Positions 1 to 64,000 of a DNA stretch of 64,000 nt are shown piece after piece. How positions within the stretch are numbered: the first letter of the stretch is position 1; every line of letters starts with the position of its first letter. This DNA is from a virus. A program made the position numbers and the translations under genes. The stretch lies in the IMG/VR virus record IMGVR_UViG_3300017917_004441, positions 1 to 64,000 of that record. One strand, written 5' to 3'. The notes under the pieces were generated by a model. That model did not search any database and was not told the origin of the DNA. It saw only the letters and a program-made list of their open reading frames with translations.

Positions 1-1
1 C

Positions 2-121
2 AACTTTACTCCTATCAAGGGTATCATGACACGTTACGCTAAGAAAATGGTTAACAACCGTTTCTACGGACGTATCACAGTTGATGGTGTTAGAACATTC
101 AACTTGGACGAATTGAGATAA
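2..121 (+). CDS. C-terminus of T4 gp23-like major capsid protein (partial, 5' end outside window)
   Basis: Frame 2 reads NFTPIKGIMTRYAKKMVNNRFYGRITVDGVRTFNLDELR*. The F-x-P-x-x-G-x-x-TRY motif is typical of gp23-family capsid C-termini, and a strong terminator follows. Confidence 0.85.
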   Translation, partial: NFTPIKGIMTRYAKKMVNNRFYGRITVDGVRTFNLDELR

Positions 122-140
122 TAATCTCAATTATTACACT

Positions 141-168
141 AAGGGAGGGTAGTTTACCCTCCCTTTTT
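141..168 (+). terminator. Rho-independent terminator after major capsid gene
   Basis: AAGGGAGGGTA-GTT-TACCCTCCCTT 11-bp stem followed by a T-tract. Confidence 0.9.
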
Positions 169-179
169 ATTTTAACGGA

Positions 180-187
180 TATTTATA
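180..187 (+). promoter_or_regulatory. Putative late promoter TATTTATA
   Basis: Motif 13 nt upstream of ATG 201; the same motif precedes most structural genes. Confidence 0.65.
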
Positions 188-200
188 GGAAAAGTAAATA

Positions 201-527
201 ATGTCCACAGCTTGTGTTTGTAGAAGGGTAGGTATACAAAATTTGATGCCATCAAAAACTTTGGTGATCAACTATAGTCGTTGCTCAGATGAATTAGTGG
301 TTTCTAATTACCCTATAAGACCAGGCGAAACAAGGGATATATGGTATATAGTCGGTACTTTTAGTACCGCATCACCACCATCATCCTACCAAGAAATTGA
401 CTACACGTTATGGCCTGAGGGTTGTGACGTTACACCTACACCTGAAGTCATTACCTATTTCATATTGTACGAAAATGGTAACATTATGACAGCGCAGAAT
501 AACAATGGTATAGAATACCAATATTAA
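201..527 (+). CDS. Small putative virion protein (Cys module; C-terminal ILYENG motif)
   Basis: 108-aa ORF after the late-promoter motif, directly upstream of the collagen-like gene. Confidence 0.6.
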   Translation: MSTACVCRRVGIQNLMPSKTLVINYSRCSDELVVSNYPIRPGETRDIWYIVGTFSTASPPSSYQEIDYTLWPEGCDVTPTPEVITYFILYENGNIMTAQNNNGIEYQY

Positions 528-541
528 AAATTATTATTACA

Positions 542-2938
542 ATGGCAAACCAAAAAATTTCACAATTACCAATATATTCAGGAAGTACTGCCGGTACTTG
601 GTTGGTTTTGAATGATTCTTCAGAAACAACCACCTACAAAGTTTTGACCACAGACATTGCTGGTACTTCAGGAACAAGTGGTACCTCAGGTTTGTCAGGT
701 ACCTCGGGTAGTTCTGGTACTTCAGGAACTTCGGGTATAAATGGTACTAATGGAACAAGTGGTTCTTCAGGTACTTCTGGTGTGTCAGGTACTTCAGGTA
801 GTTCTGGCTCATCAGGTACTTCTGGCTCATCAGGTACATCAGGTGTGAATGGAACAAATGGGACAAGTGGTTCTTCAGGTACTAATGGTACTTCGGGTTC
901 ATCAGGTAGTTCAGGTACATCCGGTCTGTCAGGTACTTCAGGTAGTTCTGGATTTTCGGGTACTTCAGGTGTTAATGGTACGAATGGAACAAGTGGTTCT
1001 TCGGGTACTAACGGTACTTCGGGTTCATCGGGAACTTCAGGTTCTTCGGGTTCATCAGGAACGAATGGTACATCTGGATCAAGTGGAACATCTGGTTCGT
1101 CAGGTTCATCAGGGACAAATGGTACTTCTGGATCAAGTGGAACCTCTGGGTCTTCTGGCACATCTGGCTCTTCAGGTTCTTCAGGTTCTTCTGGTTCATC
1201 AGGTACAAATGGTACCTCCGGTTCTAGTGGGACATCGGGATCCAATGGTACTTCAGGATCTAGTGGGTCCTCTGGAACCAGTGGGACATCAGGATCTTCG
1301 GGTAGTAGTGGATCGTCAGGTACAAATGGTACTTCAGGTTCTTCAGGTTCATCAGGAACTTCAGGTTCTTCAGGTACTTCAGGATCATCAGGCATCAATG
1401 GTACTTCGGGATCAAGTGGTACATCAGGAAGTAGTGGTTCATCAGGTACAAATGGAACTTCAGGATCAAGTGGATCTTCAGGGACTTCAGGTTCATCAGG
1501 AACCTCAGGTTCCTCGGGTACTAATGGAGTGAATGGAACGAGTGGTTCATCTGGTACTTCAGGTTCGAGTGGTTCATCTGGAACTAATGGTACTTCTGGA
1601 TCTAGTGGGACTTCAGGTTCTTCTGGATCATCAGGTTTGAGTGGAACTTCAGGTTCTTCTGGATCATCTGGAACATCGGGATCAAGTGGTTCGTCTGGAA
1701 CTAATGGTACATCAGGTTCGAGTGGAACTTCAGGTTCATCAGGAACAAGTGGAACTAGCGGTTCATCAGGTATAAATGGTACCTCGGGTACATCCGGGTC
1801 TAGTGGTTCATCAGGAACCTCAGGTACTTCAGGATCAAATGGTTCTTCAGGTACATCAGGTTCATCTGGTGCTAATGGTACAAGTGGTACAAGTGGTTCA
1901 TCAGGTGCAAATGGTACAAGTGGTACCAGTGGATCCTCAGGATCAAGTGGTTCTTCAGGTACATCAGGTTCATCTGGTGCTAATGGTACAAGTGGTACCA
2001 GTGGATCCTCAGGATCGAGTGGTTCTTCAGGTACATCAGGTTCATCTGGTGCTAATGGTACAAGTGGTACCAGTGGATCCTCAGGATCAAGTGGTTCTTC
2101 AGGTACATCAGGTTCATCTGGTTCTTCAGGATCTTCAGGATCTTCTGGAACATCAGGTTCAAGTGGAACAAGTGGATCGTCAGGTTCAAGTGGTTCTTCA
2201 GGAACATCAGGTTCAAGTGGTTCTTCGGGTGTGAACGGTGCAAATGGAACTTCGGGTTCTTCAGGGTCTAGTGGTTCCTCAGGGACTAGTGGTACATCGG
2301 GATCAAGTGGTTCTTCAGGGTCTAGTGGTTCCTCAGGTGTGAACGGTGCGAATGGAACTTCAGGTTCTTCAGGTTCTAGTGGATCGTCAGGTTCTAGCGG
2401 AACATCAGGATCGAGTGGATCTTCAGGATCCTCAGGTGTTAATGGTGCTAATGGAACTTCAGGTTCCTCAGGGTCTAGTGGGTCATCAGGTACAAGCGGA
2501 ACATCAGGTATTAACGGTCAATTTGTGGGTAATCCATATGATGGAATTGCAATAAATGCAATACCAGCAACTAAAACTTATTCGAGTTTTATCACAAACA
2601 ATTCAATTACCGATGCGTTTGTTGTAATTCCGAGCGATCTTGATGGTTGGTATGTTGTCTATGTTATCGCTTCATTCGGTGAGGGAGTTTCAAGCGTGAA
2701 TTGTGACATGGAAATTGAACAAAGGAATCAAAGTTTTGCTGTAACGTCTTACATTCCTTATGTCCACACATCAGGTGATAGGGTAGTTGGTTTTGCTTGG
2801 CCACAAGGAGCAGAAAGTCCTTTTCAGGTTACAGTGGGAAATACTTTGAATGTAAATGTTCAACAAGGAGGTGTAGCACCTGGCGGTGAAGCTGCTGGAT
2901 ATACTGTTACATTAACTTTAGCTGAAAGTCCCTCTTGA
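542..2938 (+). CDS. Collagen-like (Gly-X-Y) Ser/Thr-rich fibre/decoration protein with C-terminal globular domain
   Basis: About 620 residues of continuous G-T-S/G-S-S/G-T-N triplets; N-terminal KISQLP motif; about 135-aa beta-rich C-terminal domain. Confidence 0.85.
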   Translation: MANQKISQLPIYSGSTAGTWLVLNDSSETTTYKVLTTDIAGTSGTSGTSGLSGTSGSSGTSGTSGINGTNGTSGSSGTSGVSGTSGSSGSSGTSGSSGTSGVNGTNGTSGSSGTNGTSGSSGSSGTSGLSGTSGSSGFSGTSGVNGTNGTSGSSGTNGTSGSSGTSGSSGSSGTNGTSGSSGTSGSSGSSGTNGTSGSSGTSGSSGTSGSSGSSGSSGSSGTNGTSGSSGTSGSNGTSGSSGSSGTSGTSGSSGSSGSSGTNGTSGSSGSSGTSGSSGTSGSSGINGTSGSSGTSGSSGSSGTNGTSGSSGSSGTSGSSGTSGSSGTNGVNGTSGSSGTSGSSGSSGTNGTSGSSGTSGSSGSSGLSGTSGSSGSSGTSGSSGSSGTNGTSGSSGTSGSSGTSGTSGSSGINGTSGTSGSSGSSGTSGTSGSNGSSGTSGSSGANGTSGTSGSSGANGTSGTSGSSGSSGSSGTSGSSGANGTSGTSGSSGSSGSSGTSGSSGANGTSGTSGSSGSSGSSGTSGSSGSSGSSGSSGTSGSSGTSGSSGSSGSSGTSGSSGSSGVNGANGTSGSSGSSGSSGTSGTSGSSGSSGSSGSSGVNGANGTSGSSGSSGSSGSSGTSGSSGSSGSSGVNGANGTSGSSGSSGSSGTSGTSGINGQFVGNPYDGIAINAIPATKTYSSFITNNSITDAFVVIPSDLDGWYVVYVIASFGEGVSSVNCDMEIEQRNQSFAVTSYIPYVHTSGDRVVGFAWPQGAESPFQVTVGNTLNVNVQQGGVAPGGEAAGYTVTLTLAESPS
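1910..2122 (+). repeat. About 3 near-identical 72-nt tandem repeats within the collagen-like gene
   Basis: Unit ggtacaagtggtaccagtggatcctcaggatc(a/g)agtggttcttcaggtacatcaggttcatctggtgctaat repeated. Confidence 0.85.
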
Positions 2939-2969
2939 TTTTTATTGAGAAAACCCGAATATATATAAT

Positions 2970-4082
2970 ATGAGAACAGTATTTGCAAAAAACTTCATCC
3001 CACCAACACCATCGGTTACACCAACTCTGACGGTGACACAAACCCCTACACCTACAACACCCTTAGCACTGTATGAGATTGAGGTTTGTGGTAGCCGTAC
3101 TACGTATGTTGTAAACAGTCCGTTTATCAATTTGGGACTTGGCGGAGGGGTTTATGCATTACAATTTGGTTTGGGTGTTGTACCGAATGGATGTTATACA
3201 ATACTTGGTCCATCAGAATCTGCAACATATGATGCAACTGTAAGAGGTGCTACTGATTACAGTGATTCGGAGAATCCATGTCTTGATTGTCAAGGTGGTG
3301 CGACGCCCACACCAACACCAACAAGAACAGCTACACCAACTAGAACACCAACAGTTACACCCACCAAAACTGTCACACCAACAATTACTGTAACTAGAAC
3401 AAAGACACCAACACCAACTCCAACTCCGACTGGTGCATGTAGTTGTAATAGTAGTATCCCATGTAACCCAGGGAGTGGATATAATTTTACCATCAAACAA
3501 GTGATTGGCGGTTCTACGTCAAATGCTTTGTGGCAGAATATTTCCGAATGGGAAACATGGCTTGGTTGGAGACCATGGAGTTTTGGTGGTGGTGAAATTT
3601 GTCCTAGCAATCCAGGTGGTATTGCGTTTATTAGTCAGAATAAACCAAATACAAATACTGCTAATGGAGTTGAAGAAATCACCTCATCAGGCACCTATTA
3701 TAATAGATGTTTTCTTGTTGTTGTTGGGTTTAGATATGTACAAGCCGGTGCTACTCCAAGTAGTAACCTAAGACTTTCAGTTGGTACTGGTTATGGTGAC
3801 TGTAGTTATGGAGTGTTTAACATCCCAACACCAGTTAGTGGTCAGTACTATTCATTCCAATGTCAGATACCTAACATGACAGCAGCTAATCTTGTAATCG
3901 GACTATATACACCTATTTATAGCCCATATAATCAATGTTTTTCGCCTGGTTCATTATCTTGTTGTTATACAACCGCTCAAGGTTCTACGAACTATGTTTG
4001 TCCTCCCGGTATATGTTTTACAAGCCCGACTGGTTGTGACCCAAATTGGCAAGGTTTTTGTCCTTTAGGTGACGGGTGTTAA
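2970..4082 (+). CDS. Pro/Thr-repeat, Cys-rich putative virion surface protein
   Basis: Two TPTPT-type linkers separate Cys-rich domains. Confidence 0.7.
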   Translation: MRTVFAKNFIPPTPSVTPTLTVTQTPTPTTPLALYEIEVCGSRTTYVVNSPFINLGLGGGVYALQFGLGVVPNGCYTILGPSESATYDATVRGATDYSDSENPCLDCQGGATPTPTPTRTATPTRTPTVTPTKTVTPTITVTRTKTPTPTPTPTGACSCNSSIPCNPGSGYNFTIKQVIGGSTSNALWQNISEWETWLGWRPWSFGGGEICPSNPGGIAFISQNKPNTNTANGVEEITSSGTYYNRCFLVVVGFRYVQAGATPSSNLRLSVGTGYGDCSYGVFNIPTPVSGQYYSFQCQIPNMTAANLVIGLYTPIYSPYNQCFSPGSLSCCYTTAQGSTNYVCPPGICFTSPTGCDPNWQGFCPLGDGC

Positions 4083-4104
4083 GGTGGTAATATATTTATT
4101 GTTT

Positions 4105-4464
4105 ATGAAAAAAATTTGGAATTTTATAAAAAAACTTTTTGGTCTAAAGTCAAAGATGACAACCACAACTACAACTCGTTGGATTGTATATCCTCAACCG
4201 ACACCACCAACTTTGGATAAAGTATATTCACACAATGTCAATGGGGTTGAGGAAGATTTGGGTAAAATCTGTAGTACTGGTGTTATAAGTATTTATTCTG
4301 ATTGTAAAACACTAAATATGGGTTGTTTCGTTTGTGCGGATCCACAGGCGAATGACTTTACAACTTTAGCAGGTAAGTATTTCCACGATTATTCAAATGA
4401 CGTGGTTTACTACGTACAGGAAGTCGACGGAATGATTTTTAACGTAGGAAGTTGTAATTTATAA
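4105..4464 (+). CDS. Hypothetical protein (amphipathic N-terminus MKKIWNFIKKLFG, Thr run, Cys domain)
   Basis: Start moved to ATG 4105, which follows TATTTATT at 4093-4100. Confidence 0.6.
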   Translation: MKKIWNFIKKLFGLKSKMTTTTTTRWIVYPQPTPPTLDKVYSHNVNGVEEDLGKICSTGVISIYSDCKTLNMGCFVCADPQANDFTTLAGKYFHDYSNDVVYYVQEVDGMIFNVGSCNL

Positions 4465-4671
4465 TTTCCGAATAAGTCGAGAAACCATCTCACTTTCTAA
4501 TAAATTCAGACATCCTCTCCTGTGTGCGGATGCTAATGCCAAAGTTGTAATATACTTTACTTGTTCAGGTGAAAGGTTGTCAAAAAGATTGTTAATATCT
4601 TCTTCGTTAGTAAATTGTATTGTGTCGAATAATTCTCCGATAATTTCTGTGTTTTTTTCTTGGTTTTCCAT
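4459..4671 (-). CDS. Hypothetical protein
   Basis: 70-aa ORF with plausible composition that fills the gap. Confidence 0.6.
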   Translation of the reverse strand: MENQEKNTEIIGELFDTIQFTNEEDINNLFDNLSPEQVKYITTLALASAHRRGCLNLLESEMVSRLIRKL

Positions 4672-4716
4672 AACAATAAGGTCTGTTGCTCTATTTATAG
4701 CAAGTATCGTAAAAAA

Positions 4717-5283
4717 ATGGAAAAAAACAACTTACAACAAAGAATAAAAGAAGATTTGGCGGTTTGGTTTGGTACCAAAAAGAAACCCAAAGGTAGTAAG
4801 CAACCTAAGGGTCCATGGGTTAATATTTGTCGTAAGGTAGATGGTAAACATCCACCATGTGGAAGAGATAACACCGATAAGGGCGGTTATCCAAAATGTC
4901 GTGCAGCAGGAGTTGCGGGTAAAATGTCCGATTCACAAAAAAAGGCCGCTTGTGCACAAAAAAGAAGAGCAGAGAAAAAAGATACCCAAACAGGTAAGGG
5001 TCAAAAACCTGTAATGACATCATATAAACCCAAGAAAAAAACTAACGAAGGAATGAGACAACTAATTAAGTCCATTCTCAAAGAAACTGTTGAAAAAAAT
5101 GATATGATAGATTTAGGACGTTTGGTAGAATTGGAACATACCAACGATCCTAAAAAGGCAGAACAAATCGCTGCTGATCATCTTAGAGAAAATCCAAGAT
5201 ACTATTGTGTGTTATTTAGAATCGGACTAATCGATGAGAAGGACGCAGAACAACTAGCCTCTAAGATTTGCCCCTCAATCTAA
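4717..5283 (+). CDS. DUF5872-like (WF...WV..CGR...YPKCR) plus DUF5661-like (VELEHT...IAADHLRENPRYY) two-domain protein
   Basis: Motifs recognised by eye; start moved to ATG 4717 after TATTTATA at 4692-4699. Confidence 0.6.
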   Translation: MEKNNLQQRIKEDLAVWFGTKKKPKGSKQPKGPWVNICRKVDGKHPPCGRDNTDKGGYPKCRAAGVAGKMSDSQKKAACAQKRRAEKKDTQTGKGQKPVMTSYKPKKKTNEGMRQLIKSILKETVEKNDMIDLGRLVELEHTNDPKKAEQIAADHLRENPRYYCVLFRIGLIDEKDAEQLASKICPSI

Positions 5284-5682
5284 ATTTACTGAAATATCCC
5301 GTAGGGAATGTTTGATGTTGGAGGATATTTCATCCTCCATTTTTTTTCTTTGTTTTTCCACGGTGGAATTAAAAACGTCCGTAACATCTTTGATTGACTT
5401 ATCGGACATTGGAACCACATAAGAATATTTGTGATTGATCACCTTAATTAGGTTACCCTCAATTGTAATGAAAATACCCATACTGTCATTTTTGATATAT
5501 CTCTTGTTTGACAATGGTGTAAGTAAAAGTGTTGAATCTGAACGTTGAATGAGTTTTTTACAAATCTTCAAACAATCAAGTTCGTATTCACTTTGTTTTT
5601 CACGACCATAGTCAATTGCCTTGATAACGTAAATGACATACGACTGTAACCAACGACGGAATTTATGGGAGATAGATTTCAT
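5275..5682 (-). CDS. Hypothetical protein
   Basis: Likely start MKSISHK just downstream of a Bacteroidota-type promoter. Confidence 0.65.
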   Translation of the reverse strand: MKSISHKFRRWLQSYVIYVIKAIDYGREKQSEYELDCLKICKKLIQRSDSTLLLTPLSNKRYIKNDSMGIFITIEGNLIKVINHKYSYVVPMSDKSIKDVTDVFNSTVEKQRKKMEDEISSNIKHSLRDISVNLD

Positions 5683-5686
5683 ATTG

Positions 5687-5717
5687 CAAATATACAACTA
5701 ATTCTGATTAATACAAA
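5687..5717 (-). promoter_or_regulatory. Bacteroidota-type housekeeping promoter (-33 TTTG / -7 TAnnTTTG)
   Basis: Minus strand reads TTTG (5717-5714), 19 nt, TATATTTG (5694-5687), then ATG at 5682. Confidence 0.65.
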
Positions 5718-5725
5718 TAAATAGA

Positions 5726-6217
5726 TTATTTTCTATTTAGTAGTAACTCCAAAAAATTGGTCCACGTCTCAATATCATTTTCATTACGGCCAATATTAGC
5801 TGAATAAGATGATAAAACCACATTTCCTTTAATGTATCCCAAATTACGATCTAATCTATCTAATGATGGTTGTTGAGGATGTTTTTTATTTTGAGACACT
5901 ACTAGTGGTACTTTATACCAATAGCATAGTCCATTTTGTTTTTTAAACATTTCATCAATATCTGACAGAGTCAAAGTATTTTCAAAACCTCGGTATTTTG
6001 AATCATGTAGTAAGGTGTTTTGCCACAGCCTAACCCTTCGTTCTTTTTGTTTTTTTGACTCTAATTGTCTGAATTCAGGATTTTTTCTACAATTTCTTTT
6101 ATAGTCTCTCGTTTGTTGTAAAAAACATTGTTTACAAGTGTTACCCCTTTGACTTTTATAAAATTCATCTTCAGATTTCTCCAAACCACATTTATTACAT
6201 TTTTTTTGTTTTCCCAT
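5726..6217 (-). CDS. Free-standing HNH-like (beta-beta-alpha-Me) homing endonuclease with N-terminal CxxC..CxxC
   Basis: KKCNKC...CKQC; QNGLCY; PSLDRLDRNLGYIKGNVV...N motif. Confidence 0.75.
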   Translation of the reverse strand: MGKQKKCNKCGLEKSEDEFYKSQRGNTCKQCFLQQTRDYKRNCRKNPEFRQLESKKQKERRVRLWQNTLLHDSKYRGFENTLTLSDIDEMFKKQNGLCYWYKVPLVVSQNKKHPQQPSLDRLDRNLGYIKGNVVLSSYSANIGRNENDIETWTNFLELLLNRK

Positions 6218-6268
6218 ACAAATAAATATACGGGAAAACTTAAAAATAAAAAAAGGTTTCCCTTTTTA

Positions 6269-6736
6269 TTAACAATACGACCCTGAACAACGTTTTTTTC
6301 CGTCATTACCTGGCATCTTTCCTTTACAAACTTGTACGGCATACCCATTTGAATATGCTGAGGGATATACGTCATATTTGGCTTTTGCCGCCGCTACACC
6401 TCTTGCACAAAGTTTGTTTTTCTTTTTCTTTTTGGCTTCCTCTATCTCTTCAGATTCGGATAGTGTTTCTTCAGAGGATAGTTCATTCATGAAAAACTCG
6501 TAGACATGATCTAAATTTTCTTTAGCCTTTGAAATATGATCGTCAGCCCAATCGTGTCCATTTTGAATTAGTTGATCAATGTACTCAGGTTGAATACTCA
6601 TCAAATCATCAATTTGTCTTTTCATCTGTTCCAAATTTCCAAAGAACATGTAGTTTTCGGTTTCTCTTTGTTCTACTAATTTTTGTTTGATCAATTCAAG
6701 TAGATCGGATTCTTTCAGTTTAATTACTTTTCTCAT
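6269..6736 (-). CDS. Putative internal head protein with basic AKAKYDVYPSAYSNGYAV (DUF5872-related) module
   Basis: Leader MRKVIKLKESDLLELIKQKLVEQ; HDWADDHI segment; basic Cys-containing C-terminus. Confidence 0.6.
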   Translation of the reverse strand: MRKVIKLKESDLLELIKQKLVEQRETENYMFFGNLEQMKRQIDDLMSIQPEYIDQLIQNGHDWADDHISKAKENLDHVYEFFMNELSSEETLSESEEIEEAKKKKKNKLCARGVAAAKAKYDVYPSAYSNGYAVQVCKGKMPGNDGKKRCSGSYC

Positions 6737-8193
6737 TTTGAATTTACTATTTGGAACATCAATACTCTCTTATAAGTATCTTTCTCACCACTGGAATTCA
6801 CTTGAATGTCCACGTAGTATTGATTGGGAATCTTATCTCTTGTGTCAAATATGAAATAATACTCGTTTGGAGTTCTGTTAATTGGTGTCCAATCTTGGAC
6901 AATTACCTCTGTTTGACCCTCTCTGACATAAACACGATAGAAGGCTTCAATATTCTGAAGAACAAACTGTGAAGTATATGCCTTCTTAATCGTAACCATT
7001 ACCTTTCTTACATCAGTGTTGTATATCTTTTCATTTTGTTTGATACCACTGAAATCAAATCCGTAAAGGACAGGATCTTTAGATTGAATACCTATGGTAT
7101 AATAAGACGAGCTGTTCTGTAGAATAAAGTTGTTCTCAACATCAGGTAAAGCATTTCCATCTTTTACTAATGATGTCCAAACATCTGAGAACTGACATGG
7201 AGTTGAGAAACCTGTTAAAGGAGGGACCGATACCTCATAAACTCCTTTGGTTCTAAGACAAGTAGTCAATCCTGTTGCATATGGAATTGGAAGTCCATCA
7301 GGGTCAAGAATATCAACCACGGGATTACTATCCAAATTTACAAAGTCTCCATTAGCAAAGGCGTATAAATAAAGTTTGTTTGTTCTGTTCACAACAAAAG
7401 TGTTACGATCATCCTCAATCAAATCATCGTAATCTGTTTGTAAGAAAGGTTGATAGAATGTTTGAGTATGTCTTGTAAAATATCCTACTGAGTAGGTCTC
7501 AGTCAAACCTGTAATATTTTCAATCTCAGGTACATAAGCAATACCCCACCCCGTAGTTCCCGTTAATCCACTGAATAGAATTGCGTTTATTTCGTTTGTC
7601 ATGTCAAACTCAATGTCTTCATTACCAAACTCAAAATGTTTTCTGTCTACAATCGTAAGACCCGAATAGTTTAGTGATGAAGTTGGACTCAAGTTTCTAT
7701 TACTGTAGGTACCAGGTTCAGGCCAATCTGTTATGGTAGTAGTTTGATACCAGTTAGAAGGTCTTGTACTAAAAGCTCTGTTATTTGAAAACTGAGCAAT
7801 GGCTAAATCATCTACAAAATCATAGCCAACACCCTCATCCCATGTTTGTCCTGTCAAAGGAATACGATAAAGGACAAGATCAAATGATGTTGCTCTTCCT
7901 GAACCATCAGACGCGTTGGTGTTGAGTAACTCTTGATCAAAACTACTTGTGTTAGTCATGACCAAAGTGTGTGTCATACCTGATGTACAACCTGTAGCAA
8001 TTTCAGTTGTCGCTAATTTTTGTCTTAGTAAACCCAAGTCCAAATCAAAGATAAAACGTGTAAAACCATTTGGGGTTGATATGTTTAAACCTTGACCGAA
8101 AAATAATTGTGTCACGGGGTTTCTCCCCGTGTTCACAAAACTGTTGAACTCAATAGTATTGTTCTTGCTAAAATATGACCTGAGTATAGACAT
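6733..8193 (-). CDS. Putative virion structural protein
   Basis: 486-aa beta-rich ORF; late motif at 8207-8214 (TATTTATA on minus strand). Confidence 0.6.
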   Translation of the reverse strand: MSILRSYFSKNNTIEFNSFVNTGRNPVTQLFFGQGLNISTPNGFTRFIFDLDLGLLRQKLATTEIATGCTSGMTHTLVMTNTSSFDQELLNTNASDGSGRATSFDLVLYRIPLTGQTWDEGVGYDFVDDLAIAQFSNNRAFSTRPSNWYQTTTITDWPEPGTYSNRNLSPTSSLNYSGLTIVDRKHFEFGNEDIEFDMTNEINAILFSGLTGTTGWGIAYVPEIENITGLTETYSVGYFTRHTQTFYQPFLQTDYDDLIEDDRNTFVVNRTNKLYLYAFANGDFVNLDSNPVVDILDPDGLPIPYATGLTTCLRTKGVYEVSVPPLTGFSTPCQFSDVWTSLVKDGNALPDVENNFILQNSSSYYTIGIQSKDPVLYGFDFSGIKQNEKIYNTDVRKVMVTIKKAYTSQFVLQNIEAFYRVYVREGQTEVIVQDWTPINRTPNEYYFIFDTRDKIPNQYYVDIQVNSSGEKDTYKRVLMFQIVNSK

Positions 8194-8214
8194 TGATACT
8201 TTTAAATATAAATA

Positions 8215-9717
8215 TCAATTCACACGAATATTTGTATTTAAGATTTTGTTCGCGGCATTTCGTATCTCAAACAATATTTGTTCGGATCTTACACCATCTA
8301 ATCCTACAGGTATAGGTGCTGCGCCAGGAACGGGGTGGACGTGTGTTATAAGGAATCTAACGATCAAATTCAGTAGGTCTAATAGTTCTTCCCCTCTGAC
8401 TGTAGATGATGTAAATGGAAGGATATTTTCCTGTATTTGTTGTTGAGTAAATCCATAAATTGAATTACTCAAATCTGTTTGTTTGTTTGACTTGTGCGAA
8501 AGTAAAAATATTTCAGTTCCACCAATCAAAACAGGTGTTGAAACTTCCTCTGTTACCTCTTTCGTGGTGATTTCTTGTAGATTTACCTTGATAGGTTTTC
8601 CTATTTGATCTTTGGTTCTTACCAATCCAAATTTGTAACTCGCAGGACCAAGTCCAGCATTCAATGTAATTGCATTCACAAACCTCAATCCATTGGAATA
8701 TTGTGTCGCTAGAATGGATGACGGAGAGTTTGGATCTATACCACCACTTTCTAAAATTGTCCTAACAGACGCTACTGGTCTATATGCAAATGGAAACTGA
8801 TCAGTAATTCTTGGACCATCGATAATTTTACCTGAGTTTACACCCTTGATGAAATTATTGATTTTTTCTACAGTCTGTTCAAATGTGAGACCGAAAAAGT
8901 CCTCATAATATTCAATATTGATGACGTTTGCCAAATCTGAGTCGTATTGGATACTATCAGTGAAAGTTGTATTCAAAGGCTTGAGACTATATAACCTAAT
9001 TTGACCTGTGAAAGCATTCTGCGTATTCTCCAAGTTTTGTACATCCCATTCAATTAACTTTTTGGTGGGCACATTTACTTCCTCTGTTTGAATTGAAAGT
9101 TTTTTTGGACCTTCATTTATCTTGGTGTTGAAACCTGATATTTGAATAAAAGACCTTCTGTCATTTGGAATTGGAAACCTTTTGATGTTCAAGTCATTGG
9201 TTTTTGCGGCTCTGAGTAATACGGTATCTTTCTTTACTACAACATCGGCAAAACCACGACCCAAAAGTGCGTTGTCACCAGGTTGTGGGAATATTCCAAA
9301 TGATTTGGAGTTTTTGAAACTACCATCATTGTTTTTGAGTCTCAACAAACCCTCAACTCTGTCACCTAAAGATGTAAATTTGTTTGATTCCTCAATGTTG
9401 GAATATGGTAAAGACATTGGGGATGGGAATGATCCTTGAACATAATAAACATCTTGGTAAGGATATTCATGGTTTTGATAAAAAAGATTTACTCGTTCTT
9501 TGGCTTCAGGTACCTGTGATATGAACTGAGGTAAAAGCGGTAAAACAACGAAAGGGTCTTTATCAGTCCAAGCGTCTTTTGGTTGGAAGGCAAAACCCTC
9601 TAACGTTGCACGAATATTTCTATCAAGAGGATGTGCTCTGATTCTACCCAAATTCATTGGGTCTTGATTGTCTATAACCTCTGCAGGATATATTATCTTA
9701 CTTGCTAAACTGCCCAT
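8215..9717 (-). CDS. Baseplate central spike/hub protein (gp5/gpV-like OB fold, HxH tip motif)
   Basis: N-terminal AEVIDNQDPMNLGRIRA; C-terminal THVHP. Confidence 0.7.
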   Translation of the reverse strand: MGSLASKIIYPAEVIDNQDPMNLGRIRAHPLDRNIRATLEGFAFQPKDAWTDKDPFVVLPLLPQFISQVPEAKERVNLFYQNHEYPYQDVYYVQGSFPSPMSLPYSNIEESNKFTSLGDRVEGLLRLKNNDGSFKNSKSFGIFPQPGDNALLGRGFADVVVKKDTVLLRAAKTNDLNIKRFPIPNDRRSFIQISGFNTKINEGPKKLSIQTEEVNVPTKKLIEWDVQNLENTQNAFTGQIRLYSLKPLNTTFTDSIQYDSDLANVINIEYYEDFFGLTFEQTVEKINNFIKGVNSGKIIDGPRITDQFPFAYRPVASVRTILESGGIDPNSPSSILATQYSNGLRFVNAITLNAGLGPASYKFGLVRTKDQIGKPIKVNLQEITTKEVTEEVSTPVLIGGTEIFLLSHKSNKQTDLSNSIYGFTQQQIQENILPFTSSTVRGEELLDLLNLIVRFLITHVHPVPGAAPIPVGLDGVRSEQILFEIRNAANKILNTNIRVN

Positions 9718-9925
9718 TTACCCTGTTTTCGTATTCTGTAAGAATTTTATTGTACAAACCTTCAATGTTGTCTAAATGGTTTGTTAGATCAATAATCATA
9801 GATTTTGTTTCGTTAAAATCGTCCGTTAAAAAATCCATGGCTTCCGACAAATCTTTGTTGGACGAGGAGTCAATATCTCTGATAATTGACTGTAATTGTT
9901 CCAATGTGAATTCTTTTTTTATCAT
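9698..9925 (-). CDS. Small helical hypothetical protein
   Basis: Overlaps neighbours in the same operon. Confidence 0.65.
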   Translation of the reverse strand: MIKKEFTLEQLQSIIRDIDSSSNKDLSEAMDFLTDDFNETKSMIIDLTNHLDNIEGLYNKILTEYENRVNGQFSK

Positions 9926-11898
9926 GATGGTACTGAATCAAATCTTTCGGGCATCGTTATACCAATTGGTAATACTTTTAAGGCCGGAAGTATACCCTGA
10001 TTTCTTCCATTTTCAGTGCGTTCTGCTTCAACACCTGTAATTTGAGATTGAATTGATAAAAGCCAAAGGTTTGGACTACCATCTGGCATCGGTCCAGTTG
10101 GTATTCCTTTCTTTTGTAATTCTTCAATTACACTCAACATTGCTCTCGTGTCAGAAAATCCGGCTCTAAACTTGGCAAAAAACAATGCCGTTGCGGGTGT
10201 ATCGTATCTTGTACCCCTTAGTGATAATTGAATGAGATCCACAATTGAGTCAACAACGCTCTTACACTTTCTATAGTTAGGTATTACTTGAGTAACCAAA
10301 ATACCCAAACTCAGAAGTGATTTAGTTTGAAGAAGTCTCTTATTCTGAGCTTCTTTTCTTAGATTACGGATAATACCCCTCAATAATTTTCTTAGATCTC
10401 TTTTTATTATCTCCGTAAGAATTCTAGTAAATTCTGCACCAATTAGAGAGATAACCTCAACATTGAAAGTTTTGAATGTTTTCATAAAACTTTCTAAGTT
10501 GTAAACTTTGTTCAGTATAGAGTTTTGAATATTTTGTTGATCGTTCTCCAAAGCTTTTACCATAATCATCATTGGTAGTAAAACTTTTGGACTATAAATG
10601 GCGGCAATCAAGGCTTTGGGTAAATTGTCAATGATATCATCATCAATCGCCAATCCCAACTGAAATTTAGGTCCCAAAGTTTTGTCTTTTACTGACTCTA
10701 TAGCTTCGTTTAGAATTCTAGTGTTTTCTGCGACATTATCATCATCAACAAATAACATTTGATTCAAAGTATTTTGTACTTCGTTACTGTTGTAAGGTTG
10801 TTTAATCGTGGTACAATCCAAATACTCAAAAACACCTTGTTTGATAAGTGATATCTCAGATTCAATTTGTCTTAGATCAATATCAGTTAGTTCAAAAAAA
10901 GACTCTTCAATACCATCCAAAGGGGCTACTTTAGCAATACCACTCACGTCAATTTCTTCTCTTGCATCAAAACACAATCCCAAAATCCTTGCAATAATTT
11001 TGTCAAAATATCCGTTATCTTGAATGGAATCAACACCAGCATTTACTTGAATTGAAACGTGCCCAAACAGGTATTGAAATAACTGAATGTATATGTTTTT
11101 TGTGTCAACAATTCTGATTGTCTTTAGATAGTCAGTTATAAACTGTCCGACTAAGTTTTGGCTTTGTGTAAGACTACTATCTTGTCTATTCTTCAGAGAA
11201 ACTTTGTAGAAACTTCCAGTGTTACCGGCACCGTCTTGTGTTACATATTCAAAGTCAAATAAAGGTTGTTTTGATTTTCCCAAATAACTTTGCCCATATT
11301 GTGATTGATAAGACAAGTTGGAATTTTGTGTTCGTTCGTACAGTTCCTTATTCATAGGGAACGGATCGTTCTGAATCGTAATAGTATTTGATTCATAGAA
11401 AAAGGCTGTAATAGGATTTGAGGGGGGTTCTTTTAGTAACCCAAATAAATCTATTGAGGATACAGGAATGTAAATTCCCGAGGTGTTATTCAAAACTGCA
11501 TTATCGTAGGTCTGCTCTTGAGAACATCCCAACTCCTTCAACATTTGATCGGCAATTATTTGGGGTATCTTGCTTTTGATTTCGTTCAGAGCTTCGGAAA
11601 AGGAGTCTTTCACAAAATTTGACATACTTGTTGTGGTGTCTCCCGATCTTATTTCGTTTGAAATAAGTTTTGCTATTTGTAATAGTTTTTTTGTTTGACT
11701 GTTAGGTTGTCTTTGATACCTCTTTTTTTGTTTAGCTAAGTCAGTAGCTGGACTTACCGTATCAACTACATTTTCTTCTAATGATGATTGTTGTTGGTTA
11801 GTAAGTAACGGAGTAGCCGAACTTATCTCATTGAACGTGTCAATTGCTTTGAGATTGGCTGTAAGAAAATCATATTGTTCATTGAGATCAATTGCCAT
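9922..11898 (-). CDS. Large hypothetical (probable virion/baseplate) protein
   Basis: 658-aa ORF co-transcribed with the spike gene. Confidence 0.6.
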   Translation of the reverse strand: MAIDLNEQYDFLTANLKAIDTFNEISSATPLLTNQQQSSLEENVVDTVSPATDLAKQKKRYQRQPNSQTKKLLQIAKLISNEIRSGDTTTSMSNFVKDSFSEALNEIKSKIPQIIADQMLKELGCSQEQTYDNAVLNNTSGIYIPVSSIDLFGLLKEPPSNPITAFFYESNTITIQNDPFPMNKELYERTQNSNLSYQSQYGQSYLGKSKQPLFDFEYVTQDGAGNTGSFYKVSLKNRQDSSLTQSQNLVGQFITDYLKTIRIVDTKNIYIQLFQYLFGHVSIQVNAGVDSIQDNGYFDKIIARILGLCFDAREEIDVSGIAKVAPLDGIEESFFELTDIDLRQIESEISLIKQGVFEYLDCTTIKQPYNSNEVQNTLNQMLFVDDDNVAENTRILNEAIESVKDKTLGPKFQLGLAIDDDIIDNLPKALIAAIYSPKVLLPMMIMVKALENDQQNIQNSILNKVYNLESFMKTFKTFNVEVISLIGAEFTRILTEIIKRDLRKLLRGIIRNLRKEAQNKRLLQTKSLLSLGILVTQVIPNYRKCKSVVDSIVDLIQLSLRGTRYDTPATALFFAKFRAGFSDTRAMLSVIEELQKKGIPTGPMPDGSPNLWLLSIQSQITGVEAERTENGRNQGILPALKVLPIGITMPERFDSVPS

Positions 11899-11902
11899 CC
11901 CA

Positions 11903-12271
11903 TCACATTTTATATTTGTTATTTGATTCTACAGATTCAAGATCTTTTTGTATCAATGACTGTAGCATTTCATCATCAATATCTGTAAGATTCATATTAT
12001 CCTCATTGACTTGTGACTTTTCCCAAATAGAAGATTGTAATTTGGCTAAGGTCAACTTTTTTTCTACAACGTCATTGATAATCTTTTGTTGTTTTTCTAA
12101 CACAGGACCAATCTCTCTCATGTCTTGTGGATCCTTCAGAAGGGCTAACATCTTATTTTGTACTCTAAGAGCAGTTGATCTTTGTTCAACAAGTTCATTG
12201 TAAACTTCTTGAAGTAATGAAAGTATAGAATCTTTACTAAGATTTATCTCTTTTTTCTTCGGTCTTGACAT
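11903..12271 (-). CDS. Coiled-coil hypothetical protein
   Basis: Likely start MSRPKKK after TATTTATA (minus strand, 12275-12282). Confidence 0.65.
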   Translation of the reverse strand: MSRPKKKEINLSKDSILSLLQEVYNELVEQRSTALRVQNKMLALLKDPQDMREIGPVLEKQQKIINDVVEKKLTLAKLQSSIWEKSQVNEDNMNLTDIDDEMLQSLIQKDLESVESNNKYKM

Positions 12272-12297
12272 ACCTATAAATACTTTGGTATCAAAAA

Positions 12298-13038
12298 TCA
12301 ATCAATCATGTCATTTATAAGTGTGAAATACAATTTCTTGTATTTTTTCATAGCACTTCTAATTTCTTTAGTTGATAAATTGGTCATCTCTCTAATTGAT
12401 AGAAGGATGATGTTTTTATTGAATTTATTATTATCGGTTCCCATGAATATTGTTTTGTAATTTTCAAACAACTCCATCAAGGCAATACCAAGTTTTCTTT
12501 CATTTGAATTCAGGTTTTCAGAATCCAAAGTTTGTTTGAGTTGTTTTATGAATTCCAATATGACAGTATCCGCATCTGTTTTTTCATGTTCAATATAATA
12601 AATCATATCAGGTCTTGATTCTAACTGAGATGTGATGTCTTCGTAAGAAATCTTTCGGTTAGTTTCCTTCTGATCTTTGATTATTTGACCCATCAAATAA
12701 TTTTTACAAATGGTTCCAAAATATGAATATGCTTTTTTGTTTTTGTCAGGTTTGAACTTGTCTACCTTGGTCATCAAAAAAGAGTGTGTATCTGTATGAA
12801 TATCCGAAAAATCCATGTCCTTTCTGTATAATTTATATCTTCTAATAATTGAAGATATCATCTTATCCAAAGGACCTCTCAGGAACTCATTGTAAATCTT
12901 ATTTTTTTCTTCAAAAGTTGTGGCTGTGAGATATAATCTTACAGCGTTTTCTTCCGCAACATCAAAATAGTTTGTTTGTGTTGGTTTTCTCCCTCTTTTT
13001 AGAGTTGTGGAAGTAGTGGTTGTTGAAGAGAACGACAT
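12298..13038 (-). CDS. Phage sigma factor, T4 gp55-like (late transcription)
   Basis: Region 2-like KVDKFKPDKNKKAYSYFGTICKNYL resembles gp55-family NFDPEK..AYFT.I..N. Confidence 0.7.
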   Translation of the reverse strand: MSFSSTTTTSTTLKRGRKPTQTNYFDVAEENAVRLYLTATTFEEKNKIYNEFLRGPLDKMISSIIRRYKLYRKDMDFSDIHTDTHSFLMTKVDKFKPDKNKKAYSYFGTICKNYLMGQIIKDQKETNRKISYEDITSQLESRPDMIYYIEHEKTDADTVILEFIKQLKQTLDSENLNSNERKLGIALMELFENYKTIFMGTDNNKFNKNIILLSIREMTNLSTKEIRSAMKKYKKLYFTLINDMID

Positions 13039-13844
13039 TAAGCATTTTCTACTTCATACTTTATGTTTCTGTCTTCGGTGAAAAAATACTCTTTCTTCGC
13101 GGTAGAAATCCAAAACTTTACTTCACTCTCGGTCATGACATCAGAACCATTTTTGTAGTTCCAAAAAATGGATCCTTCTCTTAGTGTAGTGTGTTTGTAA
13201 CCTAACTTCGGTATAGTCATAATACGAAGTGAGTTGTAAGTCATTCTAAGAAGGAATTCGTAAACAAATGTAAGTTTCATAGAAGGTTTGAATGAGCCAA
13301 ATTCTGTCAATCTCTCTTTTTTAATAATCATACCTGATGTTTGGAAGTTTTGGTAACTCAACAATGTTTCATGGGTTAGGAATCCCATCTCTTGAGTAAA
13401 GTTGGCGGCAAATGTGGCTTCGTTAGTAAACCCAACAAAAGTACCTTTTTCATCAACATCAACCACAATTGGTAAGAATGCGTCAATTTCAGGGTAATGT
13501 TCCATGTACGTTTTTACATTTTCAAACCAAATGTTCGCGTACTCATCATCAAATTCAAAAAACGATACCCAACTAGATGATGCACTTTCAATTCCAAGAT
13601 TCATTTGTGTTTGAAAGTTTGCCTCACCTTCAAAGGGTACGAGTTTTACGTTCAATCCATCAAAATCTGTGGTATTCAATTTATTTACAAGGGTTTCTTC
13701 TAAAGTGTGTACGATGACAAGTTCGGAGAAACCAACTTTTTGACTTTTCAGTGATAAGATACAACGATCAAAATACTCACTAAAGTCTCGTGCTAAACCT
13801 GATTTTATAGGTAGAATTACGGATAGGTCTAAATTATTTTCCAT
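13038..13844 (-). CDS. Glycosyltransferase, GT-A/GT2-like
   Basis: LSVILP start; NLGIESASSSWVSFFEFDDEY (GT2 N-G...W...DxDD analogue). Confidence 0.75.
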   Translation of the reverse strand: MENNLDLSVILPIKSGLARDFSEYFDRCILSLKSQKVGFSELVIVHTLEETLVNKLNTTDFDGLNVKLVPFEGEANFQTQMNLGIESASSSWVSFFEFDDEYANIWFENVKTYMEHYPEIDAFLPIVVDVDEKGTFVGFTNEATFAANFTQEMGFLTHETLLSYQNFQTSGMIIKKERLTEFGSFKPSMKLTFVYEFLLRMTYNSLRIMTIPKLGYKHTTLREGSIFWNYKNGSDVMTESEVKFWISTAKKEYFFTEDRNIKYEVENA

Positions 13845-13847
13845 TTT

Positions 13848-14900
13848 TTATACTGTTTCTGGATTCAATTGAGCTTCAAAAGCTTCTTTACGTTTATTTG
13901 AAAAGTCTGAGAAAATCTCTAAAACTTTGTTTTGGAATTTTTCTTTGTCTGAGTACTTTTCTGCGGTGTTTGCTGCTTCAACATACAATTCTTTAAGAAT
14001 ATTATCTTCTAACCAAGTTTGAATTAAGTCGGCAATAATGTCAACCATCATAATTTGGTTATCAACCCAAATACCATTTTTTTCTTCTAACCATTCGGGT
14101 TTAAGATTTGGTTTCAGACCCAAAACAGGAATTCCGACTTTCATACATTCTAATGGGAATGTACCAAATCCTGAGGTTGGATCAATCCAAACCCCCAAGA
14201 ATGCGTCTTGTAGTGCACTTGAGAACTCATCCATAGACACACCACGTAGATCTCTAAAAGTGAAGAATCGGTATTGAGGGTATCTTAGGTAAAATTGTTT
14301 GATCAAGTTGATTCCATCACGTTGATCACGAGTGTGTACAGCAATAATTGGTTTTGCAGGATACTTCTGTTTTTCAAATTTTTCAGAAATTACAGGAGGT
14401 ATTACGTCAATACTAACTCTTTTCATCAATCTTTCAATCTGAGCTTTTTGAGTCTCAGATGTTGTGATACATTTGTAAAAACCTAATTGTCCCCATGAAG
14501 TACCTGGTGTAAGTGTTTCCAAAACATGATCGTAAGCCTGAGTGATAACAATTTTACCACAAGGTAGGTTTTTGATTTGTTCCATGATGAAACCGAAAAT
14601 TTCAGGAACCACCATAATATCTTCAGGTGCAACCTCAAGATTTGTACCCTCAATACACTGATGTGTGAGTTCGTCATATTTTAGATCACTCCACTCAGAA
14701 ATTTTGGTGAAATCAGGTTTTTCATGTAACATAATTACTGTATATCCTTCCTTGTGTAGGGTGTAGGCCATGTCATAAAGATAGATCAGAGATGCTTTTG
14801 CATTTCCACGAGTATCTTGAACAAAGAAAAATATTTTATTTTTCTTATTCTCAATTCTTTCAATAGATTGAGAAATTTTTTCTTTTAATTCTGTATCCAT
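13848..14900 (-). CDS. Glycosyltransferase, GT-B/GT4-like
   Basis: IMVVPEIF; SGFGTFPLECMKVGIPV (GT4 E-x7-E region); start adjusted to MDTELK. Confidence 0.75.
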   Translation of the reverse strand: MDTELKEKISQSIERIENKKNKIFFFVQDTRGNAKASLIYLYDMAYTLHKEGYTVIMLHEKPDFTKISEWSDLKYDELTHQCIEGTNLEVAPEDIMVVPEIFGFIMEQIKNLPCGKIVITQAYDHVLETLTPGTSWGQLGFYKCITTSETQKAQIERLMKRVSIDVIPPVISEKFEKQKYPAKPIIAVHTRDQRDGINLIKQFYLRYPQYRFFTFRDLRGVSMDEFSSALQDAFLGVWIDPTSGFGTFPLECMKVGIPVLGLKPNLKPEWLEEKNGIWVDNQIMMVDIIADLIQTWLEDNILKELYVEAANTAEKYSDKEKFQNKVLEIFSDFSNKRKEAFEAQLNPETV

Positions 14901-14904
14901 TTTT

Positions 14905-15171
14905 TTATAGTTTTTCAATTAATTTATACCTCAACAAAGTGTTCCAAGCCAATTTGAATGGTATATTTAGTTTTTCGGCTCCTTTAGTACCTAATTTATC
15001 GTCAACATCCTCTGTTTCAGAAAAAACGACATCAATCATAATTTTTATCATTTCGTATTTGATTACAGAAATGTGTTGATTCTCCGTCTGACCTGATTCA
15101 GGTTCTAAATTGACAAATTTGTCAATATTTGGTAAGTTAAGGTGGTAATTTTCACCAAATACTTCTATCAT
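14905..15171 (-). CDS. Hypothetical protein
   Basis: 88-aa ORF tightly packed in the operon. Confidence 0.7.
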   Translation of the reverse strand: MIEVFGENYHLNLPNIDKFVNLEPESGQTENQHISVIKYEMIKIMIDVVFSETEDVDDKLGTKGAEKLNIPFKLAWNTLLRYKLIEKL

Positions 15172-15172
15172 C

Positions 15173-15763
15173 TTATATTATTTGTTTCAACGTTGATTCT
15201 AACTCTTTCAAATTAGTTATTGTATGATTTACATCAATATTTGAATTATAAGTTCTTTCGTATTTTATTGTAGGTTTGATATCACTATTACCTAATAAAT
15301 TTGGTGAAGCCGCGATCAATATATCAAACTCATTCCAAATATTATCCAAGGTTTTTTTGTTGAAGAAAAGGACTTTGTCAACATCACAACCAAATTTAGA
15401 AATAAAAAATAGAGTTGCAGGTTTTGTCTTACCAATTTGTTCGGATATCAAAACCCACTCTATTTCATTTTGATATGTTATTTGAAGATCTTTAAGATCC
15501 ATAAAGGTTGTCAACTCAGTTGAGGGTGAGTGTCCAAAAATTTCCATCGCAAATTCCTCAAAAACAAACGTGAAGTACTCATCTTCGGTTTTGAACACGA
15601 AGTGGTTTCTGAAATCTTTAGTATCGTATGGTTTTTTTATTTCAAATTTGAAATCCTCATCAACTAACTCAAGTTCATCTATCAAATACTTTTGATAAAT
15701 TTGCTCTAGCTTAGTAAAAGTGTCCCTCAAGACACCATCTATTTCTATAGCGACACGTTTCAT
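15173..15763 (-). CDS. HAD-fold 5'(3')-deoxyribonucleotidase-like protein (motif I is ExD)
   Basis: MKRVAIEIDGVLRD; RTYN near the C-terminus. Confidence 0.6.
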   Translation of the reverse strand: MKRVAIEIDGVLRDTFTKLEQIYQKYLIDELELVDEDFKFEIKKPYDTKDFRNHFVFKTEDEYFTFVFEEFAMEIFGHSPSTELTTFMDLKDLQITYQNEIEWVLISEQIGKTKPATLFFISKFGCDVDKVLFFNKKTLDNIWNEFDILIAASPNLLGNSDIKPTIKYERTYNSNIDVNHTITNLKELESTLKQII

Positions 15764-16491
15764 TCCTCGTACTTTTTCAAAATTTTACTAATGATTGGAT
15801 TTCTGACAATGTCAGACTCTTCAAAAGAAAAAGTACCAATTCTATCTACATTTGTAAACTTTTCAATAGCGTCCCATAAACCTGAATGAGTTTTGTCTTT
15901 GTAACGATCTGTTTGTTCTAAGTCACCCGATATAAAAAACTTACTATTGAAACCTATTCTTGTAAGTAGTAATTTCATTTGTTTAGGTGAACAATTCTGA
16001 GCTTCCTCAAAGATCAATATTGAGTTGTCAATATTCATACCTCTCATGTAAGCTAAAGCGAAAACTTCTATCGCTTCAATTTCTTTCAGTTGTTCTCTTT
16101 TTTCTTTTCCAATAATCTTGTTCAAAAGATAGTAGGATGGGAAAATGTAAGGATCTAATTTTTCCTCAACATTACCGGGTAGAGATCCAAGTTTTTCCTC
16201 AGCTTCCACAGCTGGTCGTACAATGATAATTTTTTCATAAGGAGTTGTAGGATCCACTAACAAATCCACAGCGGCTTTCATTGCAACATAAGATTTACCA
16301 ACACCCGCAGGACCCGAACAAATAGTTATTTCACTATCTCTAAGTAAATTATAATATTTTTTTTGATTTTCACTAAGGAATTTCTCTCTTGTTTTATTTG
16401 GTACTATTTGTGATATAATATTCTTCTTTGAAAGATTTCTTTGATTTGAATTTTCAGTAAGTCCTGAAATTTTCGGATTTTTTCTTGGCAT
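15760..16491 (-). CDS. phoH: PhoH-family ATPase
   Basis: GPAGVGKS, RPAVE, LGSLPG, AYMRG, EEAQN, LLTRIG, GDLEQTD, IVRNP motifs. Confidence 0.95.
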   Translation of the reverse strand: MPRKNPKISGLTENSNQRNLSKKNIISQIVPNKTREKFLSENQKKYYNLLRDSEITICSGPAGVGKSYVAMKAAVDLLVDPTTPYEKIIIVRPAVEAEEKLGSLPGNVEEKLDPYIFPSYYLLNKIIGKEKREQLKEIEAIEVFALAYMRGMNIDNSILIFEEAQNCSPKQMKLLLTRIGFNSKFFISGDLEQTDRYKDKTHSGLWDAIEKFTNVDRIGTFSFEESDIVRNPIISKILKKYEE

Positions 16492-16501
16492 TTTATATTA
16501 A

Positions 16502-17254
16502 TTAGGGTGTTGAGACTCCTTTTTTTGATACGACAATTGATGACATTTCGTTAGCAAAAATCAGAGATTTTTCTATGTCGTTTGTTTCCAAATATTTGAT
16601 TCCAAACGATGCGACAAACGTATCACCAGCACCTGACACGTCAATTGTTTCTTGGGGTCTTGGTGATGGGTAAATATTTCCATTATGTTTACACCCCTTA
16701 GATCCCAAAGTGATAAGGAACTTTTCAGGGTATTGTTCTACTAAATCTGTATTGTTTTGATATTCATATTCATTCAATTTTATAAAGGTAACATCCTTTA
16801 TAACATCTTCAGTCAATTTTTTCTTGGTATCTAAGATTGTAAGTTTACCCATGTTTGAAATCTTGGATATCATCTCGGGTATCAAATAACCTTTGTCATA
16901 ATCACTAAGAATGATCATGTCAGATTCTTGAATGGTGTCCACATTTCTCGGTGACAATAGTAATAAAGGACTGATCGGATTCAGTTCACCATCGTCAATT
17001 CTAACCAACATTTGATTACTACGATCCTCAACAATTCGTGTTTTGGTGATTACTTCGGGTTGGTGTAAGTGAACGATATCTGCTTGGGGGTCCAAAGCTT
17101 TGAGATTCTCAACCACATTTCCTGCCATACCGGGATTACGAACCTCTTTTACTGGGTTGAACACTGGTACGGGAGCTTCAGGGCAAATTCTTTTTACTTG
17201 ACCATACACAAACACATCCTCACCTAACTCACCTATTACTAATATTTTTTTCAT
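16502..17254 (-). CDS. PfkB-family sugar kinase, HldE/RfaE domain I-like (heptose-7-phosphate kinase)
   Basis: [33 protein letters not shown]. Confidence 0.88.
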
Positions 17255-17654
17255 ATTCTAAAATGTTTGTTGTGGAAAACCCATCAAGTTTATCAAAGAA
17301 TAGAACCTGTTCAACCAAATGTGAACCTATTACTCTTTTATCTTTGTAATCACTTCCCACAATCAAATATTTGGGTTTCCATTCTCTGATTGCATCTTCT
17401 AATTCTTCGTCACTACCAAAAGGGACTACACTGTCCACATAAGTGATACTTTCCATCAAAAATTTTCTATCTGAAAATAAATTATAAGGACGGTTATCTC
17501 CCTTCAAAGATTTCACTCTCTCATCAGTATCAATACCCACTCTAAGTCTACCAAATTTAGAGGCGTACTTGAGTAGTTCAATATGTCCTCTGTGAAGAAC
17601 ATCAAAGGTCCCATTGACCCAAACCTTTACTTGGGCTGACTGTCTCCCCTCCAT
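17229..17654 (-). CDS. Nucleotidyltransferase, HldE/RfaE domain II-like
   Basis: [35 protein letters not shown]. Confidence 0.88.
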
Positions 17655-18016
17655 ACTCGGTAAGAATCAGAATCAAAGTGTTGTGTTGATACCTCATAGA
17701 TGGTTCCATCGGTTAGAGCTTCAAGTTGGTGTGGTTGACCTGGTAGTTGTCTTACAGAATCACCAACAACCAGTTTTTGTTCAATAACTTCAGCGGTTTC
17801 TGTGTCAATCCATCTATACAAAAACTCTCCCTCTTGTACATACCAAGTCTCATCCTTGATCATGTGGTAGTGCATGGAAAACTTACATCCCTTCTTGAAG
17901 ACAAGCAATTTTCCACAATATAACTCGTTGTTCTCAAAGATGACCTCATGTCCCCAACCTTTGGGAACATTACAACTCGGGCACTCAAGTGCGTTTATAA
18001 CAATTGGTTTTTCCAT
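17627..18016 (-). CDS. Cupin-fold sugar isomerase/epimerase
   Basis: [35 protein letters not shown]. Confidence 0.8.
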
Positions 18017-19137
18017 TATAGTAATACTCTTTCTTGTTTACCAAACTCACGTTTGTAGATTGTTTCTCCTTTGTCGGGACTTTCATAGATATAGACCTTT
18101 TCTGACTTGTCTTTTTCTACTTGTTCTTCAATCCATTTATATGTCTTTTCCATACCTTCTCTTAGAGTTAGTTTTGATTCCCAACCCACTTTTTCACGAT
18201 ATAATTTGTTATCGGAGTTTCTTCCTCTAACACCAAGTGGACAAGGGAATCCATATTTATTTAAGAATTCTTCACCCTCAATATTTTTGATTTTGATATC
18301 TTTTCCCGATAGATCGATTGCGATCTGAGCGAGTTCGTTGATGGTTACCATTTCTTCTGATCCGATATTCACAGGACCTGTGAAATCACTCTCCATGAGT
18401 CTTAGAACCGCCTCTACACACTCATCTACATATAAAAATGAACGTGTCTGTTGTCCATCACCCCAAACCTCTAATTGATATTCGGGTCTTGGTTGACCAG
18501 GTACTTTATCCCAATCGTTTACCTCGGCGGCTTTTCTACACATAGCGGCAGGTGATTTCTCTTTTCCACCCTTCCATGTACCTTGAGGTCCGAAGATATT
18601 GTGGAATCGTGCAATTCTCACATCCAACCCGTAGTTTCTATTGAATGCCAAGAATAATCTCTCAGAGAATAGTTTTTCCCAACCATACTCTGAGTCGGGG
18701 TTTGCCGGATATGCTGAGGACTCCTCACAGTTGGGGTTATCGGGGTTGAGTTGATTGTGTTCGGGGTACATACACGCAGAGGATGAGTAGAATACCTTAC
18801 CAACTTTTTTCTTTACACACTCGTGAGAGACGTTGAGGTTTATCAACGCAGAATTGTGCATTACGTTGGCGTCATTCTCTCCCGTGAAGATATAACCAGC
18901 TCCACCCATATCGGCAGCCAATTGATAAACTTCATCAATGGTATCGTCAATAACTAAAGATACCACGTGTGGATCACGTAGATCTCCAACAATAAATTCA
19001 TTACAGATCTCGTCTTGTGAGAAGTATTCGTGTCTTTTGATATCACAAACTCTAACCCAGTTACCTTCGGTTTTTAGTCTCTTGGCCAAATGTCCGCCAA
19101 TAAAACCACCACCACCAAGAACAACAATTTTCTTCAT
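18016..19137 (-). CDS. NAD-dependent epimerase, GDP-mannose 3',5'-epimerase-like
   Basis: GGGGFIG, LAADMGG, YSSSACMYP, YGWEK, RFHNIFGP, EKSPAAMCRK, GVRGRNSDN. Confidence 0.88.
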   Translation of the reverse strand: MKKIVVLGGGGFIGGHLAKRLKTEGNWVRVCDIKRHEYFSQDEICNEFIVGDLRDPHVVSLVIDDTIDEVYQLAADMGGAGYIFTGENDANVMHNSALINLNVSHECVKKKVGKVFYSSSACMYPEHNQLNPDNPNCEESSAYPANPDSEYGWEKLFSERLFLAFNRNYGLDVRIARFHNIFGPQGTWKGGKEKSPAAMCRKAAEVNDWDKVPGQPRPEYQLEVWGDGQQTRSFLYVDECVEAVLRLMESDFTGPVNIGSEEMVTINELAQIAIDLSGKDIKIKNIEGEEFLNKYGFPCPLGVRGRNSDNKLYREKVGWESKLTLREGMEKTYKWIEEQVEKDKSEKVYIYESPDKGETIYKREFGKQERVLL

Positions 19138-19180
19138 AGTTTTTTTCTAATAATAATAAATCTAAACAAAGTTGTATAGA

Positions 19181-20182
19181 TTATAAAGGGAGAACATAAC
19201 CCTGAACTGAAGAACCTTTTTTGTAAAATTTGATTTGTTTTCCAAAATCTTTGGACATCTCCAAGGGATTTTTTCCCCTGATGAATTCCTCTTCCTCAAA
19301 TACAATCACAGAGTATCCCAACGATATAATTTCTTTGATGACTTGGTATTTGTTGTAATCCACAAGATTGGATTCAGAATAACAAAGACCGTCGATAACA
19401 ATATTGGTTGTCTTCGGGGTTTCAGATTTTAGGAATTCTTCCACCACAAAATCTGTGTTCTTTTGTTTTTCCATCACCACGTTTTTGGCTACATTATTTG
19501 GTAGTTTCTGTAGATCAATGTATTTGGATAGAACTTCGTTTCTCAGTACATCCTCTTTGTATTCAACTTGTGGTTTGTGATCCAAGAAAGATTCAAATAG
19601 TGAATATTCTTCCATAACTGAACCACGAATCAACGTATTCTTGTAGTTAACGAGAGATAAATTTTTAGATAACTTCTCTTGTGATAAACCCAAGTTCAAT
19701 AATTCCACACTCAAAGAATTCATACTAAAAATGTGAACGTTTTTGAAGAAGAATTTATTCAGAAAATCCGATACCTGAGACACCACCCATGGGTTCAAAG
19801 TTCCGATCGGTATACGTGGGGGGATAATGTTGGTGTTGTGTATTGGTAAAAAACATACGTTGATATTCATGGGATTTAGAATCTCATGAATCTTTTTTGT
19901 CTGACCAGGATTTACGTCACAACAAATAACAAATATCTTATTATCTACAGAGATCCCATTTTCAAAACAGTATCCCCATAGTTCAACCATCTCATCCAAC
20001 TTTTTGGTTTCAAACCATCCTTCCGAAGACAAAATGGAATCTTGAAAAAATAGAACAATATCGTTTTCTATTATTGAACTTTCAGTTTCGTGGAAGTTTA
20101 CGGTATAACCTCTCTCAAGTAACTCAAAAACGTACTTTCCTTTGAGTGGGGAATCTCCCCAAATGACAACTTCCTTATTCAT
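19181..20182 (-). CDS. Degenerate UDP-glucose/GDP-mannose dehydrogenase-like protein
   Basis: Remnants VICCDVNPG (cf. STVPPG), SVELLNL, IVIDGLCY; no intact GxGxxG. Confidence 0.45.
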   Translation of the reverse strand: MNKEVVIWGDSPLKGKYVFELLERGYTVNFHETESSIIENDIVLFFQDSILSSEGWFETKKLDEMVELWGYCFENGISVDNKIFVICCDVNPGQTKKIHEILNPMNINVCFLPIHNTNIIPPRIPIGTLNPWVVSQVSDFLNKFFFKNVHIFSMNSLSVELLNLGLSQEKLSKNLSLVNYKNTLIRGSVMEEYSLFESFLDHKPQVEYKEDVLRNEVLSKYIDLQKLPNNVAKNVVMEKQKNTDFVVEEFLKSETPKTTNIVIDGLCYSESNLVDYNKYQVIKEIISLGYSVIVFEEEEFIRGKNPLEMSKDFGKQIKFYKKGSSVQGYVLPL

Positions 20183-20187
20183 GTATT

Positions 20188-20781
20188 TTATTTCTGATAG
20201 TTGCGATTTTTTAGAACTGTAAGTCCGTTATTGTTCTTATAGATTTTGTGAATCTCCCAAGATTTACCCAAATCAGTTGTTAGGAAATCTTCAACGGCAG
20301 TCATAAGTCCTTGTTTTTCTGATTTTTTGGTTTTTATAATATCACTGGCGTGGTTATAGATATTTTCATCGGTTCTACCGAAGTATTCTGTGTCGTGTAA
20401 TGCGATGTATTTTGAGACCTTTGATGAGTGTAATCTGAGTTCTTCAGTGAGTTGATCGTAGGTATGGAGTGTGTCAATAAAAAGAAACTCTGTGGGTTCA
20501 ATTTCTAATTTTAGGACATCTCTTTCTTCAAATGTATAATTGATTGAATATTCTCTACAGAGATCTATGACTTCATTGATGTTTGGATTTGTTACAATAT
20601 CGTAACTAATCACTTTGTTTGGTCGTGCGTTGACAAAAGCCCAAGTTGATGATACCCACCTTACACCCATTTCAGTTATGTGAGAACATTCCTGACTAAG
20701 TTCATAAAGGGTTATCAAGTGTTCATTTATGTCTGAAGCTTTTGATCTGTGACTATTGAATTTTTCTGTAATTTTTTGCAT
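20188..20781 (-). CDS. Class I SAM methyltransferase (Methyltransf_24-like)
   Basis: EMGVR, FLFIDTLHTY, IALHDT, NNNGLTVL. Confidence 0.8.
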   Translation of the reverse strand: MQKITEKFNSHRSKASDINEHLITLYELSQECSHITEMGVRWVSSTWAFVNARPNKVISYDIVTNPNINEVIDLCREYSINYTFEERDVLKLEIEPTEFLFIDTLHTYDQLTEELRLHSSKVSKYIALHDTEYFGRTDENIYNHASDIIKTKKSEKQGLMTAVEDFLTTDLGKSWEIHKIYKNNNGLTVLKNRNYQK

Positions 20782-20782
20782 T

Positions 20783-21436
20783 TTAACTAACTTGTTTGTA
20801 TTTTATTTCATGTATACGTTTCATAATCACAGTGTCTTGTATTCTCTCTGATTGTTTACATCTGTAATGGTACTGGTTCACGTCAACATTTTCTGTTACA
20901 TTTAGGAATGTTTGTCTTGTTAGATCTCCGATTGGATTTACACCGATTTTATTCATCATTTGTCCCATTGCGACATCATCAATCATCCCGTGATTCCAAG
21001 AATCTTTATTGACTATAACGTGTTGAACCAAATCTTTGGATATAACATATCCAGCTCCACTAGCAAATTTTACTCCGTTGTCTAATCCTACAACACCATC
21101 GTATGTATACTTTTTTTGGTTAAGTTTTTCATATAATTTCGGTAAATCAACGTAGGAGGATAAATTGGTTCTGAAGATGTAATCAAACTCGTAATTATTT
21201 AATAAAAATTCAAAGGCTTGAATGGTTTTTCTACCGATACTATCTAATTTTTCTTCACCTTTTGCATAAAACTTATCACCGTCCAAATAAGGATGTTGTA
21301 TGTCAGGTTTGGAATATAAATAAAAAATTTCCCAGTGTTCACTTTTCAATGAACCCCAAGTTTCACGGATAGTTTGTTCTAAAAATTGATACGTATCCGA
21401 ATTTTCATCACTAATTACCAAAACTAAAAATTTCAT
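20783..21436 (-). CDS. GT31/Fringe-like glycosyltransferase
   Basis: IRETW, KTIQAF, FDYIFRTNLSSYV, FASGAGYVISKDLV, DDVAMG. Confidence 0.75.
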   Translation of the reverse strand: MKFLVLVISDENSDTYQFLEQTIRETWGSLKSEHWEIFYLYSKPDIQHPYLDGDKFYAKGEEKLDSIGRKTIQAFEFLLNNYEFDYIFRTNLSSYVDLPKLYEKLNQKKYTYDGVVGLDNGVKFASGAGYVISKDLVQHVIVNKDSWNHGMIDDVAMGQMMNKIGVNPIGDLTRQTFLNVTENVDVNQYHYRCKQSERIQDTVIMKRIHEIKYKQVS

Positions 21437-22158
21437 TTCACTAAATCTTCAATCAATTTATCAATTATCTCTTTATACTTATCGTAAGGTCTGAGTAAGT
21501 GTGAATCAATGTAGTTATCCATTTCTTCTGTATCATATTCCCAAAAAATCCTATCAATTCTCCAATCAGCTTTCCCTGTTGACCATCCTCTGTTTAGTTT
21601 CACTATTCTGTGCTGATCTTTGAATTTGTTGACATATTCTCCAAAAAATAATTCATCAGTGTTCCACCCCTGACCTCTTTTGATCAAAGACCTACAAAAA
21701 CTTTCAAAACTATTATACCGACTTAGTTGAAGCACCTCGTCAAAGGTTTTTCCTTTTGCTGAGATGTAACACATTGGATATCTGTTGATGTAAGGATTAT
21801 AAGCATCTGCACTGTAAATCACCATGGAATTACCCTCAACATCTACCACATTATCTTTGAAGTATTTTTCACTCATAGGAAGCATGTCAATGTCTGAAAT
21901 TAAACAAACCTTTTCTTCAAAAAATTTGGTGATCCACATCCTTGAAACTTGAGATTGAAATCCTGTGTCAATTCCTTCTACTTTCTTGATGTTGAATATA
22001 ATATGGTCACCATAATCAACTACTTCATCCGAATCTCCTATGTTGATCAATATTGGTTTTATCTTTACATGGTTGATCCATACAGGTTTAACAACCTCCC
22101 AAAAATCTTTATAGGTCGGGTTGTCATTTGTACTAACGATAGCGTAATCAATAATCAT
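21433..22158 (-). CDS. Putative GT-A glycosyltransferase
   Basis: SQVSR, ISDIDMLP (DxD), YPMCY, WNTDE, DSHLLRP. Confidence 0.6.
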   Translation of the reverse strand: MIIDYAIVSTNDNPTYKDFWEVVKPVWINHVKIKPILINIGDSDEVVDYGDHIIFNIKKVEGIDTGFQSQVSRMWITKFFEEKVCLISDIDMLPMSEKYFKDNVVDVEGNSMVIYSADAYNPYINRYPMCYISAKGKTFDEVLQLSRYNSFESFCRSLIKRGQGWNTDELFFGEYVNKFKDQHRIVKLNRGWSTGKADWRIDRIFWEYDTEEMDNYIDSHLLRPYDKYKEIIDKLIEDLVK

Positions 22159-22826
22159 AACTTATAAAACTGTTGAAGTGCTCTCCAATCTTCTGTTGTT
22201 GGAGTTCCATCAGGGTTTATACGTTCACCAACAAAACGGTAATTTGTACGGGGTGTTGGGAAGGGTTTCCCAGAGAAGAAATCATCATGTTCTAACATAT
22301 CCTCTTGGAAGATTTGATAGATTGTCTTTAGGAAAGTTTGATCCAAACCATATTTGAATTCTTTATCCTTACAGAATCTTTCAATTTGTTGAGTAAATGG
22401 AATTACATTACCTTTTATTCCCCACATTCCAGCTAAAATCCCAATAGAGTTGTTACCGAAAGGTATTCTGTGTGCTGGGTGATCTCTCATCACGTGTAGA
22501 GACTTTTTAGATAGGATCCAATCATTTACGGCATCTACCTCACGTTGACTCAATCTTGAATCACAATCTCTAAAAATTACATACTCACAATCATCAATGT
22601 CAGCGGCAAAAAATCTCCAAAATGGACCGTATTTTACACCATCCATATTGAAGACTAAAGAACCATTATTCTGAATCTCATCAATAATTTCTTTCGGAAC
22701 TGAATTATCGTAATAGAAAATACCTTGCCATTCAGGATAAAATTCTTTTATCTGAAGTGAATTTATAATTGCACCTTTAGTGTACAATTCGTTAGTTCCC
22801 CACAAACTATAACTAACGTATTTCAT
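22155..22826 (-). CDS. Putative glycosyltransferase
   Basis: SYSLWG, FWRF, FRDCDSR (DxD), MRDH, ILAGMWG, DQTFL. Confidence 0.6.
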   Translation of the reverse strand: MKYVSYSLWGTNELYTKGAIINSLQIKEFYPEWQGIFYYDNSVPKEIIDEIQNNGSLVFNMDGVKYGPFWRFFAADIDDCEYVIFRDCDSRLSQREVDAVNDWILSKKSLHVMRDHPAHRIPFGNNSIGILAGMWGIKGNVIPFTQQIERFCKDKEFKYGLDQTFLKTIYQIFQEDMLEHDDFFSGKPFPTPRTNYRFVGERINPDGTPTTEDWRALQQFYKL

Positions 22827-22827
22827 T

Positions 22828-24246
22828 TTACTTTGACATTAGGGTCCTCAATGAATCGTCCATGTTTACGGCATGTCCTTGGGTTTTATGTGAATCCAAC
22901 TGAAGGTGTTTCAGTAATCCTTGTGTAATGAGTTGTTTTTTCTTTCTCATGTGAGCAAAGAAAGTGATTGATCTCTCATGAGCATGACCACAGGTTTTTG
23001 TATCCTTCAAGTAAGGAATCAAAGGTTCAAACCATTTCATATATTCCTCAAATACATCCGATCTAAAAGTTGTGTTAGATGTTGAGGACCAAATTGCCTG
23101 TGGGTTCTTCTGAACTAATTTGGTAAAATATTGTGGTAAGTCATGATTGTAGACTTCTTTGATTGCTGGTAAGATATACTCAACCCAATCTTTATTTGCA
23201 ATAAATTGAAAATGGTTAATTGGAAATGCAACATATCCAATCATTTCTGTGTTTTGTTCGTAAAACTTTGCGTGTTGTTGGTCAATGTTTGGATCCAAAA
23301 GAACATCATATTCAAACATGTTTACATACTTGGTTTTGATAAGACCATTTTTCCATAGGGCGTACCAACCAGTAAATGATGTGAACAAGGGATATTCTTC
23401 TAAGTTGTGTTCCAAATCCCGTGCAACTATTAGATTCTGCAAGTGAGAAATCTCATCAACAGGTCGGTTACCCAAAAATACGTAAGTGTATTTGTATAAA
23501 CCGTGAAATTTCTTGTTTTCTTCAAACTCCAAAATCAATTTTTGGTCGTGACAGAAAATGAATGTTTCATTTTGATCTTGTGGGAGAATATTGATTGGTA
23601 ATACAGATTGATACTTGTTGGCAAAGTTTTGTCTGTTTATTTCCCATTGTTCGTTTGTTTGTCCTATAGAAAGGTGAGTCACTCTTACCATTGTTGTCAC
23701 TCCAACTTTTACACCATCCAAATAATTTTTTAGGGTAAAACCCAAATCATAAAAGTGAAAACCTGGTATAGATTCATCAAAATTGTGTTTGATTTTTGTT
23801 TTATCCACCGCAATAAAAAGACCGTCAGTAATAACCACATCTTCAAACTTCTGTCCAAGATCATTTGAGTAACTACTCGTCCATTTTTTTCCATCTTTTT
23901 TGTGGTTCACAATACCGTACATAGTTGGTGAAACAGTCCACCATTTGGCCGATTCGGGAAGGAACTTTGTTCCGGCAAGTCCTACAATGCCATAGTCAGG
24001 GTTTTTTTGAAAACCTTTCAACAATTTTTCACCCCAATTTTTGGTATCAAACTCCAAGTCATCGTGTAATAAAACAACGATATTATTTGACGATTCATTC
24101 AGAATCTCATTGTAAACTTGTGATAAAGATTTATCTCCATTGTTTACCTTCTCAATAATTTCTACTTCTTTGAACATACAAGTCTTCTGTATGTAATCAA
24201 TGTAGCTTTGATTATGTTCTCTTGTTGAAAATCCAATTGTAATCAT
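22828..24246 (-). CDS. Two-domain glycosyltransferase (GT2-like N-domain plus second GT-A-like domain)
   Basis: SLSQVYN, LLHDD, IVGLAG, DGLF, FHFYD; C-domain MFEYD...HAHER. Confidence 0.75.
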   Translation of the reverse strand: MITIGFSTREHNQSYIDYIQKTCMFKEVEIIEKVNNGDKSLSQVYNEILNESSNNIVVLLHDDLEFDTKNWGEKLLKGFQKNPDYGIVGLAGTKFLPESAKWWTVSPTMYGIVNHKKDGKKWTSSYSNDLGQKFEDVVITDGLFIAVDKTKIKHNFDESIPGFHFYDLGFTLKNYLDGVKVGVTTMVRVTHLSIGQTNEQWEINRQNFANKYQSVLPINILPQDQNETFIFCHDQKLILEFEENKKFHGLYKYTYVFLGNRPVDEISHLQNLIVARDLEHNLEEYPLFTSFTGWYALWKNGLIKTKYVNMFEYDVLLDPNIDQQHAKFYEQNTEMIGYVAFPINHFQFIANKDWVEYILPAIKEVYNHDLPQYFTKLVQKNPQAIWSSTSNTTFRSDVFEEYMKWFEPLIPYLKDTKTCGHAHERSITFFAHMRKKKQLITQGLLKHLQLDSHKTQGHAVNMDDSLRTLMSK

Positions 24247-24662
24247 TCAAAAACTTCTATGTTAAATTGTTTTTTAGTCATTTTGTTCCACCGACCCTCA
24301 TATCTTGTTGCTCTAACAATATGATTGTCAATCCAATGATAGTTTCCTCCACGTGGTTTATTCATCAAAATATTGTGGTACTTGTACCCATGTTTTTCTA
24401 ACCACTCTTGTGTGACCTGTCTGTGTGAATCTGTTCTTGAGGTAAAAAAAGTGATGATATGACCTTCGTCATACCATTTGTTGATCATTTCAACTGAACC
24501 CTCATATGGTAAACAAGTTTCCATTCTCCAAGGTTCTTCGTTCGGCACATCATCGGTTATAGTACCGTCAATATCAATAAGGTAATTTTTTACTCCATCA
24601 GGTAAGACTGGACTGATAGCATTTCCATTATATTCCTGTTGACCCAAATCCATTATCTCCAC
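24243..24662 (-). CDS. Small capless HAD phosphatase (capsule-biosynthesis phosphatase-like)
   Basis: LIDIDGTI, FFTSR, MNKP, WIDN. Confidence 0.8.
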   Translation of the reverse strand: MEIMDLGQQEYNGNAISPVLPDGVKNYLIDIDGTITDDVPNEEPWRMETCLPYEGSVEMINKWYDEGHIITFFTSRTDSHRQVTQEWLEKHGYKYHNILMNKPRGGNYHWIDNHIVRATRYEGRWNKMTKKQFNIEVFE

Positions 24663-25200
24663 GTTCTTTTTTATTTATAGTTTCTACTTCCGATAGGTGA
24701 ACCCACTTGCCAGCAACCACAGGTGTCAATACGGCTTGACCAATTTTTTGACCTTTGTTGATTTCCACAGGTGTTGCGTTTGTATTGAAGATAATAACTT
24801 TGATTTCACCATCATATCCTTGATCCACGGTACCAGGACTGTTGAGAACCATAAGTCCTTGATTAATTGCCAAACCACTTTTACTTCTTACTTGGATTTC
24901 ATATCCTTCGGGTATATCAAATTTCAAACCAGTTGGGACTAATGATCTTCCAAAACCTGTGATCTTTACATCAGTGGTACTGTATAGGTCAAATCCTGAG
25001 TCTGACGAATAGTTGTATTTCGGATCAATTGCATTTTCCGAGATCTTTGTAAATTTCAATGGAATTTGATGATCTCCACTCATAATTGCTTCATCCATTT
25101 CTTGAATAGGAAGACCATCAAGTTCTTCCTCAAAAACTTCTTCTTCCAAGTTCTTGAGTAACAATTCTAAGTTTCTTGCTAATTCCTCGTTAGTTGACAT
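24628..25200 (-). CDS. dut: Trimeric dUTPase
   Basis: SGFDL, RSKSGLA, NSPGTVDQGYDGEI, KIGQ, RGDNGFGSTG. Confidence 0.95.
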   Translation of the reverse strand: MSTNEELARNLELLLKNLEEEVFEEELDGLPIQEMDEAIMSGDHQIPLKFTKISENAIDPKYNYSSDSGFDLYSTTDVKITGFGRSLVPTGLKFDIPEGYEIQVRSKSGLAINQGLMVLNSPGTVDQGYDGEIKVIIFNTNATPVEINKGQKIGQAVLTPVVAGKWVHLSEVETINKKERGDNGFGSTGI

Positions 25201-25901
25201 TATTGTAGTTCTTTGAATTTTTTTATTACTTCTATTAGTACCAAGACATCTCGTTCACAATATTCTACGATTAAATCAAGTTGATCGTAATCATAAAATG
25301 CTTCGTGTACACGGTTTCCAGTGACTTCACCTTCTTTTGGGGATGGAACACCCATAGCAGCACACATAAGTTCTAATGATGCTAAACCATAATTGTTACC
25401 CATTCTCCAAATATCTAAGGTGTCAACCGCTTTGATCTCCCAAGGTTTAGTATCGTAGTTGGGTAATAGTGGTGATGGTTTGATTCCGTTGATAACCATA
25501 CGTTTGAGTAACATAGGAATATCAAACATCTTGATGTTATGACCACACAACCAAAAATCCATTTTGAAAACCTTGTTCATCAATTCATTCACATCTCTTA
25601 AGAGTTTTTTTTCATCTTTGTCGGAGAATGTCTGTTTGTGAACTTTACCATCAGGAGTAACAAAAGCAAAACTGGCACAAACAATTCTTGAGAATTCAGG
25701 AACCAAAGCAGCTCTGTTCACAAATATTTGTTCGGGTGGTAAATCCTTATCTTCAGGAAAGCGTTTGATGAACCAATCAAAATAGTTTAAAAATTGCTTT
25801 TTCAATTCAGGGTATTCTTTCCCCAATTGTTCATAATCTTTAACAATTCCGATTGTCTCTAAATCAAAAAAGAGAATCTTGCTGATTTGTGGTTGGATCA
25901 T
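25200..25901 (-). CDS. DEDDy 3'-5' exonuclease (PolB-exo-like, stand-alone)
   Basis: FFDLET, GHNIKMFD, YCERDV. Confidence 0.85.
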   Translation of the reverse strand: MIQPQISKILFFDLETIGIVKDYEQLGKEYPELKKQFLNYFDWFIKRFPEDKDLPPEQIFVNRAALVPEFSRIVCASFAFVTPDGKVHKQTFSDKDEKKLLRDVNELMNKVFKMDFWLCGHNIKMFDIPMLLKRMVINGIKPSPLLPNYDTKPWEIKAVDTLDIWRMGNNYGLASLELMCAAMGVPSPKEGEVTGNRVHEAFYDYDQLDLIVEYCERDVLVLIEVIKKFKELQ

Positions 25902-27112
25902 TTTACTAAAGATTTATAATATTCAGCTCGTGCTTTGGTTACAATATTCAAATCGTAGATTGGTGCGACCGTTTCATAAAGTCGTTCACCTAAGTCCTGT
26001 GCAAAAGATGGGTTGTCAATTAGTTTTTTAGCGTACTTGAACCAATCCGAGTGGTTTCTACCTTCTTTTACCAACAAAGCGTTACCATCGGTGAAATTAC
26101 CATTATCCAAGGAGTGTTTCAAATCAATAGTGTAAGGACCCAAATCAGAAGCAATCAAAGCTTTTTTATAAAAACCAGCCTCAATAACTTTGAGTTGTGA
26201 TTTTACTCTGTTGAAAATGTGGTTCTTGATTGGTGCCATTGATACGTCAAACTTGGAGTAGTTTTTAGCATAACTTTGAATCGGACGTGTCCAAACTCTG
26301 TGATAAAATTCATCAGAGAATTGTGAATCATCAATCTCTTTGAATTGTAGCAAGTGATCTTTATACTCGGGTGAAATCAAAGAATACTTGTTGGTAAAAA
26401 TTGTTTCGTATTTGTACCAAACAGTCTCCAATGGTTGAATTGGGCGTTGTTTTTGTTCACCTGTTCTCTGATTGATTTCAGTTACAGTACCTCTAAGGTC
26501 AAATCCACACAGAAAAACCTGTGCCTTATCCTTCAGTGGGTGGATTTTGGAAAATAGGTTATCCAAAATCATAAGGTCGTGCAAGTGTGAAGAACCACCA
26601 AGCCACCCGAATCTTAATTTATCTGATTGTTGTGTTGGTTCTTTGAACTGTGGTTCATCAGGGTTGATAGCGTTTGGAAATACCTCAACATTTTTATTGT
26701 ATTTCTTAATTTCCTGAGCAAATATTGAAGTTGTGGTGGTAACATGTTGTACGTTTTTGATGTTTCGTACGATTTTCTCATGTAGTTTGTTATTCATGAT
26801 AAGGTCATGAATTGGGTGTTCTTTACCAGGTAACCAATAGTCGTCCAAATCCATTATAGTTATAATACCCATGGATTTCAGTTTGGATAAAAGACCCTCA
26901 ACTAACTCGTAGTTGGTACCAATAGTTCTGTGAAAATGTACTATTTGGTAACCTTTCCATAAATCATCATCATTTATATTGATATCATACATAATATCAA
27001 CGTGAAAATCATCTGGATATAGGTTCTGTAGGAATACGTGTGGATCTAATGATCTAAATTTACCCACACCTGTTCTATCGGAGGGTAATACCAATACTTT
27101 AATTTTGGACAT
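25898..27112 (-). CDS. Glycosyltransferase, GT-B/GT4-like
   Basis: DLDDYW, FGWLGGSSH, FNRVKSQLKVIEAG, IASD..PY. Confidence 0.8.
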   Translation of the reverse strand: MSKIKVLVLPSDRTGVGKFRSLDPHVFLQNLYPDDFHVDIMYDININDDDLWKGYQIVHFHRTIGTNYELVEGLLSKLKSMGIITIMDLDDYWLPGKEHPIHDLIMNNKLHEKIVRNIKNVQHVTTTTSIFAQEIKKYNKNVEVFPNAINPDEPQFKEPTQQSDKLRFGWLGGSSHLHDLMILDNLFSKIHPLKDKAQVFLCGFDLRGTVTEINQRTGEQKQRPIQPLETVWYKYETIFTNKYSLISPEYKDHLLQFKEIDDSQFSDEFYHRVWTRPIQSYAKNYSKFDVSMAPIKNHIFNRVKSQLKVIEAGFYKKALIASDLGPYTIDLKHSLDNGNFTDGNALLVKEGRNHSDWFKYAKKLIDNPSFAQDLGERLYETVAPIYDLNIVTKARAEYYKSLVK

Positions 27113-27161
27113 AAATTCTTTTTTCTAAAATATAGGAAAAAGAATTTCTAAAAAAAAGGTA

Positions 27162-27734
27162 TTACTTAACTTTCTTGATTTTGGTGATCACTCCTTCAAA
27201 AACATGTTGTCCGACTCTGAATGAAACATGTTCTTTGGTTTTTTGAGATGATTCAGTAATAACACCTTGTTCGGCCAAAACCTCTCTTACAACTTCTTTT
27301 AACATAGTTCTAAGATCAGAGTTATTTGGTATTGACTCGGTGATTACTTGTTTTTTTTGGGTTTGTGGTGCTACCTTTCCACTTGCATCAGTCTTCATTA
27401 GTCTTGAAGCGGCTTCAACTATTTCATCACTCAAGATAGTCTCGGTTCCCATTGCCTTAGGTTGTTCTATTGGGTGTTCAATCATCAACCTCTTGATTTC
27501 ATCAGGTAATTTTGAGTTAAGAATTCTATCTTTAGCGTTGAGGTTATTAGGAACCTGTTTTGGTTGTGGAGCTTCACCTAATAAATCTTGTGGGATATTG
27601 TACTTAGCATTTACAGGTTCAAAAGATTCTACCATAGATCTTCCACCATTTGATGAAGAACCTCTTCCCATGGAGTCTTGTCTCTCCATAATTTTTCTAG
27701 CGACAACTAATTTTTCTAATAATTCTTGATTCAT
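27162..27734 (-). CDS. Hypothetical protein (candidate head-internal protein)
   Basis: Contains VITES and LKEVVREVLAE repeats. Confidence 0.6.
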   Translation of the reverse strand: MNQELLEKLVVARKIMERQDSMGRGSSSNGGRSMVESFEPVNAKYNIPQDLLGEAPQPKQVPNNLNAKDRILNSKLPDEIKRLMIEHPIEQPKAMGTETILSDEIVEAASRLMKTDASGKVAPQTQKKQVITESIPNNSDLRTMLKEVVREVLAEQGVITESSQKTKEHVSFRVGQHVFEGVITKIKKVK

Positions 27735-28138
27735 TATACCGTTTCTCTTGTATCAAATTTAGCGATGGTAATGATACTTGTCATATCTTTATCACCATCA
27801 AAATTATAACCAGGTCTGGCTTTAGTAAAGTTCTTACGTAAAGGTTTGAACATTGTGGTACGATCAACACGGAATAATCTCCAACCTGGTTTTGGACTAT
27901 GTGGGTCTTGTAAGTATGCGGTATGAGAAGCACCCGCTTGATCCCAAGCCCTGAAAATTAAATTACCTTTTTTTGATCTACCCAAAGCCACGGGCTCAAT
28001 TTCTCTCAATCCTTTACCACCTGGCTCATCACCATCATAGTAAATTGAGCACACTTGTTTTTGGTCTATTGCTTTTCTAATGTCGTCAATAGATGCCGCC
28101 TCTGTGATGAGTTGAGTGAGAGCCTTGAGTAATTTCAT
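27734..28138 (-). CDS. Stand-alone WYL-domain protein
   Basis: IYY...LREIEPVALG...RAWD...WRLFRVDR. Confidence 0.8.
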   Translation of the reverse strand: MKLLKALTQLITEAASIDDIRKAIDQKQVCSIYYDGDEPGGKGLREIEPVALGRSKKGNLIFRAWDQAGASHTAYLQDPHSPKPGWRLFRVDRTTMFKPLRKNFTKARPGYNFDGDKDMTSIITIAKFDTRETV

Positions 28139-28139
28139 A

Positions 28140-28430
28140 TTAATCTTCTACTCTGTACGGTTTGTTTGGTTGATATGCGTTGAACTTGATATTCATCTTT
28201 CTTTCAAATACATCTGTAGATGTTCCTGCCGCTACGTTGTAGACATCCAAAAAACTACCAGTACCACGTCCTATTTCATCACCATCTCCAATTGCGTCAG
28301 GATTTGTTGATGAATAATTCTGTCCTTGTTGTGTATAGTCATTTTTCACAATGTTCTTTTTTCTTTCAAAATCTGCGATTTCGGTGAGTCTATTCTTTGG
28401 TTGTGAAAAATCTAAAGGTAATTGTTCCAT
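28140..28430 (-). CDS. Hypothetical protein
   Basis: 96-aa ORF in the late operon. Confidence 0.65.
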   Translation of the reverse strand: MEQLPLDFSQPKNRLTEIADFERKKNIVKNDYTQQGQNYSSTNPDAIGDGDEIGRGTGSFLDVYNVAAGTSTDVFERKMNIKFNAYQPNKPYRVED

Positions 28431-28431
28431 T

Positions 28432-28899
28432 TTATATTCTTCTCATTAATTGGTTTATTCTCTCTAAACTTTCGGTTACTTGTAATCCGTGTTTTTCTAA
28501 AGAGTTTTTCTTTGAATCAAATTTTGAGATATTCATATTTTGATTCGGGCTTTTTGTTTTGAAATCCATATCTACCATACCAGTATCATTTTTGATTTTA
28601 TTGGTACCATTTATGGATTGTCTCGCACCTGATAGAATGGAGTCAACAAAACTTTTCATTTTATTTTCCCCGTTCAAAATAAACGGTGCATCCGTTTGAG
28701 GTCCCTTGAAACTATCAAAAAAATTCTTAATTCGTTTCAATTCAGGATAACTCAAGCTTTGAGTGTTCTGTAACCTCAGGTTTCTATTATACCCCTCAAC
28801 ATTTGCATCAGCATTTTTAACCTTTTGAAAACAAACTTTCATGTGGTTACGCATATCTTGTGGGAAATCCCATCTTTTTCCGTAGAGATCTTTATTCAT
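28432..28899 (-). CDS. Hypothetical protein
   Basis: 155-aa ORF ending VTESLERINQLM. Confidence 0.65.
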   Translation of the reverse strand: MNKDLYGKRWDFPQDMRNHMKVCFQKVKNADANVEGYNRNLRLQNTQSLSYPELKRIKNFFDSFKGPQTDAPFILNGENKMKSFVDSILSGARQSINGTNKIKNDTGMVDMDFKTKSPNQNMNISKFDSKKNSLEKHGLQVTESLERINQLMRRI

Positions 28900-29695
28900 T
28901 TCTGAGTAATTTTATAAGATCAGAGGTTGTCAAACCTTCTTTATCGGCCATTTTTTTCAAAGACTTGATGTTTTTCATCAATACTGATGAAGTTTTAGAG
29001 TCTTTAGATTTGATGTCGTGGTCAGATGACTTTTTTACTAAAAGATCTTCTAACATTCCAATCATTTTTTTTCTCTGAATTTCTTTTACTTCTTTCTCAG
29101 TTAATCTTTCCTGTCCTTTTTCATCTAATTTTGGTGACTTACCAAATGCTTGACATCTTTCCTCAGGATTCTCAACTTCCATTTGTTTCATTTTATCAAC
29201 ACAATCTTCGTAAGTGTCACCTGAAACTACGTCATATCCAAAAGCACCAGTCAAATCTTCTTCTCTCATTACACTTTCTCCATAGTAAACTCGGTAACCT
29301 CTCATTACAGGATCGCCAGCTTGTCTTGTTGAGAATACAGTTTGATCCATAGTTTTTGTTGGAGACATCTTTGGATCGTGAATAGGAATTTTGGAATTCA
29401 ACATTGAACCATCAAAGTCAATTAACTCATCAATTTCTTCTTTTTTGTCTTTCCCCAATTTTGATATCAATTTTTTGATATCATCCTTCTTAAACTTTTT
29501 CTTGGATTTCATAACTTTCTCCACCAATCTAAAAAGTGAGTTTTCTTTATTCACAGGTACGGAAATAATTTCATCCTCAGACCTTGCCTCTGATATGGTA
29601 TTATTTACTGAATAATAAACATCAACATTTTCACCTTTGTTTTTAAGGTAGAAATACACATTATTTGAAAAATATTCGCGACCGTAACTTATCAT
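28892..29695 (-). CDS. Hypothetical protein
   Basis: 267-aa ORF; late motif at 29710-29717 on the minus strand. Confidence 0.65.
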   Translation of the reverse strand: MISYGREYFSNNVYFYLKNKGENVDVYYSVNNTISEARSEDEIISVPVNKENSLFRLVEKVMKSKKKFKKDDIKKLISKLGKDKKEEIDELIDFDGSMLNSKIPIHDPKMSPTKTMDQTVFSTRQAGDPVMRGYRVYYGESVMREEDLTGAFGYDVVSGDTYEDCVDKMKQMEVENPEERCQAFGKSPKLDEKGQERLTEKEVKEIQRKKMIGMLEDLLVKKSSDHDIKSKDSKTSSVLMKNIKSLKKMADKEGLTTSDLIKLLRNE

Positions 29696-29709
29696 AAAGA
29701 ATTTTTACT

Positions 29710-29737
29710 TATAAATACCGCAGTAAAAGTATTTATC
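29710..29737. promoter_or_regulatory. Back-to-back late promoter motifs for divergent operons
   Basis: TATAAATA (29710-29717, reads TATTTATA on minus) and TATTTATC (29730-29737, plus). Confidence 0.65.
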
Positions 29738-29741
29738 ACAT

Positions 29742-32700
29742 ATGGCATATCAGAACATCAACCAATACGTCTATAACAAGTGGTATCTAAAACCAGTACA
29801 AGAAGTTTCTGACCTTAGTTTGGCATCGGATGAGAGACAATATAATGAGGAAGTTGTCTTTTCACCAAACCTAATAGGTGAGTTTAATGGTGATGTAATG
29901 CCAATCAAGATTGATCTAAATTTTTCAGGATCAAACCAGGGATTTGTGTTGAATTATCAGAATTATAATCAACAAAACATTCTTATTTCAGAAAATTACT
30001 TCAATCCACTTGATCCTAATTTGGATTGTTATTCCTCAAGAACGATATGTGATATAGGACTGACAGGAACTGACAATGGACTTTTAGAGTGTATGAGTGG
30101 TCAAAGTATTGAGTACACCATGGGTCTTCTACCTGATTCTCAGAAATTTGACAGGTACAAGTATGACCGAAGATTCAAGATGTTCCAAGTCACTGGGCAC
30201 ACATGGTCCCCAAACCACAGATTTTCAGGGGTCACTGCCGGTACTTTGTACAATATTGTATCGTACAACTCACAACAAATAGGACAATACCACGAGTTAT
30301 ACGGTGGTTTTTATCAAGGTTTTTACAAACTATTTGGATACGACTATGAGGTATTACCGACAAGATATCCTAAAGGTTGGACTGTTGAAATGACTTTGAA
30401 ACCAAGACTTGGTAACATATATACACCTCAATCTGGTCAGACTACACTAAACGACTACTATCCCGATAATGCAGGTATTTTCTTTTACATGGGTACTCGT
30501 GCTGAAAACAAATTTTGGCACGACGCAAATGGTAAAAATTTTGGTGATCCAAATTATGTAAGAGTCACGGAATCACTTACAGGGTTAAGTTCTTGTATGT
30601 GTGAAATCCTTAATTCAGGATATACAACAACCTCGTACACCAACATTCCAATTAGAGTTTCAGGGGCAACAATTATAGTTGAACCAAATCTTTTATGGCA
30701 AGCGGGTGATGACGTTTTAGTTTATCATGATTTGTTACAATATATTGAGGGTGTGGTTGAAAGTTATGATCCTGTAGGAGGTCAACTCAAATTTGTTTCA
30801 ACAAAAAATGTTGGTGAAGGTAATTTTCCATATTGGAGAGTTGACAAACCAAACTATTTGGAATATGCCGAATCTTATTGTGTTAAGGTTTACCCTGAAA
30901 CAGGTTACACAAGTGGTAATAGTATAACTTATTGTAGTTGTTGCGTTCCTCCACCTCCAACACCAAAACCAGAACACAATCCTTTATTGGATTCTATGTC
31001 TAATGCCTTAGCCATCAAGTTTAGTGGGGATCCTGCCAATCCAAAAATTTGTGTCAGAACTCTTACCTTCACTGGTGACTGTGCAACAACAGGTGCGTGT
31101 GAAACAATTGGATTTGAAAGTCAGACGGGTTATTCAATAAATAATTACTGTTCTACAAGAGGGATTTATGATGATTGTTTGGGTACCGAATATTTTGGTA
31201 AAGAACATTGGGTTCTCATTGATGCGGTTTTTGAACGATATACTTGGTTGGATTTTTGTGATCTTTATTACCGAGGTGGTTTAGGTGTCATATCTAATTT
31301 GGTGTATACTGCAACTACCGCAAACAATTCAGTATCTCTTATACAACCACCTCTAACCCATAATCAAACTATTCCTGTACAAGAGGAAATTGTTGAACTG
31401 AATTACGATTGGTTACTTGAGGAGTTCTACAGACGTGGTAAATTGAAGTTATACGTAAACGGTAGACATTTTGAGACTTTTGATAATTTTGAAGAAATTA
31501 TTCCAAGAGGACTCTATGGACACAAAGAAACACAAGTTGGTGTACCGTTCAACATATCTTGGGGTGGGGGTACTCAAGGATTACACGAAAACCTAATATT
31601 TTCAGCCATTCCTCAAACATTTTGTGGTGAATATATTCAGGATCCCGAACTATTTCCTGATAATATTCTCAGTGGTACATCGGTGAGTGGATTAACCACA
31701 AATATTCTTTTGGAAAAATACTTTGCAGGTACTTTTGATGGTGGAATATCAACATTCCACATGTATTCTAAGCCACTTTCGGTACCTGAAATACAACACA
31801 ATGCCAGATTGTTATACAATGTATATGACCTTTTGAATCCATATTGTTTGGATTGTAATATAATTGATAATTGTGACTTAGATTGGGAATTTATTGAGGT
31901 TACCAACACACCAACTCCAACAACAAATCCGACCCAAACGCCGACACCAACTCAAACAGTTACACCGTCAGCAACTTTATTACCAAGTCTTTGTCTTTAT
32001 ACCCAATTGTTTGAAACAACTCCTCAAACTCTGCCACCAAGTGGGTATATAAATTCAAGACCTTATTATGTTTATACCGATAGTATTTGTGGAAATGTCT
32101 ATAAGATTTTCTATGATGGGACACAATGGATAACTGAAAATTTCTTTGACAACACAATTTGTGCTACTTTGAATTATCAGGGTTTATATCCTGATACAAA
32201 TTTTGCCTCTTGGGTAATAACTACAGGACTTCCATTGTGTGAATGTGATTGGGTTAGAACCACAACATATCCAGTACCGTGTACAACACCACCACCTACA
32301 CCAACACCTTCAACAACAGCTGGTTGTTGTGAAAGCGTTGAATTCACTCTTCCAGATGACATATGTAGTATGGAGATACTTTATTTGGATTGTGACAATA
32401 ATCTTCAAACAACAGTAATTTCAGGGACAACACCGGTCACTATTTGTATGAAAAACGTGTATTCCAACTTTGAAATATTATCTACTGATTGTCTATCTTA
32501 CGATATTCTTGAACTCGGTAATTGTGATTGTGGGTTGGTACCTACACCAACACCAACTTTGACACAAAGTGTAACACCAACCCAAAGTATTACACCAACG
32601 ATAACCTCAACACCATCTTTGACTCCAACTCAAACACCCTCACCAACATCAGATCCTTGTTGTAGAACTCACGAGGTCAACGTGTTGAGTGGGTCTTGTA

Positions 32701-33590
32701 CTGGTGCAACGATTACTTACGTAGATTGTGATGATGATACTCAAACAATTTCACTTGTGTTGGGTTCAAGCACCCTGATATGTGCTCGTCCAAATTCAAT
32801 TACTCTAGTACCATCAGAAACATCATGTGATATTGAAATAATTGAAACTATAAACTGTGATTGTACCATTCCTGAAACACCAACACCAACTCCAACACCT
32901 ACTATAACAAGTACGGTAACTCCGACTATAACGTTGACTCAGACTCCATCTACAACACCTGATTTTACGCCAACACAAACACCAACCACTACGGTAACAC
33001 CATCAGCAACACCACCGTGTTGTTCAACATATAATTTGTATTCAATGGTACCTGAAACTTACACAATTGTCAATTGCGACGGTACTGTTGATGTTGTTAG
33101 TCATCCGGCATTTTATGCGTTCACAGTATGTGCTTTGAGCGTTACACCATTACAAGGTTACATCTTCCCTGAGTGTGAATGTTGTCTAACTGTTACAGGA
33201 ACATCAATTACCGCAAATGTTTTGGATATTCCGAATGCTAGCTCATATTCACGAGGAAGTGCGACTGTTGGATATTGGAATGGTTCATCATTATTCAATC
33301 CTACTGGTAGTGCCACTAAAGCAACAGGAAATACTTTAGTTACTGTTGGTGGTGATTTAGGTAATGATGATAACTGTCAGAGAGGTGCTATTGAGGTTAC
33401 TGCATTTGTTCCAAGTAGTATTGCTGGAGCGACAGGTTATAGAACACAAATTACAATCACTAAGAATTCTTTACCGATTGGAGTTGTAACAAGTGGACCT
33501 AACCCTACGGGAAGTAACGTGACTCAAACTTTTGATTTTGATAGAAACAACAACGATGTGATTAACGTACAATTCAATAGTATTTTATAA
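29742..33590 (+). CDS. Large virion protein: LamG/ConA-like N-region, Pro/Thr linkers, repeated Cys-rich modules
   Basis: WTVEMTL, LKLYVNG, FDGGISTFHMYSKPLS..EI..N (LamG-like); PT repeats; CC...DCD...IC modules. Confidence 0.75.
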   Translation: MAYQNINQYVYNKWYLKPVQEVSDLSLASDERQYNEEVVFSPNLIGEFNGDVMPIKIDLNFSGSNQGFVLNYQNYNQQNILISENYFNPLDPNLDCYSSRTICDIGLTGTDNGLLECMSGQSIEYTMGLLPDSQKFDRYKYDRRFKMFQVTGHTWSPNHRFSGVTAGTLYNIVSYNSQQIGQYHELYGGFYQGFYKLFGYDYEVLPTRYPKGWTVEMTLKPRLGNIYTPQSGQTTLNDYYPDNAGIFFYMGTRAENKFWHDANGKNFGDPNYVRVTESLTGLSSCMCEILNSGYTTTSYTNIPIRVSGATIIVEPNLLWQAGDDVLVYHDLLQYIEGVVESYDPVGGQLKFVSTKNVGEGNFPYWRVDKPNYLEYAESYCVKVYPETGYTSGNSITYCSCCVPPPPTPKPEHNPLLDSMSNALAIKFSGDPANPKICVRTLTFTGDCATTGACETIGFESQTGYSINNYCSTRGIYDDCLGTEYFGKEHWVLIDAVFERYTWLDFCDLYYRGGLGVISNLVYTATTANNSVSLIQPPLTHNQTIPVQEEIVELNYDWLLEEFYRRGKLKLYVNGRHFETFDNFEEIIPRGLYGHKETQVGVPFNISWGGGTQGLHENLIFSAIPQTFCGEYIQDPELFPDNILSGTSVSGLTTNILLEKYFAGTFDGGISTFHMYSKPLSVPEIQHNARLLYNVYDLLNPYCLDCNIIDNCDLDWEFIEVTNTPTPTTNPTQTPTPTQTVTPSATLLPSLCLYTQLFETTPQTLPPSGYINSRPYYVYTDSICGNVYKIFYDGTQWITENFFDNTICATLNYQGLYPDTNFASWVITTGLPLCECDWVRTTTYPVPCTTPPPTPTPSTTAGCCESVEFTLPDDICSMEILYLDCDNNLQTTVISGTTPVTICMKNVYSNFEILSTDCLSYDILELGNCDCGLVPTPTPTLTQSVTPTQSITPTITSTPSLTPTQTPSPTSDPCCRTHEVNVLSGSCTGATITYVDCDDDTQTISLVLGSSTLICARPNSITLVPSETSCDIEIIETINCDCTIPETPTPTPTPTITSTVTPTITLTQTPSTTPDFTPTQTPTTTVTPSATPPCCSTYNLYSMVPETYTIVNCDGTVDVVSHPAFYAFTVCALSVTPLQGYIFPECECCLTVTGTSITANVLDIPNASSYSRGSATVGYWNGSSLFNPTGSATKATGNTLVTVGGDLGNDDNCQRGAIEVTAFVPSSIAGATGYRTQITITKNSLPIGVVTSGPNPTGSNVTQTFDFDRNNNDVINVQFNSIL

Positions 33591-33591
33591 T

Positions 33592-36500
33592 ATGAGTCAA
33601 TTAGGTATTATAATCAGTAGCGATAACTTCAGCGGACAAACAGGTAGTGTTTTATATAAAAACACCCAAAACCAAGTAATTAGTTTGGGTGATCAAACTT
33701 TACCTTTTGTTTACTCACCTGCCGACGGTGAAGTTCAAGGGTTTTATTTTATATACTTTTCTGCCTCAAGTGAAACATGTGTTGTATTGGTTGATTCACC
33801 TGATCCCACACCAACTCAGACACCAACACCGACAGTAACACCATCGCCAAGTCCTGATTCAGGAATAGTTTATGCTTACATCGGACCAGGTTCCGTTGTG
33901 ATAGATTATGTGGTTGTGTTGGAAAAGGTTGTACCTGGTGACGTATCGTTCGGTTTATCACAACAATTATTTTTTGAACCGAATACAAGTGAATTTATTG
34001 TCACCAACTTTGATTTATTGTCAGGTGCAACTTCTGGTACAACACAAGAAACTTTATCTGAAAAAGATTTCAATCTTATAAAAAGGAATACAAACTTTAC
34101 CTTCTTTGATAAAAACCCAAGTGGTATTATTTTACAAGCCACTCCAATTTTTGCATCAGCAACTCCAACTGTAACACCAAGTCCTACACCTACTCTGACC
34201 CCAACTATTTCAGAGACTCCGACACAGACTCCAACACCTACTATAACAGAGACTCCCACTGTTACTCCAACGGCTACTCTCACGGAGACACCAACCCCGA
34301 CAGCAACGCTTACGCCAACACCAACAATTACCGAAAGTTTAACTCCAACAGTAACTCCTACTGAAACTCCTACTCCTACTGTAACACCAAGCCCAACTCA
34401 GTCTGAAACTCCAACTCAAACACCTACGAATACACCTACTCAAACTCCGACTGAGACACCTACGCCAACTATTTCAGAAACTCCAACACTTACTCCGACA
34501 CCAACAATTTCTGAAACTCCTACTCAGACTCCAACTGAAACTCCTACTAATACACCCACGACAACCCCTACTCCTACTGAATGGTGTATTTTTGAAGATT
34601 GTTATCAATCTTTGATAGTTACATTCACAGCAGAAACTTCAATCGGTGGATATTACTGTACTCCAACTGGACCTGAATATTACTCTACAATTATAAGTGA
34701 AGCAACATATCCGGCAACACAAACATTGACCGCAGAATTTTGTTTTTCAGGTGGAACTTGGAGCGAGCTCTCAGGTAGTTCTATTACATCTTTAACTTAT
34801 AGTGGTAGTTGTTGTAATATAACTCCAACACCTACACCGACTATTTCAGAAACACCAACTCAGACACCTACACCATCGGTGACTGAGACACCTACGCAGA
34901 CCCCTACTCCAACAATTTCAGAAACTCCTACACAAACTCCGACACCGACTATTACTGAAACACCAACAGTTACGCCAACGGCAACATTGACTGAAACTCC
35001 AACACCAACGTCAACTTTGACTCCAACTGTTACCCCGACACAAACTTTGACACCTACTCAAACTGAAACGCCAACCTTGACCCCTACGCCTACTATAACT
35101 GAATCACAAACTCCAACACCAACAATTTCTGAAACGCCAACTCAAACTCCAACACCTTCATCAACAGAAGGAGTTTTCTTGGCACAAGAATCATTGGAGG
35201 GTGGTATACATCCTTTGATTCTACAAGAAGATAACTTCAAGATTATTGTAGAGTTGCCAACTTCAACTCCGACGCCAACTATCACTACAACACCAACAGT
35301 TACACCAACAAATACAATTACGCCAACTACAACTGTAACACCAACATTTACACCCACAAGTACGATTACTCCGACCATCACACCAACAACAGCTCCTATT
35401 ACGTCAGGTCTTATTATAGAACTTGATGCATATAATAGTTCAAGTTATCCTGGTACTGGTACTACAGTTGTAAACTTACAATCACCGGGAACATATAACC
35501 ATACACTGACAAACGCACCTTACACCGAACTAAACACAATAAAATGTTTTGATTGTAATGGTGGTGTCAACACTTTTGTAAGAGTAAATGGTACTGGTCC
35601 TACCTTACCAACGTCGGGATATACCTACATTACTTGGGCGAGAGTAAGAACAAGTTCAGCCGATTATAGAACATTGTTTAGAACTGCACCGAATGACCAC
35701 CCAATATTAGTGGATGTTGCTACTGATAACTTAGGTTTTTATGATAATGATACACCAGCGTTCTTTGATTCGGGGTACGATGTAACCCCTGTTGAGGATG
35801 TTTGGGTACAGTACACCGTGGTCGGAGATAATGTAAGTAGTATATTTTACATAAATGGTACGCAAGTTGGAACAACCGCAAAAGGTGCGGGTGGAAATAG
35901 ACATGATTATTGGGGTTCAATTCCAGGTCAACCATTCGGTTATGTTGCAAACATGTATTACTACAATAGAAAGTTGTCGTTATCTGAAATCCAACAACAA
36001 TATACTTTCTTAGCACCGAGATTCATTGAACCATCACCAACTCCAACGACAACACCTACCTCAACAGTAACTCCGACTTTGACTACAACACCAACTCCGA
36101 CGTCAACTCCCGCAGTCCCTGTCACAAGTAATTTAATTTTATATTATGATCCAAGTAACCCATCAAGTTATTCGGGAAGTGGTACAGCCCTAAATGATTT
36201 GTCGGGAAATGGGTTAAACGGTTCCATGTCCAACATAACATTTACATCACCATACTTTTCATATAACGGAAGTTCTTCACAAGTCACAAGATTGGATAAC
36301 GTGCTATTAGAACCAGGTGCTGGTGATTGGACCATGGAGGTTTGGGTAAACCAAACAAATGCCACTGGTAGTCAGGTGATTTTAGGTAAATTTGACCCAG
36401 GTGGTGGGTCTCAAGATGTCTCTTACGCCATTCGTGTTATTGGGGGAAATGTTAGAGCTGACTTTGGGAATGGATCAACAGCAATGAGTACTGCAAACTA

Positions 36501-36786
36501 TTTGATCACAACTGGTACTTCTTATCAATTAGTATATGTGTTCAATAACGTTGCAAATAATAATGTAATCACATATGTAAATGGGATACAAGTTGCCACA
36601 ACGACACACAGTTTTGCCAGTATATTGAACACCACAACAGCACTTTACTTGGGTAGTTACAATGGTGGAGAATATTCACAATGGTTCAATGGTAAAATTG
36701 GAATCACAAGACTTTATAACGCAGCACTGACTTCATCCCAAGTCTTACAAAACTATAATGCCAATAAATCCAAATATGGATTATAA
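33592..36786 (+). CDS. Mucin-like Pro/Thr-repeat virion protein with two LamG/ConA-like lectin domains
   Basis: Several hundred residues of TPTPTISETPT repeats; two domains beginning LDA..SSYPGTG / YDP..SSYSGSG and ending YNRKLS / YNAALT. Confidence 0.85.
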   Translation: MSQLGIIISSDNFSGQTGSVLYKNTQNQVISLGDQTLPFVYSPADGEVQGFYFIYFSASSETCVVLVDSPDPTPTQTPTPTVTPSPSPDSGIVYAYIGPGSVVIDYVVVLEKVVPGDVSFGLSQQLFFEPNTSEFIVTNFDLLSGATSGTTQETLSEKDFNLIKRNTNFTFFDKNPSGIILQATPIFASATPTVTPSPTPTLTPTISETPTQTPTPTITETPTVTPTATLTETPTPTATLTPTPTITESLTPTVTPTETPTPTVTPSPTQSETPTQTPTNTPTQTPTETPTPTISETPTLTPTPTISETPTQTPTETPTNTPTTTPTPTEWCIFEDCYQSLIVTFTAETSIGGYYCTPTGPEYYSTIISEATYPATQTLTAEFCFSGGTWSELSGSSITSLTYSGSCCNITPTPTPTISETPTQTPTPSVTETPTQTPTPTISETPTQTPTPTITETPTVTPTATLTETPTPTSTLTPTVTPTQTLTPTQTETPTLTPTPTITESQTPTPTISETPTQTPTPSSTEGVFLAQESLEGGIHPLILQEDNFKIIVELPTSTPTPTITTTPTVTPTNTITPTTTVTPTFTPTSTITPTITPTTAPITSGLIIELDAYNSSSYPGTGTTVVNLQSPGTYNHTLTNAPYTELNTIKCFDCNGGVNTFVRVNGTGPTLPTSGYTYITWARVRTSSADYRTLFRTAPNDHPILVDVATDNLGFYDNDTPAFFDSGYDVTPVEDVWVQYTVVGDNVSSIFYINGTQVGTTAKGAGGNRHDYWGSIPGQPFGYVANMYYYNRKLSLSEIQQQYTFLAPRFIEPSPTPTTTPTSTVTPTLTTTPTPTSTPAVPVTSNLILYYDPSNPSSYSGSGTALNDLSGNGLNGSMSNITFTSPYFSYNGSSSQVTRLDNVLLEPGAGDWTMEVWVNQTNATGSQVILGKFDPGGGSQDVSYAIRVIGGNVRADFGNGSTAMSTANYLITTGTSYQLVYVFNNVANNNVITYVNGIQVATTTHSFASILNTTTALYLGSYNGGEYSQWFNGKIGITRLYNAALTSSQVLQNYNANKSKYGL

Positions 36787-36807
36787 ACAACATATTTATA
36801 AAATAAA

Positions 36808-37395
36808 ATGCCAAATTTACCCATATCCCAATTACCAAATATTTCAGGTTCAACTTTAGGTTATCTTGGACCTGACGGAGAGTTTGCCGTTGCACAGGAC
36901 GGTGTAACTTACAAGGCTAAATTATCACAAATTCACCCATCAGGATTTTGGGGTAGTTTTGTTTCGTTAGAAAACCAGTATGTTACAAGCACAACTACGG
37001 CCTACTCTATGACAGCAGATACACAAACCTCAGGTAACGGTGTAATTGTTTCTGCGGATACAAGATTTGTAGTTGAATATGCTGGAACTTATAATGTACA
37101 GTTCTCGAGTCAAATTGAATCAACAGGTGGTGGTAATGCACAAACTATGGATATTTGGTTGGCAATAAATGGTGACAATGTACCATATAGTAATACCCAA
37201 GTTGTTGGTAATTCAAATAACGGAAGGAGTGTTGCTGCTTGGAATTTTGTAGAACCGATGAATGCTGGTGACTATTTTGAAATAAAATTCAGAGTAAGTG
37301 ATATACGTTTAGGTTTTGCATACGACGCAGGTCCTTTTATTAACCCACCGAGACCCGACATACCTTCGGTGATTGTCACAGTAACACAGGTCTAA
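36808..37395 (+). CDS. Fibre-tip protein with C1q/BclA-C-like domain
   Basis: N-terminal PISQLP; AGTYNVQFS...IWLAING...AGDYFE; late motif at 36793-36800. Confidence 0.65.
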   Translation: MPNLPISQLPNISGSTLGYLGPDGEFAVAQDGVTYKAKLSQIHPSGFWGSFVSLENQYVTSTTTAYSMTADTQTSGNGVIVSADTRFVVEYAGTYNVQFSSQIESTGGGNAQTMDIWLAINGDNVPYSNTQVVGNSNNGRSVAAWNFVEPMNAGDYFEIKFRVSDIRLGFAYDAGPFINPPRPDIPSVIVTVTQV

Positions 37396-37463
37396 ACAAA
37401 TATTTTGTATCTTGTTTTTTTTCGACTTCAATAAATTTACTAAAATATAGAAAATGTAATTCT

Positions 37464-37492
37464 AACCCTCCACTTTTACAGAGGGTTTTTTA
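37464..37492 (+). terminator. Probable intrinsic terminator
   Basis: AACCCTC-N10-GAGGGTT followed by T-tract. Confidence 0.6.
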
Positions 37493-37513
37493 TTTTAGTA
37501 AAAAACTGTTTTT

Positions 37514-38761
37514 ATGAAGATATTTGTGCAAATTGCATCTTATAGGGATCCACAACTTATCCCAACAATCAAGAACATGTTGGAAAATGCAAAAAGACCA
37601 AAAAATTTGAGAATTGGTATTGCAAGACAATTCCACCCTGAAGATAAATTTGACGATCTATCAGAATTTGAAAATGACAACAGATTCAGAATCTTAAACA
37701 TTCCATATCAAGAGGCTGAAGGCGTATGTTGGGCAAGAAACTTAGTTCAACAACTTTATCAGGGTGAGGAATATACACTACAGATTGATTCTCACATGAG
37801 ATTTGCACCCAATTGGGATGACGAAATGATTAAGATGATCAAACAACTTCAGAAGAAAGGACATGCTAAACCATTGTTGACAGGATACGTATCATCATTT
37901 GATCCCGATAACGACCCACAGGGTAGAGTTCAGGAACCTTGGAGAATGGTTTTTGATAGATTTATTCCCGAAGGTGCGGTGTTTTTCCTACCTGAAACTA
38001 TACCTGGTTGGAGAGATATGAAACAACCTGTACCCGCGAGATTCTATTCAGCTCACTACGCTTTTACATTAGGACAGTTCTCAACAGAAGTTCAACACAA
38101 TCCTGAATACTATTTCCACGGTGAAGAAATTTCTATTTCAGCAAGAGCTTACACATGGGGATATGATTTATTTCACCCACATAAGGTTTTGATTTGGCAC
38201 GAATACACTAGAAAAGGTAGAACCAAACAATGGGATGATGATAAAAAGTGGGTTGATAGAAATAACAAATCACACTTGATGAACAGAAAGTTGTTTGGTA
38301 TGGATGGTTTAGAACAAGAAGGACATGATGGACTTTATGGATTTGGACCTGAAAGAACTCTACGTGACTATGAAAAGTATGCAGGTCTGTTGTTTGAAAA
38401 AAGGGCGGTACAACAATATACCTTAGATAAGAACTATCCACCTAACCCTTACAATTACGAGAGCGAAGAAGAATGGAAAAAGAATTTTGCTTCAGTATTC
38501 AAACATTGTATTGATATCAATTACAGTTCCGTACCTGAAAAGGATTACGAGTTTTGGGTTGTTGCATTCCACGGACCTAACGATGAAACATTGTTCAGAA
38601 AGGATGCGGACAAGAATGAAATCCAACGTATCATGAACGATCCAGATGGGTATGGTAAAGTTTGGAGAGAATTCCAAACAGAATCTAAACCAACTTATTG
38701 GGTTGTATGGCCATACTCAACATCTAAGGGATGGTGTGAGAGAATTACAGGAAACTTATAA
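37514..38761 (+). CDS. GT60-like polypeptide GlcNAc-transferase (Skp1 Gnt1 / trypanosome mucin GlcNAcT-type)
   Basis: IFVQIASYRD, GVCWAR, LQIDSHMRF...WD, FHGEE, YTWGYDLF.P...WHEY.R. Confidence 0.85.
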   Translation: MKIFVQIASYRDPQLIPTIKNMLENAKRPKNLRIGIARQFHPEDKFDDLSEFENDNRFRILNIPYQEAEGVCWARNLVQQLYQGEEYTLQIDSHMRFAPNWDDEMIKMIKQLQKKGHAKPLLTGYVSSFDPDNDPQGRVQEPWRMVFDRFIPEGAVFFLPETIPGWRDMKQPVPARFYSAHYAFTLGQFSTEVQHNPEYYFHGEEISISARAYTWGYDLFHPHKVLIWHEYTRKGRTKQWDDDKKWVDRNNKSHLMNRKLFGMDGLEQEGHDGLYGFGPERTLRDYEKYAGLLFEKRAVQQYTLDKNYPPNPYNYESEEEWKKNFASVFKHCIDINYSSVPEKDYEFWVVAFHGPNDETLFRKDADKNEIQRIMNDPDGYGKVWREFQTESKPTYWVVWPYSTSKGWCERITGNL

Positions 38762-38763
38762 AA

Positions 38764-39474
38764 ATGGTTACATTTGATGGTAAAAAAATTGCGGACATTG
38801 GTTATTTTATCAATTTGGATGAAAGAACCGATAGACGTGAAAAGTTAGAATCACAACTTACTAAATTTAACATTCAGGGTGTAGAAAGGGTCTCAGCAAA
38901 TAAAACTACCGATTCAGGACCAACAAACTGTAAAAGAAGTCACTTTGACTTGTTACAGAAATTAGTTGATTCAGAACATGAGACCTTATTGGTTTTGGAG
39001 GATGATTGTTTGTTTTTGGATTTTCTATTGGAAGAATCTGATGAAATTTTTGATAACATCAACAAAACTCAATGGGATCTATTTTGGTTGGGTTGTAGAA
39101 ACAGAAGAACTCCCTTACTGAAAGAAAATAATTGTTATACGGTTTCTTCAGTTTCCCACGCACAGTCTTATTTGATCAAAAAAGATTTTGCTAAACACAT
39201 CTTGGAAAGATATCCAATATACCCCCACGATAATCATAACAACGTTCCGATTGATGAATTGTTGACTCTGTGTGTTTATGGATACGATGTTGTTGCCAAT
39301 CCAAATAGTGTGAATTTTTACAATTTAGATCAACCTTTGGATGTTCTACCAACACATTACACCGCACTTTGTTATGAGAAGTCTCTAACGACCCAATACT
39401 CCTCATATAGTAATCTTTGGCATTACGAAACCCATTGGGAGGAGTATATAATCAAATCGTTCCCTAAGTGGTAA
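38764..39474 (+). CDS. GT25 glycosyltransferase (Lex2/COLGALT family)
   Basis: YFINLDERTDRR, CKRSH, LVLEDD, AQSYLI, PID. Confidence 0.85.
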   Translation: MVTFDGKKIADIGYFINLDERTDRREKLESQLTKFNIQGVERVSANKTTDSGPTNCKRSHFDLLQKLVDSEHETLLVLEDDCLFLDFLLEESDEIFDNINKTQWDLFWLGCRNRRTPLLKENNCYTVSSVSHAQSYLIKKDFAKHILERYPIYPHDNHNNVPIDELLTLCVYGYDVVANPNSVNFYNLDQPLDVLPTHYTALCYEKSLTTQYSSYSNLWHYETHWEEYIIKSFPKW

Positions 39475-39477
39475 AGT

Positions 39478-40215
39478 ATGAAATTAGTTAGTGTTACTTG
39501 GTCTTATGGAGATGAATCTAATGTGAAGGATACTATCCTTTATAAAAGTTTTATCAAACACAATGATGAGAGTGATTTTGTGAATATTCACTTCAACAGA
39601 TCAAAATATGCGGAATTGGAAAGTGAATTTCAATCTAAATTCGGATATCAATATGAGTTTCTATTGTATAGAATCTTTTTATTATCAGATTGGGTAAAAT
39701 TGATAGATGATGATGTTCTGATTTTTTCTGATACCACTGATGTTGTTTGTCTTGGTAAGTTGAGTGACATTGAATTTAATGGCGGTATTGTTTTCTCAGC
39801 CGAGAGACATCAATATCCAAATGACATTTCAAGTTGGGGACCAGTCAATCGTTACCCACAGGAGAATTTGGATAAGTCTAACTTCCTAAATGCGGGTCTT
39901 CAGATCTCTGAAAAAGGTTTATATTTGGAACTTCTAAGGTCTGTCATTGAGAACGTATTTCCTTTGGAATACAAAACATTTGGTGGTGATCAAGGTGTTT
40001 ATATCTACTATCTTATCAATGAAATTTCACCAAAAATTACTTTAGATATAGACCGTAAAGTGTTTGTTAGTACTTATCTAACAAGCCCTGATTGGTATAG
40101 AGTAGAGAATGAGAAATTATTATATAATCCCACAAACTCACACCCACTTTTTGTTCATGATAATGGTTGGAATTATGGAAGTCCTAAAATAATTGAGAGA
40201 TATAGATTGATATGA
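39478..40215 (+). CDS. PLOD/LH3 N-terminal glycosyltransferase-like domain protein
   Basis: IFSDTTDVV, VFSAE...YP, FLNAG, GDQG, LDID..VF, LFVHDNG. Confidence 0.75.
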   Translation: MKLVSVTWSYGDESNVKDTILYKSFIKHNDESDFVNIHFNRSKYAELESEFQSKFGYQYEFLLYRIFLLSDWVKLIDDDVLIFSDTTDVVCLGKLSDIEFNGGIVFSAERHQYPNDISSWGPVNRYPQENLDKSNFLNAGLQISEKGLYLELLRSVIENVFPLEYKTFGGDQGVYIYYLINEISPKITLDIDRKVFVSTYLTSPDWYRVENEKLLYNPTNSHPLFVHDNGWNYGSPKIIERYRLI

Positions 40216-40943
40216 AAAATGCTATAATTTCCACCTATTATTGTCTTGGTTGTCAAGAACCCTCAAAGGATGAATGTAGATCACGATTTGCATATGATGT
40301 TGATGATAACGACTTCTATTTGAACTTCAGTAATGATTTCAATCCGTTTGATTTTTCCAACATATCTAATGTTGGTGTGAGTAAACGGAAGGATCTTGTA
40401 TTCGGTAAGATATTCCGATTGAAAACTTTTATGGAAGAAAATATCTTGGGTAAGTACGATAATATTCTTCACATAGACTATTCAGATACGAAGTTTGCAA
40501 GGAGTAGTACGGAGTTGTTTGAGGACTTTATCAAGACAGGTAAAGATATTGTTATATCAACCGAAAAAAACTGTTGGCCATATCTTCACGCAGTATCAAA
40601 CTGGTTTGGCACTGAATTACCTCAGAAAGAATTTTTCTATGTAAATTCAGGAGCCGTTATATCCAAGACAGAAAAGTTTTACGAAATAATAAAAGAACTT
40701 GAATGGATATGTTTGAATTCTAACATAGACTTTTGGGACGACCAAGGTGTTTGGCAATATTACAACATAAAAGAAAATAACCTCAGTAAGGACCTCAACT
40801 CAGAATATTTCTTTTCAACCGCTGAGTTGGATGAGACTTACTATAAATTTGAAGACGGAGTTATCACTACAAAGTTCGGTACTCAACCTTACTTGATTCA
40901 TGATAATTCAAGTTTTTCACTAAACCTAATAAGAAAAATTTAA
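40212..40943 (+). CDS. Second PLOD/LH3 glycosyltransferase-like domain protein
   Basis: HIDYSD, ISTEKNCWP, YVNSGAVI, DDQGVW, KDLNSEYF, LIHDN. Confidence 0.75.
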   Translation: MKNAIISTYYCLGCQEPSKDECRSRFAYDVDDNDFYLNFSNDFNPFDFSNISNVGVSKRKDLVFGKIFRLKTFMEENILGKYDNILHIDYSDTKFARSSTELFEDFIKTGKDIVISTEKNCWPYLHAVSNWFGTELPQKEFFYVNSGAVISKTEKFYEIIKELEWICLNSNIDFWDDQGVWQYYNIKENNLSKDLNSEYFFSTAELDETYYKFEDGVITTKFGTQPYLIHDNSSFSLNLIRKI

Positions 40944-40944
40944 G

Positions 40945-41553
40945 ATGAGTGTTTCGGGACATTTTGTTTATAAGGGATTGACTATCATGCAACATCCCAA
41001 CGTAGAGAAAGCTTTTGAGGAGCTTTTGATTGATCTAAAACCAACAAAAGTGTTGGAAATCGGTACTTCATCAGGAGGACTTACCCTGATGATTAGAGAC
41101 ATTTTGGATAGAGTTGGTCTATCAGAAACTCGTTTGGTTACCTATGACGTGTATGAACCACAATATCTGAGATATCATGTAAATGATGGTGCAAATATTG
41201 AAATCAAAGTAGAAAACGTATTCAATCACCAATATTCTGACTTGGAGAACGGTCAAGAAATAATTGATTTCATTACTTCAGAGGGAACAACTTTGGTTTT
41301 GTGTGATGGTGGAAGTAAGAAAAACGAATTCAGAATCTTGTCCAACTTCTTGAAAGTCGGTGATGTAATTATGGCTCACGACTATTCTCCTAACGAACCA
41401 TATTTTAGAGAGTTTGTTCATGACACTATTTGGAGTTGGTTGGAAATCCAAGACAGTGATATTGAAGCACCCTGTCAACTCAATAATTTGGAAGGATACT
41501 TTGAAGAAACGTTTAAGAATGTCGTATGGGCATGTAGAAAAAAAATGAAATAA
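40945..41553 (+). CDS. SAM methyltransferase (CmcI/Methyltransf_24-like)
   Basis: VLEIGTSSGGLT, LCDGG, GDVIMAHDY. Confidence 0.75.
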   Translation: MSVSGHFVYKGLTIMQHPNVEKAFEELLIDLKPTKVLEIGTSSGGLTLMIRDILDRVGLSETRLVTYDVYEPQYLRYHVNDGANIEIKVENVFNHQYSDLENGQEIIDFITSEGTTLVLCDGGSKKNEFRILSNFLKVGDVIMAHDYSPNEPYFREFVHDTIWSWLEIQDSDIEAPCQLNNLEGYFEETFKNVVWACRKKMK

Positions 41554-41554
41554 A

Positions 41555-43225
41555 ATGAAAGTTACTTTTGTTACAGGTCTTTGGAATATAAAACGTGATA
41601 CCTTAGGTGAAGGTTGGTCAAGGTCATTTGAACATTATTTACAGAAGTTTGAACAACTGTTACAGGCGGATGTGAACTTAATAATTTTCGGTGAAAGTGA
41701 TTTAGAAGAATTCGTTTGGAATCGTCGCAGCCGAGAGAACACTCAATTTATCGTAAGAGATCAAAGTTGGTTCAAATCGGAGTTTTATGACAAGATTCAA
41801 TCCATAAGGACTAACCCTGATTGGTACGGACAAGTAGGATGGTTATCCGAATCAACACAAGCAAAACTTGAGATGTATAATCCTTTGGTGATGTCCAAAG
41901 TGTACTTACTACATGATGCGAAGTTGATGGATCAATTCAATTCTGACTATATGTTTTGGATTGATGCTGGTCTAACTAACACGGTACACCCAGGTTATTT
42001 CACTCACGATAAAGTGCAGGAAAAATTACCAAAGTATTTTGAAAAATTATCTTTCATTTGTTTTCCTTATGAAGCCAACACTGAGATACACGGATTCAAC
42101 TTTGCCAAAATAAATCAACTTGCCGGGTCAAAAGTGGATATGGTGGCTCGTGGTGGGTTTTTCGGAGGTCCAAAACACGCAATATCAGATCTCAACAGTC
42201 TCTATTACAACCTTATGAGTTCTACTTTGAACTCAAATTTGATGGGAACCGAGGAATCTTTGTTTACGATCCTGTGTTACAAACACCCTGATCTAATCAA
42301 TTATTTTGAAATTGAATATAATGGTTTGGTCGGTAAGTTTTTTGAAGATTTGAAAAACGAGACCTTGGTGAAAAAATCAAAAGCGCCCGTACAACCCAAA
42401 AATACAAATTTGGATACCAATAACACGGCATTGTATGTAATAACCTTCAATAGTCCAAAACAATTTGAAACATTGATCACTTCAATGTTGGAGTATGATG
42501 ATGATTTTATCAACAAACCAAAGAAATTTTTGCTGGATAATTCATCAGATCTCTCAACTACTGAAAAATATAAAGAACTTTGTGATCAACATGGGTTTGA
42601 ACATATCAAAAAGGATAATTTGGGAATTTGTGGAGGTAGACAATGGATTGCCGAACATGCTGATGAAAATAACTTTGATTTTTATTGGTTCTTTGAAGAT
42701 GATATGTTCTTTTACCCTAAAGAAGGTTCTGTATGTAAAAACGGATTCAATAGATATGTGAAGGGATTATATAAAATTTCTATAGAAATTGCCAAGAATA
42801 ATAACTTTGATTTCTTGAAGTTGAATTATACCGAATTCTTTGGTGATAACGGTACACAATGGTCTTGGTACAACGTTCCACAATCATTCAGGGAAACAAG
42901 ATGGCCCGAAAAGAGTCAATTACCTGTACACGGACAAGATCCAAATGCTCCGAGAACTCTGTTCAAGAACATCAGAAGTTATAAAGGTGTACCATTTATA
43001 AGTGGTGAAATTTATTACTGTAACTGGCCTCAGGTGGTCACCAAAGAGGGAAATGTAAAAATGTTTCTTACTGAGAAGTGGGCGCATCCATTTGAACAGA
43101 CTTGGATGAGTTACATGTATCAAGAAACAGTTGCGGGTAACTTGAACCCTGGTATGTTACTTATGACACCAACAGAACACGATAGATTTGAATTTTATGA
43201 TGGTAAATTGAGAAAAGAATCCTAA
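41555..43225 (+). CDS. HtrL/YibB-like domain fused to a GT-A-like domain
   Basis: TFVTGLWNIKR, RSFEHY, FWIDAG, GGFFGG, GTEE; C-domain DNS, NLGICGGR, FFEDDM. Confidence 0.7.
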   Translation: MKVTFVTGLWNIKRDTLGEGWSRSFEHYLQKFEQLLQADVNLIIFGESDLEEFVWNRRSRENTQFIVRDQSWFKSEFYDKIQSIRTNPDWYGQVGWLSESTQAKLEMYNPLVMSKVYLLHDAKLMDQFNSDYMFWIDAGLTNTVHPGYFTHDKVQEKLPKYFEKLSFICFPYEANTEIHGFNFAKINQLAGSKVDMVARGGFFGGPKHAISDLNSLYYNLMSSTLNSNLMGTEESLFTILCYKHPDLINYFEIEYNGLVGKFFEDLKNETLVKKSKAPVQPKNTNLDTNNTALYVITFNSPKQFETLITSMLEYDDDFINKPKKFLLDNSSDLSTTEKYKELCDQHGFEHIKKDNLGICGGRQWIAEHADENNFDFYWFFEDDMFFYPKEGSVCKNGFNRYVKGLYKISIEIAKNNNFDFLKLNYTEFFGDNGTQWSWYNVPQSFRETRWPEKSQLPVHGQDPNAPRTLFKNIRSYKGVPFISGEIYYCNWPQVVTKEGNVKMFLTEKWAHPFEQTWMSYMYQETVAGNLNPGMLLMTPTEHDRFEFYDGKLRKES

Positions 43226-43251
43226 CGGGTATTTATAATAAAATACTATCT

Positions 43252-43653
43252 ATGGATTTTTTCATCAAAAAAAATGCGACCTTACCTCTACTGAAGATGC
43301 AAGTAGTGCAAGACGGTAGAAGTGAGTATCAATCATTTATGGAATCGTTGGCAGATGCTACAATTTCATTCACTATGATAAATGAGGCGACAGGTATCCC
43401 CAAGATCGTTTCTAAACCCGCATACATTGTTGAACTCATCGGACTTGATCCAAATGCTTTACCCGAATATTACGTATATTACAGATTCACCAAAAGAGAT
43501 ACCAACACGGTTGGTAGGTATGTTGGTCAATTTTTGATCAAATACAATCAAGCATTGTTGGGTGGTCCACAAGGGGATTTGATAGTACCCCTAAGGGATG
43601 AACTTTTCATCAATATCCAAGAAAGTTTCATATCTGATTCACCCTGTTGTTGA
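43252..43653 (+). CDS. Small virion protein (BppU-N-like Ig fold, tentative)
   Basis: FFIKKNATLPLL...YYRF...DT..VGRYVGQF; late motif at 43230-43237. Confidence 0.5.
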   Translation: MDFFIKKNATLPLLKMQVVQDGRSEYQSFMESLADATISFTMINEATGIPKIVSKPAYIVELIGLDPNALPEYYVYYRFTKRDTNTVGRYVGQFLIKYNQALLGGPQGDLIVPLRDELFINIQESFISDSPCC

Positions 43654-43750
43654 CGGGACTATCCCAAACTTGTATATTTATAGTTGAATGAGGAAGACTA
43701 ATTCCACACTACGTGGAAGAGAATGTGTCACTCGGTAAATTATACATACA

Positions 43751-46594
43751 ATGATCACAAACGAAGAAATTGAAACGTTTTTACAGGGCAATGACCCCGA
43801 AGAGTTTATAGTCGCAATAGAATTTGACTACGTAACAGACTCAATATATAAAATCAAAGAAATTCCTGGTAAAGGTAAGGCAATCATCAAAGATCACTTT
43901 GTACCATTCGCATGGGTGGGTGATCTACGTGGTTTGAATTTTTACAATGGTTCCAAATTGGAACAGAAAGCCGCAATGTCAAAACATAAGATTGTCATTG
44001 AGAAGTTGGAAACTCACGGTAACGAACGATTAGAGAATGGTTTGACCTATTTGGTAAAGTGTTTAGCAGGTTATAGAGCACTCACTCAATTTTTCCGTGA
44101 AGGTGGAATTGATCCTTGGGGTGATAAAGTCCGTGACTTATTTCTCATGTTACCACCCGTAGAACAATATCTCATTCAAAAAGAAAAACGACTTTTCAAA
44201 GGTTATGAAGAATACAATGATATAACCCGATTTGTATTTGACTTGGAGACCACTTCGTTAGAACCCAAAGATGGTAGAATCTTCATGATTGGAATGAAAA
44301 CTAATACAGGTTTTCACGAAGTTATTGAATGTGATACTGAAGAGAAAGAACGTATTGGTCTAATCAAGTTTTTTGACACAATTGATCATTTGAAACCATC
44401 TATTATCGGTGGTTATAACTCATTCAACTTTGACTGGTACTGGATTTTTGAACGATGTAAAGCACTTGGATTGGACGTGAAGAAGATATGTAAGTCACTC
44501 AATCCACAGAGAACTATTACACAGAAGGAACAAATGCTCAAACTTGCTAACGAAGTTGAGAAGTATCCACAGGTTTCTATTTGGGGATATAACGTTATTG
44601 ATATTCTCCATTCAGTAAGACGTGCACAGGCAATCAACTCCAACATCAAGAGTGCTGGTTTGAAATACATTACCCAATATCTTGAGATTGAAGACAATAA
44701 CCGTATCTACATTGATCACACAGATATTGGTCCTTTCTATGCCAACAAAGAAGAGTTTTGGTTGAATACTGAAAACGGTAAATATAAAAAGGCCGATAAT
44801 CCCAAGTTTGTTGACCTTGATAAGAGATTTCCAAACGTATATGAAAAGGTTACAGGTGATAAGTTAGTTGAGATGTATCTTGACGATGACTTGGAGGAAA
44901 CCCTCAAAGTAGACGATGAGTTCAACCAAGGTTCGTTCCTATTGGCTTCGTTAGTTCCAACAACATATGAACGAGTAAGTACGATGGGTACCGCAACTTT
45001 GTGGAAAATGATTATGTTGGCATGGTCTTACAAACACAATTTGGCTATTCCCGCTAAGGAAACAAAAACAGATTTCGTAGGAGGTCTTTCTCGTCTAATC
45101 AAGGTAGGTTACTCAACCAATGTATTGAAGTTGGACTTCTCTTCTCTGTATCCATCTATTCAGTTGGTTCACGATGTATTCCCAACCTGTGATGTAACAG
45201 GTGCAATGAAGGGATTACTTAAGTATTTCCGTGACACACGTATTTTGTACAAACAATTAGCTGAGGAGTTTTCTGAATCCGACCCCAAAAAGTCTAAGTC
45301 ATACGATAGAAAACAATTACCTATTAAGATCTTCATCAACTCCATGTTCGGTGCATTATCGGCTCCACAGGTATATCATTGGGGTGATATGTATATGGGT
45401 GAACAAATTACCTGTACGGGACGACAATATCTTCGTCAGATGATTTCATTCTTTATGAGTAGAGGATATGAACCTTTAGTTATGGATACGGACGGTGTCA
45501 ACTTCTCAGCACCTAAGGATGTTGAGAACCGAAAGTATATCGGACGTGGTTTGAACTGGAAGGTAAAAGAAGGTAAGGAATACACAGGTGCTGCTGCCGA
45601 TATTGCTGAATACAATGACATCTTTATGAGGGGTGAGATGGCTTTGGATAATGATGGTGTATGGCCATCATGTATCAACTTGGCTCGTAAAAACTATGCT
45701 CTTATGACTGACTCAGGTAAAATCAAGTTGGTTGGTAATACAATCAAATCAAAGAAGTTACCTGGTTATATTGAAGATTTCCTTGATAAGGGTATCAAGA
45801 TGTTGTTGAAAGGTCAGGGTAAGGAATTCGTAGAATACTACTACGAATATTTGGAGAAAATTTACGATCAACAGATTCCACTTATCAAGATTGCTCAAAG
45901 AGCCAAGGTAAAACAAAGTTTGGAGGAGTATAAACTAAGATGTACTCAAAAGACAAAGTCAGGTTCTTTGATGGCAAGACAAGCTCACATGGAACTTGCA
46001 ATCCAACACAACTTGGCAGTAAACTTGGGTGATATCATCATGTATGTAAATAACGGTGAGAAAGCATCACACGGTGATGTTCAAAAAGTACCAGCAAAGA
46101 AATACAGTGAACTCCAAAGAGAAAGACATTTCAAAAAGACCGGTGAAGTACTAGAGGATACTGAATCAAGAATCCAACTGAATTGTTATTTGTTGAATCA
46201 AAGTGAACTTGAAACAAACCCTGATATGACAGGTGATTACAACGTGGCAAGGGCAATCTCAACATTCAACAAACGAATTGAACCACTTATGGTTGTTTTC
46301 CAAGATGAGGTTAGAGGTAACTTACTTGTAGATAATCCTGAAAAACGAGGTATTTTCACATCAAAACAGTGTGAGTTGATCAACGGACATCCATTGTCAG
46401 ATGGTGACCAAGATGATTTGGGAGATGTACTTACGGTGTCTGACCAAGAATTGAACTATTGGGGAAGACGAGGTCTAAATCCGACTTATATGTATGATAT
46501 TGCTGAAGAAGGTTGGGAAAATAAGGTAACCCAATTACCAAATTTTCAATCCATCAGAGGAGAGGATGTACCAACCCTTGTTGATGCTGACTAA
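43751..46594 (+). CDS. polB: Family B DNA polymerase
   Basis: Exo DLETT and YNSFNFD; pol LDFSSLYPS, KIFINSMFG, MDTDG, KNY. Confidence 0.95.
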   Translation: MITNEEIETFLQGNDPEEFIVAIEFDYVTDSIYKIKEIPGKGKAIIKDHFVPFAWVGDLRGLNFYNGSKLEQKAAMSKHKIVIEKLETHGNERLENGLTYLVKCLAGYRALTQFFREGGIDPWGDKVRDLFLMLPPVEQYLIQKEKRLFKGYEEYNDITRFVFDLETTSLEPKDGRIFMIGMKTNTGFHEVIECDTEEKERIGLIKFFDTIDHLKPSIIGGYNSFNFDWYWIFERCKALGLDVKKICKSLNPQRTITQKEQMLKLANEVEKYPQVSIWGYNVIDILHSVRRAQAINSNIKSAGLKYITQYLEIEDNNRIYIDHTDIGPFYANKEEFWLNTENGKYKKADNPKFVDLDKRFPNVYEKVTGDKLVEMYLDDDLEETLKVDDEFNQGSFLLASLVPTTYERVSTMGTATLWKMIMLAWSYKHNLAIPAKETKTDFVGGLSRLIKVGYSTNVLKLDFSSLYPSIQLVHDVFPTCDVTGAMKGLLKYFRDTRILYKQLAEEFSESDPKKSKSYDRKQLPIKIFINSMFGALSAPQVYHWGDMYMGEQITCTGRQYLRQMISFFMSRGYEPLVMDTDGVNFSAPKDVENRKYIGRGLNWKVKEGKEYTGAAADIAEYNDIFMRGEMALDNDGVWPSCINLARKNYALMTDSGKIKLVGNTIKSKKLPGYIEDFLDKGIKMLLKGQGKEFVEYYYEYLEKIYDQQIPLIKIAQRAKVKQSLEEYKLRCTQKTKSGSLMARQAHMELAIQHNLAVNLGDIIMYVNNGEKASHGDVQKVPAKKYSELQRERHFKKTGEVLEDTESRIQLNCYLLNQSELETNPDMTGDYNVARAISTFNKRIEPLMVVFQDEVRGNLLVDNPEKRGIFTSKQCELINGHPLSDGDQDDLGDVLTVSDQELNYWGRRGLNPTYMYDIAEEGWENKVTQLPNFQSIRGEDVPTLVDAD

Positions 46595-46870
46595 TTCAAT
46601 ACAAGCACCTCTTTCCAAACTAATTTCATCCCATTCTTCATCAATTCTACCTGAATCAGGTCGGATGATGACATTAGTCATGGCTTTGATTTTAACTCTG
46701 TCAGTTGTATTTGAATTTAATTGAAGATCACAGGAATCAACTCCCCTTACCACTATAGCATACTCACCATTTGTGGTATATTTTCTTTCAGAAACAATTG
46801 CGGACTCGGATGTTCTTACTCTGTTTCCGTTTATAATTTTTTCTACGGGGATTGTTTTGATTATTGACAT
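46535..46870 (-). CDS. Hypothetical virion protein
   Basis: Co-transcribed with the neck gene; 60-nt convergent overlap with the polymerase. Confidence 0.65.
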   Translation of the reverse strand: MSIIKTIPVEKIINGNRVRTSESAIVSERKYTTNGEYAIVVRGVDSCDLQLNSNTTDRVKIKAMTNVIIRPDSGRIDEEWDEISLERGACIELVSINKGWYILSSDGLKIW

Positions 46871-47988
46871 TATACAACAGTGATTGGAATGGTCATCGGC
46901 CTATACTTCAACTGAGTATTCAAGTTGGTTGCGATTTCAGCCTCTTTTTTCATTTGGTTTTCAGGACGAAGTCTCTCTAATCTCTGTTGTAATTCAGTTA
47001 CAAGAGTTACTTTTTCATCCTTGGCTTCGGTTTGTAGTGATTGGTAATCCATTTGAACTTCACTATCAGGAGTTTTCAGGTTACCACTAAATTTACCACG
47101 AACACGGGCTAGTGTTTCTTTACAATATGCGGTGAACCATCTTCTTACCCAAACTCTTGCCGGTTCGTTCAAGTCAACCCACATTATTTCACTCAAAGGT
47201 ACATCTGATGGAAGTTTTACGATATCAGGATTATCTTTCAAACAAAGATCTCTTTCATCACCACAAACCTCGTAATACCAATACCAAACTTTACCTCTTG
47301 TAAGTTCAGAATCTCCAAAATCAAATTTACCACCAGGTGTATTGAACAACCATACAGCCTTTTTACCATCAGGTAATGCGGTTACTTGGTATTGTAAGTC
47401 AGGTTGAATCAATCGTCTTTTTACGTTGATATCCTGAAGTCTTGACATAACGTCATACGATGAGAAGAAGAAGTATCCACCACCACCGTAACCTGTTTGT
47501 GCAAAACCACCAGGTCCACCCAAACCACCAGGTCCCCCTAAAGCACCGAAAGCCCAAGGGTCAAACAACATATTGTTTTCTTCAGCTGGTGAATACCACA
47601 AAAGTTGGTTGATTTCTCTACAAGCCGGAATCTCATATATTTGTTGGTTAGGTACCAGTTCAAAATAGTCCCTTTTCAAAACATATGGACCCGCATTTTG
47701 AAGACCGGCAATTTTTGAATAAGCATAGGTATATTGAGTTTCCCAATCCAAAGTTCTTCTGATCAAAGCGTTTGCCAATGATTCAGTTTCTAAGTTTAGT
47801 CCATATAAAGAAGTCCATTGAGATTCAATTAACCAATCTTGTACATACTGTGAATAATCTCCAATTGATAATTCTAATAAAGAATCCATCATCTCATATT
47901 CCAATTCTACAGCTCTGAGAGGTGCTCCCAACAAATTTAAAATTCTATTGTAGAATCTACTTCTTTCTGGTTCAGGGATAACTGCCAT
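46870..47988 (-). CDS. Neck/head-tail adaptor protein, T4 gp13-like
   Basis: ILNLLGAP..VEL; WVRRWFTAYCKETLARVRGKF; late motif at 48003-48010. Confidence 0.8.
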   Translation of the reverse strand: MAVIPEPERSRFYNRILNLLGAPLRAVELEYEMMDSLLELSIGDYSQYVQDWLIESQWTSLYGLNLETESLANALIRRTLDWETQYTYAYSKIAGLQNAGPYVLKRDYFELVPNQQIYEIPACREINQLLWYSPAEENNMLFDPWAFGALGGPGGLGGPGGFAQTGYGGGGYFFFSSYDVMSRLQDINVKRRLIQPDLQYQVTALPDGKKAVWLFNTPGGKFDFGDSELTRGKVWYWYYEVCGDERDLCLKDNPDIVKLPSDVPLSEIMWVDLNEPARVWVRRWFTAYCKETLARVRGKFSGNLKTPDSEVQMDYQSLQTEAKDEKVTLVTELQQRLERLRPENQMKKEAEIATNLNTQLKYRPMTIPITVV

Positions 47989-48018
47989 GTCCGTTTTTTA
48001 TATATAAATATCCAATTA

Positions 48019-49536
48019 TCAGAATTGGTACAAAATAGAAGATTCGGGGAAGTAATATGCCCCATCTTTTATTTGGGAATCTTTGTTATCAAAAACTACA
48101 ATATCTTTTCCTCTTTTGACAAAAACCATCCAATCGGTGTTGTATTTTTTGACGTTAGCACTACCCTCTATTTTGAGTTCACCATCTTCATTGATGATTG
48201 AATTGAATGGTTTGATTTGTGCGGTATACACTTTTCCATCAATTCTGATTTTCATATCTACACCCATCATATCTTCCTTACTACCCAATTCACCTATCCT
48301 GTTGATATTTTCAGGACCAAATTTTTCTTTGAATTTCTTCTCAACAAGATCTTCTGTTTTGTTACCTTTCTCTGAGGTTTTTACCAAAATATTGAAAATC
48401 GTTTGAAATGTTTTTGAATTTGGATCAAAGATTCTAAATTTCAGTTGATTCATGAATCCCAACATTCTAGCCATTTCATTAATTTGTTCTTGTTCGTTTT
48501 TTCCCACGAAGTTGATTGGTTCCATATTTGCCCTGACCAAAACCAAATTCAGATCACGCATTAGTGGACAAAAAGCACTATAATTCGTGTTCAAATAATT
48601 GATTATTGATCTACCCGGCTTTTCAAAGTCATACACACCACTACTGGTTCTTGGTGCGTATTCGTTTCTTTCATAATGCTTATCGGCAAACACCTCGGCC
48701 AAAAATTTCATAATAGCGTCTTGATACATTGTCAAAACTGTGAGATTATTGTTGAACATTTCTCTGATTTTAGCCCTTTCTTGGTCGGAACAAGCTTGAA
48801 CTTTAGTCTGTTCTTTCATAATTCTTTTGATGGAATTACTCTCTTGAATATTTTTCTTGGTCAGTCTTTCCAATTCCTCTTCAACAAATTCCCAATTCAC
48901 GACTTTCCAAAAGTTTTTGATGTACTCATCTCTTTTGTTTCTGTACTTTAGATAATAGGCGTGTTCCCATAGATCCAATCCCAACAATGGATGACCACCT
49001 TGTTTTATAACATTCATAAGTGGGTTGTCCTGATTGGCGGTTGTCATAATTTTGAGTGTACCTCTTTTGGTTAGTACAAGCCAAACCCAACCTGATCCGA
49101 ATCTTTTCTTGGCGTATTCTTCAAACTTCTTTTTGAAATTCGCGTAGGATCCAAAGTTGGAATTGATCTTCTTTAGGATACCTTCTTTGGGTTCCATCTC
49201 TGTTGGAGACAACATTTTCCAAAATATCGCGTGGTTGTAAGCCCCACCCGCATTATCCCTTACAGACTTGGAAAACCTTTCAATTGTTTTGATAATTTCT
49301 TCCAACGAAAGATCACCATAATTTTTTCCTTCTAATGCGTCATTGAGTTTGGAGATGTATCCTTTATAGTGTTTGTTATAATGGATGTTCATTGTCTCGG
49401 GGTCAATGAACTGACGTAAGGCTGAATATCCGTAGGGTAATTTCTCTGCTCTGATTTTTTTGGCTTCGTGAAGTTGTTCTTGGTTTTGACGGATACGTTC
49501 TTCTAAGAGTTGTATTTTGTTTTTTATATTTCTCAT
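48019..49536 (-). CDS. Mn/Fe superoxide dismutase fused to a putative PD-(D/E)xK nuclease-like domain
   Basis: LPYGYSAL, H..KH, GGAYNH, FGSGW, NQD, DLWEHAYY; C-terminal TE...DMMGVD...TAQIK. Confidence 0.85.
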   Translation of the reverse strand: MRNIKNKIQLLEERIRQNQEQLHEAKKIRAEKLPYGYSALRQFIDPETMNIHYNKHYKGYISKLNDALEGKNYGDLSLEEIIKTIERFSKSVRDNAGGAYNHAIFWKMLSPTEMEPKEGILKKINSNFGSYANFKKKFEEYAKKRFGSGWVWLVLTKRGTLKIMTTANQDNPLMNVIKQGGHPLLGLDLWEHAYYLKYRNKRDEYIKNFWKVVNWEFVEEELERLTKKNIQESNSIKRIMKEQTKVQACSDQERAKIREMFNNNLTVLTMYQDAIMKFLAEVFADKHYERNEYAPRTSSGVYDFEKPGRSIINYLNTNYSAFCPLMRDLNLVLVRANMEPINFVGKNEQEQINEMARMLGFMNQLKFRIFDPNSKTFQTIFNILVKTSEKGNKTEDLVEKKFKEKFGPENINRIGELGSKEDMMGVDMKIRIDGKVYTAQIKPFNSIINEDGELKIEGSANVKKYNTDWMVFVKRGKDIVVFDNKDSQIKDGAYYFPESSILYQF

Positions 49537-49579
49537 ATCTCGGGTACTATCATTTATTGATTATAAATACCCCCACTTT

Positions 49580-51346
49580 TTATCTTCTGCTATTAATTGA
49601 CTTGAGAATTTCTTCTACATAGTCACCACTTGATTCCTTATCACCCATGATAGTTTCAAAAATATCCTTTTTCTTTTTTAGAATATCGTAAATAATTCCT
49701 TCAATTGTGTTGTCAAAAATCGGGTAATAAACCAATACATTGTTTTTTTGTCCGTATCGGTATGCTCTGTCCTCAGCTTGTGAGTGGTCTGATGGAAGGA
49801 ACGATAAATCGTTCATCACCACCGCTTCTCCTGAGGTCAGGGTAATACCAGTACCTGCCGCTTTGATGTTTCCAACAAATACTTTTACTGACTCATCATT
49901 TTGGAACTTGTCAACGGATTCTTGACGTTCTCTTTGGTTCATTGAACCATCAAGTCTCACCGCCTTTTTTCCAAAGTGTTCCAATATCATCTCAAGGGTT
50001 TTGGTAAAGTTGGTAAAGACAATAACCTTCTTGTCTTGTTCAATAATGTTCTCACACAGTTCAATGGTTGAGGATACTTTCTCTTGGGCGATACATTGGC
50101 GAACTTGGGTTAGTTTGGTGAACTGAAGGGTCAGGGAGTCCGCCTCACCACTTTTATCATACCAATCGTAATAGTCCCCCATAAGTTCCTCATATTGTCG
50201 TGAGCGAAGTCTCAGGTATACTGGAGTGATGATTTTATCGGGTAGATCAAGTACGTTTTCTTTTAGTCTACGTAAAACCTGTGGTTTTGTTCTGTCACGG
50301 AGTTCTTCCAAATTGGATGATCCACTGACGTTCCACACTTTTCTTTTTCCCGCTCTGAATTGGAATCCGTTACAGTATCTTTTTACATAAGCCATCCAGT
50401 TCACCGCAACGGGTGAGTCAATCAGGTTCAGAAGATTGTAATAATTGATAGGACGACTTGTGATGGGGGTACCAGTGAGTAACCACAAGCGTTCTACTTT
50501 TGAAGCAAAATCATTTATGAGTTTGGTTCTTTGGGCTTGTTTGTTTTGAATATAATGAGCCTCGTCAATAATAACCAAGTCAAACCCAGAATTAAGAATA
50601 ATTGAATCTTTCCGATTTTTCTCATCGTGGAAATTTTTAATGATATCGTAGTTTATAATTACAAAGTCGGCGTCCTCCCATTTCTTACCTTCAATGATTG
50701 AAGTGGTACGATCGGTGTAATTTTCAATTTCTCTTTGCCAGTTGATCTTCAGAGATGCTGGACAAATGATGAGGATTTTCTTTGACTTTGTCTCAAGTGC
50801 CGCTATGATGGTTGAGGTTGTCTTACCCAATCCCATGTCGTCAGCCAAAATCATTTTTTTGTTCTCACACAACTTTTGGATTGCCTCCTTTTGGTGTTCA
50901 AGTGGCGGACGGTGTGAATAGTTTGAATAGTCAATCTCAACATTCTTTACCGTATTGTCTTTGATAAGGGCAACTTTTGGTAACCAAAAGTCGTGAACAA
51001 AATCTTTTTCAAAAAACTTACCCCAAATATGATATGAGGTATCTTTTTCCACCAATAACTTTTCAATGTAAACTTGTTGGGGTATTGAGGTGAACAGTTT
51101 GTCATCGGCAATCTTCTGTGCGAAATATGGGTCCAAGTCAACCCACTTTTTGGCTACTTTGGGAACCCTTGAATGGAAGTTGATGATGTATTCTGACTGT
51201 GCACGGGTGGGGTAAAACTTTGGATTGTCCAACATTTTGGTTTTCAAACGCAAGATATAATTGTTGGCACCTTCGTATTTTTCCAACAGTTCCAATGCTT
51301 TACGCTCCAAAACGCCTACAGCTGATATGTTTGTCTGTTCTTCCAA
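49580..51346 (-). CDS. SNF2-family helicase (SMARCAL1/HARP-like)
   Basis: LADDMGLGKT, ICPASL, DEAH, LTGTP, LRRLK, AAGTGITLT, QAEDRAYRYGQ. Confidence 0.93.
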   Translation of the reverse strand: MEEQTNISAVGVLERKALELLEKYEGANNYILRLKTKMLDNPKFYPTRAQSEYIINFHSRVPKVAKKWVDLDPYFAQKIADDKLFTSIPQQVYIEKLLVEKDTSYHIWGKFFEKDFVHDFWLPKVALIKDNTVKNVEIDYSNYSHRPPLEHQKEAIQKLCENKKMILADDMGLGKTTSTIIAALETKSKKILIICPASLKINWQREIENYTDRTTSIIEGKKWEDADFVIINYDIIKNFHDEKNRKDSIILNSGFDLVIIDEAHYIQNKQAQRTKLINDFASKVERLWLLTGTPITSRPINYYNLLNLIDSPVAVNWMAYVKRYCNGFQFRAGKRKVWNVSGSSNLEELRDRTKPQVLRRLKENVLDLPDKIITPVYLRLRSRQYEELMGDYYDWYDKSGEADSLTLQFTKLTQVRQCIAQEKVSSTIELCENIIEQDKKVIVFTNFTKTLEMILEHFGKKAVRLDGSMNQRERQESVDKFQNDESVKVFVGNIKAAGTGITLTSGEAVVMNDLSFLPSDHSQAEDRAYRYGQKNNVLVYYPIFDNTIEGIIYDILKKKKDIFETIMGDKESSGDYVEEILKSINSRR

Positions 51347-51388
51347 TACGTAAAAAGATAATGTTTATTGGTATATTTATCAAGTAAG

Positions 51389-51904
51389 ATGATGCAGAAA
51401 CTCGTTCCAATTACAAGATTAGGTAAATTCTTCGGTAGTGAAGATTTTGGTTTGGACATATCCATGGGTCGTGAATGGCTTGATGGGGATATGAATTTCC
51501 AAGTGGTTCTATATAGAGTAGACAGAACTAAAAGTATCAACGATGACGTTTATGGTGAAGTAGTAAAAGATGGAATTCAATTCCTTCCACCTATCTCTAT
51601 AAATGCCTATGTAAGAATTGAAGAAGCAACAGAACAATTCTTGGGTACCAGTAAAGTCATTCAAAACGAACCTGGTGTTCTGAAGTTTAGTGTATATCAA
51701 AAAGAACTTGAAGACTTGGAAGTCAACATCCAACTTGGTGATTATATCGGTTATTGGATTACTGAAGATCAGGTGAGATACTACTCAATCGTGGATGCGG
51801 GTTCACCGAACTATGATAATAAACACACCTATGGAGGTTATAAGAAATTCTACTTCTCTTATACGGCAACCCCTGTTAGTGAAAATGAATTTAGAGGTCT
51901 ATAA
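51389..51904 (+). CDS. Head-closure/neck protein, T4 gp14-like
   Basis: VVLYRVD...DDVYGE; GDYI; located before tail terminator and sheath; late motif at 51374-51381. Confidence 0.6.
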   Translation: MMQKLVPITRLGKFFGSEDFGLDISMGREWLDGDMNFQVVLYRVDRTKSINDDVYGEVVKDGIQFLPPISINAYVRIEEATEQFLGTSKVIQNEPGVLKFSVYQKELEDLEVNIQLGDYIGYWITEDQVRYYSIVDAGSPNYDNKHTYGGYKKFYFSYTATPVSENEFRGL

Positions 51905-52947
51905 TGGCACTTCCAAAAAAACAAATAATTCCAAATATCAATCTTACCCCTGAAAAGATTCTTTATCAGAGGAGAGAACAACTATTGGATTATATCAAAG
52001 ATGACGGAACTTATCTTCCAAAGAGTTTATTACACGCTGATTTGGATAAGGGGTTCTTGGATTTTGTAAAAGAAGATTTACGAACGGTAGTTGAAGGGTC
52101 TGTTATTCAAACCGTTGATATAATTATCACCACACAAAATTGGGCTCAGTTGACTGAGACTTGGAATTTTTCGGATTTAAATGGAAATCCTGAATTACCT
52201 TTTATTACAACAGTAAGAAATCCTGATGTAAAATATGGTAGTAATCCAGCCATCATTTATAACATACCCAATCGTAGAGAATATTTTTATGCCGCGGTTC
52301 CTTCGTGGAATGGTAACGTAAAAGGTTTGGATATTTACAAAATCCCACAACCTGTTCCTGTGGATATCACTTATAACGTGAAAATATTGAGTAATCGTAT
52401 GAGGGAACTCAATGAATTCAATAAAAACGTTATTCAGACTTTTGCCTCAAGACAAGCCTACAGACAAATCAACGGACATTACATTCCTATTATTATGAAT
52501 AATATTACAGATGAGTCTGTCGTTGATATAGGGAGACGTAGATTTTACATCCAAAACTATGAGTTCACGATGTTAGCATTTCTTTTGGATGAGGACGAGT
52601 TTGAAGTTGCTCCCGCAGTCTCAAGAGTATTCAACACCTTTGAGTTAGTGAACAACGTAAGACCTAGTAAGAAAAAATCCTTTCCCGAAAACCCTGACAC
52701 ATTTGAATACTCAATGATCTACCCCCCAAGTGGATTGACTAAATCAATAGTCGTGGATTATACGGGTGACTTATCAATTAACAGAACTGTTAACGTGTCA
52801 ACCTATGACGTGTATATCAACGATGATTTTTACGGGTCTGATGTCAGTTTGATTCAGGTAAATACTAATGAAACTCTAAGGGTTGATATAACCCCCACTG
52901 ACTTGACTCAACCATCTGAGATAGTCTACGGGGTCAAGTTAGTATGA
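51904..52947 (+). CDS. Tail terminator/sheath stabiliser, T4 gp15-like
   Basis: LPFIT, PQPVPVDITYNV; located upstream of sheath. Confidence 0.65.
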   Translation: MALPKKQIIPNINLTPEKILYQRREQLLDYIKDDGTYLPKSLLHADLDKGFLDFVKEDLRTVVEGSVIQTVDIIITTQNWAQLTETWNFSDLNGNPELPFITTVRNPDVKYGSNPAIIYNIPNRREYFYAAVPSWNGNVKGLDIYKIPQPVPVDITYNVKILSNRMRELNEFNKNVIQTFASRQAYRQINGHYIPIIMNNITDESVVDIGRRRFYIQNYEFTMLAFLLDEDEFEVAPAVSRVFNTFELVNNVRPSKKKSFPENPDTFEYSMIYPPSGLTKSIVVDYTGDLSINRTVNVSTYDVYINDDFYGSDVSLIQVNTNETLRVDITPTDLTQPSEIVYGVKLV

Positions 52948-53097
52948 GTCTCCGTAGATGTCCCTTTTTTCCTGACATTTTTCCAAAATAAGGTTCTCTA
53001 AAAACTTATACATTTTCAAACCGTTCTTGTCACAATATTTTTTCAGAACAGAATGCGTCTGAGATGATATCTTTAGATTTTTGATTTCTTTTTTCAT
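52939..53097 (-). CDS. Small ribbon-helix-helix DNA-binding protein
   Basis: KNLKISSQTHSVLKKYCDKNGLKMYKFLENLI; start at ATG 53097; late motif at 53133-53140. Confidence 0.65.
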   Translation of the reverse strand: MKKEIKNLKISSQTHSVLKKYCDKNGLKMYKFLENLILEKCQEKRDIYGDSY

Positions 53098-53218
53098 AGT
53101 GAGAAAAAAGGCAGAAAAAAAACTGCCCATTTTATAAATAGAAAAGATTAAGTAAAGTTTTTGGGTTTTTGCCGAATATTTATGTAATAAAAATAAATTT
53201 TATTGAACCTAAAACAAA

Positions 53219-56200
53219 ATGGCAGTATCAAATAAAATATTCGTATCTCCTGGAGTCTATACTTCTGAAAGAGATTTGAGTTTTGTAGCTCAAAGTGTGG
53301 GTGTAACAACTTTGGGTCTGGTTGGTGAAACACAAATCGGTCCCGCATTTGAGCCAATCTTTATAACAAATTACGATGAGTTCGAAGCTTTCTTCGGTGG
53401 AACTCTTCCGGAAAAATTTGAAAACACACAAATTCCTAAATATGAATTGGCGTACATCGCCAAATCTTACCTACAACAGTCTAACCAATTGTTTGTTACT
53501 CGTGTACTTGGTCTATCAGGTTATGATGCGGGTCCTTCTTGGTCTTTATTGACTGTTGCGAACGTTGATTCTGCCACTGTTGCTTTGAATGGTTTGTCAA
53601 CATCTTTCTCTGTAGGATTCACAGGATGTACTAATGGAACAGGTGTTACTTTTACAGGTGGTGCTTTCGCTCCTCAGATCTTAGGAAATCTAAACAGTCC
53701 TTACCCTATGTTGAATGGTGGTGAGAGTACTATCGCAACTGACGTATCTGATTTCCTTCAAGGAATCATTGACCTACCAGCATCTTCAGGTTACACCGCA
53801 GCTTACTTCGGTACTATTCCTGACGCTAACTTCAATGCTTTGTCACCAACTTATACTGCATCAACAAACGTATTCGGAGTATCAGGTCTTTCTGAATCAA
53901 CCGCTGACTACACTTCACCAAACAACGACTCTTGGTACTACTCTAACTTTGATTTGACAGGTGGAACAGGATATTCAGGTTACTCATTCTTTGGAGTGGT
54001 AACTCAATTGGATGCTTTTGGTCCTTCAGGATGTTTCTCAGGAACAGTATCAGGTACGGTATTCAACTACGCAGGTACTGCATATGATGGTTGGGGAGAC
54101 TTGGTTGTTGCAACTTGGAGATCTCGTGGTATTTCTCTTTATGGTACTGGTCAAGACGGTCCATCTTATGTTGTGACAGGAACTACCGATGTTATCATTG
54201 ACTGTTCAGGAATTTACTCAGGTATCACATTCAATCCATATGCTACTTTCAACCTTTCAGGTGTTACTGCAGACGGTACTGATTTCGCATTTACAACTTC
54301 TATGAACTCAGGTGATCCAAACTACATCACCAAGGTATTCGGTATAACTAACTTTGGTAAACCAAGAAATGAGGTTCCGTTGTTCGTTGAAGAACAATTC
54401 CAAAATATGTTGAACTACGGTTACAACCAAGGATTCATTCGCGGTCTACAATGTGCACCATTGGCACTTCCTGGTTTGAGATATTCTCCTAACACAGCAA
54501 CTATTGCTAACTACGTTGAAAAATACCAAGACGCTGAATCACCATGGGTGGTTTCTGAATTGGAAGGCACAACTGTTGACAGATTGTTCAGAGTTATCAC
54601 TATTGCTGACGGTAATGGAGCAAACGCTCAAATCAAAGTAACAATTGAAAACATCTCTTTCAACAGTGCATCATTTGACGTTGGTGTAAGAAGTTTCTTT
54701 GACACTGACTCAAACCCTGTTTACTTGGAGAAATTTACTCAGTGTACTATGGATCCATCAAGCAACAGTTACATCGGTGTGAAAATCGGTACTGCTGATG
54801 GTGAGTACGCACTTCTTTCTAAGTACATCATGTTGGAGTTGAACGACAAAGCTAACCCTGATTCAGTACCTTGTGGTTTTGAAGGTTATGTTATTCGTTC
54901 ATACGGATCTGCTCAACCACCATACCCTGTTTACAAAACAGCATATAACTACCCTGGTGAAGTTGTAGGTAACCCACCTTTCAACATTCCTTTCGGTCCA
55001 AACCAAATCTTGTCACCTGGTGACAACGTAAGACGTACCTTCTTGGGAATTTCTTCACAAATAGGTTATGACCCTGATTTCTTCCAATACAAGGGAAGAC
55101 AAGCACCAATTAATTTGTGTAACGTTGATTCACTTCCATGGAATTACATCACAAAAGGATTCCACATGGATTCAGGAGCAACTGTTGTAACAATCACCTC
55201 AGGTCCTACCGCAGGTACACCAGCATTTGATTGTGGTGATGCTTCCTTCCAATCTAATCCTACAGATCCAGCTAACCCATACTACACAATCCAAGCTCGT
55301 AAATTTGCATTCTTGGTACAAGGTGGATTTGATGGTTGGGACATTTACCGTGAGTACAGAACTAACGATGACAGATACCAAATTGGTGGTTCATTGTGGC
55401 AGAGAGGTGCTTGTCCATCAACTCGTTACCCACTAGCAGATGGTTGGGGAGCATTCAAATTGATTGACCAAGATGGTTTCTCTGAGTTCTCAACTTCTGA
55501 CTACTACGCATACCTATTGGGTATTTCAACTTTCAGTAACCCTGAAGCGGTAAACATCAACGTGTTCGCTACTCCTGGTATTGACTACATCAACAACTCT
55601 AACTTGGTTGAACAAGCAATTGATATGGTTACATATCAGAGAGCTGACTCACTTTACATCGTGACAACTCCTGACTGTAACGTTCTTATCCCAACAAACA
55701 CGGATAACATTGTTCCTCCAACTGAAGCTGTTGATAACTTGAATAACACAGGTATTGATTCTAACTACACAGCAACATACTACCCATGGATCTTGGTTAG
55801 AGATACTGTAAACAACACCCAAATCTACATCCCACCAACAAATGAGGTTTGTAGAAACTTGGCTCTTACAGATAACATATCATTCCCATGGTTCGCAACC
55901 GCGGGTTACACAAGAGGTTTGGTAAATGCTGTCAAGGCACGTATCAAACTAACACAAGACCAAAGAGATACTCTTTACCAAGGTCGTATCAACCCAATTG
56001 CTACCTTCTCTGACGTAGGTACTGTAATTTGGGGTAACAAGACTCTTCAAATCGCTGACACTGCTCTAAACAGAATCAACGTAAGAAGATTGTTACTACA
56101 GGCTCGTAAGTTGATCTCAGCAGTTGCGGTTAGATTGTTGTTTGAACAAAATGACGCTAAAGTACGTCAAGACTTCCTTGACTCAGTAAACCCAATCCTT

Positions 56201-56380
56201 GACGCAATCAGAAGAGACCGTGGTCTATACGATTTCCGTGTAACAGTTTCTAATGATCCTGCTGATTTGGATAGAAATACTTTGACAGGTAAGATCTACT
56301 TGAAACCTACCAAGGCTCTTGAATTCATTGATATTGAGTTCTTGATCACTCCGACAGGTGCATCGTTTGAGAATATCTAA
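53219..56380 (+). CDS. Contractile tail sheath protein
   Basis: SPGVYTSERDLS, GPAFEP, PWFATAGYTRG, INPI, WGNKT, RINVRRLL, LFEQND, EFIDIEF. Confidence 0.95.
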   Translation: MAVSNKIFVSPGVYTSERDLSFVAQSVGVTTLGLVGETQIGPAFEPIFITNYDEFEAFFGGTLPEKFENTQIPKYELAYIAKSYLQQSNQLFVTRVLGLSGYDAGPSWSLLTVANVDSATVALNGLSTSFSVGFTGCTNGTGVTFTGGAFAPQILGNLNSPYPMLNGGESTIATDVSDFLQGIIDLPASSGYTAAYFGTIPDANFNALSPTYTASTNVFGVSGLSESTADYTSPNNDSWYYSNFDLTGGTGYSGYSFFGVVTQLDAFGPSGCFSGTVSGTVFNYAGTAYDGWGDLVVATWRSRGISLYGTGQDGPSYVVTGTTDVIIDCSGIYSGITFNPYATFNLSGVTADGTDFAFTTSMNSGDPNYITKVFGITNFGKPRNEVPLFVEEQFQNMLNYGYNQGFIRGLQCAPLALPGLRYSPNTATIANYVEKYQDAESPWVVSELEGTTVDRLFRVITIADGNGANAQIKVTIENISFNSASFDVGVRSFFDTDSNPVYLEKFTQCTMDPSSNSYIGVKIGTADGEYALLSKYIMLELNDKANPDSVPCGFEGYVIRSYGSAQPPYPVYKTAYNYPGEVVGNPPFNIPFGPNQILSPGDNVRRTFLGISSQIGYDPDFFQYKGRQAPINLCNVDSLPWNYITKGFHMDSGATVVTITSGPTAGTPAFDCGDASFQSNPTDPANPYYTIQARKFAFLVQGGFDGWDIYREYRTNDDRYQIGGSLWQRGACPSTRYPLADGWGAFKLIDQDGFSEFSTSDYYAYLLGISTFSNPEAVNINVFATPGIDYINNSNLVEQAIDMVTYQRADSLYIVTTPDCNVLIPTNTDNIVPPTEAVDNLNNTGIDSNYTATYYPWILVRDTVNNTQIYIPPTNEVCRNLALTDNISFPWFATAGYTRGLVNAVKARIKLTQDQRDTLYQGRINPIATFSDVGTVIWGNKTLQIADTALNRINVRRLLLQARKLISAVAVRLLFEQNDAKVRQDFLDSVNPILDAIRRDRGLYDFRVTVSNDPADLDRNTLTGKIYLKPTKALEFIDIEFLITPTGASFENI

Positions 56381-56391
56381 TATAAACAAAT

Positions 56392-56411
56392 GGTGGGGGG
56401 AAACCCCCACC
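56392..56411 (+). terminator. GC-rich hairpin after sheath gene (terminator or processing/stability element)
   Basis: GGTGGGGG-GAAA-CCCCCACC with a weak U-tract. Confidence 0.7.
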
Positions 56412-56430
56412 TTAGCCTTTAAAATAATTT

Positions 56431-57240
56431 ATGAGTAAAATAATAGAAGAAGGATTTGATGATTTGGGGATGCCAACTCTCAAATACTATGCTTTTGACT
56501 GGGATGACAATTTGATGTTCATGCCGACCAAGATTATTGTTCAGGATGAAGACGGAAAAGAAATCGGTATGTCTACCGAAGATTTCGCGGAACACAGAAC
56601 AAAGATCGGCAAGGAACCATTCAAATACGAAGGTAAGACCATTACTGGTTTTGCATCCGATCCGTTCAGAAACTTCACTACAAAGGGTGACAAACAGTTT
56701 TTGATTGACAGTATGAAGGCAAAACCCGGACCGGCTTGGGCGGATTTCGTAGAGGCGGTAAATAACGGGTCTATCTTCTCAATTATCACGGCAAGAGGAC
56801 ACAATCCAAACACACTAAAAGAAGCGGTTTACAATATGATTGTGTCTGACCATATGGGTCTGAATAAAGATTTATTGATTAAGAATCTTAAAAAATTCCG
56901 TGACTTTGTGGGTGATGGAAAAAAAGGGAAACAAGATATGATCCGTGAATATATGGACCTTCTCAAGTTCTATCCTGTAACCTATGGTGAGGGTTCGGCT
57001 TCTAATCCTGAAGAACTAAAAGTTCAAGCAATGAAAGAATTCATTTCCTATGTAAAGCAACAAGCAAAAGAACTAGGACAGAATGTATTCTTAAAGGACG
57101 ATGTAAAGAACAGATTTATACCTCAAATAGGATTTTCAGATGATGATATAAGAAATGTAGAAGTAATGAAGAAGCATTTTGAAGATGAACCAGTTCTTAA
57201 GACTTATTCTACTGCTGGAGGTGTTAAGACTAGATATTAG
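56431..57240 (+). CDS. HAD-superfamily protein
   Basis: FDWDDNL, IITARG, K, FSDDD..N. Confidence 0.7.
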   Translation: MSKIIEEGFDDLGMPTLKYYAFDWDDNLMFMPTKIIVQDEDGKEIGMSTEDFAEHRTKIGKEPFKYEGKTITGFASDPFRNFTTKGDKQFLIDSMKAKPGPAWADFVEAVNNGSIFSIITARGHNPNTLKEAVYNMIVSDHMGLNKDLLIKNLKKFRDFVGDGKKGKQDMIREYMDLLKFYPVTYGEGSASNPEELKVQAMKEFISYVKQQAKELGQNVFLKDDVKNRFIPQIGFSDDDIRNVEVMKKHFEDEPVLKTYSTAGGVKTRY

Positions 57241-57337
57241 AGAGAATAAATTTTTGAAAAACAAAGTAAAGTCAAAAAATTTTAAACGGCAGTATTTATA
57301 ATAAACTAAAATAAAAAAACAAAAAAAATAACATACC

Positions 57338-57826
57338 ATGGCAGACTTATTAATGAAAATGCCGGTTCCTTATGAACCAAAAAGAACCAACAGGTTTATC
57401 CTACGTTTTGATTCCACGTTGGGTATTAACGAATGGTTCGTTGAATCAACGGGTCGTCCAAGTATTGACATCAACCCTGTTGAGATTCCATTCTTGAACA
57501 CTTCTACATTTGTTGCAGGAAGATTCAAATGGAATTCTATAAATGTTAAATTCCGTGACCCAATCGGTCCATCAGCAACTCAGGCTCTTATGGAGTGGGT
57601 TCGTCTACACGCTGAATCAGTGACTGGTCGTATGGGTTACGCTGCGGGATATAAGAAAAACGTTGACCTTGAAATGTTGGACCCAACAGGAGTTGTTGTG
57701 GAAAAATGGATTTTGGAAGGAACGATGATTACAAAAACAGCTTGGTCTGAAGCTAACTACTCTCAGGACTCATTGGCTACTTTGGATGCAACTCTCCAAA
57801 TGGATCGTTGTATCTTGGTTTACTAA
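57338..57826 (+). CDS. Tail tube protein (T4 gp19-like)
   Basis: YEPKRTNRF, YKKNVDLEMLDPTG..VEKWILEG; late motif at 57293-57300. Confidence 0.9.
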   Translation: MADLLMKMPVPYEPKRTNRFILRFDSTLGINEWFVESTGRPSIDINPVEIPFLNTSTFVAGRFKWNSINVKFRDPIGPSATQALMEWVRLHAESVTGRMGYAAGYKKNVDLEMLDPTGVVVEKWILEGTMITKTAWSEANYSQDSLATLDATLQMDRCILVY

Positions 57827-57873
57827 GGTGTTTACTTTTTATTGTTGATTAATAAGCAACTCATGGTATAATT

Positions 57874-57905
57874 AACACAGGGACAAACTCCCTGTGTTTT
57901 TTTTT
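57874..57905 (+). terminator. Intrinsic terminator after tail tube gene
   Basis: AACACAGGGA-CAAAC-TCCCTGTGTT followed by a long T-tract. Confidence 0.85.
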
Positions 57906-58655
57906 ATGGAAAATGATGTAAAAATGTACGGACAACAAGATTTTTCACTTCCACACGATGTGGTGAAACTTCCGTCTGAAGGAAAATTTTATAAGAATAA
58001 AAAGAAGAGTGTCAAAGTCGGATACCTCACAGCTGCGGATGAAAACATCATTATGGCGGCAAAAGCTGAAGATATGATTATGACACTCCTTAGAGCAAAG
58101 GTCTACGAACCTGACCTTCGTCCCGATGATATGTTGAATGGAGACATTGAGGCAATCCTCATTTTCTTGAGAAACACATCATTTGGTTCTGAATACAAAA
58201 TTCAAGTAACCGACCCCGAGACAGGGAAAAGATTTGCAAGTGAAATCCAATTGGATGAGTTGGATATCAAAAGAGGAGAAGTAGAACCTCAAGAAGATGG
58301 TACATTTTTGGTTGAGTTACCAAAGTCAGGTGTCCAAGTAAAAATTCGTCCTCTAACCTATAAGGAGATTATGGAGATTAACAAACAGGCTGAATCATAT
58401 CCTGTTGGAAGAGTTGCACCAAAAGTAACTTGGAAACTTCAAAAACAAATTGTCTCTGTCGGTGGTGATGAAAACCCATCAACAATTGTCAAATTTATTG
58501 AGGGTCTACCCATAATGGATTCAAAATTCATCCGAAACTTTTTGGATGCCAACGAACCAAGATTGGATCTAAGAAGATCTGTAACCGCCCCGTCAGGAGA
58601 AAGAGTGACCGTTGATGTCACTTTCGGGGCTGAATTTTTTCGCGTTTTCTTCTGA
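57906..58655 (+). CDS. Tail/baseplate assembly chaperone (T4 gp26-like)
   Basis: LPSEGKFY, LTAADE, GD..AILIFLR..SFG, LPKSG; located between tube and tape measure. Confidence 0.8.
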   Translation: MENDVKMYGQQDFSLPHDVVKLPSEGKFYKNKKKSVKVGYLTAADENIIMAAKAEDMIMTLLRAKVYEPDLRPDDMLNGDIEAILIFLRNTSFGSEYKIQVTDPETGKRFASEIQLDELDIKRGEVEPQEDGTFLVELPKSGVQVKIRPLTYKEIMEINKQAESYPVGRVAPKVTWKLQKQIVSVGGDENPSTIVKFIEGLPIMDSKFIRNFLDANEPRLDLRRSVTAPSGERVTVDVTFGAEFFRVFF

Positions 58656-58794
58656 TTATTCCAAGTACCAATTAGACGAATTCTTTGTCTTGGCAAAACA
58701 ATTGGGTATTTCGTGGACGGAATACCACAAAATACCGACATATGCTCGGAGATATTTGATTGACAAAGTTTTGGAGACAACTAAAAAAGATTGA
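58636..58794 (+). CDS. Probable frameshift extension (gpGT-like) of the tail assembly chaperone
   Basis: Overlapping +1 frame FAFSSDYSKYQLDEFFVLAKQLGISWTEYHKIPTYARRYLID; TTTTTTCG slippery site. Confidence 0.7.
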   Translation, partial: FFAFSSDYSKYQLDEFFVLAKQLGISWTEYHKIPTYARRYLIDKVLETTKKD

Positions 58795-58826
58795 TGATTC
58801 TATTTATTAGAATCAGATAAGATCGC

Positions 58827-60662
58827 ATGCAAGCACCAAATCCGAACCCAAATCCTACACCAAACCAAAACCCTAGTCAGATTGCTCAAATTGTTGAGAA
58901 GTTAAGACAGGGTGTTGAGGATGCCTTTTCCACATTGAGTGCCCGTACAGTTGAATTGGAGAGGGACTTTACGACTTTTAATGCAAAGTTTGCCGGTGAA
59001 ATAGGACAAACACAAAAAGCAATTATCGGATTACGCGAGGAGATTGCTGTTGCTACACCTGGTATATCGGGTTTGGGTGGTGATTTACAAGATGTGTTGA
59101 ATATTGAGTTATCAATAGCTCGAGCCTTAGGTACAAACATTATCACATTAGGTGAGACAGTAGAAGACCTGTTCGTGGCGGGTAAAGCTGTTGGTGTTGC
59201 CTCTGATGAAGTTGGTGCCATGGTTGGATACTTCAAAGATGCGGGTATTGAAGCCGGTCTTCTAAGAGACAGAATCCAAGAGACTGTGGATATTTCACGA
59301 AGTATTGGTGTCAACACCACCGCGGTTTTTGAACTCGTACAGAAAAATTTAGGACAACTAAATGAATACGGATTTGAAAACGGTGTTGCGGGATTATCAT
59401 CTATGGCAGCAAAAGCGGTAATGATGAGAACCGACATGAGTAGAATATTCACGTTTGCTGAAAGAGTATTCTCCCCCGACAGTGCCATCAACACCGTTGC
59501 CGCATTCCAGAGGTTAGGAGTGGCTGTTGGTGATTTAGCGGATCCGTTCAGATTGATGTATTTGGCATCCGAAGACGTAGGTGAACTACAGAATCAGGTA
59601 ATCAAGATGACATCAACGATGACATACTTTGACGAGAAAACAAAAGAATTCAAAGTATTCCCAAATGCTAAGAGAGATCTTCGTGAAATCGCTCAAGAAA
59701 CTGGACTTGCTTATGACGATTTGGTGAAGTTCTCAATAGGACAACAAAAACTCAACATGATTGCCAAGGATTTCAGAATTCAAGGTATTGATGAAGAGTC
59801 AAAAATGTTTATCTCAAACTTAGCGACCTACAGTAAAGATAGAGGAGGTTTTGTTGTCAAGATCGGAAAGGATGAAAAACTTGTCACGGAACTTACACAA
59901 GCCGATATTGACCAATTACAACAAGAACCTGTTACTTTGGAGGAACTTGCTAAAGCATCTCTTACTGAGGACGAACTACAAACCGCTTTATTACAACAGT
60001 TGGTGGATACATTTGCAGCCCCAACCGCGGCTTCAAGACTTGCCACTGACCCAAGAGAAGTTGCTCGTGGGATAATGATGGGGGTAAGTACTACAATGGA
60101 TACTGCCATCGGAAACCAAAGAGCTGGTATTGATGCAGTGAACAAATTTGTTGAAAATTCATCCAAAAGTATTATGGACTTATTGAGTGGAGAGGGATCT
60201 CTTTCAGAGTTGTCCCAAGTAATTGGTAAAACCACGATGGATATTGAAGGTGGTTTTACAAGAATTGCTGACACAATAACTAATATGAATTTGGGTGAAG
60301 TTGTGTCTAAGTATACCTCATCAGGAAACATCATTTATGAAGGTGCTGTAAAAGCCTACGAAGGGTTGAATAATCTATATCAAAAGGTAAATAATTTTAC
60401 AGTTGATAATGTAATTACACCAACTGAAAAATTACAAGCGGCACCCACAAAAACTGTAGTAGAATTTGCCGATGTCAAATATCAAGGTAATTTGAATGTT
60501 GTATTATCAACTCCGACAGGAACACCACAGGCAGTTGCCATCACAGATCAGATGGCATATGACTTATTCCAAAACCCGACATTCCAAAAACAAAACCAAG
60601 CCGCAATACAACAAGCATTAGCACAAAACAATTATGCGGCATTACCCAACACAGCGTCATAA
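58827..60662 (+). CDS. Tape measure protein
   Basis: Helical Ala/Gly-rich 611 aa directly after the chaperone pair; late motif at 58801-58808. Confidence 0.75.
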   Translation: MQAPNPNPNPTPNQNPSQIAQIVEKLRQGVEDAFSTLSARTVELERDFTTFNAKFAGEIGQTQKAIIGLREEIAVATPGISGLGGDLQDVLNIELSIARALGTNIITLGETVEDLFVAGKAVGVASDEVGAMVGYFKDAGIEAGLLRDRIQETVDISRSIGVNTTAVFELVQKNLGQLNEYGFENGVAGLSSMAAKAVMMRTDMSRIFTFAERVFSPDSAINTVAAFQRLGVAVGDLADPFRLMYLASEDVGELQNQVIKMTSTMTYFDEKTKEFKVFPNAKRDLREIAQETGLAYDDLVKFSIGQQKLNMIAKDFRIQGIDEESKMFISNLATYSKDRGGFVVKIGKDEKLVTELTQADIDQLQQEPVTLEELAKASLTEDELQTALLQQLVDTFAAPTAASRLATDPREVARGIMMGVSTTMDTAIGNQRAGIDAVNKFVENSSKSIMDLLSGEGSLSELSQVIGKTTMDIEGGFTRIADTITNMNLGEVVSKYTSSGNIIYEGAVKAYEGLNNLYQKVNNFTVDNVITPTEKLQAAPTKTVVEFADVKYQGNLNVVLSTPTGTPQAVAITDQMAYDLFQNPTFQKQNQAAIQQALAQNNYAALPNTAS

Positions 60663-60705
60663 AAAAAAATATAACTTATCCTATTTATAGTAATAAGTAA
60701 AAAGG

Positions 60706-63700
60706 ATGCCAAGTAGCTTATCATTTCTAGCCACCAAAGCGATACGAGAAAAGTTATTGCTGAGAAACCTGAAGCCATACTCCAAACCTGGAGTATTCGC
60801 TCCACAGTCTCAGCCAGCTAGTGGTGAACTTATTCAGAACGATTATAACGTAATTGATTCACCTGATGTTCTGATTGACGCTAACCCATATGCTAATGTA
60901 TTGGGGGTAAAAAACGAGTTTGGACCTAATGGGGGTTATAACTTGGACATCTCAGGACTTATATCAACAGCACAAAACACTCCAAACCGAGGACCCTATG
61001 GTCCATATCCACCCTATACGGATGCCTTGGAAGTATATTCAACCACCTTCCAAAAAAGACAATACATCAAAAACGAGTATGTACCTCAATTTGGGTATCT
61101 AAGATATTACGAAATTGGTGACATTATCAAACCTCAAAGGAATCAAACCTATTGGGAGCCACCAAGTTTCAGACCTTCTATATACTCACCATACTCAATC
61201 TTGATCCAAGAAGACCCAGCCGGTGACGCTGGTGTTGTTTCCCAGGACTCCAGAATGATGCAGATTGCTGCCGAGAGAGCCAAGTACAGTTTCCAACAAA
61301 GAGTAAATCAGAATGTAAGAACCCAAACTATAGGTAGAGTAAACATTCTAAATGGTCTACAAGATCCAGTCAACTTGTCACAAATCCTTGCTGGACGTAG
61401 ACCAATCATTGATAGAGACTGGCAGATCACTACAGGTGGAGGAAATATCCTATCACAAGGACAGGATATTGTTCAAAGAATTGCGGGGTTCACTCTACCG
61501 TTCTCACCTATTCCTGGTGACTACTTTGAACAAGATAATCTACAAAGAGATTTTGATACTACACAATCTTTAGGTGCAGCCGAAGGAGGACTGGCGGCGA
61601 GAATTGTTGGAGGATTATTTGGACTTCGTGGATCAAGACCGAAGTCACCATCACAGGTATTCTTAGATTATACAGGTGCTGGACAAAGAGCACAGTTGAC
61701 ATCCAATTTGGACCTCAACAGATACCGTCCTCAATACAACACCGGTGGGACAGGAATTATTTCAGCACTCGGAAATGCCATCAGAGCGGCATTCGCTGCC
61801 GACAACGGGGCGGGATTCTACTATGTAGGAAGTCCCGAACGTGAACCACAATACTTGGTATCACCTCCTGGTGAAGTACCTATTGATCCATTTGGATCTC
61901 AAATTTTAGCACCTGTTTATGGGCCTGACGTTCTTGGTAAAGAATACGAAGGACCTGAACAAAATTTCCAATTTGGTTTAGCCGGTAGAGCATTTGAAGA
62001 CGATGGTAGTCTATCGGGTGGTTTTACATGGGTAAATGGTAAATGGGCTCCCAACTCAGGTAGAAGACAAAAACCTGGTGGGGATTACACAACCGAAGAT
62101 CCCGATTTCCAACTTATTGCTGGTCCATTTGAGGGTACACAGTCAATTAATTATGAATTCAAACCAGGATCCATACTGGATGATACCCAACGTCTTATTG
62201 ACTCTGTACCAAACACAGGAGCAAGATTCGGACATGTTGGTAACGCCATTGATCAAACATCCAAAGTATTCTTTGACGGTTACAAAGAAATCACCAAAGG
62301 TTCTCAAGTCATCAAATACACCGATGGACAAGAGAACGTTGGGATTGAATATTGTAGAGTCTTTACAAAAGATACTCCATATTACACATTCACTGACCTT
62401 CAGAAATACGAGGGTAACATCAGAAAGTTCAAATACTCAATTCTTGACTCTACATTCAATCTGAACATAACCCCAACCAAAGGGGAGGATTCTACAAACA
62501 TCATTGATGGACAAGTAACCAAATACATGTTCTCAATTGAAAACTTGGCTTGGAGAACAGGTAGTCGTCCTGGATTTAGATACAATGACCTTCCTGTGTG
62601 TGAGAAGGGACCAAACGGTGGTAGAATTATGTGGTTCCCACCATATGACCTTACATTCAGTGAGGATACAACTCCATCATTCAATGAGACGTCATTCTTG
62701 GGTAGACCCGAGCCAATTTACACTTACAAGTCAACACAAAGAAGTGGAACCCTAAAGTGGAAGATCATTGTGGACCACCCATCTATTTTGAATTTGATAG
62801 TACAGAAGGTGTTGGCTAACGAGGGGGACAGACCAAAAGTAGATTCTATTGTAAACTCATTCTTTGCGGGTTGTAAGAAGTACGACTTGTATGAATTAGC
62901 AAAAATTTATAACACGGTTCCACTCACTGAATTACAGGCTTGGCAAGAAGTTATCAATAACCCAAACACAACAAACGAACAGTATAAAGATGCGGTGAAT
63001 TTCTTACAGGGAAATGAAACTGTTGCTCCAACTGGTGGGGGAACGGGACCATCTTCATCTGAAGCGATTTCTGCTGATTTCTTGTCATCGTATGAAAAAA
63101 ATGGATTTTATTTTGATAATGATATTCCTGGCACAAACCCTAATTTGACGACATCAACAAGTTTTGAAGTATTCTATAATTCTTATACATCGGCGGCAAA
63201 CAAACAAGAATATCAGGCTAAAGCCATACAAAAAACTAATGTTGATTTATTTTTCCAAGACACCGTTGAGAGTAATTACACTCAAATTCAAGAACTTGGG
63301 AAAAAAATATATGATATTTTACAACAACCCCAAGCCTCAAAAGTTGTTATTGATTTAGTGGGTAGTGCTTCATCACCACAAGAAGTGGCTTACAATAAGA
63401 AACTTTCATCAAGAAGAATAAGTTCGGTAGAAAATTTCTTTAAGAGTTTTAATTTTCCTGGTGGTGTTTCCCTAAGTAAATTTATTTCGGAGGGTAAAGT
63501 TGTGTTTACTGCAAATCCACAAGGTGAACAAAGTACGGCAACACCAAGAGCAGGTACTACTGCTTTGGGACCATTTTCTTGTACAGAAAATCTTACTGGT
63601 GCAAACAAAATATATTCGGTTCAAGCCATGGCGTGTAGAGCGGTAATAATCAACAAGATTACTATTGAACCAATTGTAGAACAACCTACACCAAACAACG

Positions 63701-64000
63701 TTGGGGTAAATGCACAATTACAACAAGATGGTCAAAAACCACAACCAGTCAAACCAGGAACTGGTAATACACAAGCATTACAACAACCGACACAGTACCT
63801 ATACAAAGGGGCTTCTAAGAAGTTGTTGAGATATCTTTTAAGTGAATGTGATTACTTTGAGGTTATGAAAGCGTCAAATCCGTTTATTTACGACTCAATC
63901 AAAGAAAAAATCAAATACTTCCAACCATCATTCCACTCTATGACACCTGAGGGATTGAATTCAAGATTGACCTTTTTACAACAATGTACAAGACCTGGTG
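60706..64000 (+). CDS. Very large tail/baseplate protein (partial; missing from the ORF track) with tube-initiator-like segment and OmpA-like domain
   Basis: Frame 1 appears open from MPSSLSFLATK to the window end; RIMWFPPYDL...FLGRPEPIYTY...RSG; GSASSP...YNKKLSSRRISSV; late motif at 60682-60689. Confidence 0.8.
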   Translation, partial: MPSSLSFLATKAIREKLLLRNLKPYSKPGVFAPQSQPASGELIQNDYNVIDSPDVLIDANPYANVLGVKNEFGPNGGYNLDISGLISTAQNTPNRGPYGPYPPYTDALEVYSTTFQKRQYIKNEYVPQFGYLRYYEIGDIIKPQRNQTYWEPPSFRPSIYSPYSILIQEDPAGDAGVVSQDSRMMQIAAERAKYSFQQRVNQNVRTQTIGRVNILNGLQDPVNLSQILAGRRPIIDRDWQITTGGGNILSQGQDIVQRIAGFTLPFSPIPGDYFEQDNLQRDFDTTQSLGAAEGGLAARIVGGLFGLRGSRPKSPSQVFLDYTGAGQRAQLTSNLDLNRYRPQYNTGGTGIISALGNAIRAAFAADNGAGFYYVGSPEREPQYLVSPPGEVPIDPFGSQILAPVYGPDVLGKEYEGPEQNFQFGLAGRAFEDDGSLSGGFTWVNGKWAPNSGRRQKPGGDYTTEDPDFQLIAGPFEGTQSINYEFKPGSILDDTQRLIDSVPNTGARFGHVGNAIDQTSKVFFDGYKEITKGSQVIKYTDGQENVGIEYCRVFTKDTPYYTFTDLQKYEGNIRKFKYSILDSTFNLNITPTKGEDSTNIIDGQVTKYMFSIENLAWRTGSRPGFRYNDLPVCEKGPNGGRIMWFPPYDLTFSEDTTPSFNETSFLGRPEPIYTYKSTQRSGTLKWKIIVDHPSILNLIVQKVLANEGDRPKVDSIVNSFFAGCKKYDLYELAKIYNTVPLTELQAWQEVINNPNTTNEQYKDAVNFLQGNETVAPTGGGTGPSSSEAISADFLSSYEKNGFYFDNDIPGTNPNLTTSTSFEVFYNSYTSAANKQEYQAKAIQKTNVDLFFQDTVESNYTQIQELGKKIYDILQQPQASKVVIDLVGSASSPQEVAYNKKLSSRRISSVENFFKSFNFPGGVSLSKFISEGKVVFTANPQGEQSTATPRAGTTALGPFSCTENLTGANKIYSVQAMACRAVIINKITIEPIVEQPTPNNVGVNAQLQQDGQKPQPVKPGTGNTQALQQPTQYLYKGASKKLLRYLLSECDYFEVMKASNPFIYDSIKEKIKYFQPSFHSMTPEGLNSRLTFLQQCTRPG

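Follow-up and report, generated by a model that had tools for sequence, protein, structure and literature searches.

What do the six glycan-enzyme genes that lie directly behind the Pro-Thr-rich proteins of an uncultured freshwater jumbo phage modify: the phage's own appendages, the surface or proteins of its host, or phage DNA? The window analysed in this study (64,000 nucleotides in full) comes from the record IMGVR_UViG_3300017917_004441, which is a 101-kb piece (CheckV 34%). The lineage consists of myophages of roughly 300 kb, with at least 407 IMG/VR relatives in a GT60 search. We believe that the cassette is probably a phage-encoded cytoplasmic system for mucin-type O-glycosylation of the phage's own Pro-Thr (PT)-tract appendages.

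Gene layout and candidate acceptor proteins

The region 29742-43225 contains two large PT-array proteins, a 195-aa fibre and six abutting enzyme genes (Table 1). The sequence-only reading had described six tightly packed genes of named families, and this was borne out: the ORFs sit at the coordinates given, the genes are spaced by 1-3 nt or overlap by 4 nt, and all six passed the Pfam gathering scores. HMM and structure searches also showed the family calls to be correct. No transmembrane segment was found in any cassette protein or in the 1282-aa protein.

Table 1. Features of the window discussed in the text
Feature	Coordinates	Strand	Remarks
798-aa collagen-like Gly-Ser/Thr-Ser fibre (49% Ser+Thr) and 370-aa PT-array protein	542..4082	+	Further candidate acceptors, outside main block
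Second sugar block	16502..27112	-	Possible donor supply, outside main block
1282-aa fibre-like protein	29742..33590	+	Candidate glycan acceptor
1064-aa mucin-like protein	33592..36786	+	Main candidate acceptor
195-aa fibre subunit	36808..37395	+	Conserved N-terminal anchor motif; C1q/TNF/BclA-type jelly-roll head (predicted)
GT60-family soluble glycosyltransferase	37514..38761	+	PF11397; conserved 5' cassette flank
GT25-family glycosyltransferase	38764..39474	+	PF01755, E 4e-9, 37.2 bits (cut-off 24)
PLOD/LH3-type GT-A protein a	39478..40215	+	PF25342 (GT_PLOD), E 7e-7, 29.1 bits (cut-off 27)
PLOD/LH3-type GT-A protein b, paralogue of protein a	40212..40943	+	PF25342, E 3e-9, 36.8 bits
SAM-methyltransferase, CmcI/rhamnosyl-O-methyltransferase type	40945..41553	+	PF04989 RMNT_CmcI
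HtrL_YibB domain plus second GT-A domain (HtrL-GT)	41555..43225	+	PF09612, E 5e-20, 72.7 bits; conserved 3' flank
133-aa ORF	43252..43653	+	Always between HtrL-GT and family-B DNA polymerase

Thr accounts for 235 and Pro for 118 residues of the 1064-aa protein. It has five PT arrays comprising 413 residues and two ConA-like Laminin_G_3 (LamG) domains (Pfam E 7e-26), and its LamG part matches phrog_8510 'virion structural protein' (E 7e-19). Because the repeats of its arrays match each other at only 68-76% at the DNA level, recent slippage is ruled out. The 1282-aa protein starts with an N-terminal part of about 715 aa, followed by Cys-rich modules of about 60 aa linked by four PT arrays (aa 717-750, 836-867, 932-977 and 1038-1099; 174 residues in all). 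Most related loci whose upstream flank is covered encode a homologue of the N-terminal part (38-90% identity), and a Pfam search with this protein gave no match. Both had been read as giant Pro/Thr-repeat lectin proteins. The PT arrays are present in both and LamG in the 1064-aa protein, but a lectin domain in the 1282-aa protein is unproven, the hhalign probability against the neighbour's LamG domain being 90% over 33 columns only. For such a domain, the Atlas offers a lead. By LamG/PHROG similarity and gene position, the two proteins are putative virion components.

The 195-aa ORF had been called a C1q-like fibre, and the predicted fold agrees. Although Pfam and PDB sequence searches gave no match, its AlphaFold model (pLDDT 86) resembles BxpB/ExsFA, the BclA C-terminal domain, C1q/TNF jelly-rolls and phage receptor-binding heads with a Foldseek probability of 1.0. 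Close relatives carry collagen repeats ahead of the same head, and of the first 18 residues of the 195-aa protein, 12 match the collagen-like fibre encoded at 542-2938. The second sugar block contains split HldE-like kinase and nucleotidyltransferase genes, a cupin, an NAD epimerase/dehydratase, a Galactosyl_T-like ORF, a GT2_5 enzyme, a small HAD phosphatase and a PHROG glycosyltransferase, with nucleotide-metabolism genes interspersed. Every NCBIfam score in this block lies far under the equivalog cut-off, and a role in donor supply is possible.

Fixed flanks and an interchangeable middle block

The GT60 matches its Pfam family over almost the full length (PF11397, E 3e-69, 234.6 bits) as well as phrog_24687 (E 5e-169); no solved structure was found by sequence matching. 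Its D92-S93-H94 is invariant across 17 phage sequences, including XacN1 and RAS14, and is a candidate metal-binding (DxH-type) motif. We propose that this enzyme is the initiating polypeptide O-glycosyltransferase. The HtrL-GT had been read as a fusion, and this held: beside the HtrL domain, the 'GT' half has only sub-threshold sequence matches, while the AlphaFold model (pLDDT 87) folds as two GT-A domains, so that the predicted fold confirms a second GT-A domain. The best Foldseek matches are tandem GT-A enzymes, namely LH3, COLGALT1, mimivirus R699, LARGE1, K4CP and PmHS2.

Across the 75 related loci that contain both flanks, GT60 and HtrL-GT are constant, and the island between them is hypervariable, with 30 architectures and 69 protein clusters. 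The island clusters with a Pfam match are mostly glycan-tailoring families: FkbM/TylF/MT24 methyltransferases, GT25, PLOD, GT10, GT11 and GT2, and further GT7, RXYLT1, sulfotransferases, carbamoyltransferase, DegT and acetyltransferases. The most frequent cluster is found in 46 loci and consists of a 293-aa protein that matched no Pfam family. A 98%-complete relative carries a 17.5-kb, 21-gene version with Fringe, GT61, GT10 and GT11. Another relative has a P4H-type oxygenase with a fused GT2 domain. Such an arrangement is typical of protein hydroxy-amino-acid glycosylation and is a hint from the lineage.

The middle genes of this phage show the same turnover. Near-identical copies of the GT25, which we propose to be a chain extender, occur only in loci L004 and L066 (92%), with L003 at 71%, while relatives of 25-36% identity are common in other cassettes. 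Homologues of PLOD-type protein a (64-75% identity) are confined to 3 of 80 related loci, and proteins a and b have motifs in common when aligned. The methyltransferase passes the PF04989 cut-off (E 8e-6, 26.2 bits against 23.2), lies slightly under that of PF13578 Methyltransf_24 (E 3e-5, 25.3 bits against 26.3) and far under that of the NCBIfam rhamnosyl O-methyltransferase (E 1e-4). It belongs to cluster 2 (15 loci), one of two alternative genes directly before HtrL-GT. The GT25, the two PLOD-type GTs and the methyltransferase are one of 30 interchangeable cassette versions and not a fixed pathway, and the methyl cap proposed in the sequence-only reading is hypothetical.

Directly upstream of GT60, PT-rich ORFs were found in all but one of the loci with an upstream flank, as co-occurrence of the cassette with PT-repeat genes would have it. 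Against a role on the phage's own appendages, PT linkers are common as flexible spacers and need not be glycosylated, and the adjacency seen within one phage lineage was inherited as one arrangement and does not amount to many independent events.

The 3' side raises a further argument against that role. The cassette adjoins a family-B DNA polymerase gene, after the 133-aa ORF, which is kept at 40-95% identity in nearly all related loci and gave no match in a family search. Some or all of the GTs might sugar hydroxymethylated bases of phage DNA and evade restriction. The second HtrL-GT domain has faint matches to a TET-associated GT (TAGT, E 1e-3, below cut-off) and to a T-even beta-glucosyl-HMC alpha-glucosyltransferase PHROG (phrog_842, E 1e-5), the window contains a dUTPase/dCTP-deaminase-like gene, and diverse GT arrays acting on phage DNA are known (bioRxiv 10.1101/2023.12.21.572611). 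However, the window's record and the 98%-complete GT60/HtrL-GT relative carry no thymidylate-synthase-like hydroxymethylase, an argument limited by ThyA-like genes, which may be non-canonical, in three other relatives. A Tet/JBP search gave no match, nor did its control query. Moreover, GT60 and HtrL are not mentioned in the DNA-glycosylation literature examined, and the pair is present in ordinary bacterial chromosomes beside PT proteins. We consider DNA hypermodification highly improbable.

The enzyme pair in bacteria and cultured phages

Of the 41 bacterial GT60 loci that are at least 12 kb long, 22 have an HtrL-GT homologue at a distance of up to 8 kb, and other phage genes were not found in these GT60/HtrL-GT loci. 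In two bacterial MAGs the two enzymes are fused in a single polypeptide and adjoin Thr-rich TpsA-type exoproteins. Seven loci, from Bacteroidota, Gammaproteobacteria and Verrucomicrobiota, encode a small PT/PS-repeat protein at 59-2544 bp from GT60; this protein carries a twin-arginine-like signal. Such repeats are otherwise very rare: the 4.5-Mb Jiulongibacter genome has a single TPTPTPTP-coding pattern and a 4.2-Mb Congregibacter MAG a single five-unit (S/T-P) pattern, each in the PT-repeat ORF near GT60, and the latter pattern has three hits in a 6.8-Mb Verrucomicrobia MAG, of which one is that ORF. By motif, a PT-rich neighbour was present in only 12 of the 41 larger loci, and none was found in the Gemmatimonas loci. 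The presence of GT60/HtrL-GT beside secreted PT-repeat proteins in three bacterial phyla makes it most likely that the phage coats its own appendages with sugar. Since the core module is widespread among bacteria, no origin in eukaryotes or giant viruses need be assumed, and the label 'eukaryote-like' is too narrow.

The same bacteria suggest another target. The bacterial GT60s most similar to the phage enzyme (62-73% identity) come from Saprospiraceae/Lewinellaceae MAGs, where in two loci (L158 and L164) a PT-repeat protein with a T9SS-type C-terminus adjoins the pair. The phage enzymes might derive from Bacteroidota hosts, where their substrates would be Tat-exported surface proteins with PT repeats, and re-glycosylate these mucin-like proteins of the host, possibly masking a receptor, with the phage PT proteins as unmodified linker proteins; PT tracts would be recognised either way. 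We regard this as quite improbable, since in two distant clades of phages these genes are fixed beside PT-tract genes of the phage itself, XacN1 virions are PAS-positive, and a lytic jumbo phage would gain little from decorating proteins that still need export.

These phage clades include cultured members. XacN1, Xoo-sp13, RAS14 and CM1 encode GT60 (44-47% identity) and HtrL-GT (40%, as with XacN1 ORF330) and form a separate clade. In the regions read of XacN1 and RAS14, the two genes flank a carbamoyltransferase and face the end of a baseplate/fibre block whose giant protein has a PT linker; in the GT60-less relative RsoM2USA, the corresponding protein has none. At least two Schiff-stained (PAS-positive) glycoprotein bands were reported in XacN1 virions, the proteins being unnamed (PMC5852040). 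The conserved pair, the bacterial PT neighbours and the XacN1 bands give strong comparative support to the earlier proposal that the PT tracts would be the acceptor of a GT60-led pathway.

A GT9-family gene near the XacN1 cassette fits a different role, in which the cassette and the HldE-like NDP-sugar genes would alter the host LPS/LOS core or another lipid-linked glycan during infection, so that superinfection is blocked or a receptor altered, as proposed for jumbo cyanophage GT clusters. GT25 and HtrL_YibB are LOS/LPS-locus families (PMC4172580), the HldE-like kinase and adenylyltransferase of the window are encoded by split genes, accompanied by an epimerase and a HAD phosphatase, and hypervariability would suit diverse host O-antigens too. 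Iyer et al. 2021 read similar jumbo-phage clusters of PfkB, HIGH-nucleotidyltransferase, epimerase, cupin and GT genes as host-surface remodelling (PMC7824862). A host-surface role has some plausibility because GT25, HtrL and HldE-like genes are also LPS/LOS families; we nevertheless consider it rather unlikely. To our knowledge, GT60 has no lipid- or polysaccharide-linked acceptor. The cassette proteins lack transmembrane segments, XacN1 virions contain glycoproteins, and the bacterial pair, beside its secreted PT-repeat proteins, is surrounded by unrelated housekeeping genes, with no Wzx/Wzy, ABC exporter or priming transferase of a polysaccharide export set.

Comparison with known systems and a proposed pathway

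The Dictyostelium PsA spacer is a PTVT repeat with O-GlcNAc. Protist GT60 enzymes (Dictyostelium Gnt1 on Skp1-Hyp and the mucin-type initiators of Dictyostelium and T. cruzi) match the same PF11397 with a high score and share with the phage enzyme a GT-A fold, a DSH motif at the expected metal-site position and the lack of a ricin-type lectin domain. Gnt1 is cytoplasmic, as the phage GT60 must be. The characterised GT60 enzymes all glycosylate polypeptide Thr/Ser or Hyp, and for the mucin-type enzymes of protists the substrates are Thr/Ser-rich arrays (PMC8724618). In contrast, the phage enzyme is prokaryotic/viral and has no membrane anchor, and an HtrL-type tandem GT, which protist pathways lack, always accompanies it or is fused to it. 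The donor, linkage and acceptor residue of the phage enzyme are putative.

Other systems show similar logic. Freeman et al. 2023 are said to have found that the structural proteins of mycobacteriophages Che8, Corndog and Myrna are O-glycosylated by the phages' own GTs in the cytoplasm. GT genes differ between related phages there as here, but those acceptors are C-terminal extensions of capsid/tail-tube subunits rather than long PT arrays in fibre-like proteins. A Che8-like phage, WIVsmall, has an HtrL/YibB-annotated gene near GTs (PMC10453261); tblastn with GT60 or HtrL-GT found no mycobacteriophage. In giant viruses (chlorovirus capsid glycans; the mimivirus fibril, collagen-type L230 and R699), soluble virus GTs and methyltransferases decorate virion surface proteins without host ER/Golgi, and PLOD- and GT25-type domains occur in both systems, R699 being among the top HtrL-GT structural matches. 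However, the present virus is a bacteriophage whose GT60/HtrL-GT core also occurs in bacteria, so an ancestry among eukaryotic viruses need not be invoked, and the window has no hydroxylase and a collagen-like repeat without Lys.

For secreted bacterial adhesins (HMW1C on HMW1, Aah/TibC heptosylation of AIDA-I/TibA, BclA collagen-repeat O-glycans), the gene for a soluble cytoplasmic GT lies beside that of its secreted repetitive substrate, as would be the case here. The fused enzymes beside TpsA-type exoproteins, the HldE-like NDP-heptose-type genes and the BclA-like fibre head strengthen this likeness. The adhesin systems differ in using other GT families (GT41-like HMW1C, BAHT) and N-linked hexose or O-heptose on Ser, and in lacking a PT protein with a Tat signal as partner.

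We propose that during infection the soluble GT60 would add the first sugar, perhaps alpha-GlcNAc from UDP-GlcNAc by analogy with protist enzymes, to the dense Thr (and Ser) of the phage's PT arrays. The first acceptors would be the two large upstream proteins, and maybe others with PT arrays or collagen-like Ser/Thr repeats. HtrL-GT would act in the same pathway, and the genes between would extend and decorate the glycan. The glycosylated proteins would then become part of the virion, or be attached to it, as fibre-like appendages. Close relatives have exchanged the middle block, so the glycans of related phages would differ.

Phage lineage and cassette enzymes

The record is 100,911 bp long, the window being its first 64 kb, with a CheckV completeness of 34%, and a relative of 294,914 bp is 98% complete. 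Genes for a tail sheath and a baseplate wedge, together with those for a helicase and a family-B polymerase, mark the record as that of a contractile-tailed jumbo phage. The lineage may be that of the aquatic "moraphages", which reach up to 307 kb, have predicted Bacteroidota hosts and share four core GT orthogroups (PMC12619734). The closest cultured relatives of the family-B polymerase were Salinibacter and Nostoc/Anabaena phages, with only 23–27% identity; approximately 18 kb away from the polymerase gene, a PolB-type 3'-5' exonuclease-like gene (PF10108, E 1e-11) stands by itself. A scan of positions 28500–47500 for sigma-70 promoters and terminators gave fewer sites than in shuffled sequences and was uninformative on operons and timing.

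The six enzyme genes from GT60 to HtrL-GT adjoin or overlap. The sequence-only reading had assigned them to families, and the Pfam profile search agreed: GT60, GT25, two PLOD-type GTs, a methyltransferase (RMNT_CmcI, 26.2 bits) and HtrL_YibB all scored above the gathering cut-offs. No transmembrane segments were found in GT60 or any other cassette protein. The GT60 protein matched PF11397 (GlcNAc) with 234.6 bits (cut-off 21) over profile positions 2–44 and 95–351 of 352, which is a full-length family match. Its D92-S93-H94 motif did not vary among 17 phage sequences, the most distant of them 51% identical, and was also seen in the pairwise alignment with the cultured jumbo phage XacN1; as a DxH/DxD-type motif it is the putative metal site, judging from GT27 and GT60 enzymes. 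A PDB sequence search with GT60 gave no match at E values up to 1. By analogy, the enzyme would use UDP-GlcNAc as donor and attach alpha-GlcNAc to Thr/Ser or Hyp of a polypeptide, a putative activity to which its gene context, PT-repeat (Pro-Thr) neighbours in phages and bacteria, would be suited.

The GT25 protein matched PF01755 with 37.2 bits (cut-off 24) over profile positions 68–196 of 199, the N-terminal third being unmatched; it carries an EDD acidic motif and can be assigned to the family. The two PLOD-type GTs are stand-alone proteins of 243–245 aa with marginal scores against PF25342 (29.1 and 36.8 bits, cut-off 27). They consist of the GT domain alone rather than the PLOD/LH3 architecture of GT, accessory and 2OG-Fe(II) hydroxylase domains, and, judged by sequence, they are PLOD-type GT-A domains and not LH3 orthologues. 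HtrL-GT scored 72.7 bits against PF09612 (cut-off 24.1) and 73 bits against the NCBIfam equivalog TIGR02192 (cut-off 264.9); it is an HtrL-domain protein with an extra GT-A domain, not a YibB orthologue. The sequence matches of its second half were all sub-threshold. The model (pLDDT 87) contained two GT-A domains, and the best fold matches were tandem GT-A enzymes, namely LH3, COLGALT1, mimivirus R699, LARGE1, K4CP (chondroitin polymerase) and heparosan synthase. Going by this model, HtrL-GT may combine two activities in the manner of the polymerases LARGE1 and K4CP, in which case it would extend the primer made by GT60 with a repeating disaccharide.

Such glycosyltransferases could also act on DNA. 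We consider this unlikely because neither the record nor the 98%-complete relative has a ThyA-like gene, and because the likeness to phage DNA GTs (T4 alpha/beta-GT and TAGT) was sub-threshold, TAGT scoring 19.2 bits (cut-off 27.5). A Tet/JBP search gave no match in five relatives; as it gave none in the control genomes either, it was uninformative.

Coordinates of the features discussed (L-numbers denote loci of phages or bacteria; G001 is the genome of a phage relative)
Feature	Position	Remark
798-aa tail-fibre-like protein	542-2938	
PT-array ORFs beside collagen-like fibre	2970-4082	
Split HldE-like pair with cupin, NAD epimerase/dehydratase and small HAD phosphatase	16502-19137, 24243-24662	minus strand
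PolB-type 3'-5' exonuclease-like gene	25200-25901	
PT-array ORFs and cassette	29742-43225	
1282-aa PT protein	29742-33590	
Cys-rich modules of 1282-aa protein	31900-33100	aa 750-1110
1064-aa PT protein	33592-36786	
195-aa ORF	36808-37395	
GT60	37514-38761	
HtrL-GT	41555-43225	
Family-B polymerase	43751-46594	
PT-array ORFs at end of baseplate/fibre block	96546-end	
P4H-GT2 fusion of G001	L084:283-2142	minus strand, at ~289 kb
293-aa protein	L019:12717-13595	and 45 other loci
Fused HtrL-GT/GT60 polypeptides	L210:6204-11225; L213:6273-9503	
1,722-aa Thr-rich exoproteins adjoining fusions	L210:11384-16552; L213:9599-14767	TpsA/ESPR-type N-terminus
Bacterial PT/PS-repeat proteins	L174:6944-7729, L187:6648-7625, L164:6000-7751, L158:6507-7649, L193:4819-5454, L202:9283-9831, L185:11414-12115	

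Candidate acceptor proteins

PT-array ORFs occur in three places of the record, and the ORF positions first read from the sequence were all confirmed. The 1064-aa protein is mucin-like, with 235 Thr and 118 Pro residues and five PT arrays that make up 413 residues, and it contains two Laminin_G_3 domains (Pfam, E 7e-26). The 1282-aa protein has four shorter PT arrays between Cys-rich modules of approximately 60 residues. Both had been described as lectin-domain proteins, which holds for the 1064-aa protein; in the 1282-aa protein a lectin domain was not established. The latter had no Pfam match, and the claim was dropped because BLASTP between the two proteins matched only the PT linkers, hhalign with the LamG domain of the neighbour gave partial similarity over only 33 columns, and the Atlas search gave only leads, below 0.9. 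The 3–4 Cys-rich modules between its PT linkers (approximately 60–70 aa, CC...C...C...C..CDC) matched no family and may be disulfide-stabilised binding modules that oxidise only after lysis.

The 195-aa ORF had no sequence-level family, including no C1q Pfam match, and a PDB sequence search gave nothing but chance RNase Sa matches. Its model, built with 40 homologues (pLDDT 86), showed an all-beta jelly-roll head, for which the best PDB matches (Foldseek probability 1.0) were BxpB/ExsFA, the BclA C-terminal domain, C1q/TNF proteins and phage receptor-binding heads, with target TM-scores of 0.65–0.74 to BxpB, ExsFA, BclA and C1ql1. The predicted ten-strand jelly-roll after an N-terminal stalk or anchor is that of a C1q/TNF-like fibre head, and in close relatives the same head is preceded by collagen repeats. 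These fold matches and repeats indicate that the earlier label "C1q-like fibre" was right at the fold level. Its N-terminal 18 residues match those of the 798-aa tail-fibre-like protein at 12 of 18 positions; this second protein has approximately 200 Gly-(Ser/Thr/Asn)-(Ser/Thr) triplets with many Asn-Gly-Thr motifs, and its repeat contains neither Pro nor Lys.

The GT60/HtrL-GT pair in phages and bacteria

The best 80 of 407 IMG/VR relatives of GT60 (77–95% identity) were compared. Their loci had a constant order: a divergent 267-aa gene, PT-rich ORFs, GT60, a variable block, HtrL-GT, a 133-aa ORF and PolB. PT-rich ORFs stood directly 5' of GT60 in all but one of the loci that include this flank, differing in number and size between loci. 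The block from GT60 to HtrL-GT measured 0.8–9.3 kb across related loci and 17.5 kb in the complete genome, and its 245 ORFs formed 69 clusters in 30 architectures, five of them occurring where GT60 has 91% or more identity to that of the window. The clusters with Pfam matches were mostly of glycan-building or -decorating families: methyltransferases, GT25, PLOD, GT10/GT11 fucosyltransferases, GT2, GT7, RXYLT1, Fringe and GT61, together with sulfotransferases, carbamoyltransferases, aminotransferases, acetyltransferases and nucleotide-sugar enzymes. The block therefore looks like an O-antigen-style hypervariable island between two fixed enzymes. The commonest cluster, a 293-aa protein without a Pfam match, was present in 46 loci and is absent from the window; the position just 5' of HtrL-GT is taken either by this gene or by that of the methyltransferase.

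The set of the window (GT25, two PLOD-type GTs and methyltransferase) was found in only 3 of 75 loci. A fixed collagen-type pathway (GT25 and LH3) was rejected because of this rarity, because no PF13640-type (prolyl-hydroxylase-like, P4H-type) oxygenase was found in the 101-kb record, and because the collagen-like repeat has no Lys.

A tblastn search of 50,697 phage records with GT60 and HtrL-GT gave matches only in the jumbo phages XacN1, Xoo-sp13, CM1 and RAS14 (GT60, 44–47%; HtrL-GT, 40% over the full length). In the two regions read, those of XacN1 and RAS14, GT60 and HtrL-GT enclose a carbamoyltransferase and run convergently towards the baseplate/fibre block, facing its end, and a giant protein of this block (ORF325 type) carries a PT linker. 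The homologous giant protein of RsoM2USA, a relative with no GT60 or HtrL-GT match, lacks the PT linker, as a single contrast. Yoshikawa et al. (2018) found that two or more protein bands of XacN1 virions were Schiff-stained and proposed ORF328 and ORF334, the latter being the GT60 gene, as their makers (PMC5852040). Mycobacteriophages have known virion glycosylation of the Che8/Corndog type, as far as a secondary source describes it; they were compared here through the GT60 and HtrL-GT queries, and no actinobacteriophage was among the matches.

In a prokaryote scan with one genome per species, 73 loci had GT60 relatives of 30–73% identity, and among the 41 loci that span 12 kb or more, 22 had an HtrL-GT homologue within 8 kb of GT60. 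HtrL-GT was nearly the sole further protein that the bacterial loci had in common with the phage. The two enzymes were fused in two MAGs, as HtrL-GT plus GT60 (1,076 aa) and HtrL-GT plus two GT60 domains (1,673 aa), each adjoining a TpsA-type Thr-rich exoprotein, an arrangement that recalls HMW1/HMW1C; locus L213 also has a probable TpsB-sized partner. Jiulongibacter and Arcticibacterium share with XacN1 a carbamoyltransferase gene placed between those of GT60 and HtrL-GT. The closest cellular relatives, from Saprospiraceae, Lewinellaceae and Bacteroidia MAGs (L156–L164), had 62–73% identity in GT60 and 48–67% in HtrL-GT, which hints that Saprospirales-type Bacteroidota are the host group of the phage lineage or have recently exchanged genes with it.

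In seven bacterial loci, a small PT/PS-repeat protein of 183–584 aa was encoded 59–2544 bp from GT60 (a Jiulongibacter sediminis isolate, Arcticibacterium, Lewinellaceae, Saprospiraceae, Congregibacter, an Ectothiorhodospiraceae MAG and a Verrucomicrobia MAG). These proteins, the one of Jiulongibacter sediminis JN14-9 measuring 262 aa, are made up largely of the repeats and start with a twin-arginine-like motif, and their C-termini are of T9SS type in two Bacteroidota copies and a PEP-CTERM-like helix in the Congregibacter copy. Arrays of this kind were rare in the genomes concerned. The pattern coding for TPTPTPTP occurred once in the 4.5-Mb Jiulongibacter genome and a five-unit (S/T-P) pattern once in the 4.2-Mb Congregibacter MAG, both in the PT ORF by GT60; the latter pattern occurred in three places of the 6.8-Mb Verrucomicrobia MAG, one being the PT ORF by GT60. 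By rough estimate, the chance of each such coincidence is well under 0.01. The bacterial GT60/HtrL-GT loci were surrounded by housekeeping genes of unrelated function, and a gene set for polysaccharide export was not among them. A Tat signal beside soluble GTs would fit glycosylation before export, which suggests that bacteria export cytoplasmically glycosylated, mucin-like surface proteins by Tat. For the phage, it is also possible that the cassette modifies PT proteins of the host itself.

Proposed pathway and its meaning

Giant viruses glycosylate their own particles. We regard it as an even call that GT60 and the tandem-GT-A HtrL-GT form an undescribed, self-contained prokaryotic mucin-type system that acts in the cytoplasm on PT arrays, is used by bacteria on Tat-exported surface proteins and TpsA adhesins, and was captured by jumbo phages to give a strain-variable fibre glycocalyx. 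Protist GT60 enzymes add the first O-GlcNAc to Thr/Ser arrays or to the Hyp of Skp1 (PMC8724618), and this role, the invariant DSH and the lack of transmembrane segments led us to propose a cytoplasmic sequence of steps. GT60 would prime the PT arrays, HtrL-GT would act within the same pathway, the middle genes would tailor the glycan chain, and the modified proteins would then be assembled as virion appendages; we infer the acceptor, the sugar, the step order and the virion location.

The minus-strand HldE-like block may be an NDP-heptose-type pathway and a possible donor supply. One member of the split pair matched a heptose-7-P kinase domain (E 3e-39), the other an adenylyltransferase domain (E 2e-28). 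The HldE-like, cupin, epimerase and HAD phosphatase genes all scored far under the equivalog cut-offs, and the block showed no GmhA-like isomerase. The same genes bear on another possible reading, in which the cassette remodels host LPS/LOS: GT25, HtrL and HldE-like genes are of LPS-type families (PMC4172580), and Iyer et al. interpreted similar jumbo-phage clusters in this way (PMC7824862).

The near-complete relative G001 encodes a 620-aa fusion of a P4H-type 2OG-Fe(II) oxygenase (PF13640, E 2e-18) with GT2, directly followed by a second GT2 gene. The full-length fusion was found on approximately seven IMG/VR contigs, and its GT2 half alone had relatives of 45–56% identity on contigs labelled as giant-virus MAGs. 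The fusion suggests that some members of the lineage may convert Pro to Hyp and attach sugar there, in the manner of Skp1 or plant HRGPs; for the phage of the window this route is speculative because its record has no P4H-type oxygenase.

No literature was found on what GT60 or HtrL-GT do in prokaryotes or phages, or on the PT-protein/GT60/HtrL-GT module or a hypervariable island of this kind. If the proposed mucin-type system is true, it would give a prokaryotic function to GT60, hitherto studied only in protists, and a soluble cytoplasmic route to bacterial mucin-type O-glycoproteins, with an apparent coupling to secretion by Tat or the two-partner pathway; E. coli glycoengineering would benefit from such a system. 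XacN1, Xoo-sp13, RAS14 and the isolate Jiulongibacter sediminis JN14-9 are carriers open to testing. Mucin-like glycans would then coat the appendages of a jumbo-phage lineage abundant in freshwater and of cultured jumbo phages of Xanthomonas and Stenotrophomonas, with a glycan make-up that shifts between close relatives as phage "serotypes". This would bear on adsorption, host range, resistance to proteases and grazing, sticking to mucus and particles, and immune recognition of therapeutic phages.
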